Shown piece by piece: positions 1 through 58,846 of a stretch of 58,846 bases of DNA; position 1 is the first letter of the stretch; every line of letters begins with the position of its first letter. The stretch is from Phoronis australis (taxonomy: Eukaryota > Animalia > Phoronida): contig NMRA01000158.1 of the NCBI GenBank assembly GCA_002633005.1, forward strand, positions 1 to 58,846, given 5' to 3'. Below the pieces are notes generated by a model that was not told the DNA's origin, ran no database searches, and saw only the letters and a program-made list of their open reading frames with translations. The translations under genes and the position numbers were made by a program.

Positions 1-772
1 CCACTTCATGATACTAGAAGCCTGTGAGCCCCGGAGGAGTCATTGGCAACGGAGAATCTATCGAGTGTATTGATAACTTATGGTGACAATGGCCCGTGCC
101 CAGTCTCCCATTCAAATTGTATGAAATACCGTGTCGCGAAATAATTGACCAATAATAGAGTATGAAAGCGTCGCTAAATATAGTCTAAATGGAATTGAAT
201 ATACGTTGCCTTCTGCTTATCAGTTAAATTGTTTATTTTGAAAATAGATCTATTCATGATACACACTTGTGAGAAATGGCGAAATAATGTCTTGAATAAA
301 CGACTGTTTGTACACATTGGAACAGACTTAATGGTTCGCACTGCTTATCTGATTAGGTTACTAAGCTGAGGTGAAATCATTAGATCGGTTGATTTGGTGT
401 GAACAAAATGAAATTCTATAGTCCCGATAAACATCAAACAGTCATATTTACTAGAGGCCTTGACAGGCTTTGTTCTTCAAGCATACTATGGGCCCAAGAA
501 AGCTGAGGGTTTAGGAAAACGAAATCAGGCACGTCAAACCTAAAAGAAATCTAAATATTTCATGAGGCTAAGGGCCTCAGTTGTGCTTTACGTAGGCTTT
601 AGGTGGATTTGGGGTTGATTGGACCGCTCAGAAGCGTCGCGGCGTCGTGGGTCCTCAAATTGTGCTGTTTGATGTACGTTTTTGCGATTTAGTTGATGAC
701 TTAAATGACGGTTGTTTGTTATTTTCAAAGACCAACGTTTTAATCTATGTTTTTTATCCTGACAAGTAACAG

Positions 773-924
773 CATTGGCAGATTTAGAGGGGGCCATGGC
801 CCCTCCTAAAATTCTCCCAAGATTCCATTGGGCAGTTCGGGGGTTCGAATTTCTGAGGGGCAAAGTCCTGGCTAATACTCTGCCCTGGCCCACCCCCTAA
901 CTCAAAATTCTGGATCCGCCCCTG
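773..924. mobile_element. MITE family A (non-autonomous DNA transposon, hAT5-like), 152 bp
   Basis: Ends CATTGGCAGATTTAG / CTGGATCCGCCCCTG form imperfect TIRs. 5-bp TSD AACAG at 768-772 and 925-929. Close copies at 2395-2560 and 33456-33611. Superfamily inferred from CAG-type ends plus 5-bp TSD. Confidence 0.85.
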
Positions 925-1298
925 AACAGGAAAAGGTGAACTGCTTCTGAGCATACCACATTCAGTTAAATATTATATGCTCTGATTAAACTCCTGCGGT
1001 CTTCGATATTCGGCCGCTAGGATCGCTGTTGCCCAGGTATACCCTTGGCAGACGACTTTCCGCACGCGCTTGTTTGCGATTTACAGACACGGGATCAATA
1101 TGGAAGACACTTTATGCAGGTGGGTCAGAAGATGCCAAATTACTGATAGCCACAGCAGATGAATTCAAGAGTCGCTGAAATATAAGTATGAATGTCGTGG
1201 GCAAGTCTCGATCAGTGTCTTCTATAACCTGGGTCTAGCCTGGTACATGCTAGATTTTAATTATAGGCCTGTCTTAGTGTCTATGCGAACATCAAACA

Positions 1299-1750
1299 CA
1301 AGGTACCTAAACTACACGGTCAACGGACTCATAAACACGGGCACAGACGCATGAACACGACTCACGGACCTGCAAACACCGTCCACTGACTCACAAACAC
1401 GGGAACTGACTCACAAAACACGATCCACGCACCCAAATACACGGGACACGGACTCAGATATTCACGAGGAAACACGGTTAACGGACCGCCAAACGCGGTT
1501 TACGGACAAAATGAAGATGTCAGCTGACCCAGGAAGCCGATGAGTCCGTGACCCGTGTTTGGCGGTCTGTTACCCGTGTTTCCTCGGGAATATGAGTCCG
1601 TGTACCGTGTATTTGGGTGCGTGGATCGTGTTTTGTGAGTCCATTCCTGTGTTTATGAGTCAGTGGACAATGTTTGCAGGTCCGTGAGTCGTGTTCATGC
1701 GTCTGTGCCCGTGTTTATGAGTCCGTTGACCGTGTAGTTTAGGTACCTTG
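1299..1750. mobile_element. Foldback-type MITE with ~210-bp TIRs built from ~21-bp subrepeats
   Basis: CAAGGTACCTAAACTACACGGTCAACGGACTC... is matched by ...GAGTCCGTTGACCGTGTAGTTTAGGTACCTTG. Arms are separated by a ~35-bp spacer. 5-bp TSD AAACA at 1294-1298 and 1751-1755. Confidence 0.9.
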
Positions 1751-2394
1751 AAACATGTATCACTTGACACTAGGACTTACATGTAGGTGCTCGATAGACC
1801 TGCAGGTATACTGGCTTGGGTTGCTTTAAGAACACGGACCAATTCCCCGATAAGTGAGTGCAAGAATACATATTAAAACGACATTATAAAAGAACAAAGA
1901 ATTGAGCATGAGACATTGTGGCAAAAAAGTCATAACCCCTGACGAGATTACCAGAATACGTTGCCGACTGGTTAACAATAATAACACCAAGTACGTAATT
2001 TTTTATATTACACGGGCCAGTCACAAAGTAGTGCAAGGTAGAAATCCATACGTCTTGCATTTTATCGTCAGCAAAACTCTAAAACAACCAAACGCGCGCC
2101 AACCAAACAATGCCGGTATTCCGAGAAGGTGACATGGTTATGATCGACAAATCGGGTGTCGCTACTGTACGTAGGCCTACTCCAAGAAGGAAGGACATGC
2201 AAACAACTTCTTAAACGGACCCATCATCGACGGCGAATTCCATATCCACGTTCCATTCGAACGGAGACTAGCCCCAACTCAAGAAACGCGGCGAGAGTGT
2301 CTAGCTGTGCTGTCTCAAGGTCAATTCAGTGCTCACGCCCGTGGAGGCCTTGTTGACTTTTATTTAAAAACATTTTTTAAAGTTAATATTACAA

Positions 2395-2560
2395 CAGTGG
2401 CGGATTTAGAGGGGGGCCAAAGGGGCCATGGCCCCCCTAAAATTCTCCCAGATTCCATTTGGAAGTACGGGAGTGCGAATGTCTGACGGGCAAAATCCTG
2501 GCTGATACTGTGCCCTNCCCCGCCCCCCCCCCCCAACTCAAAATCCTGGATCCGCCCCTG
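2395..2560. mobile_element. MITE family A copy
   Basis: CAGTGGCGGATTTAG...CTGGATCCGCCCCTG with 5-bp TSD TACAA (2390-2394, 2561-2565). Contains an N join at 2517 next to a poly-C run. Confidence 0.9.
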
Positions 2561-2821
2561 TACAACTTCAAAGACTATTCATTAGATTCTAACTTGAATA
2601 TTTGCTACGACAACTGAATTTTCCAAGAGGTTTTGCAACGTCATAAACCTGAGACTAGTGTAGAATTCTGTATTTCTTATCCAGTTTTTACTAACGTCGA
2701 CGCCAGTCACGGTATAACTATTGCGAGTTGAAACCGAGGAACCGGTAGCTTACGACCGTCTTAGAAGAAACAGACTTGAAACTAAAGCGGCTCCCGGTCT
2801 AATACAGTAGGCTAGTCACAT

Positions 2822-4935
2822 CTACGTTGACCGTGACTGCAGCCGTACGCAGCAGTCCTGTGGGCAATGCTCAACTCCTGCAGAGAAATCAAGGAGAACT
2901 TTCCGACTTGTGATCAAACCAAAAGGTTCGGAAAACCTTCCCAGACTTAATTGACAGGCTTGGCATGCCCCATAAGACACGTCATTCAATTTTTTACAGG
3001 TCACGGTAACGTAGACACATTACTTCATCACTAGACATATCAGGGCCCGGTCTCTAATCTTTGTACTCGAAACGAACTCGAATCTATTTTTGGCAATTTC
3101 TCTGCTCCTTTTGTGCGAACTTAAGATAATTGGTTATCAGACTGTGCTCTAATATATTATAGTTTATGCATAGGAGTTTCTAGTTCAAGTTTGCCCTTGA
3201 AGACCCTTATATTCGTGCTACAAACTCGAGTAAAAACTCGAAATTTCGAGTTCAAACTCGAACTCATTGCCTTAATATTGGGTTTACAAACTGTAAACTA
3301 AGGGCAATAAATTATCTACGTAAGTTATTGTGTACTCGAGCATAGAATAATAGACACTTATCTTGAGTTCGCTCAAAGGTAGAGTAGAAAATGCCAAACC
3401 TAATTTCGAGTTCCATTTCGAGTAAAAAGATTGGAGACCGGGCCCAGAATGTGGATCCCAGTGCGTCCTGCATGTGGTAATAATGCTGAAACACCTAAAC
3501 ACCTGGTAGAGTGTTGCCCAGCTTACCATAGGCTGAAGAGTAAGCTACTGGATGGCACTGCGACATGCCTACAACATATACAGTGGCGGATCTAGGATAC
3601 CATAAGGGGGGCCAACACTTTGTCTCGGGCAGTCGCGTAAAGCACGACTGCATGTGCGCACCCAGCCTGAAATGAATGGGGGCTTGGACTTCTGACAATG
3701 TGGACCTCCTTGCTGATATGCAACCGCTAGACTAAAAAAAAAAAACAAAAAAAAACGGGGAGACGCTTCCTACACATTGTTTCGGCCGCTTCGTCATGAC
3801 AGAGGTCAATTAATCAACTCAATATTTCCTCACGCTCTTGCTGTCTTCCTGTTCTATTTTTGGCGGCAGCCAAAGGGTGGGGGCCGTGCCCCTCCCTCCA
3901 AATCCGCCTATGCATATTGTGCATGGCAACATATGGAAAATTGCCCGTTTGCCTGAAAGGAGACAGGCAGACTTACCTTCCTTCACGAAGAACCTGTTGA
4001 TCAACAACTGGGCTCTACTGAGTTTTAGCTCACTGACTGGTGTTTTCGCTGAAAACTGCAGCTGAAATTCCACTGCATGGTTTTATAGGAAAGAATTAAA
4101 TTGAATCAAATTTAATGTTTCTTTTGTTTCCTTCCAAATATTATACACTACCAAGGTCTGATTCAAAATGTCCATTCTTTGGAAACTAGAAAACGAATTT
4201 TGGAGTAGTTTTAGGGACACTAAGCTACCCCAACTGTTGCTGCCCGTTACGTAAAACTTAACAAGTGAGTGTACGGAAATCTTTTAGGAGATTCATTTCT
4301 ATAATCTGAGTTATAGTCTATGAAGTGCGCTGTCAAACGAAGTCGTATAAAAGTGTTTCGCACGGGCAAGATTTTGTTTTTTTTTTGTTGAGAGCCGGTG
4401 ATTGCCTGCACTTGTCTTTCCCCATAGCAAGTCATGCCGAACATTAGTAAATATTCAATTTGGAAAACGCACGATATTGGATACTGGCGTACTGGCGTAT
4501 ATGCTCAGGCGATTTATAGTCTCAGTGACATTTTGTGGAATTGTTACCTGTCTAAACCATGTGACATTGTTGTGTTTTGAAATGAGTTATGACCTGAATG
4601 TTAACTAGCTGAACTCAAAGTGTGTCTAATTTGAAACAATGTTCCAGGTACCTGGGACTGTGTTCCTCCTCAGGCTACTATGCCGAGTTGACATAGGTCC
4701 GGGTATTTTTCACTTAATTTCCACTTGATACGGGCCTTATCATGTTTACCCTTAATAAGAATCGTTTCGTTTTCAGTCCACCTAGGCCTTGTCGAACAGT
4801 AGAAGAAGTGTCTTTTGTGGGCATTGACGAAGAGTGTCCGGTTAGTACACAGGTTGGGGTGCGATGGCGGCCGGGCCTTAAAATTTTGTAACTCGGAGGC
4901 AAAAGCCTACCTTCATAAGCAAACGGTGTTTTCAT
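2822..4935 (-). CDS. Candidate small spliced gene (81 aa, no recognised homology), divergent from CCDC122; may be non-coding
   Basis: Exons 4935-4911, 4787-4750, 4061-3977, 3568-3527, 2877-2822 join in frame through GT-AG sites (strong donors GAAG|GTAAGT and TATG|GTAAGC; acceptor TTTCTCTGCAG). Product: MKTPFAYEGLGGLKTKRFLLRLQFSAKTPVSELKLSRAQLLINRFFVKEGMSQCHPVAYSSAYGVEHCPQDCCVRLQSRST*. Hand-built, no homology support. Confidence 0.3.
3044..3444. mobile_element. PIF/Harbinger-type MITE
   Basis: TIR GGCCCGGTCTCTAATCTTTGTACTCGAAA / TTTCGAGTAAAAAGATTGGAGACCGGGCC with 3-bp TSD CAG (3041-3043, 3445-3447). A related internal fragment lies at ~9655-9845. Confidence 0.8.
3581..3912. mobile_element. 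MITE family B (CAGTGGCGGATCTAGGATACC... ...AAATCCGCCTATG)
   Basis: Same ends and internal similarity as the copies at 33366-33831 and 37350-37672. TSD not clean in this copy. Confidence 0.75.
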
Positions 4936-5474
4936 GGCAGGTTGCTACAGATGGTTATTGGATTTAGAAAATTGAACATTTTGCTATTGATGATCGAGAA
5001 GAGTAAGTAGCAGGTATAACGTCGCTCCCCATCGATATGCGCGTGTTATCCCAAGCGACCGGCAGTGGCGCTGCGCACTAGCACTCCGTTTCCGTCGCCT
5101 GCTTCATTACGGTACAATGAGAAAAACTGCTTCATTTTTGCAAAGAAAACGGAACTTGAGTGACAATGAAGAAACAGAAGCTGCTGGTAAGATGCAAATT
5201 TAATCAAAACCTTAGTGAATCGCTCCGAAACTCATAATTCTCTCTTTGTCAAACATTAAAATTAAGACGATTTTCTAAGCAAGCGCGTGGTTAATGCCAT
5301 CACGAAAATGGCTTTGGTCTTTTGGGCAGCTTGAGACTGTTTAAACACAAATACTGGTTGTACAAAAGAGTTGTATATCACAAGCTGCAATACCGTGGTT
5401 AAATTGTTTAAATGCTTAAAAAGAATTGTTAAGTTGTTCAGTGCTCACGCACAGGGTGTTATCATGTACTCGGT

Positions 5475-6407
5475 TAGGCAATGACCATCGTCTCTGTTTG
5501 CCCGACCAGAGGCGATGCAGCTCCTATAGGCGCTCCATACCCCGGAAGCTTTTCGGTGAATTATGCCTCGCACCGACTAAAACATCAAAGTCACGTTGTT
5601 ATAAATACCTTTTGCGCATAGAGGAACACCTTAGGAGGTTGTCGATGTGTTTAATTCCTTCCAACTTGAACAAATACTCCCGTTATCAAATTTTTTCTTC
5701 GAGCAGTCCCTATTTCAGTTCCCAAAATCGTGAATTAAACATTTTCACTCGGCGCACGCCAAGAGATATGACCTCATTCTTTTAACCAGGCCGAAGGTCA
5801 GAAGTTGCGGTCCTACCGGCGAACTTTGAAAGCTGAAGTCCCCGCCCTTTGCCTACGTGCTGCCGGGAACCAGTCGTGCATTTGCCGTTTTGTTAAACAT
5901 TAAAATGTCAAAATGTGTGCACAAAGACTATTAAATGTCATATCAACAGCATTTATTTTTATCAAATACAAACACTAATTCATTGAAATACAATCAGCTT
6001 CAAGTAACGCCATTTAAAGACGAGTAGTGGTAGCATTTTGGAAACGAACATTTGACTGACAAGACCGCAATGGCTCACCTTTGGCCTATTTAAAGATTGA
6101 GTTCATTAAGTCACAATACCTAGGGAGCGCAGTATAAAATTGGCGAGTTCACGATTTTGGGAACCGAACGAGTGACTGCTCGAACAAAAAGTTCGATAAC
6201 GGAAGTATTTGTTCGAGTTGGAAGGAATTAAACACACCGCCAACCACTTAAGATGTTCCTCTATACGCAAAAGGTATTTATTACAACGTGACTTTCATGC
6301 TTTAGCAAGTGCGAGGCATAATTCGCCGAAAAGCTTCCGTAGTATGGAGTGCCTATAGGAGCTGCATCGCCTCTGGTCGGGCCAACAGAGGCGATGTTCA
6401 TTGCCTA
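5475..6407. mobile_element. Non-autonomous DNA transposon with ~260-bp diverged TIRs
   Basis: TAGGCAATGACCATCG...CCCAAAATCGTGAA (5475-~5734) is inverted at ~6148-6407 (...CATTGCCTA). Flanks GTACTCGGT and GTGACTCGGT look like a 9-10-bp TSD with one indel. Explains the similar spurious ORFs 5426-5785 and 6295-6513. Confidence 0.85.
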
Positions 6408-7274
6408 GTGACTCGGTATGAACTATGAATAAGTCATTTGAGTATGCGCCATGACCACATAAATTACGTGAGTGCTGGTGTATCTGTTCGACATCGGGGC
6501 AAAAAATACGCAAAGCAGGTGAAAGTTTAGAATCAAAGGAGTTTTATAGTGTCAACTTGACGAGTCAAGTTGCCGTGCGGCGACGTCGGATTTTAGAAAA
6601 TGTTTTGGGTCGTGAAATTTTGCTTCACTAGTCGCAAATGGCGACCTGGCCAAAGTAGAGCCGCCAAGGACTGATTATACTTCAAAAATCAACGAAATTG
6701 CTTGTTTTCAGAGGCAAGAACAAATTTTCCCCTGGGTGGAAGGGAGAACCCCCTTCTGACCACCTTCCCCCATTCCTCGTTACGCCCCTCTACAATCCCC
6801 CTTTGCGCTGTGCGCAGTTTACGAGACAAAAAGTTGGGCCCACTTTATGATATCATAAAAAGACAATGAAACAAAAAAGTTGTATAATTGTAGTTAGCCA
6901 ATACTTTCAATGATTCAAATTATTTTTACAATATAAAGAAGACAAAGGTTTTAGAATTTGGATCCCCTCATACTGGCTGTGGATTCCTTAGTCAGACAGT
7001 CATCCAAAATTTTTGCATCTTTATACATTATAATTAATGAGACCTTTGGTGCCGTTTGACGCAATTACATTTTTCAGCTTCAAGTATCTTTCCGAATGCA
7101 TGTAGTTTTTTGGAATCAAAGGGTAGACGCACGCCAGGCTTAGATTGACGTAAATAAGTCTCCTACCGCAAGTCCGCCATTTGCATATTAATACGTAATA
7201 TTTATTCATTGCGAATCAAGTCCACTGCGCGTACAGTCCAGTCTGTGCTATGGACTCCAACTTACCACTCGTCA

Positions 7275-10200
7275 ATGTGTAAAGAGACATCTTGTCAGCC
7301 ATCTAGACTGTCGCCGCCTTTGCTGAAGTATTCACCTTGTCGACAGGGTGAGTAGGAACGTTATTTACCCATCTGTGTCTCAGTGAATTGTCCTGTACAT
7401 TACAAGCGCATGTACATCATGGGCGGCGCAGCACTGAAAAAAGTGGGGGGCTATAGCCCCCCCCCCCCCCCCNGTGGGGGGGCTATAGCCCCCCCCCCCC
7501 CTATGATGCGCCGCCCATGTACGTGTATAGTGTTTGACGAGTTTTACAACGATGTATTTTCTAGAAGAATATCGTAAATCCGTGACTTTCTGGTATGTGT
7601 TGTGTGACAAAGCGTGGTTAAGTTGCCCGGCGATGACCAGAAGCTCATGGGTATGTTAATAGGCCACGACAGTATTTCATTGGAAGGCCAGATGATTGAC
7701 AGCGCACTCGATCACGTGATGAGTCTTCCTGCAGTGGTGGGTGACGTCATGGAGCTGGAGAAGAGGCAGAAACAAGAACTAGAGCACACTCTGCAGGCCA
7801 TCGAGCGAGTTAAGGTAGACGTTTAATAGCGTTTGAAACGAAATATTCTTGCTAGGGGAAAACATATGTGCATGATAGTAGTTTTTGTCATTTCCACATC
7901 TTGGGGTTTGACTATTTACTTTGTTGCCAGTCATTCACAGAAAGTTGCAAAGGAAAGATCTTAGTAAGGATCACTAATGACAGAAGATTTTTCCAATCAC
8001 ACTTGAAGTCAATTGGTTATATTTTCAAAGAGTGGAGGAACCGGTGGAGTTAAAGTTGTTGTGTTTAGTATATCTTCCGTGTATTTTAGCAATCTCGTTT
8101 TTTATTTCAGAAGGAGAAAAATGAAGGTAAGAATTTTGTTATGTCCAGAGCAACTTTCAGAGACATAAGCAAGGGTGAGAGATGGAGGAGGGTAACAGTG
8201 AAATTTAGATACTCGATTTCAGTGCGACTTTTGACAAGTTTCATTGAGAGTGTTCAACCGTAGTGTCATGATGTGCATTATATAGCAATGAAGACGACCG
8301 TGTTAAAATGTCATTATCTCTACGAATTGTAGTATCCAAGACGTATCTGCGACTGGAGGAAGACCACACGTTTGATTCACGCAAGCTCGAACTACTGGAA
8401 ACAACATGCATCCAGGAAAGACGCTTCGTGGAAGACATGAGAGAAAGCAAGTGTCTTTTTGCATAGCAATGAATGTCTTCTTTGTCATTGGATCATACGT
8501 CCAGCAGATATGTATTGTCTGAAATGTTTTATTGTCAAATTAAATAGTTCCATAATTGAAATGTTGCTGTAATATTTACAGATGTTTTGTCCTAATTGTT
8601 CTGTCTAAAATGTAACTATATAGTCCTCTCCAGGTCAACAATACTCAATCTGTGCTATTTTGCTCCCTGATCCCAGGTTTCATCTGTTGAATCTTTTATC
8701 GTACCCATAACCTTGCAATTTGTGTGCACCTGACGATGTAACATCTGTTATTCACGTTTGCAGAGATCCTCACTGCCGTTTCTCGTAAGGAAGAGCTGAA
8801 ACTTCAGATAAAACTGTTAGAGATGGACAGTGAGAGACAGGCTGAGTGCGTCCATGCCAACATTTATTCGAGTGCTGGTAGAAAGTGCATTTTTTCATAT
8901 ATAAGCGCCATCTTAAGTGGAACTTGTCTGAATTTTAGCTGTTGACATACTATTGGAGACGAACAAGGCTGTCCGATCGTTATCTTCATCCGCCATTATT
9001 CACACCAGCATCATCATTATCATATTGCGCCCGTCTTCCTCGGCACAAATCATCATCAACATCGTTTTCACCATTACCGTCGTCATGGTCGTCCACCATT
9101 ATTTATACAAAGTGACCAAAGTCAAAGTCCGACCCCCACAATAAAATGACTCTGGTAGTACGATTTGATTGAAGTTAAATGCAGTATTTACGTCTTCATT
9201 AACTTAACCTTTTCGACCGTTTAATATTCAGGACGTTCCTTGAATATAAAGGGAAGATGAATAGAGCCATATCCCAGAAGGCAGAACCTCAAACTCCGAA
9301 ACAGAGTAAGGACGGTCTCGGGCGTCAGGGTACGTGCAGTAAACTTTTGCCACGTTTTCTCCTGAGGACTAGGTGGACGGTCGTCGTCACTGATCGGTGG
9401 TCATAGCTTTTGATGAGTTAGTATGCTGAAGGGCCGGTTCGAATTAATCAGTATTCTTGACCGAAAGTAAACAAGTCCACTCAATTAATCAGCGTGGTGT
9501 CCGATCGAATGCCCCAGCCAACGCTGCGACTTTTCAACTTGCGATTAAGTTTTTATTCACATTCACTAACTGCCTGATGGTCTCACTGATCTCATTATGG
9601 TTGATGCATACGAGGTTCTTCTCAAGTCCAACTTTGCACTTCATGACCACTACCAACTGGAGTAAAAACTCGAAATTTCGAGTTGAGACGCGAACTTTTA
9701 GCCTTAATGCTGGGATCATTAAGTGCACTTTAGGATTAGACAAGCTATCTACATGAGTTATTATTTTAAAGTAGACTTATCTTGCCGTGCACAATAGTTG
9801 AAAGAAAATGCCAAAAATGATTTCGATTTTGAGTAAAAAGATTAAAACTCCAGCAGAAGATATTTAGATTTCATTCGCTAGATCTCAACAGCCTTTGTGG
9901 TAGCTTAATGGTCGTGTAGGTCTTTGGTTTTGATAAGCTGACGATTACTCCAAGATTCCGTGACAAGCCAATATAAGCCTAAAGGAGTAATATAACAACG
10001 TTACTATGGTCGTGTTTCTCTGACAGGAATCAAAATCGATGATAAATTACATTCCGATGAGTTACAAGGATGGGAGAGAGAGTTGATGAAAGCCTTAGCT
10101 AACAAGACAAGAGAGGAACAAGTGAAGATCACGGAGGCACAGGTGGATATATTATTGCAAGCTACACAATTGATTCTTATCGATTGTCAGAACACGCACG

Positions 10201-12444
10201 GGGTTATAAGATGTGCACAAGTTGAGACAGGGGTGTGCCATGAAATACGTCGAGTTTCTCCCTCTGCTGTTACCTAGAAGAGTAGTCCGGCGGTACTCTC
10301 GACTACCGGGTCGCCTGGTCTTTGAGTCTGCTTAAGACTATTCTACACCTTGAGGTCGGTAAAGTTAATGTGACGTAGATACTGTCATTATCATTGGATG
10401 AGAGTCAAAGAAAACTAAAAAAGTTACTTTTATATTGGCATTATATACTTTTGATGAGAAGCTCGGTCTCATGTGCTGCCACAAATCCCGCAGTCGTAAA
10501 ACGATATTAGCTTTCTGCCTTTTATAGTTTTTGTATTCCCAGGGTTTTAGGAGGTGTAATTTATCTTGAATAAGATGTGGCACAAGCAATAAGCTGCAGC
10601 CAAATGACCTGTTCGTCTGTGTCACTTCGCCTTGGTGACAGAGAGTGGCAAAATGGTGTTCTTGTTTTGACAAATCCTGAAAAGTGCAGCAAATTTCACT
10701 ATGAGGTTTTGTAAAAATACGGCACATTCCCCTTGGACGTGGTCCCCACCAACTGTGAATTTTCGGGTGTATTTACACAATAAACAAACATGCATGTGTT
10801 TACTTAGTCAACAGTTTAGAATGAGTGACACGACATTCACTAGGTGGTGCTAATAAGTGGGCGACTGACATCTCGGATCTGAACTGATTGAGAGCAGGAA
10901 ACAGGTCACCAAAATGGACCAGGGAAGTTCGTGTGATAAAGGACTCACTTGATTTATGTGAATGCAAGCATTGCTATGGAACAGCTAGTGAATTTCTAGT
11001 TCCCCGTTAAAAGGCTTGAGTTCAATAACTCTCGCCGCGATCAAAATGTCAAACTCACTCGTGTGCAGCCGTGCTCTCATTGGAAATACACTGCGATATC
11101 TCGCGGAATCTCGAGAGATCTTAGCAAGATCCTTTCGTTGATTTCACGTGCACGTGCCGCGTTATTAGAAACGCCAATGAAGATTTATTTTCAGTTGTTA
11201 GATGTGTATGAACTGCTTAGAAATTGAAGGTTCGTATTTTGCATTGGAAATTCTTAGGTTTTCTTTAATAGGACTCACAGGTTATGTGCAAGACACTGAC
11301 AACCGAAGACAAAACAAAGAAAGCGAGAATATTTAATTGAGGAGGCATTGTGGCCTAGTGTGATTGATGCTCGCCTTCTTCACTCGAGGTCGTGGGTTCG
11401 AGTCCACCTGGGCCACACTGCTAGACTCTTGAGTCAGGTTTCTAGCTCCTCAACTGGGTTCAACTGCAAGTACATTAATAGAGCACGAAAATAGTTCCAG
11501 GTGATTAGTGCAACGGGCCCACATGTGCAGCCTGCGCACATCGGGTACAAAGTGTACCAGACGGCCTGCAATTATTTTTAACAATATTTAATTACTGCGA
11601 AAACATGTTAGCAAGAGATGTTGAAACTCCTATCATGACTCAGTAAACTTTTGTTTTAGATAGAAGACGAGCATCAGAAGCAGACATTAATACAGCAGGA
11701 AACGAGAACGTTGAAGGTGCTTTTCATTGCATTTTCTTATAATTCTGTCATAACACGCATTTCTCTTCTGTTAGAAACCTTCTTACCCTCGGGTTCGCCC
11801 AAACCTCACTCGGGGTCCCAACGACACCAACAATAACAGAATCCGAATGTGATACTGTATGTTAATGTACCATTCCTGTCCTTATTTTAATGTTTTATTT
11901 AGTGGATTAGTTAACATAAGAATTGCGAATGGGATGCTATTGGCTTCAATTGAATTGTGAACCATGTATCAAAAAGGGCATGTGTCTGATGCCTGAGTTG
12001 CATCGGTTGTGCGCGGACCACGTAAATAAATCGTGTCCATAGCACGAAAAGCCGAACCCTGTTACATGTATGTGTATATAGTCGTCATCAGGCTCTTCTT
12101 GAGAGATTTTACAGAAGTCCGTTGCCATGTAAGCACATTCTTGTGATGTTGACGCCACTTCTGCTCTTGCGTGTTTGCCCATCACACGTAACCCTCTGCC
12201 CTGCAAAGTGACCATGTATTCGATAGAGTTCTAATTAATGTATCGCCACACTACTTAGAGAGACATTGCTCGCAGACCAACCGAACACTTCTCATTGCAG
12301 AACAGGAACGCAGCTCGATTGACAAGATTAAAGAAACAGATAACTGTATACAGAACAAGGAACCGTCAGCTGGACGAACAGATAGCGAGTATAAGCAACG
12401 AAGCACGAATGTGGGAAAGAAAACTTGCCATTGACATCTCCTAG
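7275..12444 (+). CDS. CCDC122: Coiled-coil domain-containing protein 122-like, ~275 aa, 9 exons
   Basis: Exons 7275-7347, 7663-7814 (alternative in-frame acceptor at 7735), 8111-8126, 8333-8446, 8764-8845, 9232-9305, 10027-10142, 11660-11716, 12301-12444 give an 828-nt open frame ending in TAG. The C-terminus IEDEHQKQTLIQQETRTLKNRNAARLTRLKKQITVYRTRNRQLDEQIASISNEARMWERKL resembles the CCDC122 C-terminus as I recall it (LEEEK..[26 protein letters not shown]...RQW). Heptad composition throughout. The 5' exon and start codon are less certain. Confidence 0.8.
7418..7519. mobile_element. Small MITE in CCDC122 intron 1
   Basis: CATGGGCGGCGCA...TGCGCCGCCCATG TIRs; flanks TACAT/TACGT (5 bp, one mismatch). 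N join at 7473 with local duplication of the G/C runs. Confidence 0.7.
8980..9105. repeat. Degenerate (CAT/CGT)n microsatellite-like tract
   Basis: CATCATCATTATCAT...CATCATCAACATCG in a CCDC122 intron. Explains the Ile/Val-rich spurious ORF 8953-9144. Confidence 0.6.
11340..11570 (+). mobile_element. tRNA-derived SINE
   Basis: A-box-like TGGCCTAGTGTG and B-box GGTTCGAGTCC, followed by a non-tRNA body (CTAGACTCTTGAGTCAGGTTTCTAGCTCCTCA). A diverged copy lies on the minus strand at ~52430-52580. Confidence 0.8.
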
Positions 12445-13777
12445 TAGCACATGTAGGCTATACTTGTTGTTGTAACTGAGTTCAAGTTATTAAGTATTTG
12501 TGGCATGGCTTACGAGCTTGTGTCATATGGTATTGATCAACTATTACTCACAACTTGAGATTGGTACTGTGCTCAAGGAGTAAGCGCGAGATAATGAACA
12601 ATTCTAATGCAGAATACATTTTCCCAAAACTTGCTGAATTGTCACATTTTCTGTTTTCCTGGACCCGTAGAGTTATTCTTGTTTACAGGCTGAGAGAAAG
12701 TAGCGCGCATACATGTACTTATTGTAGAACAACAGACAGGAAATGCAGAACACTACTGGAACTATTTAATGTACCATGTCGCTTTGTGCAAATAAATTGT
12801 ACTGAAAAAAAAAAACATTGAATGGCATTAAACCCGCAGCTTCGTCAAAACGTTTAACTAAATCCCTTATCAAGTCAGGGGTGTTCTAGGCCTGTGTTTT
12901 ATTACAACCTGTTCCAAGGGAAGCAATTCTGAACAAAGTCATTTTCACACCTGATCAGCAGCTTTTAAACGTTGACTTCACCGGACCAGTACAGCATTTT
13001 ATCTCTTTCACGTACACGCGGTCATCGTCTTTCTTCCAATTACTTTGAACACGTGCAGCCCTAGCTACACTGTCCCTCTTTCATACGGAAATAAAAAAGT
13101 CANCTTGCCATTGACATCTCCTAGTAGCACATGTAGGCTATACTTGTTGTTGTAACTGAGTTCAAGTTATTAAGTATTTGTGGCATGGCTTACGAGCTTG
13201 TGTCATATGGTATTGATCAACTATTACAACTTGAGATTGGTACTGTGCTCAAGGAGTAAGCGCGAGATAATGAACAATTCTAATGCAGAATACATTTTCC
13301 CAAAACTTGCTGAAGTGTCACATTTTCTGTTTTCCTGGACCCGTAGAGTTATTCTTGTTTACAGGCTGAGAGAAAGTAGCGCGCATACATGTTCTTATTG
13401 TAGAACAACAGACAGGAAATGCAGAACACTACTGGAACTATTTAATGTACCATGTCACTTTGTGCAAATAAATTGTACTGAAAAAAAAACATTGAATGGC
13501 ATTAAACCCGCAGCTTCGCCAAAAACGTTTAACTAAATCCCTTATCAAGTCAGGGTTGCTCTAGGTCTGTGTTTTATTACAACCTGTTCCAAGGGAAGCA
13601 ATTCTGAACAAAGCCATTTTCACACCTGATCAGCAGCTTTTACATGTTGACTTCACCGGACCAGTGCTGCATTTTATCTCTTTCACGTACACGCGGTCAT
13701 CGTCTTTCTTCCAATTACTTTGAACACGTGCAGCCCTAGCTACACTGTCCCTCTTTCATACGGAAAGAAAAAAGTCA
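12424..13777. repeat. Apparent tandem duplication (12424-13102 / 13104-13777) across a single N; probable allelic contig overlap
   Basis: Two ~675-bp copies of the CCDC122 stop/3'UTR region differ by a few SNPs and indels and abut exactly at N13103. Confidence 0.85.
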
Positions 13778-16039
13778 ACATCAGTTTTTAATATTGTTTG
13801 GAAAAAACTATATGGAGAGACGGTATGGTTCAATCATAATCGTGTAAAGGACGAATACATTTTATGTACTCGCACTCACCACTCGTCAGTCTGCTCTGTA
13901 AAATCCTGCGTGTTGTACCATTGCTCCGAGTCTGGAGTTAGGATTTGAACTTCGGCCTCTTAAAATTAGTCAGAATGCCGCCTGTTGCACGTACGGCCCC
14001 ACGTGCGGCTTTTAAAAAGATTACTGTATATTTACCGGGAATTAGTCTTCATATAGGAAGTGGCGTCAGTGCAGTCTGTCGAATAGTGGGAAAGAAGAAT
14101 CAGAGATGGTATAAATTCATAGTCTTATGATTAGTCAAACGGCGTTTTAAGTAAGCTGAGCTTTAGCCCAACGTTCGCTCCCTTATAATGTTTCATCCCA
14201 CAAGCTATAAAGTGTCATGTCACAACCAAGGCACTTCTCAGTACTGTCTAGTGAACCGACTAAACCGAGTGGAAACCGACTAAGTGTTGTACAATCGGAA
14301 CAAGATGCCTGTGGACCGTGTTGCATTCATGCCCCCCATCGTTTCTGGCAGCAGTTGCCTAGTTGCACTTGTACCCAGCCGGACTTCTGGCGTGACAATG
14401 TTCTAAGACAGCTGTAGATTACTGCATATACGTTTGATTGGTTACAACGAACTTCGGTAAAATCGAACGTTTTAGAAAACTCGTAATCCTGTTTGACTAC
14501 AAGCCAGGGACTGTTTGGTCTTTCTATTGCCTAAGGATTTTATGTCACACTTTTGTGTTTTAACCGGCTTTCAGTAAGATTGTAGACATTAAATTGAATT
14601 TGCAGTAGAAAGACGTTGGCGCAGTGGCAAAACCGTGCTTGCTGCTAACAGAAGTGTCAAAAGAAATTGACTGAATTAATTGCTTATATTTTCTGTTTCT
14701 TCAGGATTTGTGTCTCCTAGGCTTATTTCAGTAGCAATTTCTGAGAGCCCCTACTGGTTCTTCTACATCGACCGTCACAGATTCTCCTAAAACTTCATGA
14801 GGGCTTTGGCTTCCTCTAGAAATGCAGTAAGTCACCTGACACAAGACTCGTTTTCGTTTTTATACTGATCTTGCAAAAACAGCTTTTTGACACTTATTTC
14901 AGTAAAAAAGCTGACAACTTTGCAAGACTATTGGGACACCATAAAAGTTAGGAATAAACACGATTTTTTCTTTATTTGACCTTAAGATCCAGAAACACGT
15001 TTAATATTTTAGATATTGGTGGTGGTTGTGGAGGTTCCGGGAGGGGGCCACTTTGGTCCCTCAACACAAATGTACTCATACAGAGAGGTGTACGTGCATA
15101 ACACAGTGTCACTCAGATCAGTCCCTAAAATACATGTACACATAATAGAAGTGTGGCATGTAATTAGAAGACATAACTTTTACCTTTCAGCAAGATTATA
15201 GGCATGGGCTATGAAATCATGTTATTTTGTGATTTTTTGGCGTTCAGCGACAATACGTTTCACCCTAAAGAACGGTTGGCAAGCTAAGCTTGAGCGGCCA
15301 TACGGAAAAAATCCTGACTGCATAAACTAAGTTTTGCCATTGATATGGATTTTCGGGACTAGTGTGCACATAAAAAGCTGCTGTCAGATATTTCTCATAC
15401 AACTGGCACAAAAGTAAAAATTGTCCCCCAGCATAAAACGTAAATTTTTGCCAATTCTGGGACGGGTCATGTAGTCCATAGTCTCTATCAGAAATTGAAG
15501 TGTTGGATTTAAGCGTTTTTGTGTGTTGAAAGTACACATGCCTTGTTCGTTTAACGGCGTTTTCTATTTCCGAAGACCGTACCCATCCAGTCTTACTGAT
15601 ATATTTTAGTCTGACTAATCTGTCCTAACCGATGCACAAATTAATGCGCGTGGCTTTGTCGCGTTGTTCAATTTCTCTTATGGTGCATTGATTTTAGGAA
15701 GGCGTACACGGCTAGAGTTTACTTTTCAATTTTAAAACCAGAGACAATGGTAGTTTACTTTACTTATTGTGTGTTCTTTGGCTTTGAAACGTGCTCTACA
15801 TGTAGGTATAAAGGCACGTTAGATTACGACCGCTATTATTCCATCGGCCTAGCCCATTAATGGCAATTAGCTCACTTCAATCTGTGACAGCGACACCAAG
15901 CCTTTGATGTGCGGTGGAGTTCGCTGGATAATTTGGATGAACCGTATGCTTGCGTGCAAGTCCAGTCAGCGCAAGGGTTGTCTAATTCTCGTAATACCTA
16001 AGTAGGAGGGGGTGGAAAGAGTCTTTGTGATTTGACAGA

Positions 16040-16345
16040 CTCCATCATCTTTATCTGTGGCTAAAGTGGCCTGAAGCGGGGGCAAGGTGACGAGCGTCCT
16101 CTAGTAATGGAAGTAAAGCGACCAAAGAGGGGATGGAGGTAAAGCTGTTGTTGCGTTAAACTCATGGTGTCGACGGGGAAGGAGTTGTGCTGGCGGAGGA
16201 AACCGGCTGCCGACCGGGGTTGGATGGAGATAAAACTGGTGGGGTCGAAATTGGGCAACTGGGTGGTGACAGAGCCGGAGGGCGGAGGCTGGGAAAATGT
16301 TATGTGGGGGTGGGTTGCTGTAGTCATATTGTTGTGCTCGAAGCA
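16040..16345 (-). mobile_element. Possible decayed LINE 3' fragment
   Basis: GC-rich island. Minus-frame FISIQPRS...RQHNSFPV weakly resembles the 'R..NSFFP' end of LINE ORF2. Confidence 0.3.
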
Positions 16346-16910
16346 AACCTTCATACGCCCATAATATTAGCTACATGTATCATGGTTGTGCTGCAGGTTA
16401 ACTGACGACCCACGTGTACTTGACCCACAGATTGTCCCGAGAGATCGTCTTTAAAACAAGTCATTTTGTCGCGGTCAAGCAATGTAGTTGTACTAGTCAT
16501 GTGTTTAATTACACTGTAAACAGTTGCAAACTCATTGGACTGATCTTTAGTCCGAAAATACATTCGTTTTCACTGTAATTCTAGAGGTTTTGCGCCTATG
16601 TCATTCAGGTAACCAGCACGCCGATAGGCCTCCTTTCTAGCAGAGCGCCGTAATAAGAATTTCAACGAAGTCAATTTCAAAAACTCGATCGCGTATATTA
16701 AATAAATGCAACAATCGCCTTATTGACGGACTCTGACATTTTGCTCAAAACTTATGAAACTGAAAAATTGATATTTGAACTTGGGAACAGTACACTGATT
16801 TCAAAAGTTGGCTGCAACGTATTGCGATGACATAAAAATGAAATACTTCTAAGACTCTTCATTATAAATCTGACTCTCAGGTATACCCAGATGGGTACCG
16901 CCATAATTAA

Positions 16911-19031
16911 CTTAGATTTCGGCGGTCAACCATCAACTATGATAAAGCACTTGAAATAAACAAAATTTTCACATCTTAGTTCACAAAAATGGGCCAAAAT
17001 AAAAAAATGAACTAAAAACTTAACATTACATACTTCATGGCCAACGTTTTTCCTATTTAAGACTGTCAAAGTGTTCCGTAAAGTTGCATGCTTACGTGAT
17101 CGCATAGATTAATCTGAAGCTTGCCCGCTGCTTTTATCAAGCCTCTGTTCCATGTCTAAACGTTCTTGACGGTACCTCGCACCCGATTTTTCGTCACCTG
17201 CATCCGTATAGGCGATAGCAATGTTATGCAAGCTCGCTACTATTTTGGGATGGTCCTTGCCACCGAATAGCCTCTTTCTCATATTTAACGCCTCCTGATG
17301 TAACTCGATTGCCTTGTCGTATTGCTGGAATCGCCTGTGAATTATTGCTAAGTAGCTTAGACAGGACGCAAAGTCCTCATCATCTCTACTGCCAATTAGT
17401 CTCCTTTTCATATTCAAAAACTCCTGGTTGTGTAAGAATGCTTCATCGAACCTTCCCGTTTCCATGCACAGCTCCGCCACTTTAAACAAAGACATTACTA
17501 TGTCAGAGTCATTGTTACGCAATCTCTTCTTCATAAACAATGAATTTTTATGGTTTTCCAGAGCCTCGTCTAATCGTTCTTTATCGATCAGTATTTCTCC
17601 AATATTAAAATATGTTAAAGCGATGTACGGGTGATCAGCGCCCTTCATACACCGTTCCATCATAGCCAGAGCCTCCTTGAATGCCAGGAGCGCTGTATCA
17701 TATTCCTCCTTTTCTTTATGCACACACCCGATATTTATCAACACCGCCACTATGCCAGGGTGATCATCGCTGCTATTGCAGGACGACAAAATCCTCTTGA
17801 ACATATCTAAGGACTCCTTGAGATATGTCACTGCTTTATTCAAGTCACCAATTTTTCTGTACAGGTTTCCAATGTTTGATAAAACTTCTGCTGTGCCTTT
17901 GTGATCCTGACCGTTCAGCAGTCTCCTATCCATGTCTAATGAGTGTCTGTGGTACATGAGAGCGGTCTTTNCTTGGATTTCGGCGGTCAACCATCAACTA
18001 TGACAAAGCACTTGAAATAAACACAATTTTCACATCTTAGTTCACAAAAATGGGCCAAAATAAAGAAATGAACTAAAAACTTAACATTACATACTTCGTG
18101 GTCAACGTTTTTCCTATTTAAGACTGTCAAAGTGTTCCGTAAAGTTGCATGCTTACGTGATCACATAGATTAATCTGAAGCTTGCCCGCTGCTTTTATCA
18201 AGCCTCTGTTCCATGTCTAAACGTTCTTGACGGTACCTCGCACTCGATTTTTCGTCACCTGCATCCGCATAGGCGATAGCAATGTTATGCAAGCTCGCTA
18301 CTATTTTGGGATGGTCCTTGCCACCGAATAGCCTCTTTCTCATATTCAACGCCTCCAGATGTAACTCGATTGCCTTGTCGTATTGCTGGAATCGCCTGTG
18401 AATTATTGCTAAGTAGCTTAGACAGGACGCAAAGTCCTCATCATCTCTACTGCCAATTAGTTTCCTTTTCATATTCAAAAACTCCTGGTTGTATAAGAAC
18501 GCTTCATCGAACCTTCCCGTTTCCATGCACAGCTCCGCCATTTTAAACAAAGACATTACGATGTCAGAGTCATTGTTACGCAATCTCTTCTTCATAAACA
18601 ATGAATTTTTATGGTTTTCCAGAGCCTCGTCTAATCGTTCCTTATCGATCAGTATTTCTCCAATATTAAAATATGTTAAAGCGATGTACGGGTGATCAGC
18701 GCCCTTCATACACCGTTCCATCATAGCCAGAGCCTCCTTGAATGCCAGGAGCGCTGTATCATATTCCTCCTTTTCTTTATGCACACACCCGATATTTATC
18801 AACACCGCCACTATGCCAGGGTGATCATCGCTGCTATTGCAGGACGACAAAATCCTCTTGAACATATCTAACGACTCCTTGAGATATGTCACTGCTTTAT
18901 TCAAGTCATCAATTTTTCTGTACAGGTTTCCAATGTTTGATAAAACTTCTGCTGTGCCTTTGTGATCCTGACCGTTCAGCAGTCTCCTATCCATGTCTAA
19001 TGAGTGTCTGTGGTACATGAGAGCGGTCTTT
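16911..19031. repeat. Apparent tandem duplication (16911-17970 / 17972-19031) across a single N; probable allelic contig overlap
   Basis: Two 1060-bp copies abut at N17971. Within the coding part I count 12 substitutions in ~860 bp. Confidence 0.85.
17109..17970 (-). other. Second (probably allelic) copy of the 3' ~286 codons of the NTase-TPR gene
   Basis: ORF 17109-17990 matches the C-terminus of ORF 18170-19921 except for 7 residues. It begins at the N join and has no real start of its own. Confidence 0.8.
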
Positions 19032-21331
19032 AAATCGCCTAATCGGCTGTAGATAGCGGCGGCGTTGTTCATGCTCGCTGATACGACCGGATGATCCCCA
19101 TTTCCGTGCAAGATTTGCGCCATGTCCAGCGCTCTCAGGTGCCACTCTAAAGATTTTTCATTCTGACCCATGTGGGCAAGTGCTTCACCTAATCCAACAA
19201 GACTGTCTAATACATCCGGGTGATTTGCCCCGTCATGAGCCCATTCTACAATATTTAATGCCTCCATGTGGCATCTTAGTGCCTCACCTGCTGTTCCCAT
19301 ATCGCAGTATACTGCTCCAATGTAATTGAGACTCACTGCCAAGTCACGGTGTCTTTCGCTACCATGCATTCGTAATCTTTGATGGTAGGCTTTCGTAAAG
19401 AACTCAAGAGCTGTATCCAGCTTGCCAAGGGTAAGGTAGTTACTTGCCACTTGGTCTAAATTCTGTGCAACTAAACTGTCTGAAGGTTCAACATCTGTTC
19501 TTTCAAGAATGTCTTTCAGTGTTAAAGAATACGACAATGCTTGATGCAGTTGACCCTCGCTAGAATATGTGGTGGCTATATTGAACATACATTGGCGAGT
19601 CTTCTCGTCTGTTTCAATGTAAAAGATTTCACGATCGTCAAAAAGTAACTTCTTGACAAGTGTTTCGTCATCAACATTTCTGAAACGCTTTTCAATGTGT
19701 GAGACAAAATGTTCCCGCGCCTTCTTGTACAAGCAGAGGTTAATTTCGATAAGGCCAGTCACAAACTCGTTGCTGTCGTAAAAGGATCCTGGAATTTTAT
19801 TTGAAGTGAAAACAGCGTATGCACCTTTGGCCTGTAAGGATATAATTAGTGGTAGCATGGTGTAATAATACCTGAACACCAAACTACGGTTCTCAAGATA
19901 GACAACTGGTCTCGAGTCCACTTATGTTGACTTTGAGCTGGGAGACAACAGACTCATGGATTCTTCTTGGTAATGTTTCCTTGAATAAATGGATAGTCTG
20001 AGGAGTGATACAATAGACACCACACAGTCCAAATTGTGAACCGCCTGATCTGTGAGTATACCTGCTTTTCCCATTTCTTCTAAAACAGCCCATGTACTGT
20101 TACTATTTAAAGAGTACAAGGTTTTGAACAAACAGATAATTAAGCTAGGAAGTCTGAACAACCCTTGTTTGATGTCGTGAACCGTGTTGGCATACTTGTG
20201 AAAATTTGTCTTAGGAAAGAAATCTTGAATGAGCTCCAAGATTTCATCGAACGCTTTCGCCTTGACATTTTCATTGCTTTTGACTTCTCTCCTGGCTGAA
20301 ATGAAATCGTCTACAAGCTTATCTGCGCCACTGCTTCCACCAATCTTTACAACAGAGGTCATGATACGATCAATGTTATAACCTTCTTTTAGCGCGGTGT
20401 TATATTCACACAGCTGAGCCATACGTTGTGGAGTCCGGATCAGTTCACGACCTTCCTTCGTTGGCCTGTCCGGTCGACCTAGAGGTGTGTTACACGCGTA
20501 TGGTGCTGCGCTGTCGAACTGGAACCCACGTGGTGCGACGCTGTCTGTGAACCAGTTTGCACCTGGTTTGTCATAATCGTTCAGCGATTTGATGGCTAGC
20601 GATTTCAGCAGAGTTTCTTGGATATTTAATACGAACAAATGGACCAGCCTTGCTAAATTTCTGAAATAATCTTTGCCATTTGACTCATCTTCTACAAGAA
20701 TAGCCCATTCGATATCGGAAAAAGGTGTCGTATCACCTCTTGCTAATGACCCTAGTCCTATTGCCGCATATTCTTGAGGAGGTGCGCCAAGGATCTGTTC
20801 ACTTTCGGTGATTAAATGACGAACTAAATCAACTATTTCGGCAGTTAAGTCAACAAAAAGGTGCTTAATCTTAGCAGTAAATTCTTTTTCTGTCAAAATA
20901 CGTTCAGAATCACTACTTTCTAGATTATATCTGGACTGCATTTCTTTCAATAAGTCACTTGCTCTCTCGCTAAACTCATTTCTCAATTTACTCAATTTTT
21001 GCTTTATATCACTCCGGAAATCTTCGGGCAGTTTTGTTGGTGATATTGATAAAACCTTACAAAATGCCATTTCCGCTTGCCGTAATTGATTTCCAAGCGC
21101 TTCCATTAAAGCAGGGTTATTTGTTCTCAACATCGCTGCGTTTGCGAGTGCCGAGGATTTCACAAAGTTGTCCACGTCTTTCGTCAGCAGACCACGTTCA
21201 CAATAGACCTCTCCCATCTCTTTTAGTATCCTAGCATCCCTCTCCAGTTCATCACGTGATCCGTTTTTTAAGATGTCAGCCAGTTTTTCTTCTTTTGCAT
21301 CTAGTGTTGCAAGACGTTCATCTGAAACCAT
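18170..21331 (-). CDS. Nucleotidyltransferase (GlnD/GlnE/DUF294-like, pol-beta fold) - TPR array protein, ~1053 codons, interrupted by one in-frame TAA (19924-19922)
   Basis: ORFs 19922-21331 and 18170-19921 abut in the same frame (TCA ACA TAA GTG GAC). NTase motif AAIGLGSLARGDTTPFSDIEWAILVE fits hG[GS]x9-13Dh[DE]h (~20695-20767). Helical partner domain DIKQGLFRLP...TWAVLEEMGKAGIL...AVHNL...LLRL follows. About 11 KLC/NPHP3-type 42-43-aa TPRs (HRDLAVSLNYIG, HPDVLDSLVGLG, HPVVSASMNNAA, HPYIALTYFNIG, HPKIVASLHNIA). No coding introns. Confidence 0.9.
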
Positions 21332-21380
21332 AACAACAATTTATTAATTTTCAATTAAAACCAATGGTGATCCTTTTCCT

Positions 21381-23203
21381 CTGATAATGAAATTTAATGA
21401 AACAACAGTCGCGTGTCGTTTAAGTCTCTCATTAACATGTAAAATTCGATTGGTAAGAATATCCTCAGATAAAAATGAGTGGTGCCACTTCGAATCGACT
21501 CTGATGTGCATGAGACCATATAAGGGGATTTCATTTACGGCGCTGTTGTTTTTCCAATATAAATGTGGGGCAGTTGGCGGCTCGTGAACTCCCGGTGAAA
21601 AATAAGTGAAAGTAAGTCGAGTTTTGTAATTAGCATTGGTTTACGTCGAAAGAATATCACTTCATCTCTTCAGTTAGGGATATGTCCATATTACAAGAGA
21701 TTGATATAGAACGCCATGCATTTGTTGTTGGTTCAAAGAGTAGACCTAGGTCCCCGGCTGACGACAGAGTTTAGCTTGAGGCCCTTGCTAATGCAATATG
21801 AATAAGTTAAATTTGCATTCATTCAGTTTAAGTGCACAAACAGCGAAAACAGAATTAAATATTTTAGTGGTATCAAAACTGGTATTATAATAGTGTGTTT
21901 ACGCTACCGTAAACTACTCAAGAAAATACTTCAGAGTTTGTCAGGGTTGGCCAACCCTAAAGTCGCGAAATCGAAAATGATGCATAAAGACTACACATTG
22001 ACTGTGACTTGGCTTGGTACATGTAGCAGAGGTGAAATGCTGTCACGGTAAGCAATCTTACGAGACCAGTAAAGGCCAGCTGAAAAGGGTGAAATGTAAG
22101 TTTGACCTTGTTTTCAGGACACTGAGAAATTAGCTCTATAATTCCTGAACTCTTTGGAGATGCTACATTTAAATTACTCATTTATGACGTGACAAGTCGT
22201 GTTCTTTGTCAGCACCGAGAGCCTACTTACTGTAAGGGAAATGTGGTCTATGAGCACATAGAGCATTTCACGTAAATCAGCTCCCAGTTCATAGTAATCA
22301 CGTTCAAATGGTGCTTCTTTTAAGTTGCTCGCTGCATTTGCAGTAGACGTAGAAATGGGAAGCTTCACTTTGAAAATAGTGCCATTGGGTATTGTGCAAG
22401 GCCTTTGAAGAGTGATACAATCTATTCTTCATATTTTTAGGTTTTGTACACCCTGTGGCTGAGATGGGTGGAGGTGCATGGACCTGTTTTTTCAAGTCCA
22501 AAGCCGCAAAACCTGTTTCGTGGTATGCCATCAACGTTGCATGCTCACCGTAATCTGTTGACTTGCGCTGCAGCGACACGTAGTTAACACCAGTCCGTTC
22601 ACTCTCAGTGTTGACACTGAGTTGTTCGATGACGAAATCCATGAGTCACTTGAAACCTTGAAATATAATTCGAAAGAAGCGCTTACTGTTTTTGTGAAAA
22701 TAACTTTAATTGTGAAGTATCCGACGTGTCTATGGACGTAAGTGTGAACGGAGGGCTCCTTCCCCGCTGGGCAAACCTGACGTGAGTGTACATAGTTATA
22801 GGCCAATGGCGAAAACGCTAGTGATGCCATCGATAAAGCGTTAGTTTTACTCCCCAAAATTCATGACGTTTTCACTAGCAATCTTATTGCCAGAAACCGC
22901 TTACTGAATGCATGGGCAGGCGAAGGAGGTCTATATTCATCGTTTCGCTATTGAAGAAAACGAACGTCCTTTGACGCTAATTTTTGCTAGAGCAATTGAC
23001 AGCACATCGGTCTGCATATAAAGCCAACATATATATATATATTCTCCACTGATAAACTGCTACTAGTGTTTGCTTTATCAGATGCCAACGAACACAATGA
23101 AGCTTTTTATATACCTCGCAGACAATGTTTTAATATATACATGTGTTACAATTATTATGCCCTCCTCTCTAAAAAAACCCAGGGCGTCATGATGCATGCT
23201 TAC
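21381..23203 (-). other. Candidate 5'UTR intron of the NTase-TPR gene
   Basis: Strong minus-strand donor CTGAG|GTAAGC at 23204/23203. Acceptor TTTCATTATCAG| at 21381/21380, 49 nt upstream of the ATG. Confidence 0.4.
21957..22700 (-). pseudogene. Frameshifted coding-like remnant of unknown origin (possibly transposon-derived)
   Basis: Overlapping same-strand ORFs 22304-22642, 22174-22368 and 21957-22181 chain through apparent frameshifts with protein-like composition. No motif recognised. Confidence 0.3.
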
Positions 23204-23424
23204 CTCAGATAGTCAGTTTTTAGGTAGTCGTCGTGTCAAAACCTTGCCCAATAAATCGACCTCGAAAGCTTCTGTCAACCTGCTAAACATACAGTGTAAC
23301 TACTGGTTGTTGCCTATTGTGATTTGTGAGTGTGCACAATGGCTAGTTGACCTTGGCGTTGCTTATCTTAGACCATTGTGACGAATACGGCTCGAGTCGA
23401 CGTGTACGATTTTTTAGTTCTTGG

Positions 23425-23439
23425 AACTGAAAGTGAAAC
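23425..23439. promoter_or_regulatory. IRF-E/ISRE-like motif AACTGAAAGTGAAAC
   Basis: Matches the IRF consensus GAAANNGAAAC, ~225 bp upstream (minus-strand sense) of the candidate first-exon donor. A second AAGTGAAAGT is at 21604-21613 and a kappaB-like GGGGATTTCA at 21524-21533. Confidence 0.4.
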
Positions 23440-24729
23440 CGCATAGCACTGTCTAACATAAGCGCCCTCTTTACTGTATGCCAGGGTTGACCTATAAGTG
23501 AACAGTCATAACTGATAACCAAACCACAACAATATTGATTTTAATGTTAGTCATGCGTGAAGCACTAGCTTTCGAAACCAACGTTCTAGCTGTCAAACCT
23601 CAGTTTTGACCTGGGAGTAATATACATATTGGTCCCAAGTTTTGAAACACACTCATAGTTTTCAAAATACTCAGACTAGACTTTGAAAACCTCTCGTAAT
23701 CGAAGTTTTCATTGTCTTGATCATGGCTTTTTATCTTTAAGATTATTAATATGAGCCCTGACGTAACGAAAGGTCTTTCAGTTGGGAGCTAGGGACATGT
23801 AGTACTATAGTAAACTCCTTTCTGGGAGTCAGCGTGCAGGCTCAGGGATGAGACGAGAAAAAACAGAGCACTGGTGTCGACCAGATCAGTAGAACAAAAC
23901 GTCTGATGCTATTTGGCTCCATTCCAATCACCAAAAGAAATGTTTTATCATTTCCACAATTTAATTGTCTTCTTACGGGGTCAATGACATTTTTGCCTCT
24001 CCTACGTTTATCACGAAATCAGTGAATTCCTAGTTCTGTTGTTAGTAAATAGACACGTTAGTTGGCGTGTAGGAGTTAGAGATATAGAGGCAGAGACGGT
24101 CTAGCACGTGACACGTATAACACGACGGACGTGTGTGGAACTGAGCGTTATTAGGCCTTCAGGTGTAGTCAACTAGAAACCCGACTAGAAACCCACTTCC
24201 GGAACACAAGTTCGCAAACTACATTTTCAATCCATTTTCTGGTCTTCAAAACATTGCCATGCACTGCGCCAAAAGTTCTCCACGTCACTATTGTTCTTTT
24301 TCGAGTTACGGCATGTTTAAAGTACTCCTAATTGCAGTAGATTTTAAGAGAAAAGGTAAAACATCGAATGTGGGTTTGAATGCATTTATGTCCGCAAAAG
24401 TTGCCAGTGAGATAATATTTATAGTAGCAAGTCTTAGTATCAAAACATTTAGCCAGGTGATGTATTGTAAATGCTTACATTTTCCACAAAACTAAACAGG
24501 TTATCTGCATTTATTTCCCATGTCCTTGTGCAACGAACACATACAAGTTGTGCTTCAGATAACTGCAAGAAATAGAATTTACATGTTGAAAAAGTTATCT
24601 TATTAAGATTTGTCACGAGCAAGGTTTCAAAATGCACCTCCACCAAAAAATTGGGAACTACCTGATATTACAGCTACAAGAAGTTTATTGTATCCATAAA
24701 AACACACAATTTATTCGCATTCCAACAGC

Positions 24730-25435
24730 TTTTTATGCGCCCACATATTTATATGTGGAAGCATCATGCCGTTATCTCCCTACGTAAGGGCGGCGTCCGT
24801 CCGGCGTCCGGCGTCCGCTGCTCTATCTCCACAACTCTTTGACATACGTTCATGAAATTTGGCACATATGTTTCATTTATAAATGGCACGGCATGAGCGA
24901 ATTTCGAACGGATCCAACTACCGGTGTGCCCCCTAGTGGCACGTTTACCTTTATATCTTCAAAAGTCCTTAACGGATTCTCATGAAATTTAATATGTGGG
25001 CACCTATTAGTGAGGTGACGCTATCCTCCTGTTTTGGATGGATTCGACGTAGTTTGCGCCACCTAGTGGACTTTTTTACTGTTTTCGAGTCTTTACGTCA
25101 GCCCCTTAATAAACCAAACCGCTAAAAGGATGATTGTGAAAATTGGCACGTATGTGCTTACTATAAAGAGGACGGTTGACGATGACTTTCCGACGATTTC
25201 GACTACTGTGACGCCTCCTGGTGGCAGGTTTGTTTTTGTTGCGCCTATGGCTGCATCTCCTAAACCGTTCGCAAGATCTTTACTTAATTTAGCAAGTGTA
25301 TTTATATGATGTTGACTACGGATGACGACAACTTTCGAACAGATCTGAATACTACTGTGCCCTCTAGTGGCAAATTTAGTTTTTTATGTTTAACTCAGTA
25401 TCTTCAAAGGTCCTCGACACACAAATGCTGCAAAT
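24730..25435 (+). mobile_element. Helentron-associated (DINE-1/HINE-like) non-autonomous element
   Basis: TTTTTATGCGCCC start, hairpin CCACATAT-TT-ATATGTGG, (CGTC/CCGG)n microsatellite, then degenerate tandem units containing TGAAATTTGGCAC and GCC(C/A)CCTAGTGG. Confidence 0.7.
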
Positions 25436-25439
25436 TCTT

Positions 25440-26340
25440 ACTTCAGTAAACTAAAGAGTTCCAAAATCTCCAGGTAATTTGGCCATAATCTGCGGGCAAT
25501 AAAATATCGCAAAAATATAGTCCAAAAATAATAAGTTCGTAAGACAGACAGTTGGGAAGCTGTATGAGACACTTTTGAAGTAGTTTTCCGAATTTTTTCC
25601 AAAAATCTTGTACAAGGCGACATTCCCAAAAATGTGTGACAGCGTCTCTGGAGGTTTATTACGAAAAGGAACATAAATTAGAATCCCGAACACGGATTTT
25701 GACTAAACAGGTATTTGTTGCAATAATCCTGTGTAATATTCTAAATTGGAACCATCTAATGTTGGGATCCTTTGTAATTTCACAAGGCAATGCGTATATT
25801 TTCTTCCAATCTAAACTATTTCCTGACTCTATTTCCCATTTGCATTCTGACTTCGAAGGTTTCTTAACATCATTATAGAATGAGCAAATAATTATGTCTA
25901 CAACCCTTCAAGTCTTTCCGTTAGTGAGTAATTGCTCAAGGCATGCAGGGAGAGTAGACATTAACACTTTTAAATTTACTTTGAAATATACGCTTTTCTG
26001 AAACCTTCTTAGAACAGAAACAACGTCATTATATTCTACACAGTTGTTTTTTACATCGAAACCATTTATCATATGGTTTAAACTAACGAAAGCACCATCA
26101 GATGTATACATATCTTTGATAAATCTTAAGCCTTTTACAAACCAAGACTTATAAAAAACACTTGTGCCTCCGATCGCCAAGTTACTATTGAACCACAAAG
26201 GTTGATTCAAAAAGTCCTCTTTAATCGCAACAATTATTTTCATGTAGAAAAAAAATGTCATACTTCCAAATACGTCGTGCCAGTAAGAAATTACCAATTA
26301 GAGTTAACTTCGACTTAATAAAGTCATCTTAAGAACGGGT
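25440..26340 (-). mobile_element. L1/Tx1-clade LINE ORF2 3' part (decayed)
   Basis: NQPLWFNSNL...FYKSWFVKGLRFIKD, then a WFQFRILHRIIATN...LCSF...PETLSHIF zf-RVT-like segment, with stops and frameshifts. Confidence 0.8.
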
Positions 26341-26385
26341 AGAGTGAGTACAGTAATTCACCTCTTTTAGACGGAGAGCTTTCAA

Positions 26386-26470
26386 GATATTTACATGTAC
26401 GGAGTCGACTCCATCTTTTAAATAAAGACTTTTAAGTCTTTATTTAAAAGATGGAGTCGACGTAAATATC
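26386..26470. repeat. Perfect 28-bp-arm palindrome with 2-nt loop
   Basis: GTCGACTCCATCTTTTAAATAAAGACTT-TT-AAGTCTTTATTTAAAAGATGGAGTCGAC (26404-26461), extended by GATATTTAC/GTAAATATC. Confidence 0.9.
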
Positions 26471-28449
26471 TATTTAAAAATAGCTAGTTACAAACCAAAG
26501 CAACTGCTTTTCAAAACAAATAATAGCACTGTCTGTGTGAATCTGTTACACAGGGCAGTTCTTGTCCGCACAGCTTGGTTTATGAGAAAAGCCTAGCAGT
26601 AATGACCTTATCCGACTTCAGCCGAGTCAATTCTGTGAACAGGCATGATGTGGTTACATAACATCTGTGATGTCAAACCAGGAAGACAGCTGTGTATTGC
26701 AATGGCTACAAGCCGTCAACCCTCCAAAATTTTGCTTGTTCATATGTTAATTCCTTTCAATTCCATTTGTTGGCATAACTAAATTGTTTTTCGCCAAGGA
26801 GATGTAAAGACCAGTGTATCGCAGATAATCAAGCCTAATACAAAATATTACAGTTTTCATTTTTTCCATTTTCAGCAGTGAGCAAAAAGGGTGTCACGTA
26901 TATAATTGACATTTGAGTGGAGGTGGCAATCTCAATGATAGAAGTACAAGAACACTTGAAATGGAAGTCTTCTGAACTTATTTTTTTTAAATTCATGTGT
27001 TAATCTATTGAAAACATAAAAAACCCAAGGCATCAAGAAATATTATCTGAAGATTGATTAAGACAAGTTAATTCTATCATGCTTTGGACACTGAGTCATA
27101 GAAATCAAAGAACAAATTAGAGGAAGATTATGATCTAATCCGCAGTTCAAATTAAAACCTAGTGCTTTCAGTCGGAATTGTATATTTGGCTTCTACAGTG
27201 AAAGACTTTCAAGGTAGTTGAAGGTTACCGCTACTCTACATACATGTAAGTCACAACTGAAATAATCTTAGTACAGTTAAGTTTATATGTGAGCCAAAAT
27301 GATCTAATATTTTACCAAAATAAGTAAATTAGAATGCACAGTGCTTTAGAACGTTTAAGCATTACAAAAGTTATCCAACAACAAGACAAATTTGCATTAT
27401 AAGAATATGGATATGCCTAACTATTACCATGGCGACCAGGTGTTTCTTTACATTAGAATTCGTCAAGCATGATTTGAAAAAAATAAGAAATTGCATGGAA
27501 AAAGGTTTGGAGGCTGGAAACTTCACAATCCAACATACCCTATTACTCTTATTAAGAGTCTTTACATTTTGTTGCATCGATAACTTGAATTTAGAAAGCA
27601 AAAAGTTAAAATGCATGTATTAAAAGAAAGATTCATACGTAAAATTTAAAAAAATATAAATTATGTTGTGACACATAATCAAACCTTGAAGCGCAATTGA
27701 CTTTCAAAGAAAAAACGATTTTAAAACTTTTTCGACTATTTTTAAGCCGAGTGTATGGTCAACTGAATGAAATATTCACACTACAATCATTAGAGTATTC
27801 CTTATATTTTTTGCACAAAAACATAACCATTGTGCAAAGTTTCTTTTTTATAGCAGCTTTCATCAAAATGTATCAAAGTTAAGTCTTCACCAAGTACAAA
27901 ATAGTCGATTGAACATGCCCTTCAGTTCAGCAGAAGTCGCCATGTCGGTGCCGCCGGAAATGAGACTAAGTCCAACGGGAATTGTGAGCACTCAATAAGT
28001 AACATCTGCTTGGCTGAAATCCAGTGAAACTATTGAATCCCTCAGAATAGTACATGTAGGTATAGATCTTTCTCACTAAATTTCTTCGAAAATTATACTA
28101 ACTAGGCCTACTGTAAAATGTTTATGGCAACACACAAGACCATGTGCATATGTGTCCCATTTCAGAGAATTAAAGAGCAAAAGTTGCATAATAAACCGAT
28201 TCTAACAAACAGAAAGATTCCATTTGTGCCAGACAGTCCCAGTACAAACCTATGGACAGACTTGGCAGTGATCGGGTCAGGTTCCTGATGTGACGTGTTT
28301 CCGAAGATAGCCGAAGTTGAAAATTTTCTGTTCTCACAGTCTTGTGGGGAAATGGGAGCGTGTTTTAAACGAATAATAGAAGAATATAGGGTATAAAAAA
28401 AGAACTGTGGTTTATAAGCAAACATTATTAGCAATCAACACATGTGTAT

Positions 28450-29550
28450 ACATATTAACTACAACCAAATAGCTGTGTACCAATCTCTTTAATCTCAGGT
28501 ATTCTTTCAATAAAGTTCGTATTCGTCATACTATCCAATTGAGTGTCAAAATCCACCCCCAAAAATCTAAACGATTTTTTGTCCAAGACAGACTATTATA
28601 TCGGAATCACTTCATTACTACCATTTTTAATCCAAACCATATGGCTTTTGTTTTATCCACATTCACTTGGAGAATGTATTACATTCAATGTGTTAGTCAA
28701 TGACAAATTTGACCCATCCAACGTAAGTGATGTGTCGTCCGCATATTGCGAAATCAAATATTCTTTATTTCCTGCAACTACACCAGCAATATTTTTATTA
28801 TTCTTGATTAAATACGCCAAAATCTTCGCGCACAATATGAAAATGATCGATGACAAAGGATCACCTTGTCTGCATCCACGCGAAATATTGAACCAGGAAG
28901 ATGGGTGACCATTTACGACAACACAGGACATAATATTACTGTAAAAGATTTTCACTCACCTTCTGATCGACCAACCAGAATTAAAGAAAGATAAAAAAGT
29001 TTTTTGAATAAAAGTCCACGACAATGAATGAAATGATTTTTCAAAATCAATCAGTAAAAGCAATCCTGGTTTGTTAGCTGCCTGGGCATAAAACATTAAA
29101 TCATAGAACTCGCGGATATATTCATCCATATTTCTTCCAGAAACAAAAACCTGTCTGGTGTTTACTGATTAGTTTTCCCAAAACAGATTTTAACCGTTCA
29201 GCCACAGCCGAAGAAGGCAATTTGTATGTCCCATTGAGTAAGGATATGGGCCCCCAGTTTTTCAAAAATGTTTACTTCTATCTGCTCCCTTAGGGATGCA
29301 GGTAATCACTCCCTCTTTCTCTGTTGATGATAATTGGCCAACAGCAAAACCAGTATGAAGTAAGCGAACAACGAAATGTCCAATGTGAGTCCAAAAAAAT
29401 AAAAAAATTCCACTGAAAAACTGTCCCGAGCCTGGGATGTTGTTTTTCATTTTTTTCAAGCATTGACCTTCATATGTAAGAGGACCTTCTAATTTTTGTT
29501 TTTCTGTTTGGAGACACAAACCTTCAAGAGTTTCTAAAGCAGTATTACGA
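28450..29550 (-). mobile_element. L1/Tx1-clade LINE reverse transcriptase region (decayed)
   Basis: RGCRQGDPLS.IIFILCA.IL...I...KNIAG.....EYLISQYADDT and GVITCIPKG motifs. Same orientation as 25440-26340, so probably one element split by a ~2-kb insertion. Confidence 0.88.
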
Positions 29551-29771
29551 TGACATTCCGCCCAGTCGTTTATTCACACGAATTCTTGACCTGAACTTGT
29601 AGGAAAGTTTTGACGACCTAGTGCCATCACCATAAGCGAGGGAGGGTAGGTGAACCCCTTAGCTTCAAAATGTGCGTAACGCGCAGCACTGCAACCGTCT
29701 TTTGCGCCCTCTGGCTGTTTTGGTGTATTGGAGGTGCAGCCGTCTTTGTTGAATGAACTGTGTCTTCTTCT

Positions 29772-32100
29772 GCCTTTATTTGTACACATGGCCATCGGCC
29801 CAAAGTACAACAAACAAGCAAACAAGATCATTGGAGTACTATGCACACTAGTCAGTAATGCTCAAGCTGTTCCGTTTTTTAGATGCGTAGCATGCATATT
29901 TCACCACTGAGATATCGGGATTACATAATAGTCTATGAAATTTAAACAAAGAGGGACTTGTCCAGAGGCTCTCACTCTGATTTCGGAAAACGCGTCGCAA
30001 ACTAACAAAAAGTGATATTCATCCTCGACACAATTCCTCCAGCATCAATGTACACACTCTGTCTTGATATATCACATTTACATGACGACCAGTTTCTACT
30101 GCCAGTCTGGGACTTGCACATCGAAAACGTGTAAAACTTTGCACGAACACTCTTGGAAGATTTTCAATTTCTAAATAGTTTTCATGTTTAAATACAACCT
30201 TAAAATTTTTGTAATAGTTTAACTTAGAATTGGAATCAACATCGGACTGCCATCTTTGCAAAGCACAGTCCTTAACCCGTTGTAAGAAAATATTTACAAA
30301 CGACTCTTGACACAAGACTCCTTGGTTTACCCAAACATCATGGAAACCATACATTGACAATAAATTGCGAACTGAGCTTGCCCAATTATACATACGTCTA
30401 CCATTTTCATCTAGTCTCTACAACATGTTGTAAGCGGCCCTTGGATAACGTTCCTGTGGCATATTCAAAATTTTAAACCAGTATTTAATACAGCTAACAA
30501 AGTGTCTCGTAAACATACTATTATGGTATCTGCAACATTCACCGAATACTGCAGCGTTAGAGCAAGAACTGCCAAGTCCCAGGAACCATTTACAATTTTT
30601 TTAATTCTTTAAAACCCCAAATCTCTGCACCATAACACAATGTTGGGTACACCAGTTTATCAAATAACTGAAAGGCAAGTGATGGAGGCATATCGCGACA
30701 TCTGTAGTTTCAAAACACGTGACGCAGCATTATTTGCTTGACAAGAAAGAGTTTTTGTCGCTTTCGACCATGACAATTTTGTGTGATAAAAATACTAAGA
30801 TACTTATAATGAGATACAGTATCAACTTGCTGTTTGTTAAAAAATATTTCTCATAGTGTCTTAAGGGACCTACATTTCTAAATACAGTTATTTTGGTTTT
30901 CTTTAAATTCACTGCTATACCCCATGAACCACAATAATCATTGAGACAATTCAACATTCGTTGCAAGTTAAACGCTGTTAGAGAGCACAAAACCATGTCA
31001 TCTGCATATAATAATGAATTAATGTTTGCAGTATGCTCATCTAAGTAGATGCTATTTATATCACAACGTTAATTGAGTTTTCTAAAAACTCATTGAGATA
31101 CAAAAAATAGTAGAAGGCTTATCATACAGCCTTGCCGAGTTCCAGTAGTGCCATTAAAAGGGTCTGTTAAGCCATCACGTGTTTTAACACATGATCTCAA
31201 CTTGCTTTACATTGATCACAGAATTGATAACATATTGCCATGAAAATTAATTTGCATAAGTCTATGAAAAAGTAAGATATGTGGCACTCGATCAAAAGCT
31301 TTTGAAAAGTCAATAAATGCACAATAGAACCTGCCACCCCTTTTGCTTATGTGTTTCTGACATATCGCATACAAAGAAAATATATGATCAACAGTCGCGT
31401 AACCCTTGCGGAACCCTGCTTGGGCTTCAAACAGTTGACCGATACTTTCGGCACAGTTATGCAATCGGTTATTCAGTATTCTGGTAAAGACCTTCCCAAA
31501 AGCCGACAGAAGCGAAATACCTCTATAATTATTATCATCGTCCACGTTACCTTGTTTAAACAACGAAATTAACATCGCATCACACCAAGCCTGGGGATAG
31601 AAACCTGACTCGAGAATTACATTGAATAATTTATGCAGAATCGACGAAATGAATGTTTTGGTACATTTTAACATTTCAAAAGTAACTCAATCAATACCAG
31701 TGACCTTGGCATATGGAAGCTGATTGATATTCTGGATAATTTCATAACACGAAATGTCTGTATTTAAATCATGTTGTATGTTGTGGGTACACTTTTCACA
31801 GCAGTTGTCATGACTAGTTTGCCTATTGACGATAGTATTCATGAGTAAATCGCTAACAGGCACTTCTTTGTTTAACAGACTCTTAAAATAAGCATGCCAT
31901 TTTTGTGGTGTAATAGACGTGGCTGTGCACCTCGAAGGTTGCGTACTAAATTTGATCATTTTCCAAAATTCTTTGGGTTGTTCCTATTCTTGGAAATACT
32001 TTCTAGTAACTGAGCTTCATAATTTTTCTCTTTTTGTCTATACAAGTCACGGAATTGTTTTCTTTTTAATTTATAATTATCCATGTCAATGAACTGTGTT
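29772..32100 (-). mobile_element. RTE-X-like LINE, 5'-truncated and decayed
   Basis: NNYRGISLLSAFGKVFTRILNNRL, QAGFRKGY.TVDHIF, FIDFSKAFDRV and LYADD motifs; C-terminal RFRCASPRLAVETGRH; 3' end GGGCCGATGGCC...AATAAA at ~29775-29802. Confidence 0.88.
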
Positions 32101-33180
32101 CCTTCTATATTGTCCCCATTCCCAGCACCGAATGAATTTACGTGGCTTTCCAGGGTACTTTGTATGTGCTCACCACTCAACAACACAATTATGAATGAAA
32201 CTTATCCTGTCGAAATTTCGTATTTCCATGCATTTTATGGTTATACAAATCGACTTCAATAAATGTGTCCCCTATACACAATGAGTGGGCTTTGGTGAGA
32301 ATTATGGTCAAGCTGTGGGGTCAGGAAACTAACTTAAATTAAACTTTTATTGATTGTTTTATATTTCAGTTGATCAATGTTCTTGAATTATTCCCATCAA
32401 AAATCACTGCAGTGCAAAGCAGAGCAGGAAACTACATCGGGTGTTTTAATCTGCTTAAAATGGGTCTGGCCTGAAGATACCAGCCTTTGGCTGGGCACAT
32501 CCGATCACCTCAAACAGCGAAATTGGCCACCGACTTAACTTTTTATTTGCCACAGTAGGTGAGCAGATGGAGAGGGACTATTCTGAACAAAATTTTGAAA
32601 ACGTGGTCTTATTTAAGATGTCACTGAACAGTTAGAATGCAGCCACCTCCAATTTTCACTCCCAAAATATTAAGATTTTGATTACAAAGTATTTTAGGAT
32701 ACTGGAGCCACATTGGATAAGGACTTTAAGAAACTTGAACACAGGCACGTTCTCAGATAAGTTGCTGTTACTACAGCACAAACATGAAAAAAATATTTGT
32801 AAATAAATTGCAGCTTTAAACAAAGCAATACAACCGATGCACCTAAAAACAAGTTTGAACATAAAAACACTAGTAATTCCAAATTTATTATGTCACTTGA
32901 TACATGTACATCAAACATCGTCTACGGCCAACCAGCGCGCAGAAAGAAAATCTCATTTAACCTCAAATAGCTAAACCAATCAGCGCCATCTTGAGGCTTG
33001 GGTAGGAAATTCAAGCTTTTTTACTTGTAGATAGTTCGGAACACCACGCGATGCGCATGAAATCGCCATGCACGTTCAAGTCGAGGCCGTGTAGGTGAAG
33101 CATACACTTCTTGAAATGCCACGTTATCTTCATTTGCGAATGAAAAAACCGTGTTGCTAAATTCCTAGTTAAATTGGAAA

Positions 33181-35757
33181 ATGACATCTCTGTTTACATA
33201 TATTTATTTTCTATTGAGTGGGATCCTTAAAGGTAAGTGTAGCTTAAATACGTTCATTTGTCATAAGGAAATCTGTAACAGTGCTTCAAATCAAAATCCG
33301 ACGCGCTATTGCGGTATAACCACTAACAGACTGTTGCGTTGACGGCGACTGCAACAGAACCAGGGCAGTGGCGGATCTAGGATACCATAAGGGGGGGGCA
33401 ACATGTTGCCTCGGGGAATTGGAAAAGCGCGATTGTAGATTGTATAAGCACAGGCCAGGGGCGGATCCAGAATTTTGAGTTAGGTGGCCAGGGCAGCATA
33501 TTAGCCAGGATTTTGTCCGTCAGACATTCGCACCTCCGAACTGCCCAATGGAATCTGGGAGAATTTTAAGGGGGCCATGGCCCCCTTGGCGCCCCTCTAA
33601 ATCCGCCACTGCAGGCCGCTTGAAAGTTGCGGGGCCGGATATGTGAACCTTCTGTTCGGAAAATGCATCGTTGGACTAAAAAAACGGAACTCGATTCCGC
33701 AGCGATCTGAGCCCCCCCATCCGCTACGTTTCTGGCAATCAGTAATTCCTCTCGCTTCACTCTGTTGCTGTTTCAGTTTGCTTCCGGCAGCCAGGGGGGC
33801 GGGCTCCCCGACCCCCATAAATCCGCTTATGCAGGGGCCCATTTCATGAGACTTTCAAGTCTTAGATCTAAATCGGACTAATAGAAGACCAAAATTCCTC
33901 AACCCTGTTTCATGAAATTTCCCAACATGAGTTATATATTGTGTTTGCTTTAAACGGGCAAGTATTGACTTACGCTTGGCACACGTAGGTTTCTAGGGAG
34001 GCTATAGCCAGCCACCTTGTTGTATGAATACCATCGTCAAAATACAGCTGGTTACCACTGTGTGTTTTTATTCCATAGACCCCGAAATTGCACACAGCCA
34101 CAGTTGTTTTGCTCGTCGACTCGCCGTGAAACCTGTATCAGCATGTAGAGCTGAAGACGACCGGACGGGATGCATGCAAAATCTGGGAATCAAACGACCC
34201 TCACCCTGCCTGTTACAGCCGTTTAAATGAAAAACAATCTAAAAACGTCACTTTCTTGCGTAATCATTTCTAACAGTAGCAAAATTTCTAATGAAGTTCG
34301 GTTTTTCGGTATCAAAATTCTAAAAACTTATAATGAAGTGAAACCAGTTCCAATACTTTGTTGTGACGTGTACGCAACCTCGTGAAAGAACAACATTTGA
34401 TTGAAGAATCGGCGAAAAAAGAAACTGGCCAATAGGTGACGCAATATTTCATGGAGCCGAAAGCCGACGCAGAAGATTGCTCCACAACACTTTAGCAGCA
34501 GAATAACGGTTGAACGCCATTTTTTCCAAAAACAGAAAATACTTTTGTTTACTCAAACAGTTGTGCAGTTTTTAATGACACTAATTTTGTGTCATATTTT
34601 CTCTGATCGTTTTACCCACATCAGCGCAAAGCTGTATATTGAGTATACAACATTGTTCCAAGGATACACACAGTGGTATATAAGCTTCATACAGCCAGTC
34701 GTTTACAGAGCTGAGTATTGGCTGGCAGCTGGCTGGTTGGCTAGAGTCCATACTGCCCACAATCACACCAGTGTAAGTTGTTGATACGGACTGGTTGCAC
34801 GGGCAAATTTTCGTTTGACGATGACGACGTCTGGGTATCACTTTGTGTTGTTTTGGCTAAAACAGGTATGCTTTGTGACACGACATTCCACACTAAAATT
34901 TGAAGAACGCCACTTGATTGCACGCTAACTGAGTAGGACACTGACTTTACTCCCCCCACCACCAAATACGCCACTAGAAGCTAGAAGCAGCGCTCCAAGT
35001 GCATGATTTTTGACTTACGTTAGAGAATATCACTTTACTTTTGAATTATCAGTGAAATTAATTTACAACTCATAGAAAACTATTCAAAATTTGTTCAGAA
35101 TAAAATAGAGTTCCCTTTTAAGTTCTTTGGCTACAGACTGCGTTCACGATTTCCAAGGGATTACACCTGACTGATCGTTTAATTTCAGTGGAAGTAGACA
35201 GCTTTCAACAAAAAATTAAGTATGCAACACAATAATCGTTAGCTTTTACAAAATAGACTGTGTGGATTGATATGTCAAATGCTTTGCTGTCTTGCATTTG
35301 GCTCACAATAGCTACAGTAGGAACCAATGCGTCTGCATGGCATACATTGTTCAATTGTCTATAAATTCCTCCTCTTTTGCTTTTTCAGATGTTGCAATTT
35401 CTGCCCTTCGTGTGACTGCAACTGATGAAGTCGTCGGTGTCAGCGGTGGAAATGCTACATTTAGGATTAGTATTGTTGTGGAAAGTGGTGAACACCTATA
35501 CTTTATCCAACTGGTTAAAATCTCAACAGATAGTGAAATATTTAACACTTATTACATTGGTCCACAGGGTCCAAGTTCGTTTGACGGAGCTTTTCACGTT
35601 AACTATTCATCTCGTGCTTCAACTGACTATTCTGCTGGAAAAACCGACTTCACAATCACTTTGTCACAGCTTACTTCTGATGATGAAGGACAGTACAAAG
35701 TGAATGTTCGTGGCAATGTGGGCATGAAATCTTCATATACCCGGCTTGTTGTAGACT
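33181..35757 (+). CDS. Signal peptide + V-type immunoglobulin domain protein (first two coding exons)
   Basis: Exon 33181-33232 MTSLFTYIYFLLSGILK (donor AAG|GTAAGT, phase 1) joins the phase-1/1 exon 35389-35757 (TTTTTCAG acceptor, CT|GTAAGT donor): DVAISA^LRVTATDEVVGVSGGNATFRI...DFTITLSQLTSDDEGQYKVNV...YTRLVVD. This is a V-set strand pattern. Confidence 0.8.
33366..33831. mobile_element. MITE family B with a family A MITE nested inside (33456-33611)
   Basis: Outer TSD CAGGG (33361-33365, 33832-33836). Inner element reversed, with TSD CAGGC (33451-33455, 33612-33616). Confidence 0.9.
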
Positions 35758-36724
35758 GTAAGTAGTGTTTTGGTGACATGGCTATGGTAATTTGTCGTTT
35801 ATTTTGCGTCAAAAATAATTGCCAAGATTGTCATTTTTCAATTTTGCAAAGGCTGATGAACTTGCTTTAAATATTAGAAATAGAACCAAATATTATTTTA
35901 TGACATCTGTACAGAACAAAAAGTTAATAACTGACTATGATTGGTTGATGAATTTGAGAAATTGATCTGTTTGTCTGCCATATTATGTGCTAAATAAATG
36001 AAGACTTAACATATTTGCTACAGAATGGAACCTGTAGTTAACTTTAAAAGCGATACCTTGCGTGTTTATTGTGGAAAAAAAACATTTTAGAGACCCACCG
36101 CATAGAAATTTGTCTACTACTTTTTGAATCTTCCGCCAGGCACAGAGCAGCTCCGTATGTACCCACAGTCCTTTCATTAACTGAGTGGCTATAATATTGG
36201 GTAGACTAGGAGTGCATGGAGCATAGAAAGATGCCGTTGAAAACGTTGAAGACAAAATTGTAGCTTTGATCCTGAGACAGTTCTTTGCGTCTGCGTGCAC
36301 ACGGTCGTTGAGAACGAATGCACCAAGTCCGAGTCTCCGCCCGGCAGGTTTATTTTTCAAGAACATAGCAAGTTGTGAAAATAGGTATATCCTCACAAAA
36401 CTTCATTGATTTCATCGTTTATTTGACGTTTCTCTGCTTCCATCACGAATCCATTTCGCGTTTTCACCACCGTCTCGATTTTTATTGTCTATTTTGTTTT
36501 TGGTTTCTAGATATCAGTCTCTATGGCGCGTACTTCATCTGTTGCGTATCGCAATGAACTATTGACCTACTTACTGCTGACTCCGCCTTTGACCTAGGTT
36601 GACTCGATTTACTGAAGTCTGACCATAGACTATAGTACATAATCTATGGTCTGGCTTGCAAATTGACCTATCGCAAGCTCCGCCCCTATGCGAAAAGTCA
36701 CGTGATACCAGACATTCGAACAAG

Positions 36725-36996
36725 ATGTCAGAGGCAAATACACTGTCGATAAACGACGTTCCTGGTGGAATTGATGAGTGTTTTTGAACTATTTAAAAAC
36801 GCTTTGACAGAGACAAGAGGCGATGCTTTTCAACAGAGATTCGTACGTTCATGATATGGGAATTTTGTAAAGGTGACGATGAAAAAATAAGTGCTCGAGG
36901 AGCCAGCGAAAATCCGAAAAACCCCTCAGCCTCGGGGCCACCTTCACCTGACAAATGACAAGGCCACTGATACGATATGTTCATGTAAAACTGGGT
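36725..36996 (+). mobile_element. Decayed SWIM-finger/YqaJ-type accessory gene fragment of a DNA transposon (ISL2EU-like)
   Basis: Broken frame with remnants SYVHD, RSQRKSEKP and CSCKTG. Family assignment is from memory of that motif order. Confidence 0.4.
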
Positions 36997-37349
36997 TATG
37001 TACCTTAAAGTCGAATTATCTGTACAATCCCATAGAATTCATGAACTTTCGAATAAAATCTGTGAAGATTCACCGACATTTTTATTCTGTCGTCTGCTAA
37101 ATTTCGCCAAATGAAAAGTAGGTCACAACTGGTGGGACTCTGGAGTGAAGTAGGTCATAGATTACAGACAACACGTGCACTATAGTCTCTGACTAGGTCG
37201 ACTTGATAGCACTGTTTACGCTTTTCTAACGAAATATTTTGATAAAAAATTCAGGTTTATAGCTCAGGTACACACTCATCTCGTCCTAGGCAAACAGTTA
37301 GCTCCGGTAGGTCTAGGGCTGTGTCTAAGTCAATTTAATATCTGGAAAT

Positions 37350-37672
37350 CAGTGGCTGATCTAGGATACCACAGGGGGGCCAACATATGTTGCCTGGTGG
37401 CCGTGGAATTGGGCAATGTGCGATTGTATGTGCACAGGCGGCCCGAAAGTTACAGGGGCCAGGGATGTAGACCGTTGGACATTCTGTTCAGAAAATCTAT
37501 CGGTGGACTAAAAAAACAGGAACACTCCGCCGCGATCTGGGGTCTGAGCCCCCTCTTCCGCTACCAGTCCCAGTTACTGAACTCAATATTTCCTCACGCT
37601 TCATGCGCTTGCTCTTTCATTTTGCTTGCGGCAGCCAAGGGGGGGGGGCTGCCCCCCTAAATCCGCCCACTG
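37350..37672. mobile_element. MITE family B copy
   Basis: CAGTGGCTGATCTAGGATACC...CTAAATCCGCCCACTG. Interior similar to 33366-33831 without the nested insert. Confidence 0.8.
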
Positions 37673-39720
37673 AATTGTCCGTTTGCACCATTAAGACATT
37701 TAAATTAGGCCTACTCAAATTCTTTTTTAAAGCTTCATAAATCTAAATATCATGTTTGAACAACTTCAAAATGAGCTCTCTCTAACTCCGAGTCTACAGA
37801 CATAGTGTGTACTAGAGGTACACGTCAAAAAGTAATTCGACAGTTTATTTTTAGTGACAACAGCTCGACCAAGGCTTTGAGTTCTGGCAGTAATCCAGTG
37901 CCCTTCCCTGTGCCGATGAATCTCTGAATTTTGACTGGGAGAGAAGTTCAGTTGAACGCCAGCCTACGCTTTATGAATAACAAAAATGTACCTCTGATTA
38001 GAAACAACGTAATGTCCATTAGGTTGAAATAAATAAAAAACATAAACTAAAAATGTCCTTGAAAACAATTTTTGGGGACTACTGCTAGAGTGCTGAGATC
38101 CAGCAGGTGCCGAGACAAAGGCGGCCAGACGTAGGAAACTCGGGAGCCAAAATCTGAGATAGACCTGCACCATAGCCACCAAGCTGAAAAGTGCGTATCT
38201 TGGAACTAATATATTTGTGTTTATTATAGCCTTCGAGTTATCAAGCAACATCGCTAAGTTCAGCTGCTCGTGTGGCCGTACGGTTTGATCCATAGTTTAC
38301 GCTTTTCAACATCATTTTTCGGCTTAGGACATGCCAAAAAATGACGGGATATTATTCTGAAGCAGCATAACGGCTGTCGGTGCTACACACGCCATATCAA
38401 CATCGTTTCCCCATTCTTAGCGAACAATTTCTTGAGCTATAGACTTAAGTAAGTTTTACTCGATTACATGTCGTTTGTCGGGTAAAATGGCGGCTTGGAA
38501 ACGCAGACGAAGGTGTGCCAAGAGTGCTGCGTTCTGATTGGTCAATTAAGCCGTCCGTCATAATCCTCGCGATAGGTCAATTATAAACGGTTTAGCAATA
38601 ATTAAGTTAAGTACCCACTTTCAATGCATTTGACATTGGGAGCGAATGTCGAAATAACGAACACTGTTAAGCATGTAAAGGTTATATTGACGAAAAAACA
38701 CCGAATGATCGTGCGAAAACCGAGAGATTTTTAAACTTTTGGCATTTTCTCGGCTTCGGCAAATCAACAAAATTTCAAATTAGGAATGCGAATTCTCGAG
38801 CACGTTTCGGTGGATTTCACTGAAACTGTCCAATTTCAGTAAATATGTATAACTCTCAAAAACACTGTTTAAACCCTTAAATTTGTTGTACTGCGCCATA
38901 GACGAATAAGACTGCTATTTTTTCACAAAAATGTCCTGTGTTTTACGAGCTAATTTGACGTAGGAAACAAACTAATTGAGTACTCAAAAATTTTTAACAG
39001 CGTTTTTCTGAAGATATCGGTAACTTTTCGTTTAAAGAAGGTTTCCATTAAATCGACTATTGGGTGTTTATGGCACCTTTGTTAAAAAGGAATCTTTGAT
39101 TTCAAATTAGTACTCCAGATATTTCTATTTATAGATTAGAAAAAGGCTGATTAACCACAAGAGCATACATTTTCAGATCGCTCCAGTGACTTCGTTTTGT
39201 TTCATTTATCGTGGATAACCTACTTTTTAAAGAAATCAATGAAGGGCGCTTACTACAGAAGTTTTATCGGTAACGATAATACTCAAAAATAGTTAATTAT
39301 TAATCCTAATACACATTTTTGAGGCTTTCAGTCAAACAATCCACGGTATAGTATTCATGACAAACTAATATGTAGCGACCTTACCCAAACTAGTAAAACC
39401 AGACGATCCTTAANTCAGTTAACCTCTGATGCTTTTCTGTGTGCCTCGTTCGTACCGAAGTAACCATTATTTACTAAAAAAGTGACACTTAAGCTCACTG
39501 GGTACGTCACAGTCGTCTGCCATTTTGGTGTAAATTCTCGTTCTCGATCGCCTTCGTCTACTGGCGTAGATGAAGTAATATCTCACTCCGCATTATTCCG
39601 AGTATCGATACGCTGATTAATGTCTCGTGGGACATTACTTCATGTACGCCACTCTCGGTAGTTTTTGTCTGGACATTTCATTGGCTGTGTGCAAGGATGT
39701 CTTTTATATAACTTTTACAG

Positions 39721-42700
39721 CCAAACCTACAGCACACTCTGTGAATAGAGCAACCCGTAAAGATACGAGTAAGCTTAAATTACAGTTTTATTGCATCATA
39801 CCGCACTGGTCCGGGTCTGTGCTCAGCTGGGTTATAAATATGACAGTACATTCAATGAAAATGTAGGAAAGGTGATTAGCTGAAGATGAGCGTTAGTCAG
39901 GACGAGTAGGGTATAGCCAGAGTGTTGCCATGTTTCCAGCGGCCATCTTGTTTTACTCTATTCAGACATGCTGTTGAAGTAATTTGGGATTTAACTACCT
40001 TTCTCATTGCCAAAAAAATCTGATTGCACTTTGAGAAGCAAATACGGCTTTTAAATTGCTGCCAATGCTCAGGTTTCCAATCGATCTTGTTTTGAGGAAG
40101 AGAATTTACGTCGGATGATAGTAATTTAGATTACATTCCAATGCCTAAAAATACGGATTCAATCAAGGAAACATGTCGATGTCTGTAAAATGTTTATTTT
40201 GTTTACCGTTTCATGTATTATACAAAGGGCACTTCTGTTAATTATTCATTGAATGATCTCACTCAGCTCTAAACGATTCCATTACCTGCCTAAGCACTCA
40301 AATTTTGACAGATATCCTTCAAATCTAAACGGCTTCTCTTCATTGCAATTGAATTGAAAGGTCCAAATTTTAACGCCGGCTAATCTATCTGCCCGACCGT
40401 TTATAATCATCATCATCATCATCATTTATTGTACATCGTAGGCTTTACCTACTCTAACAAAAATACATACATGAAAATTCAAATGGTATATTCAGAGTAT
40501 TTACGTGGAGAGCAGCTCTTCTCTTAAATTTCACCCAGACAGCATATGCCGCATATTCTCTCACTTCTATGGATACCCATATGCCTCCCTTTCTCTATAT
40601 TAAGTGAGTGAAATTGCGCAAGTATTCTTCTCTAATAAGCGCTTAAACAATTCACATATTGCTCGCTAAAAAGATCACGTTTAATAAGACTATAAAATTC
40701 GTGTTTATTTGAGCTACCTATTTCCAGTTGCCATTCCTGTAGGCCACAATCCAATAATCTCTACTTGATTACCATAATAACCGTTTATAGGATGGTCATG
40801 AAATTTTTAGAGAGAGCATAGCTACATGTAAATGTAATCTTGATTATCTGATGTATCTCACTGTTGTTGAGTTCCACTGCAACAGTGTAAATTTCCTTTG
40901 TGGGTGCTTAATAATCTTTCAAGTTCCACTATAAATCTCTATGGTGTTTGGCATATGTGTACTAATGAAAGAGAGAGTAGCACTTACCTTTGGACATCTA
41001 GAATGTACACGTACTGTAAGTCCCGGCGGCCTTCTTTACAATTGTATGCTCACACATGTGTATGTAGATTCATGGGTGCACTCGGTCGTCATCTCCATAC
41101 ATCCGGTTGGCTGGTGTCGGCAGTCTGATTGGCTGTAACTCTGACACTTTTTCATGGATTTTGGTGAATTTTGTACATATGACGGATTGGATGACACGAC
41201 ACATTTTCGGACCTATTTTTCTACCGTTAGTGTCGACTTGTATGTTATTCTGTACCTTGAAGTTCCTTGACATGTGTCCTTTAAATTCGGCGTATACGAA
41301 TATGCGATTCTGTTATAGAGACGACGACACCAACGTATACTGACGTATTCTGCACCGCCTGTGGCCATTTTTATTTCATTTCGTTATTCAGAGTCCGTTT
41401 CTTTCCGTCTATCTTCAAGGATATTTACGAAACTTTTAAGTTGAAACACGTGTAGATGGTCACGACTGATGTAGCTTTTTGGACGTGTTCAACTTCTCCG
41501 GCGCCTCCAATGGCAATGTACCTCATTTTTTTCCAATACCTTTGATTCATCTACACGAATGTGTTAATTGAAGAGGATACAGGTGACCTTCATTTTGGGA
41601 CGTGTCCATTTATTGTTGTACTTGAAGGATATTTGTGAAACATTGTGAACACATGTTCCAGTTCATGTATTCTCAAGTTTGGCAAACAATCTCAAATTGT
41701 CCTTGGTTGCAAATATTATTAACCCCTAATACATAGTGCAGGAATGTTGTGTTTTTATCCACGATTCACAATACTTGTGTCGGCAGGTGGAGTTTCACGC
41801 TTCCGAGCCGTTTACATTTGGCGGCTGCTCCTTTGCTTGTTATCAAAGTAGCGAAACTTATCGAAAATCATTGTGGTATTCTGAGAAGGTCTTTTTATGA
41901 ACAAATTTAACAGGTTTTCGTAGACTGTCACGTGTCCACAAGTTCTTTTTCTCTGCCATGGGGCTGCTGCAGAGGCGAGCTTTCAAGATCCGGTTGCTGG
42001 TGTTGCCACCAAGTCAAACAGGTAGTCCGGCCAGCCAAGACACCTAAATTTACTGAATGTCTTTGCACAAACGCTTAATTTCGTATAGTTTTAGCAAAGT
42101 GCACATGTTACACAGTAACCATTCACCGCGTGGGCCTTAATTTCCCCGCGAATAGACTTTAACTCAAGGAAAAGAATACTTAATATCCTAGAACTATACT
42201 GTGATTTACAGATACCATAAAACCAACTGGAAATGGAGATGGTGGAGGTATGTCGACATTTTGAAAATAACCGATGTGATACTGTAGGCAAATGCCGCTT
42301 TCTCGGCAAGTACTAAGACAGTCGTTTTCTTATCGACAAACTTGTGTGGTTGCTCCAAACTGCAAATCTCTTACGAATTCACTTTTTACATATGAGCTGT
42401 CCTGGGATCACATCTATGCACACATGACTTATGCAGCATTGCCTTAATCGAGTTTAATCCTGCTTGAACTACTTAAGCACTTTTAAAAACATTTATTCCA
42501 AATAATTCGGAAGTGGTGCAAGGAATTGGGAAACTAGAATATCGTTTAGCTGTAACTCCGACGGTACTGTGCACCGAAGGATGTTTACTGCGAAACGCTG
42601 TTACCTTCCCTTTATGCGAACTTTGTTTTTATTGATTTTTACTCTGATGTATTTATAGTCCAAAAATGATAGACTTATAAGAACGGGGATACAGCATAAT

Positions 42701-45700
42701 ATAACATTTTCCCGCGAATCAACTTTCACTTAAGGGAATGAATAGTTATCGTATGATTTATAGATACCATGAAGCCAACTGGTAATGGAGAAGGCGGAGG
42801 TATATCAATATTTTAAAATTAACCGATGTGATACCGTAGAGCTTAACAGTTAAAAATAGACAAAATGCCACTTTCTCGGCAAGTACTAACACCGTTGTTT
42901 TCTTTTCGACGAAATATGTGTGGTTGCTCCAAACCGCAAATCTCTTACGAATTCACTTTTCCAGAGGAGCTGTGCTGTGATCATTTCCGTGGAAAACAGC
43001 ACACATGAATTGCGCTGCATTGCTTTAATCCTGTTCTAACTATTTTGGCTTTTACTCCAATTTTTTCGAAAATGGACAGCTTCAATTACTGTGGCGCCCT
43101 CCTACTGCAATACTTATTTGTTTTGCCTCGTTTCTACCAAGTTCTTTGATTGATCTGCTGGTAATCTACTATACATATGTTCCAGTTACGAAATGAGAGT
43201 ACACTGCACGCCTGACCTTCATTTTAATCACGCTTTAAGTAACTTTATACAAACGTATTTCTTTGAATTTACAAGTTTGCGAAATCCTTACGTTTGTGCT
43301 TGTTTGCAAATATCATCACCTCCAATATATCATAGATTATTGACCTGGAGACTGGTAATAGAATTCTCCTCTTTCCCCGAAAGTAGAAAGCGCGTTGTTT
43401 TCATTGACCTAATTTTTGGGATGTGAGACTTTATTTCACATGTCGAGTGGTATTGCTTTAGAAATATTCCAGGTTTTAACCGTTTAAAAATACCGGGAAT
43501 TGAAAAATATCTCCAAGAAATTGCATTCTTCTCGGTTCAAAATTAAGGCGAACGACTCGTTTTTATCCATTCGATCCGCATTTTCTTATCTTTGACTGAT
43601 GTCGGGAATTTAAACAAATTAACATCACTTATCCACGGATATTTGGCTAGTTTATCCAACTTTCACCCAACGGAGATGCAGCCCTCAGCACATAAGAAAT
43701 ACCTCGCTGAAAGTGAGAGGGCGCGTAGGGTAAAGATTACGATAATAACAAAAAGAACATGTGGATGTCTAATGGCATGAAAACGCCAGGCTACAATAGT
43801 GTTTGACGGAAATTGCTATATTATGGGTAAATGTAGCAAGATTCTAGTGTCACTGTGTATTACGGACCGCCTTATTGCTTTTTACTCCGTGTTTCTCTCA
43901 ACACGAATTGTGTCATCAACAGTATACGGATTTTCATGCCTCAGTGCCGTTTTCATTCCCCGCTACAATTTCATGTACGTGCTATAAAAGCACTGAAACT
44001 CATCACTCCATACTGTGGTGTCATATGTTTGACTTCTCTGTGAACAAGCTTCATAGGTTTTGCTAGATCGTCATTTAAACGTTAATTACAGTGTTCCAGT
44101 CATTGGAGTCGCTTCGGTGGCATACGTCCAGTAGTTTCAAGAATGAACTGATGTTGTTTCTGCTAATCACACATTTTTGAATGCCTCTAGTAACAACTTT
44201 GAACTCCACCTCTTTCAATTTAGTACAAACTAGAAAAAGTAGACATCCCACGCATGTCGTTTTTGTGACATGACTGTAAACAGGTAGTGTAGTTTCGCCA
44301 CTCGGGTCTTTATATGTCTCGAGCGCCAACATTCAGGCATGAATACTTATTGTGAAACTATGTTATGATTTACAGGTTCCATTAAGCCAACTGAAACAGG
44401 AGAAGGTGGTGGTTTGTCGACATATTTCTCTAATTTAAAAGTAAACTTGCCCTTTGATGTAATTAGTGCTTAACATTGGATGAAAAATACGCTGCTTTTT
44501 CGACATAAACATTAACAGTATTATTTTTTATCAACACAATTTGAGTTGTAACAGTTCTAAACTGCGAATCTTCTGTTATGAACCCAATTTACCGGATGAA
44601 CTTTCCTGTGATCACGTCTATATATAAGTAGCGTAGGCATGTTCAAAATGGTTTTTGATAATTTATAACACATTTTTTTAAATGTTTCGGGAATATATTA
44701 AGCTGTAACTCTGCAAGACCTATGTGCAAAAGTGCGGTTTCTCCTCGAATTGTTGATGCGAAATGTATTCTCGTTGGCCTTTACTCTGATACTTAGTCTT
44801 GTGTAATCCGGAACAGCTGTACTTATAAAACCGAATGCATGATGTAATGTAATATATTAACTTAATTACTATCACGTTTTTGGATTGTTGATTTTTATTT
44901 TCAAAATTGGAAAGCATGGCATATTGATGTTCGAGTTTTCTATGCTTTCTCGTCTCTTCATGTTCTCTTTCTTGCGTAGTACAATTAGGTCTCGTGAATA
45001 CACGGCCAATCCGTTTTTCTCAAAAGTTTGTGACTGGTTTCAAAGATCACACGTGCTACGCAAGAATATAAACGCAGTTGATGTTTCAGTTATTCCACTA
45101 TTTGACATTTTCCATTATTCGAAACTGTCTTAGTTTCACGAGAGTCCGTGTGATGTTTTCAAAGTTTCAACCATTATGCTTTTCCACGATTCCTTTACGC
45201 GAACTTTGAAGGCTTTTAGAATGGCTCATATGTTTTGGATACAAAGGTCTGATGAATTAGTAGGCCATCTATCGTTGACTGTGGGCAATAGTCTCGAGGC
45301 ACTGAGACCACGGTTAACTTATTTTCATATTTTGATATTTGAAACTTTGACATTTACGTACTGCTAGTATGAAAAACAAAAAAGTGGGGGTCACCGCATT
45401 AGTTTTTCCGCCACAACCAAGTAAACAGAGGGACCAATGACAAAGCTGCTGCGTGGGTTACTGATAAGTCAGTTCTGATTAAATCAGACTGGATCCTTTT
45501 TAAAAACGGATTCATGATTTTATCGCGCTGAACCAGTAATAATGTCTTACACACGGTTCTCGGACGGACAAAACCTGGGCGTAGCACGCGTGCCCTGCAC
45601 GTTTTCGTGCAACAATGGCGCATCCAAATAGACAATGTAATTTCCATTAAAGTAGATACTTGAGTTTTTGTCCACACCTGGTGTCATGCAATTGTTACAT

Positions 45701-48700
45701 CGTCAATGTATAGACTCAGGGATGCAAGTGCGTTTGAACTGAATACCTAAATTATTGGAAACTTTTCAAAAGTAATCTAGAAAATAGTGAAAACAATTCA
45801 AATAGCACAAGTCATGGGTTTTCGATGACTTCAGATAACTCAAATGTAGAGACTTAGCCTGATAATAAATTCCTTAGGTGCTGTCTAAATCAAGTTAAGC
45901 TGATACACTGCATACACGAAATTAAATTGTGAAAGATTTATCAACATCAGCATCAAGTACGATCTACTCAAAGTAACTTCCTTTTCAACCGTTTCATAAG
46001 TCCCAGCCTCATTTATAAAGAATAAAGGTGACATTTAGATAGAGCAATGGGTTTGTTTTCATTTCCATTGAAATATTTGCACAAATAGAATCCAGTGTCA
46101 GTGTCTTTTTGAACGCATTGGATTCCATACAACATTGAACAATAAAACAAATTGGTATTACTTCTATTCTTTAAAATTGATAAGCTTGTCCTGCCACTCT
46201 CCCGCGTGTCTTAATTATTTGTGACATCTCTTGGTAGATTTAGCAATTCATTCTCCATATTAAATCCTAGATGCGCCAGTGTTTTCAATAGATTTCACGT
46301 ATGAGATCTGAGTTTGAGGACAGGTGGGTTGGATATTGTAACAAAGAATGAACTTCCTCGTCGACTACTTCACACTGACACTGACAACATACTTTATGTT
46401 TACTGGTCATGGCAAACATATTTTCACCTATGGTCGCCGTACGTCGATTTACTGGCCCTATTTTTAAATAACACCACTTTGGGATACACCTCAAACAGTG
46501 TTGGCTTTTTTAAGAAGACAACCCAACCCATCCTGTTTTAGACGTGCGTGATAGTNTCCGAGCTGTCAAGAAAGTAGATTCAGAAAGAAGGGAACATCAG
46601 TTTTTGCGACGTTATTCCAAAAAATGACAATGTCTTATCCAAGGGACCGTGGAATTTGTACTGCAAGTTGTATAGCGTATTTTTTGCGGACATGGTGACT
46701 GCACTTCATAGCGTGTTGAGCTGACGATAATTCTCGAGCCACAGTAGAGCCTCTAGGTCTCAAGGAGTCAAGCCTCGACTCGAGGTCTTTTCGCATGCAG
46801 TATGGTGTTACGTGATCACAGACACTTGCAATGAATAATTATTCAAAACTTTTGTGAATGGTTAAGAAAATATCGATGCAAAACGTTGTCCAGTGCAGAT
46901 TCATCAACACATTTTTGCAGATATGTTGTTGTGTTATGAAATAAGGTGTACATTAGGCATGTATTAACATAACTAAGTTCAGTAAGGACATTTGATTAAC
47001 AGGACCTTTTCACTATGCGCGTTGTCCCTCAACTAAACAACTTAAGCTTTTCTGAAAATTGGTGATCAATTCACTACGTGTGTTTTAGAAAGTGTTGGAG
47101 AGGCAAGCAAGTAGGAAAAGGACCTATACGCGTACCCAAGGGTTGAATGAATCCCAAAACCGAAAGTCCGAGGAAACAAGACAAAAGTCCTCTAAAGAGG
47201 CAAGAATTCGGAGCGAAAGGTCTGAACGCTAAGCAAACCCCCCTCCTTTTTTAGTCGGTCAGATAGTGAAAGTAAATTTGGTCTGTACGTGGGAATCTGC
47301 GAATTTACTAGAAAATCTGCAAATCTGACGTTCGGAGTACTCCAATGCAGTTTGGGTGGTACACAGGTCTGTGACTTATATGTTTATAATATTTTTTCTT
47401 CACTTGAAATTGTATTGTTATGATGTCTTGCTCTATGATTTCTTGTCTTTTGTTGTTGATGCTGTCATTCTTTCCTATGTTGCACCGTTCCGTACTAAGC
47501 GTTGAAATAAATTTTATGGAAACATCATTCTTCACCGTGGTTTTGCAAAGTTCAAAATTTAATGGAATCATCCGTATAAAAGACCATGATAATAGATTGT
47601 AACCCGTATATGTGTAAATTATTTTATTCCATGCGCATTGAATCTGTGGAGGGAAATACGGCCATGTAATAAAGTTTTCCGTATTCACCTCCCGCACTAC
47701 TTCAACAACGAGCTCTGACATGGAAAGTTCAAAAGGTAGGTCAATGTCGACTCGACGTCTTCAGCCGGTTCGATCATCAAACTTTCCAAATATAGTTTAA
47801 AGTAATACATTTGCAGCAGTGTAACTAACACGCGACTTGTAACCAGGCCCTAGAAGTAAAATCTGGAACAAAACTATTGATTATAAGACACTTCTGTCTC
47901 AGTTTTCAATTACTGAATACTATTCCCGATCATATCGTCTGCAACTCAGGCGCCGATTCCTAGGAAATTGAAATATCAATTATTGTTGTTTTTTAACTAT
48001 TTCCAGGAGATGTTACAAGTTCACTGCACAGATGCTGTTGATTTCATCTTTGCTACCTCTTTTCAAGAAATAAATCGTTACTTTTAAAACTGTTTCTTCT
48101 ACAAGAGAAAACTTCCAACCTAACGCGCAAGTACATACATATAGGATGTGATACGCCATGTGAACAGTCTGGGTGAAGTATTTGAAAAATCTGCCAAAAA
48201 AATGTAAGAAACCTAGGGATTCGAAGCGCATGGGATAAATACAAAACGTACCTCGACTGGCGTACATGAAGTAATATCCCGCTCGATCTTATTCCTTCGG
48301 TCTCGGTCGATACGCGGAATAATGTCTCTTCGTGTACGCCACTCTCGGTACGTTTTGTGTATGTACAAGTCATGTTATTTACTGTCAACACGGAAAAGTA
48401 GAGCCCATCCTTGTACAATGGTTAAGAGTGTACGCATCGGAAGAAGCCGTATTTTACGGTTGTTCGAGTACTGGGGCTATTACTCACGGGTGAAGTAAGT
48501 TCCCGTGCAGGACGCCAAATTTGATTGGGTTCGTTCATTTGAGTTATCTAAAACATTGGTCTAAAGCGTCATCAATGAAAAATCAGTCTTACTGCTCTGA
48601 AAACTGTAAATTTTTCCGATGAAAATTCCGACCCACGGTTATGACTATTTTTAGGATTGGTTAGTTTTAAACTGGGTCATAAAGGGTCAGCAAGTAGCGT

Positions 48701-49274
48701 CTCCAACAAAATCTAATTCAAATCGAACGAACACGTTATTGTCATAGATGCATACAGAATATTTACACTGAGACATTTATCAGAAAGTGTGACATAATAT
48801 CGAGTATGTCTTTTTCACGACAACGTTCCTCGAATCTCCCTCGCTGGTAGCGTAAAGTCTTTCACGATTGGTGGGCAGTCTCCTTGTGGAGTAAAACTCG
48901 CTTGCAGGACGCCAAATTTGATTGGGCTCGTTCATTTGGGTTACCTAAAACATAATGGATCAGTTGCCTAGGAAGCAGTGTCTTCTAAATATCAGGCACA
49001 ATCCAATTCAAATCAAACGAAAACGTTACAATTGTGGATGCATACAATATATCTACACCTTGAACTAAGATACAAGATATTGCGACCTAATATCGAGCTT
49101 GAATTTTTTATCGACTGCGTTCCTCGAATCTCCCTAGCTGATTTTTTACTATACAATACTTAACTCAAGTTCTGCAAATCGGCAGTTTCCGAAGCAGGGG
49201 AAATATTTCTATTACTATTTCCATTTCAGAAGCAAAGCCACAGAAATAGTCGTAGAAACAAAGACACTCACTGA
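39721..49274 (+). CDS. Candidate downstream exons of the Ig gene (stalk, juxtamembrane, basic tail)
   Basis: Phase-compatible exons 39721-39768 (SKPTAHSVNRATRKDT), 44376-44405 (SSIKPTETGE), 46542-46573 (DVRDS-N-RAVKK), 47089-47199 (KVLERQASRK...KSSKE, GC donor) and 49230-49274 (KQSHRNSRRNKDTH*), followed by AATAAA near 49428 and 49446. Hand-picked, unverified. Confidence 0.35.
42135..43030. repeat. Old direct duplication (~42135-42460 / ~42705-43030), with a weaker third relic near 44370-44620
   Basis: Shared blocks CCCGCGAAT...AGATACCAT...CCAACTGG...AACCGATGTGATAC...TTCTCGGCAAGTACTAA...GTGTGGTTGCTCCAAAC...AAATCTCTTACGAATTCACTTTT. Confidence 0.8.
48505..49140. repeat. Old direct duplication (~48505-48845 / ~48900-49140)
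   Basis: TGCAGGACGCCAAATTTGATTGGG and CGTTCCTCGAATCTCCCT each occur twice in the same order. Confidence 0.7.
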
Positions 49275-50774
49275 AGCTTAAAAGTCACACTTTTGCAAGC
49301 AAAACTGTTCAGTTAAAGATGCTATGCCATATCAAACCTTGAATGTTCAACTTGTATCAAGTGTCACCTAGTGACCTCATGGAAAACTGTGTGTGTACAA
49401 GTATAATCAGGAAAAGACAAAGTTTGTAAATAAATTACGGTTTTAAATAAAACACTACAACTGGTACACTTTAAACAAGATATAGTGTTAACATTTGAAA
49501 AAGCTCATCATTCCAAATAGTAGGCAATCGTTGTTTGATAGTGAATTAAATAAATAATAAATACTGTCTTTTTTCGTTAGGGTAAGGATGAAATACTAGC
49601 ATAAAAATAGTCTCACAAAAGGAGACTTTTGCGAGATTGCAATGCTAACTCACTTGTTCTCGGATGGTTTCCAGCACACCGGAAGACGCGGGGTTGTTTG
49701 AAAACTAGTACTTCATTTCCATTTTCAGAATCTAGTGAGACCTGGCATCTTTAATGTTTCAATTTTTTCCAGATGGATAAGTTCAAGAAAAACTTTTGAT
49801 ATGATTAAATTGTGCTTGTATTAAATTGAATATTTCACAAATTTATTTTTTTATAAATTGCACATAAAATAAAACTTAACTGTTTTTTTTAATACCACCA
49901 ATTAACTCATCGCTTAACCGGCGCGGATAGGCTTGGCATATATATGACGTCACAAGACAAAGCACGTGACAACAAGATGTCGCCGTGATGCAAATGCGTA
50001 CATATGTATGGGATGCGTGTAAATATGTTATCCTACATACCTAACTGTGATGTCTCGGTCTTGTTGACACATTCCCAGATAAAATGACTTCAAAATAGGG
50101 TATGGCAGTAGTACCGATATGTACGTGGGATAACCTACATCTATAGGTAACGAACACACGTTCAACGGAGCCTATTTCTGAGTGTGCGCAAACTCAGTCG
50201 TTCGCATAACGGAAGCCTTTGCTTAGTCACCTCCTCTGCACAATCTATCAAAAATTGTTAAAGTTACGGTACACCAACACATTTCAATGTACATCTCGGA
50301 TATTTTCTGTGCGTTTATTGATTTGCCGCCTGATCCTTAACTAAAGTTGGCCACAAATACACATGCTTATAACAATCTTACTTAGAGTTTATCATATATT
50401 AACAACATATTCGTGCGTATACAGAGGTGTTCACCTGCTGGAAGCGATTTGGGAATCATTATATTTAAGAAAACGTCAATTTTTTGCCTTCTTCGAAAGA
50501 TTGTAAACACATTTGCCGATAATTTTCATGTTTAAGACTACGTGTACCCATTGTTTGGAAAATGCTAGGCAGTAACACAGATGCACGAATTCCCCGTCCC
50601 AGTACACTACCTGCAAGTTGGTTTTTAAGGAAAGTGGCGCCCCCACTGGGCGTTTCCATAAGAAAATGGCTGTGTAACAAATACAGTTTAAGTTAATTAA
50701 ATCAGTTTTTGGCCACAATAAGATCAAAAAACCGGACAATCGCCGCACAAATAAAAAAGTTTATGTTCAATTCA

Positions 50775-51460
50775 ACGTTTCGTCAGGATCATATTTACAA
50801 CAATTTAGGACAACAAGTGCCAACATACAGCTCAGGTAACATCCATAGAGTGAAGTGAGAGATACATAGAATATGGTCAGTAGCTGGTCATCACCATAGC
50901 TGCAGGGTTACATAGCTCTGCATGTTATTCAGAGAATCAGTGGCATGCTGGTTCTGAATGGCCAATGACTCTTTAATGTACAGTAACTCCTTATTGAGTT
51001 CTCTGCAGATAATACTAACAGAGTTGGCTTGGTGACTGTAGCTAATACAATGCCTATGTATGTTACTTATCTCTGAGGTGTGATGTTCTTTCAATCTGTC
51101 ACAGAGGCGTCTCTGTGCGAGTCCTATATAGAATTCCTTACAGTTGTCACATTCAACCTTATACACAACATTGCTCTTGTTCAATAAAGGGATGGGTGAC
51201 TTCAGTTTACACAGCATATTGGAAAGTTTCCGAAGGGGTTTGAAAACAACTATCAGTTCAACTGCTGGGTCTATGCAATGAATAAAGCGAGATAATTGGC
51301 GTTTCAATTTTATACTACTTGGCCCGGTGTAACCAAGAGAAAAGAAAACTTTCTTTTTCTCGGGTCCAATAACAGCTGTCTTATCTGCCTCACTCATTTT
51401 TGAAAGAAAGTTCCTTTTACAGCTATTCAGAAAATCCAGAGGGTAACCATTGTCATGAGA
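50775..51460 (-). mobile_element. Penelope-like element 3' fragment (GIY-YIG endonuclease)
   Basis: NGYP upstream; ORF 50891-51397 has SNVVYKVECDNCKEFYIGLAQRRLCDRLKEH...LYIKESLAI...LN. CGAAACGTT hammerhead-like relic at ~50774-50782. Confidence 0.88.
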
Positions 51461-51805
51461 TTATCATTGTCAAAAAATAAACCACCCTGGTGATTTTAAG
51501 AACGAGAAGGCTTTAAAAATTGTCCATTTAATTCAATTACTGAAAATTTAGTTTTATATAAAAATACAAAAGGTCTTTTAAAAACATATTTCGTGAGAAA
51601 GAAAAAGATTATTTGGTTGTTTAACTAAACTGCTAATTAATTTTAATTTTTCTTAAGTTCTTATATAGGAAAGTGCTTGTGCGCACACAGTCATTGAAAG
51701 TGTGCAATAAAATTTCAACAGAAGTAAAATCACGTAGATATCATAACGCTCAATCAAGATACATCAAAGTATAAAGACTCTTGCATAACTGAAATATATA
51801 GTTCA

Positions 51806-52410
51806 TCACCTATACTCATAGTCTATATAGTCTATTTTTCTGGTTCGCCAGGCGTTCTTCAGGTTTTTACGCAGATTTAGCATTTGTGAGACGTCTTGAA
51901 TTAGCCCAATGAATGTGGAGTATAAACAATGTTTAAATCCAGGAATGAACTCATCTCGTAAATCATCATATAAACTACAATTTGTAATAAAATGGAACTC
52001 GTCCTCTGTTACAGAAATTACAAACGTTTGGCAAATCACACAGTTTCTCAATTCCCTATCAATTATACCCCTTCCTGTTTCAATTTCTAAACAATAATTG
52101 GAGCATCTAGTTTCATTTATTGATTTTCTAAGTTTTGCGTTTTGTATCATGTCTAAGTATTGCAAAATACAGAAATCTTGAAACACGTCAGTCAGCATAC
52201 AAAGTTAATTTACCATTACAATCGACTTCACTTTCCCATTCTTGGAATGCACAATCCTTTTAACCTTTGTTTGAATTCAGACAAAAAATCGTTTTATCAC
52301 CTACCCCTTGCTGAGCCCAGATATAGCTAAATCCATATTTACATAACAGATGTGAATCGTCCAAGTTGTTCTTCCATTTTCGTCGTATACTCTCAACACG
52401 TGGGTACATA
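51806..52410 (-). mobile_element. RTE-X-like LINE 3' fragment
   Basis: RCSNYCLEIETGR...RNCVIC...EDEFHFITNCSLYDDLR. A smaller similar relic lies at ~46270-46495. Confidence 0.8.
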
Positions 52411-52429
52411 GCAATTATCACTGGAACCA

Positions 52430-52580
52430 CTTAATGCCTTATTAACATATAGTTGATATCGAGCTGAGGAACTAGAAACCTGGCTCAAGTGTCTAGCAGT
52501 TTAACCCACTTACACGCGAATCCACGACCTCGAGTAAAGAAAGCTGGCACCCATCACAATAGGCCATATTGCCTCCACCT
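52430..52580 (-). mobile_element. tRNA-derived SINE copy
   Basis: Reverse complement aligns with 11340-11480 (GGAGGCAATATGGCCTA...CTCGAGGTCGTGG...CTAGACACTTGAGCCAGGTTTCTAGTTCCTCA). Confidence 0.75.
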
Positions 52581-53150
52581 CGTAGACAAGTAGGTCCAGC
52601 AAGGGTCTTCACAGAAGTACAGCTTTCTTATGTTTTGTTCACCCATCATGTTCCATGTCCTATATACAATGCTGAGCGCAATCAGAGTCCCGGTTCGAAT
52701 GCAACACGGGACCGGGATATTTTCAGACATAACTAAATGTCACATGATGTGACCAACATGTCGCGTGTATGAATACTAATAACTTTTACCTATACGTGTA
52801 CGATATCAACGCGCCGATTTATAACAACAGATCTCTGTACGTTTGTTATATTTTGGTCATCTGGGTTAGCAACATAATTTCTCAGAAATGGCCGTTCCGA
52901 CTCTGTTGAAACTTCAGATTGTTTGCTTTGTCTTCAAAACGCTTTTAGGGATGGGATATTAAAAATAGGGTGTTGTGTTGCATAAAAATTGAATTGACTA
53001 TCTATTGAACTGTATCAGCATTTTTGAGATTTCTTCTTTAACAATAGATCTAATAAAATCTGGTCATGTAATTGATGCCGTTGTTTTCCTTTCAATGTAA
53101 ACTACCTTAAGAATCAATAAATCTATTACTGGACTTACGGTACGTGGAGA

Positions 53151-53756
53151 TGGCTACGTTGCGTCCTCCTCTCGAAGACTTCATCAGGCCACTGAGTTGT
53201 CACGTGACTTGTCATGTAATCTGTCGTACAGTTTCCGCGGAATTCTCTTCAGCGCCCTATCCCATGTCCTAGGTAGGTGAAACCGCAGCCCCCCCCCCTG
53301 TCTATTGAGGCTAGTATTCTCAATTCTCTAGTAGATAGCTTCTTTGACCCCTCTCCGAAACCAATTCTCTTCTCTATCCAGGATCTTCACATCTTCCATG
53401 GCGAAAGAGTGGTCTGTGGAAGCCATGTGACTAAAAACTGCAGAATCATAGTAGTCCCCATAACTGGACCTCCGATGCTGGTTGAAACAACTTTTCAGGG
53501 CTTGTTTGGTTTCCCCAATGTATGCTGCTCCACACCCCGGTTCCGAGCATGAAGTTGTTAAATGTGAAAGACACACCAGAAGGAGTCAATTGTTAAATGT
53601 GAAAGACAAAACCAGCAAAGAGAAAACATCAAATGTGGTGTATGGCATTTCATGCTCGGAACCGTGGAGTGGAGCAGCATACATTGGGGAAACCAAACAA
53701 GCCCTGAAAAGTCGTTTCAAGCAGCATCGGAGGTCCAGTTATGGGGACTGCTATGA
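53151..53756. mobile_element. Penelope-like fragment with inverted GIY-YIG duplication and decayed hammerhead
   Basis: Minus-strand YIGETKQAL...DREENWFRRGVKEAIY and plus-strand SNVVYGISC...YIGETKQ. 53446-53553 is inverted at 53648-53756. Hammerhead-like core at 53151-53191. Confidence 0.85.
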
Positions 53757-56116
53757 GTGCAATGCACGCATCCTGAATATTTCTCGTTAGGTTATTATGA
53801 AATCTGACATTAGGCTTTAATGTGAGAGTCCTCGGTCACTGACTTCTACATTACATTAACGCGTGTGTAGTACATTGCATACATGTATGAATGAAAGCGA
53901 TGCTTGCGTTCTCAAAAAACAACGTTGGCGTTCCATACGTTACAACGGTGGCGTGTGGCAGTTGTGGATAGATTTTCCAGTTAAACAGTACCACACGAGG
54001 TTTTGTGCAGATTTGTAACAGCAGTGATGATACAACAATTTATTCAGTTACGCCACTTCATAAAGTAATGCTATCCCTTAGTCGAATTGGAGGTGACTTG
54101 AGGGCTTCGAAAGAACTGTCATTTCTTTATTTCGGCTTGGTCAAAAACAATGACCCATAACTTCTTTCAGAGCTCAGAAATCACTTATAAATAGAGTAAG
54201 GAACAGGATACGACCGATTTCATAGTGGTCAGTGCTTTCAATGAAGAAGTCCTTGATAGTAAGCAAGGGTTTCAGGCTCGCGAAGACTCTTATCAAATTC
54301 TTTAATGGCACTGAAACAGGCCTGGGCTCGTGGATATGAGATTTTTGAGCCTCCATCATCTGTAATATCACGGAGCCAATCAATGAACCCATTGTTTATT
54401 TCATACAGAGCCAGGTACCTCTAGAACAGCTTGCTTATCTGAAATATACCACATAACACACCAGGAAAGCAGGTTTGTATTTGTCAGTTGATTAGTCATG
54501 TGTCATGTAAACAAAGGTTTTGGCAAAATGGAAACATGAATTTGTAAGCAATGAAACTACAGATGTAAGTTTTCAGTCACGAAACCTTGAAAATTACGCA
54601 AAACCAAGACTTTCTCTTCAACTTTGGCTTGAATTTAACAGACAAGATGGGGTACAATGCCACGTGCAGTAGTACTTAAACAAAAAGAAGGTCACTGATA
54701 TCACTATAAAACATTGAAAGATAACCCAAAGAGTCATGCGGTATCACCCGGGGTACCACTACAACACAAAACATGACAGTTGGGTCGTATAGACCTAATG
54801 CGCTGTAAGACTAGACCTGAAAGGAAAACAGGGACCAGACTATTCCCGGGCATCCAGGGCCACTGGCGGGTGCGTGTACATAATGTTCGGTGTAACTGAA
54901 GAGTTTATATTGACTAATTTTACCGAGAAATGGCTGGAACCATACTTCAAGGTCTGGCTAATGATGCCACTACGAAGAAAAATAACAAAATAAAATGCAA
55001 TGAAATTAGGCTTCATGTGATAACAAAGACAATCGAGAGAAGCTCAGTCGATTGCACAGCCTGAAATGTGCAGTGCAAAGTATCGCGAAACCTAGGGGTC
55101 GCAAACTCTGACACTAAAGGTCACGGGTCACGCGCAGAAGTTGGCATTCCAGTTTCATCAGTTCTATGGTAAAATTTATATTATTTAGACTGTCTAGATA
55201 CATTATAAACAGTTGGCATAATGTAAAGCAATTTCCGTAGGATTTAAATTATACGGAAACAATTCTGCTGCTATGATAAAGGAACGGTATTATTGAAAAC
55301 GCCCATGAGAATGAAGGCTACCACTCTACTCCTACTTATAGGTAGGCCTTTGAGGAGTTTCTTGTTTCTGGGATACCGTAGTATATGACGAGAACCCAGG
55401 AAGTGAAACCTGACTGTTACCACGGCTCACAGCAAGCACTTTTAATAATTAGTCAAATAGTACACAACTTCATTTTCCTGACATGTTTCGATGCGCACTC
55501 CTCATTCTCAAAATTTCAAGAATCAGCATGATGTAAAGGTCAAGGTAACAGTAAGCGGTCATGCTGGTGGGAGATATGATAGATGAATAACACAAGGGTA
55601 AACAAGCCTCCACCAAGGTGGTGTATTTGCACATTCAGGGATGGTTTTATCCAATGAATATACAAAGCCTCCTTAAGTTTAAGTCTATAGTCTGTCACTG
55701 TTCAAGATACTAAAACTGGACACTGAGTATTCTGACATGCATTCTGGATGACCATGCAGATGTTTGTAGACTTAAACTTAAAGATAGTCTCCAGCGACCA
55801 AAACACCCTTTGACACCAGAAATACAAATGATGTTTTTGTTTCTTGCGTACGAGAGAAAGTAATTAATGGCGACGTAAATTACACCGCCCATAATTCGTA
55901 GCGCCCTCGAGCGCCCCAGAGAAATTCTCAATCAGCGTAAATTGGTACTTATGGCATCATCGTGCAAACGAAACGTCCCCGAAGCCTCACCTGCGTAACA
56001 GCTGAGAGTCATTTCTTGGACGTAGGCTAGTTATCGGTCTCTGGGCTAAAATATCGCGTTGGGTACGGGTGCAGCAATCTAAGCGTCCTTGGCATNGCGC
56101 AACATAACGGTCCAGT

Positions 56117-57300
56117 CTGCAGTAGGACAGTGCTGGCTGGGTCAGTCTGGGTCAACTAGGCATAACCAAAATCAAGTGAACTGAAAGCCAGCCAGCTGCG
56201 TCTTTTCATTGGTGACCGAAGGAAACAACGGCATTCGAAAATCTCGAATAATTCAAAAGTAGACGTTGTAGCGCAAAATGGAAAATATCTTCTGAAAGCC
56301 CGTCCACAACTCTACGTACTTTGATAGAGCATACAATCAACTACAATAAAGAACAATAGATGGCGCAACATTACAGACGAGGCATGCTTTGCAGTAGGAC
56401 AGTGCTGGCTGGGTCAGTCTGGGTCAACTAGGCATAACCAAAACAAAGTGAGCTGAAAGCCAGCCAGCTGCGTTTGACCGAAGGAACAACGGTATCCGAA
56501 AATCTCAAATAATTCAAAAAGTAGACGTCGTAGCGCAAAATGGAAAATATCTCCTGAAAGCCCGTTCAAAACCTTATCTAAAGTGTTAGTTTGGCAAAAA
56601 TCCAAAAAATTTTCGAGAAAATTGAAAATTTGCCAATTTTTTTCAAATTCAAAGTCAAATAACTCGAAAACGGTAAGTCTGAGAAATACGCTCTCGCAGA
56701 CTTTTTGAAAGGCCATACTTTAAGGAATCCGCATGCAAAAATTCACGTCATTTGCTCTTCCCATAAAAAATGCGACACCAGAGCGATTGAAACCGTGTGA
56801 ACATGCCCCACAGCCGCCATCTTGAAAGTGATTTCCGGTTCAATATTTTTTTATAAAAGCTTATTAAACTCAACAAACACGTGACCAGTTTGAAAGTGAT
56901 TGGTTTACAAATGCGCCCTCTACAGGAGAAAACGTTTTTAGCCATATTTCGGGGTGCGCATGCGCCACGTCCAATATTTCCGCCATCTTGAACCGGAAGT
57001 CAACGATTTTCTGCACACTTGTAGCACATTTGTTCTAGTATATTCGTATTGATTTTCAGCCATGTAGGTCGAAAAATGCGGCCTTTACGAGCATTTGACT
57101 GTGAAATCGGATACAAAATGGCCGCCATGTCCGCCATTTTGTATCCAATCATGACGAAAAACAATAGGCTTCTAGGACTTCTAGATCTACACGTCGTGTA
57201 CAAATTTCGTGAAAATCAGACGAAAATTGCGACCTGTAGAGTGCGAACAAACAAAATGAAAGCGCTCTGAGGAGCGAAACTTGGCGAAATTAACCAAAAA
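56117..57300. mobile_element. Helentron/HINE-like non-autonomous element with a duplicated ~190-bp end (56117-56305 / 56389-56570)
   Basis: Typical motifs AAATAACTCGAAAACGG, GCAAAAATTCA, AAAATGGCCGCCATG and AAATTTCGTGAAAATC, followed by a (GAC/GAT)n tract. Confidence 0.55.
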
Positions 57301-57314
57301 ACACACGTTCGAGA

Positions 57315-57541
57315 GGACGAGAAAAGACGACGACAGAGATGATGACGATGATGACAGCTATGACGACGATGGTGGCGATAATGAACAACCCTAGTAGAAA
57401 TCACTAAGAAATAGGCTACAGTGTTGAGCGACACTTGGCGAAATTAATTGAAGAAAAGACAACGACGGAGATGATGACGAAGATGACGAATATGATGATG
57501 GTGGTGGCCATGATGAAGAACATCATAACATTCATATGACG
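57315..57541. repeat. (GAT/GAC)n low-complexity tract
   Basis: GACGACGACAGAGATGATGACGATGATGAC... in two blocks, ending at N57542. Confidence 0.8.
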
Positions 57542-58846
57542 NCATTGTTTTGGCGCTTCCTGGTTGACCGTAGCTTGTTCACCACTTGGCGGCGCTAGTA
57601 GTAGCGGTAACAGCGAACCCATAAGTGAACTCTCCTATACTACTACACTCCTTGGTATTATTGAAAACGCCCATGAGAATGAAGGCTACCAGGCTACTCC
57701 TAGTTATAGGTAGGCCTTTGAGGAGTTCCTTGTTTCTGGATGCCGTAGTATATGACGAGAACCCAGGGAGTGAAACCTGACTGTTACCACGGCGCACAGC
57801 AAGCACTTTTAATAATTAGCCAAATAGTACACAACTTCATTTTCCCGACATGTTTTGATGTGCACTCCTCATTCTCAAAAGTTCAAGAATCAGCATGATG
57901 TAAAGGTCAAGGTAACTAGTATGCGGTCATGCTGGTGGGAGACATGATAGATGAATAACACAAGGGTAAACAAGCCTCTACCAAGGTGGTGTATTTGCAC
58001 ATTCAGGGATGGTTTTATCCAATGAATATACAAAGCCTCCTTAAGTTTAAGTCTATAGTCTGTCACTGTTCAAGATACTAAAACTGGACACTGAGTATTC
58101 TGACATGCATTCTGGATGGCCATGCAGATGTTTGTAGACTTAAACTTAAAGAAAGTCTCCAGCGACCAAAACACCCTTTGACACTAGAAATACAAATATT
58201 GTTTTTGTTTCTTGCGTACGAGAGAAAGTAATTAATGGCGACGTAAATTACGCCGCCCATAATTCGTAACGCCTTCGAGCGCCCCAGAGAAACTCTCAAT
58301 CAGCGTAAATTGGTCATCGTGCAAACGAAACTTCCCCTAAGCCTCACTGCGTAACAGCTGAGAGTCATTTCTCGGACGTAGGCTTGTTATCGGTCTCTGG
58401 GCTAAAATATCGCGTTGGGTACGGGTGCAGTAATCTAAGCGGCCTTGGCATACATTTGTGCAACGTCCCTGCCGTTCCCGTCATCTGCCGTGTATGGAAT
58501 AGATTTGTATTCACGACAAGGACTGGGGACAAAATTCCCGATCAGCAAAATCTGTTCTACCAGTGGCGGATCTAATATACCTTATGTTGATGCACTATTT
58601 TATTTTGCAGTGCGTAAGGTTACGTCATACTACGTGTGTCAATAGCGGATTTGCAGCGCAGACGAACTACGCATTGCGCATGTGCGAGTTACATCCTTCG
58701 CGAAGGCTCATGGGATAGCTTGTGGTCAGGCATGTCTTGAGCAGGCTGGATAGTGTGTGCATTTGGAGTGATTTGCAAACTAAAAACCATGTTTCATTTT
58801 TTGCTTTATAATACCAAGCAAGTCCTCTCTCTCGTTTGTAAACACA

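Follow-up and report, generated by a model that had tools for sequence, protein, structure and literature searches.

Does this locus in the phoronid Phoronis australis encode a working receptor-enzyme, in which a nucleotidyltransferase is fused to an array of TPRs? Such a protein had been proposed from one 3.16-kb frame without coding introns, located in the window (the whole stretch of DNA analyzed, 58,846 nucleotides of contig NMRA01000158.1). On the minus strand, the ATG at 21331 and the final stop at 18170-18172 do lie in one frame, and three RNA runs, of low depth, list no splice joints within the coding stretch. However, the frame is interrupted by a TAA at codon 470.

18170..21331, minus strand: whole gene body, one coding exon of 1053 codons plus the final stop, interrupted at codon 470
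19922..19924, minus strand: in-frame TAA, codon 470, in a variable linker right after the helical domain
21381..21383, minus strand: candidate splice acceptor read from the sequence (CAG after a pyrimidine-rich stretch), 50 nt upstream of the ATG

The TAA divides the gene into two ORFs of 469 aa (nucleotidyltransferase part) and 583 aa (the part with 11 TPRs), and the fused receptor-enzyme thus cannot be made from this locus unless the stop is read through. Contigs of DNA runs X1, X2, and X3 span the codon with no alternative letter there; these runs derive from a single sample, perhaps the one from which the assembly was made, and the stop was read in that sample only. All three sets of contigs reproduce the TAA, which excludes a one-off error of the assembly. 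The alignment column at the stop is not conserved among homologs, and both flanks are collinear with intact homologs (amphioxus P0030 is collinear across the stop, 28% over 994 columns). Apart from codon 470, there is no frameshift and no second stop across the 1053 codons. An intron hiding the stop was considered and rejected, as the frame-keeping GT-AG stretch is only 21 nt, which is too short, and no joint is listed.

Transcription is weak, although RNA reads cover both halves of the gene, and the stranded RNA came from three samples other than the DNA sample. One read in X6 and two in X7 cross the stop, below the listing threshold and with the letter not resolvable. RNA depth is zero at 21384-21765 with no joint listed, and the sequence upstream of the ATG may possibly contain a 5'-UTR intron. 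We consider the locus likely to be a weakly transcribed nonsense allele or a young pseudogene.

Alternatively, the stop could be a sequencing artefact, or the gene a bacterial contaminant. The single coding exon, the bacterial relatives, and the redundant contig ends in the assembly could be taken to hint at this, but the codon recurs in three DNA runs, the stranded RNA comes from three other samples, and the gene groups with animal rows in the tree. The window is also animal-type DNA, as originally supposed, with LINE RT fragments, a GIY-YIG fragment, and an Ig V-set exon on the same contig, and the GC content of the gene (42.5%) resembles that of the window (40.2%). We regard artefact or contamination as very improbable.

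One of these redundant stretches borders the gene itself, and the original prediction had missed that the 3' third recurs across a single-N join.

16911..17970, minus strand: second-haplotype copy of the gene's 3' third and flank, next to the N at 17971 that joins two contigs; redundant in the assembly

Positions 16911-17970 and 17972-19031 are 98.2% identical. Tandem duplication was rejected here: in an X1 contig that extends into 16800-16910, all 12 listed sites show the letter of the other copy, which indicates an allelic overlap and not a second gene. In the TPR part, the haplotypes differ by seven non-synonymous and five synonymous changes in 287 codons. The X1 contig bearing the stop and the window disagree at 19118, where RNA run X5 has the letter of X1; more than one haplotype may therefore carry the stop.

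The first ORF encodes the enzyme part.

21053..21322, minus strand: N-terminal four-helix TPR-like cap, aa 4-93, in the model, with TPR-like structural matches over aa 1-103
20279..21019, minus strand: pol-beta nucleotidyltransferase core of DUF294/DrrA/GlnE type, aa 105-351, from profile, model, and structural matches
20705..20758, minus strand: catalytic motif GLGSLARGDTTPFSDIEW, aa 192-209 (G194-S195...D206-x-E208), from homolog conservation
20513..20515, minus strand: D273, likely third metal-binding acid, in PRGFQFDS (aa 267-274), D in 149 of 150 homologs
20489..20491, minus strand: N281, the family position for a near-invariant lysine, K in 143 of 150 homologs
19952..20272, minus strand: helical GlnE/DUF294_C-type (HEPN-like) domain, aa 354-460, in the model and as the second DrrA-matching stretch by profile

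The motifs first noticed by eye (GLGSLARGDTTPFSDIEW, PRGFQFDS, DIKQG, and LLRL) are all present, and the acids D206, E208, and D273, on whose conservation the original prediction hinged, are near-invariant in 150 homologs (G194 150/150, S195 147/150, D206 146/149, E208 147/149). In the G-S...D-x-[DE] motif, the first D lies 12 residues from the G, as in DrrA G98...D110-X-D112 (numbering from PMC7815794). D273 follows a short strand (271-272) in the model, and E239 is equally conserved; D273 may be the equivalent of DrrA D150 (GlnE D753). Conserved residues also mark the cap, which is common to most top homologs (E14, L21, Y43, L62, A66, and R69), and the helical domain (K388, R393, R445, and Y449). 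A HEPN RNase role for the latter was rejected, because R445 is not followed by a conserved histidine and a published list gives this HEPN subgroup as devoid of the RNase motif (PMC3710099).

Structure prediction bears out what was anticipated from the letters, a pol-beta fold joined to a helical domain of GlnE type. The 469-aa product is modeled as a complete unit (pLDDT 92, pTM 0.92), and its structural matches are led by DrrA 6yx5 (Z 23.1, rmsd 3.6, 288 aligned), followed by GlnE 1v4a (Z 21.2) and 3k7d (Z 20.2), the three spanning 283-288 residues. A DrrA fragment (Z 11.4) comes after these, and the next unrelated structure has Z 10.4. All four Foldseek matches at E<=0.001 are GlnE and DrrA chains. 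In the PDB, DrrA is the family profile's sole match at E<0.001 (4.7e-8, 3.1e-4), and a single-sequence search gives nothing significant. The DUF294 profile matches the core above its cut-off (E=6.9e-7), and identity to DrrA is 13%. The enzyme part is thus predicted to have the DrrA/GlnE fold. No viral structure matches at E<=0.001, PADLOC returns weak motif-level and TPR matches only, and cGAS, OAS, and Mab21 are absent among the listed fold matches, beyond which unlisted families may exist.

As the closest solved protein is the AMPylase domain of DrrA/SidM, followed by GlnE, protein AMPylation is favored over the synthesis of a signal nucleotide, which narrows the earlier suggestion of AMPylation/UMPylation or signal-nucleotide synthesis to its first part. 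Relatives of DrrA/GlnE type add AMP to proteins or remove it, according to the available part of a review (PMC8097203), and the fold is also used for deAMPylation and, more distantly, antibiotic modification. On the basis of fold, intact members would carry out Mg-dependent transfer of NMP, most likely AMP, from an NTP to a protein hydroxyl. It is nevertheless conceivable, if unlikely, that their product is instead a nucleotide second messenger, or that what they modify is RNA or a small molecule. cGAS, OAS, and aminoglycoside transferases all have pol-beta folds, kanamycin nucleotidyltransferase is a weak match (E 0.06 by structure, E 1 by profile), the Pfam DUF294 label assigns no substrate, and fusions with CARD, Death, and IRF would suit a signaling role; the strong structural and profile matches, however, are to protein-modifying enzymes only.

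The P. australis copy itself departs from its family. In a more balanced homolog set, with six very distant rows dropped, it differs at six of 30 conserved columns, where the median is 1 and 4 of 58 rows reach six; K281N and C186Q are among these differences. Position 281 holds K or R in 56 of the 57 relatives in the more balanced set. An earlier test on a set skewed by amphioxus paralogs gave 12 of 55 columns against a median of 3, with as many in 4 of 139 rows. Most of the departures are conservative substitutions, and some are to be expected on a long tree branch (1.65). With the stop and the loss of K281, the proposed fused receptor-enzyme is not supported for this locus.

Could the stop instead be functional or tolerated, yielding an enzyme of 469 aa devoid of TPRs, whether or not read-through, or re-initiation at Met 492 (the next Met downstream), supplies the TPR part? 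The stop falls directly after the helical domain and leaves a product that models as complete, both halves are represented in RNA, no other lesion is present, homologs P0036, P0104, and P0013 end in the same linker, and more than one haplotype may be involved. Against this, K281 is lost, the short homologs may be partial gene models, and the differences between haplotypes in the TPR part are too few to show constraint. The context ACA-TAA-GTG is not known to be a read-through signal. We judge a functional stop to be rather improbable and continue to favor a nonsense allele or young pseudogene.

Downstream of the stop, the array of about 11 TPRs that had been counted by eye is confirmed.

19619..19921, minus strand: helical connector, aa 471-571, with the family's LFRYYY-type motif, from the read-through model and alignment
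18191..19618, minus strand: 11 TPRs of TPR_12/TPR_10 type, spacing 40-47 aa, mean mutual identity 28%

The TPRs run from aa 572 to the end, and read-through with X at codon 470 is modeled as one chain (pLDDT 91.3, pTM 0.88). By a repeat profile made here, homologs carry 0-23 repeats per protein, which are homogenised (>=55% identity) in 49 of 109; the P. australis copy, at 28%, is last among the 109. In those 49 homologs, TPR positions 2, 9, 12, and 13, which contact ligand (PMC1261162), are four of the five most variable columns. These positions vary in TPRs generally, and the pattern therefore shows a binding groove and not immunity. We infer that the TPRs may gate the enzyme.

How widely is this architecture distributed? 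A first word-based homolog search gave one match, and in a longer search seven among the 120 matches listed cover the enzyme, the rest being swamped by unrelated TPR proteins. By profile, 119 among the 120 matches listed carry a Branchiostoma name, and the family comprises 1,570 clusters at 50% identity (E<=0.001). The original prediction placed relatives in amphioxus, environmental chlamydiae, and other intracellular bacteria, and the searches found them there: named animal members come from amphioxus, the tunicates Ciona and Clavelina, the annelid Owenia, and the hemichordate Saccoglossus, and bacterial members from Ca. Jidaibacter, Parachlamydiaceae, and Holosporaceae (rickettsial, chlamydial, and holosporal), with 5-18 matches in each of five genomes. 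No vertebrate names occur among the matches looked up. TPRs are present in 29 of 30 and 26 of 32 hand-picked homologs, and DUF294_C is detected in some. Single members carry CARD, IRF, Roc-COR+Death, Roc-COR+GT4-conflict, NACHT+HEAT, or NB-ARC+TPR; these immune-type fusions are isolated cases among predicted gene models, possibly mis-joins.

In the tree, a quick and unrooted version with 31 unlabeled rows, one branch splits 12 named animal rows, P. australis included, from 21 bacterial rows (SH-aLRT 90, the branch itself being unstarred). None of 500 shuffles gave a split as low. It is possible that animals and intracellular bacteria came to share the family via one old transfer, in either direction, and that turnover by birth and death has since left broken copies such as that of P. 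australis.

Therefore, the reading that we hold to be somewhat more probable than its negation is that the locus is a broken copy of a large family, probably a nonsense allele or young pseudogene, whose intact members likely AMPylate proteins recognized by their TPRs, probably in defence. The TPR groove would bind a foreign or altered protein and thereby direct or switch on the enzyme, a step suggested by the repeat variation, the expansions, and the immune-type fusions. The family might instead be an ungated regulatory enzyme, with TPRs that merely recruit a fixed host substrate and no role in defence. Animal FICD, in the available part of a review, recognizes its substrate via TPRs (PMC8097203), but large lineage-specific expansions and 0-23 repeats per protein are unlike a housekeeping gene, as are groove-variable homogenised repeats, broken copies, and the lack of vertebrate names among the matches looked up; we hold this to be unlikely. 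Beyond the AMPylation of recognized proteins, we advance more tentatively, at somewhat short of even confidence, the broader view that marine invertebrates from annelids to chordates have expanded AMPylase receptors of DrrA type, which would join FICD and SelO as a third kind of AMPylase in animals, are shared through one old transfer with the effectors of intracellular bacteria, and have fast-evolving TPR grooves that sense pathogen proteins, with AMPylation as the immune output. If true, an animal family with a DrrA fold, intact metal ligands, and variable grooves would represent a new AMPylation writer and a candidate immune output. The P. australis copy, whose stop and lost lysine make it ill suited as a test object, mainly contributes one more animal lineage, a distant one, and an indication of turnover by birth and death.

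Among known systems, the N-terminal domain of Legionella DrrA/SidM (PDB 6yx5, 3nku; Pfam SidM_N) superposes with the P. australis enzyme in both the core and the helical domain. A ligand that binds at a distance from the active site activates DrrA (PMC7815794). The animal-encoded, broken copy lacks the Rab1 GEF and P4M domains, with a TPR cap and array instead; in the available part of a 2015 survey, DrrA-like proteins were described as very rare and confined to Legionella (PMC4454073). The AT/AR domains of GlnE (GS-ATase), GlnD, and DUF294/DUF294_C proteins are alike in fold, whereas the P. australis protein has one such domain with TPRs in place of regulatory domains. No full-length GlnD/GlnE NCBIfam model matches it at E<=0.01, and GlnD models reach 14-19 bits on three of six homologs against cut-offs of 519-1010.

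The DUF294-TPR architecture of bacteria is already in print, while no published description of the animal family was found in the literature searched. Neochlamydia NEX2 (50 proteins with F-box, optional OTU, DUF294, and C-terminal TPRs; PMC4209131, available in part and compared by described architecture) likewise places DUF294 before a TPR array in an expanded family. Most NEX2 members have an N-terminal F-box, and some an OTU; the P. australis protein has neither (no F-box at E<=1). The available text proposes interference with ubiquitination and contains no transferase activity assay. Fungal and invertebrate effector-plus-repeat receptors (e.g., PNP-NLR-TPR; bioRxiv 2023.01.24.525353) share an N-terminal enzyme, C-terminal TPRs, lineage-specific expansion, and, in some members, Roc-COR/Death/STAND partners. 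Their enzyme differs, and the P. australis protein and most animal relatives scanned have no central STAND ATPase: neither half of the P. australis protein has a NACHT/NB-ARC match in Pfam and the model leaves no room for one, whereas relatives P0172, L013, and L014 do carry a NACHT or NB-ARC ATPase. Finally, reviews available in part give FICD and SelO as the metazoan AMPylases and DrrA-type enzymes as bacterial (PMC8097203, PMC4454073, PMC12894286). FICD and SelO share the chemistry proposed here, and FICD also joins TPRs to its enzyme (PMC8097203, available part), but they are single-copy genes of the ER and mitochondria whose folds are unrelated to that of the P. australis enzyme.

The minus-strand frame running from 21331 to 18170 contains the motifs quoted in the original prediction and 11 TPRs, and its match to DUF294 exceeds the cut-off. 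However, it is not the single open frame then described, as codon 470 is TAA (19922-19924), which creates ORFs of 469 and 583 aa. This codon is unchanged in contigs from three DNA runs, all of one sample that is possibly the assembly's source. Two of these runs (X2 and X3) give one contig each across codon 470 at 80% likeness, and a second allele was not seen in such contigs, which lose rare variants. The stop lies within an unconserved linker and both of its flanks are collinear with an intact amphioxus protein; thus, the ancestor was an enzyme-TPR fusion. It is possible to regard the locus as a functional split, in which the stop leaves a working 469-aa product, given that the gene is transcribed, a second lesion is absent, and the 469 residues before the stop form a self-contained unit. 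However, of 30 conserved columns the gene departs from the family at 6, a count reached by 4 of 58 rows (median 1). Four of these departures are conservative; the exceptions are K281N and C186Q. The locus is judged far more likely to be a nonsense allele or young pseudogene than a functional split.

The pol-beta-type fold expected of the enzyme domain is supported by AlphaFold2 and Foldseek, with GlnE and DrrA as the strong matches. From 67-row alignments, AlphaFold2 gave a pLDDT of 92.0 for aa 1-469; with X in place of the stop, the full chain reached 91.3 (pTM 0.88). Foldseek returned four matches at E<=0.001, namely GlnE (3k7d twice, 1v4a) and DrrA (6yx5). A wide structural search placed DrrA at the top (Z 23.1, rmsd 3.6, 288 aligned), followed by GlnE (Z 21.2 and 20.2), a DrrA fragment (11.4) and TPR-like matches to aa 1-103, while the PDB matches to a 32-row domain profile at E<0.001 were limited to two sequences of DrrA. 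Pfam likewise gave a hint of SidM_N. G194, S195, D206, E208, and D273 are conserved in 146-150 of 149-150 homologs, and include the presumed metal-binding acids (D206, E208, and probably D273). The G194...D206-x-E208 spacing is the same as that of the DrrA motif G98...D110-X-D112 (PMC7815794). Because of these structural and profile matches and the DrrA-like spacing of conserved residues, we infer that protein AMPylation is the likeliest chemistry. Catalytic motifs are altered in two homologs, P0100 (Saccoglossus) and P0076, which are possible pseudo-enzymes.

TPRs occur in 29/30 and 26/32 homologs of two hand-picked sets. Single members carry CARD, IRF, Roc-COR with Death or GT4-conflict, ankyrins, a RickCE-like protease, NACHT with HEAT, or NB-ARC. 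In two loci (L013:4416-9491 and L014:3375-9674) and the homolog P0172, the same transferase stands at the head of proteins with NB-ARC+TPR or NACHT+HEAT, an arrangement resembling that of NLRs. A repeat scan found six or more repeats in 109 of 256 proteins; of these 109, the gene studied here has the most mutually divergent repeats. In the 49 of the 109 with >=55% internal identity, the columns varying most correspond, by alignment to a printed consensus TPR, to positions 13, 9, 12, 31, and 2; ligand contacts in solved TPR complexes fall at positions 2, 5, 6, 9, 12, and 13 (PMC1261162). This pattern shows a TPR groove that is diversifying, and is no proof of immunity as such.

Against 1.84 billion representatives, phmmer gave 1,570 matches at E<=0.001 and 330 at 1e-30. 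The best 150 share only 26-40% identity, and thus no close relative exists among the representatives searched. For 14 of 30 matches looked up, the cluster held a name: Branchiostoma (six), Owenia, Ciona, Clavelina, and Saccoglossus (one each), with Ca. Jidaibacter, Parachlamydiaceae, Holosporaceae, and one without organism as the remainder. Branchiostoma also accounts for 119 of 120 profile-search matches listed. One strict pattern picked up 18 prokaryote loci, which belong to records of chlamydiae, Midichloriaceae, Holosporaceae, unclassified gammaproteobacteria, and unclassified bacteria; five of five such genomes had 5-18 matches each, the highest count being that of a gammaproteobacterial genome. 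The Atlas agrees on this distribution, and the relatives that the original prediction placed in amphioxus and environmental chlamydiae do exist. In a quick 64-row tree (31 rows unlabelled, 4 removed for a missing anchor motif), a single unstarred branch (SH-aLRT 90) divides 12 named animal rows, including the gene, from 21 bacterial rows; this fits a family that may be shared by one old transfer, the tree giving no direction. Members bear database names such as 'Protein-PII uridylyltransferase N-terminal domain-containing', TTC28, and KLC1. Three homologs (P0003, P0004, and P0005, of which P0003 at least is from amphioxus) have three transferase motifs in tandem, and are real proteins or fused gene models.

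The gene (GC 42.5% vs 40.2% for the window) is accompanied by the following features; 5 of 13 frames scanned in the window gave a match.

28650-31990 and 50891-51460, minus strand: degraded remnants of LINE-type reverse transcriptases, together with part of a GIY-YIG domain
35271-35765, plus strand: Ig V-set-like exon of a neighbouring gene (E=1.6e-5)
1299-1750, 5475-6407, and 53446-53756: long inverted repeats, MITE-like, 78-88% identical
21381-21383, minus strand: candidate acceptor site for splicing, located 50 nt upstream of the start codon at the point where RNA coverage stops

Because 17972 to 39413 is without any N, the LINE fragments and the Ig exon lie on the gene's own contig, and the GIY-YIG fragment does not. 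Three RNA runs from samples other than the DNA sample, sampled at 18-19% of each run, placed 27, 28, and 57 reads on 16800-22500, part of which come from a repeat or paralogs. Those over the gene are all first-mate-plus, which in most stranded libraries denotes minus-strand RNA, and they cover the sequence before and after the stop alike at a depth of 0-4. The candidate acceptor makes a 5'-UTR intron possible. Loose ends seen by eye at 21146 and 21259 (DNA run X1, RNA run X7) encode peptides resembling the gene's, and one X1 contig has a joint within 20185-20475; together these suggest diverged paralogs, at least one of them transcribed.

A 98.2% repeat at 16911-17970 terminates at a single-N join. 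The X1 contig extending into the flank below 16911 has the other copy's letters at 12/12 listed sites, and the repeat is thus a second haplotype. Further near-identical pairs adjoin single-N joins at 12416-13777 and 55286-58451 (96.7% and 94.6%), and are probably haplotype overlaps like 16911-19031.

The animal family is real and DrrA/GlnE-related, and is represented here by a broken copy; the locus as it stands cannot make the proposed enzyme-TPR protein, for which the mechanism is one we infer. The family is apparently so far undescribed: no description was found in the literature searched (listings and abstract starts, most subscription papers lying outside the search). The literature covered also includes PMC3710099, PMC8097203, PMC4454073, PMC12894286, and bioRxiv 2023.01.24.525353. 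For bacterial TRADD-N proteins, PMC8195603 notes a pol-beta domain that it treats as novel, and that paper's domain-architecture tables could list the family. The bacterial DUF294-TPR architecture is already in print: as described in PMC4209131, Neochlamydia NEX2 combines DUF294 and TPRs as the gene does, but with an additional F-box.

Follow-up and report, generated by a model that had tools for sequence, protein, structure and literature searches.

Does a single in-frame TAA in a gene of Phoronis australis mark a dead allele, or a gene that still works through, around or on either side of its stop? The stop lies on the minus strand of a 58,846-nucleotide stretch of DNA (GenBank assembly GCA_002633005.1, contig NMRA01000158.1, positions 1 to 58,846; hereafter the window), in a gene that joins a predicted enzyme to a TPR array. 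We give a probability of roughly two in three (0.68) to the reading that it is a real nonsense mutation, probably homozygous, and most likely a null (young pseudogene) allele in an enzyme-TPR family. The features of the gene are these:

19925-21331, minus strand: upstream open frame (P0001), 469 codons, assigned by its DUF294 match (29.7 bits, cut-off 21) and predicted structure; N-terminal TPR-like hairpins (about residues 1-102), a DUF294 nucleotidyltransferase core and most of a C-terminal helical subdomain.
20708-20758, minus strand: intact polymerase-beta-type catalytic motif G192-L-G-S...S205-D206-I-E208, from the alignment of homologues.
19889-19975, minus strand: inter-helix loop, residues 453-481, which holds the stop; pLDDT below 50 at 462-473, variable among relatives.
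19922-19924, minus strand: in-frame TAA, codon 470, next base G, 15 residues past the invariant Q455.
19826-19888, minus strand: last conserved helix of the enzyme module (482-502, RYYY..PL motif), encoded past the stop, from alignment and predicted structure.
19856-19858, minus strand: first in-frame ATG past the stop, M492, inside helix 482-502.
18170-19921, minus strand: downstream open frame (P0002), 583 codons, ending in TAA; the last enzyme helix, then a kinesin-light-chain-like TPR array (TPR_12, 226.7 bits, 7 stretches).
16911-17970, minus strand: second-haplotype copy of the gene's last 286 codons and 3' flank, frame open, from an assembly overlap.

The preliminary description had taken the two open frames for one gene. 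We agree: homologues align in register across the stop, and both halves match one fused family, far beyond chance. The codons that it quoted, TCA ACA TAA GTG GAC, are correct for the minus strand, as are its 469 open codons before the stop (from the ATG at 21331) and 583 after it (to the TAA at 18170-18172), and the frame has no further stop or frameshift. A reassigned genetic code was considered and rejected, this being the single TAA within 1053 codons of a gene that itself terminates in TAA. The AATAAA at 19801 is a possible end signal for a short mRNA, though similar words are found throughout the gene and RNA reads extend past 19801. Two copies of the gene's 3' end, at 16911-17970 and 17972-19031, stand on either side of a single N at 17971 and are 98.2% alike, with 19 SNPs in 1060 bases, 12 of them in the coding part; we read this as the assembly overlap of two haplotypes, with no second gene.

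The window as a whole is a diploid assembly joined at eight single Ns, and near-identical blocks overlap beside three of the joins. These blocks (12424-13777, 97.1%; 16911-19031, 98.2%; 55286-58451, 94.6%) we read as haplotype overlaps, and they will look like tandem duplications. Elsewhere in the window an Ig V-set exon-like frame at 35271-35762 on the plus strand (25.5 bits against a cut-off of 26) is probably part of a multi-exon gene, and there are broken LINE reverse transcriptase and GIY-YIG remnants, the latter presumably Penelope-like, at 28656-28955, 30022-31983, 50894-51460 and 53464-53787.

The DUF294 match places the upstream frame among the DUF294 / polymerase-beta-superfamily nucleotidyltransferases. 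G194, S195, D206 and E208 of the GS...D-x-D/E catalytic motif are invariant in an alignment of 45 rows, and the second acidic place is E in 229 of 230 motif matches among homologues. A read-through model (residues 1-610, X at the stop, mean pLDDT 79.7) has a nucleotidyltransferase core followed by a C-terminal helical (HEPN-like) subdomain. It matches the DrrA/SidM adenylyltransferase domain (6yx5; Z 25.0, rmsd 4.0, 322 aligned) and the GlnE AT and AR domains (3k7d and 1v4a; Z 22.5, rmsd 3.6, 306 aligned, and Z 22.2, rmsd 4.1, 317 aligned), with scores far above the next rows in the fold search. The C-terminal domains of DUF294_C, GlnE and DrrA have been classed with HEPN (PMC3710099). Likeness to DrrA/SidM and GlnE lies in the fold and the GS..D-x-acid motif, at 11-12% identity; the GEF and PII-binding parts of DrrA/GlnE are absent from the Phoronis protein. 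With the halves scanned apart, neither DUF294_C nor GlnD_UR_UTase matched in Pfam at E 0.1, SidM_N scored 15.2 bits, below its cut-off of 27, and a PDB sequence search gave one chance match only; PF10335 is present in two homologues. Pfam match and model together make the gene a DUF294 nucleotidyltransferase of GlnE/DrrA-like fold with TPRs behind it. The intact protein would most likely be a TPR-gated protein AMPylase of the DrrA/GlnE type, as predicted from fold and motif. L443 and S447 (codons 443-447, 19991-20005, minus strand) stand where most relatives have E and R/K, in the ELRLRTY helix; the 443 place is E in 155 of the 169 matches listed, and a similar change occurs in an Owenia relative.

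A representative protein search returned 1570 proteins at E 0.001. There were 61 longer homologues (58 from amphioxus and 3 from other sources) with 24-35% identity, and the named relatives include Owenia, Clavelina, Ciona and a Parachlamydiaceae bacterium. The enzyme-TPR fusion occurs in almost every relative, whether from amphioxus, an annelid, tunicates or intracellular bacteria. The DUF294-TPR proteins of amphioxus, Owenia, Clavelina and Ciona have the same part order and the motifs GLGS..TP.SD.E, RL..Y.....Q and RYYY..PL in common, and show 28-38% identity across the upstream frame, fused to TPRs, under the labels 'Protein-PII uridylyltransferase N-terminal domain-containing', 'TTC28' and 'KLC1'. 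Unlike the Phoronis gene these animal relatives are open across the loop, and the amphioxus forms have extra N-terminal repeats. A GTDB scan gave 44 loci (L066-L109), mostly of intracellular bacteria; these closest non-animal relatives occur in Parachlamydiaceae, Holosporaceae, Rickettsiales, Amoebophilaceae and Cytophagales, often in several copies per genome. The domain layout has already been described for the Neochlamydia NEX2 F-box/OTU-DUF294-TPR family (PMC4209131); NEX2 and like bacterial proteins share with the Phoronis gene a mid-protein DUF294 and C-terminal TPRs, and are expanded within genomes. They differ in being bacterial and in often having extra N-terminal domains, and the 44 GTDB loci contain neither a stop in the loop nor a two-gene form cut at it. 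Among the searched proteins no orthologue above about 49% core identity was found, the placement of the gene in a tree of 147 enzyme segments was without support, and 16 pattern matches in viral contigs included no relative. A literature search that took in few subscription journals returned nothing published on the animal family or its stops.

The stop had been described as lying in the linker between the enzyme and TPR modules, and the models do not bear this out. Residue 470 falls in the low-confidence loop stretch 462-473, ahead of helix 482-502. The structural match to DrrA and GlnE extends to model residues 505-512, and TPR-like matches begin at about 489-519. The RYYY..PL motif (residues 487-495) is past the stop, and its R487, Y488 and P494 are found in 85%, 92% and 90% of aligned homologues. 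The read-through model aligns up to DrrA 347 and to GlnE 946 and 437; a model of the 469 residues (mean pLDDT 83.8) aligns only to DrrA 321 and to GlnE 927 and 400, leaving no counterparts of DrrA 322-347 and GlnE 928-946 / 401-437. The truncated product is, on these models, one helix short of the enzyme module. Because the stop precedes that last conserved helix, the 469-residue product would not be a complete enzyme, and the suggestion of a complete NTase free of TPR control is unsupported; DrrA fragments without part-C (218-340) 'or portions thereof' are reported to have no AMPylation activity (PMC7815794).

The reality of the stop was judged from contigs of four DNA runs (X1-X4), three of which carry the TAA; all four are of one sample, possibly the source of the window itself. 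The X1 contig at 18731-20723 keeps it, the sole other letter relative to the window being at 19118. Within 19350-20150 the single contig of X3 and the contigs of X4 keep it as well, with differences only at 19588, 19666 and 20067, so that in these two runs the TAA stands on the other haplotype's alleles near the stop. The X2 contig has 11 other letters in 2.7 kb, 10 of them located. Heterozygous sites flip between runs or give twin contigs (as 20067 does in X4); the stop does neither, and no sense allele appears at 19922-19924 in the contigs of X1, X3 and X4, which come from one animal. The TAA is real. Since it is kept alongside the other haplotype's nearby SNPs, it is not a base-call error, as the preliminary description had allowed, and in the sequenced animal it is probably homozygous; contigs drop variants, and that grade reckons with a one in eight chance of missing a second allele in three runs. 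The haplotypes differ by 0.4-1.8%, with no second lesion on either where seen. Paralogous contigs from the same sample overlap the enzyme core.

Low-level transcription runs across the stop. Over 801 bases run X6 gave 10 reads and run X5 two, from 18-19% of each run, all oriented as expected for minus-strand RNA in the usual stranded library. The X6 reads cover both sides of the stop, and the depth across 19917-19943 is exactly 1, a single unspliced read that spans it. By hand estimate from that same 18-19%, the level is ~1 fragment per kb per million.

A disabling lesion in the DNA is what a duplicated pseudogene or null allele has, and of the origins proposed earlier a nonsense allele remains the best reading; the allele looks homozygous rather than heterozygous, and 'very recent' was not demonstrated. 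On this reading, almost every ribosome would stop at UAA-G. The resulting 469 residues, which lack the closing helix of the C-terminal helical subdomain as well as all C-terminal TPRs, would be unstable or inactive, and the TPR half would not be translated to any extent. Paralogues in the same genome, known here as the core-matching contigs, would make the loss cheap and let the allele drift to homozygosity. An earlier suggestion, that the absence of downstream introns could let the mRNA escape EJC-dependent NMD, is no guarantee because EJC-independent NMD exists; EJC marking 'cannot be the sole mechanism' (PMC1756896). Since relatives frequently pair intact alleles with nonsense alleles of separate origin, the stop is best read as an ordinary null in a family with rapid turnover. 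Nonsense alleles in general are common, at about 36 per wild fly genotype (PMC5888714). Counted against a null are the apparent homozygosity on differing haplotypes, the want of a second lesion, a lean toward synonymous SNPs, and a clustering of stops in the loop.

That clustering emerged from the relatives. Examination of 217 homologues gave 205 family units, in 193 proteins, with the helix before the loop; 199 of these extend at least 45 residues beyond that helix, and the six that end within 45 residues are four amphioxus gene models, one partial record and P0174. The last is a distant relative whose 90% cluster (P0174, P0227-P0232) contains two intact proteins of 886 residues that differ at one site, Q or K; two further forms end immediately ahead of this site and three start 2-8 residues after it, their contigs agreeing in length. 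We infer an in-frame stop at Q+9, so that one codon of the loop that holds the window stop apparently has three alleles; the cluster is seen as proteins only, so a frameshift is possible, and the query's length favoured finding it. A lesion survey of 109 loci yielded 104 units of at least 300 aligned positions, partly redundant. Eight had exactly one stop, and dropping L053, where the break is at an intron acceptor, left seven lone stops, at positions 117, 324, 360, 455/456, 462, 479 and 571. Three, from three lineages other than that of the Phoronis gene, are inside loop 453-481: L040 (3329, Q+1, TAA), L016 (1612, Q+7, TAG) and L019 (4404, Q+20, TGA). Intact counterparts exist for L016 (L014/L018) and L019 (L023/L020). 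All four lone stops that were checked against intact near-identical relatives face sense codons there (L019 TGA/L023 TGG, L028 TAG/L034 TTG, L016 TAG/L014 CAG, L004 TAG/L003 TTA). The frames of L053, L054 and L058 break at one place near query position 234 and resume behind an acceptor-like TTTTAG, which probably marks an intron of a single lineage, the rest of the family being mostly intronless.

The loop offers 5.0% of stop-creating changes and holds 3 of the 7 lone stops, a nominal P of 0.004; its limits were fixed from the Phoronis model before the loci were seen, and the lesion class was chosen afterwards. With all lesion types counted (a hand tally adding ~ten frameshifts and truncations) the figure is 3 of about 17 (P 0.05), or 4 of 17 (P 0.009) if a probable homopolymer slip at the loop edge in L027 is included. 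The plain null model leaves the clustering unexplained, and a leaky-allele model predicts it.

Such a model is the strongest rival, and we consider it unlikely: a dose-lowering 'pseudo-pseudogene' in which a few ribosomes would insert a residue at the stop and the full-length protein would function thanks to the tolerant loop, the allele being retained because it gives a low dose of an enzyme that could do harm, with both halves under selection. The independent loop stops among the seven, the split of the P0174 cluster at Q+9 and the Phoronis stop at Q+15 fit it, as do apparent homozygosity, transcription on both sides of the stop and the synonymous lean past it. There is precedent in Ir75a of Drosophila sechellia, which like the Phoronis gene has a single premature stop in an otherwise intact, transcribed frame (PMC7244557); readthrough was demonstrated there, whereas in the Phoronis gene the +4 base favours termination. 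Against leakiness, the loop stops comprise three stop codons at five positions, with a purine at +4 wherever the DNA was seen; distant relatives have sense codons at the Phoronis position. Stops that differ in codon and place argue that there is no conserved programmed signal. The preliminary description rightly noted that the context is not a favoured readthrough signal: UAA-G, in place of UGA-C or similar, is a strong terminator and among the tightest contexts, with readthrough at UAA contexts of 0.015-0.228% in mammalian cells and +4 G favouring termination (PMC5829715). Folding found no stimulatory RNA structure 3' of the stop (z -0.17 and -0.24). The weaker count over all lesion types, the post hoc choice of lesion class, the partly redundant loci and an mRNA that is already scarce also weigh against it.

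The 32 visible SNPs are an incomplete list, and some in the enzyme core are possibly from paralogues. Before the stop 10 of 17 are synonymous (neutral expectation about 23%; P 0.002), and after it 6 of 15, where 3.3 would be expected if neutral (about 22%; P 0.086); the two shares do not differ (Fisher P 0.48). Most of the visible SNPs may be older than the stop. With 15 downstream changes the chance of meeting no new stop is about one half, and the open TPR half therefore indicates no more than a young stop.

Extending leakiness to the whole family is more doubtful still. It would have nonsense mutations repeatedly and independently kept, as a heritable dimmer, in one permissive loop of a DrrA-like enzyme-TPR family, with basal readthrough giving a trace of functional sensor-enzyme and stop and sense alleles segregating together.

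We think it improbable that the stop makes a functional split, in which the 469-residue piece, or a TPR piece restarted at M492, would have its own job as free enzyme, decoy or partner in reassembly. The catalytic motif is intact and the truncated model still folds at the mean pLDDT given above, but the enzyme module loses its last helix to the cut. M492 has an A at -3 and L040 has a Met three codons past its stop, but a protein restarted at M492 would lack the first half of the last helix, RYYY included, and L016, L019 and the P0174 cluster have no Met ahead of that helix. Eukaryotic ribosomes re-initiate poorly past a frame of 469 codons. A two-gene form cut here would give the split a parallel, and the GTDB loci contain none (0/44).

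Two further readings, an intron and a sequence error, are together very improbable. A short intron could remove the stop, and among 118 frame-keeping GT/GC..AG pairs examined there are GT..AG pairs of 21, 33, 48 and 60 bases that span it, but their donors match at most 5 of 9 consensus places and their acceptors are pyrimidine-poor; two pairs with better donors would remove conserved helices. The Q-to-R loop is already 32 residues long against a mode of 34-38 in relatives, with 25 or fewer in only 2 of 120, and the one RNA read over 19917-19943 is gapless, splice joints being listed only at three or more reads. The view that no credible intron removes the stop therefore holds. A-to-I repair of the stop was also rejected: editing a UAA stop requires two edits, and no duplex stands out. 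Weakest of all is a base-call or assembly error, to which a fragmented assembly with haplotype overlaps 1 kb away lends some colour, but the TAA recurs in independent contigs of three runs.

As a null allele the finding carries little weight in itself; it documents turnover in an animal family, so far unstudied, whose members are likely AMPylating sensor-enzymes, and it serves as a warning that annotation will call two genes at the Phoronis locus. If the loop clustering holds in a larger survey, the family would provide convergent 'dimmer' nonsense alleles outside insects, and natural stop/sense allele pairs for such a case are already in public data.
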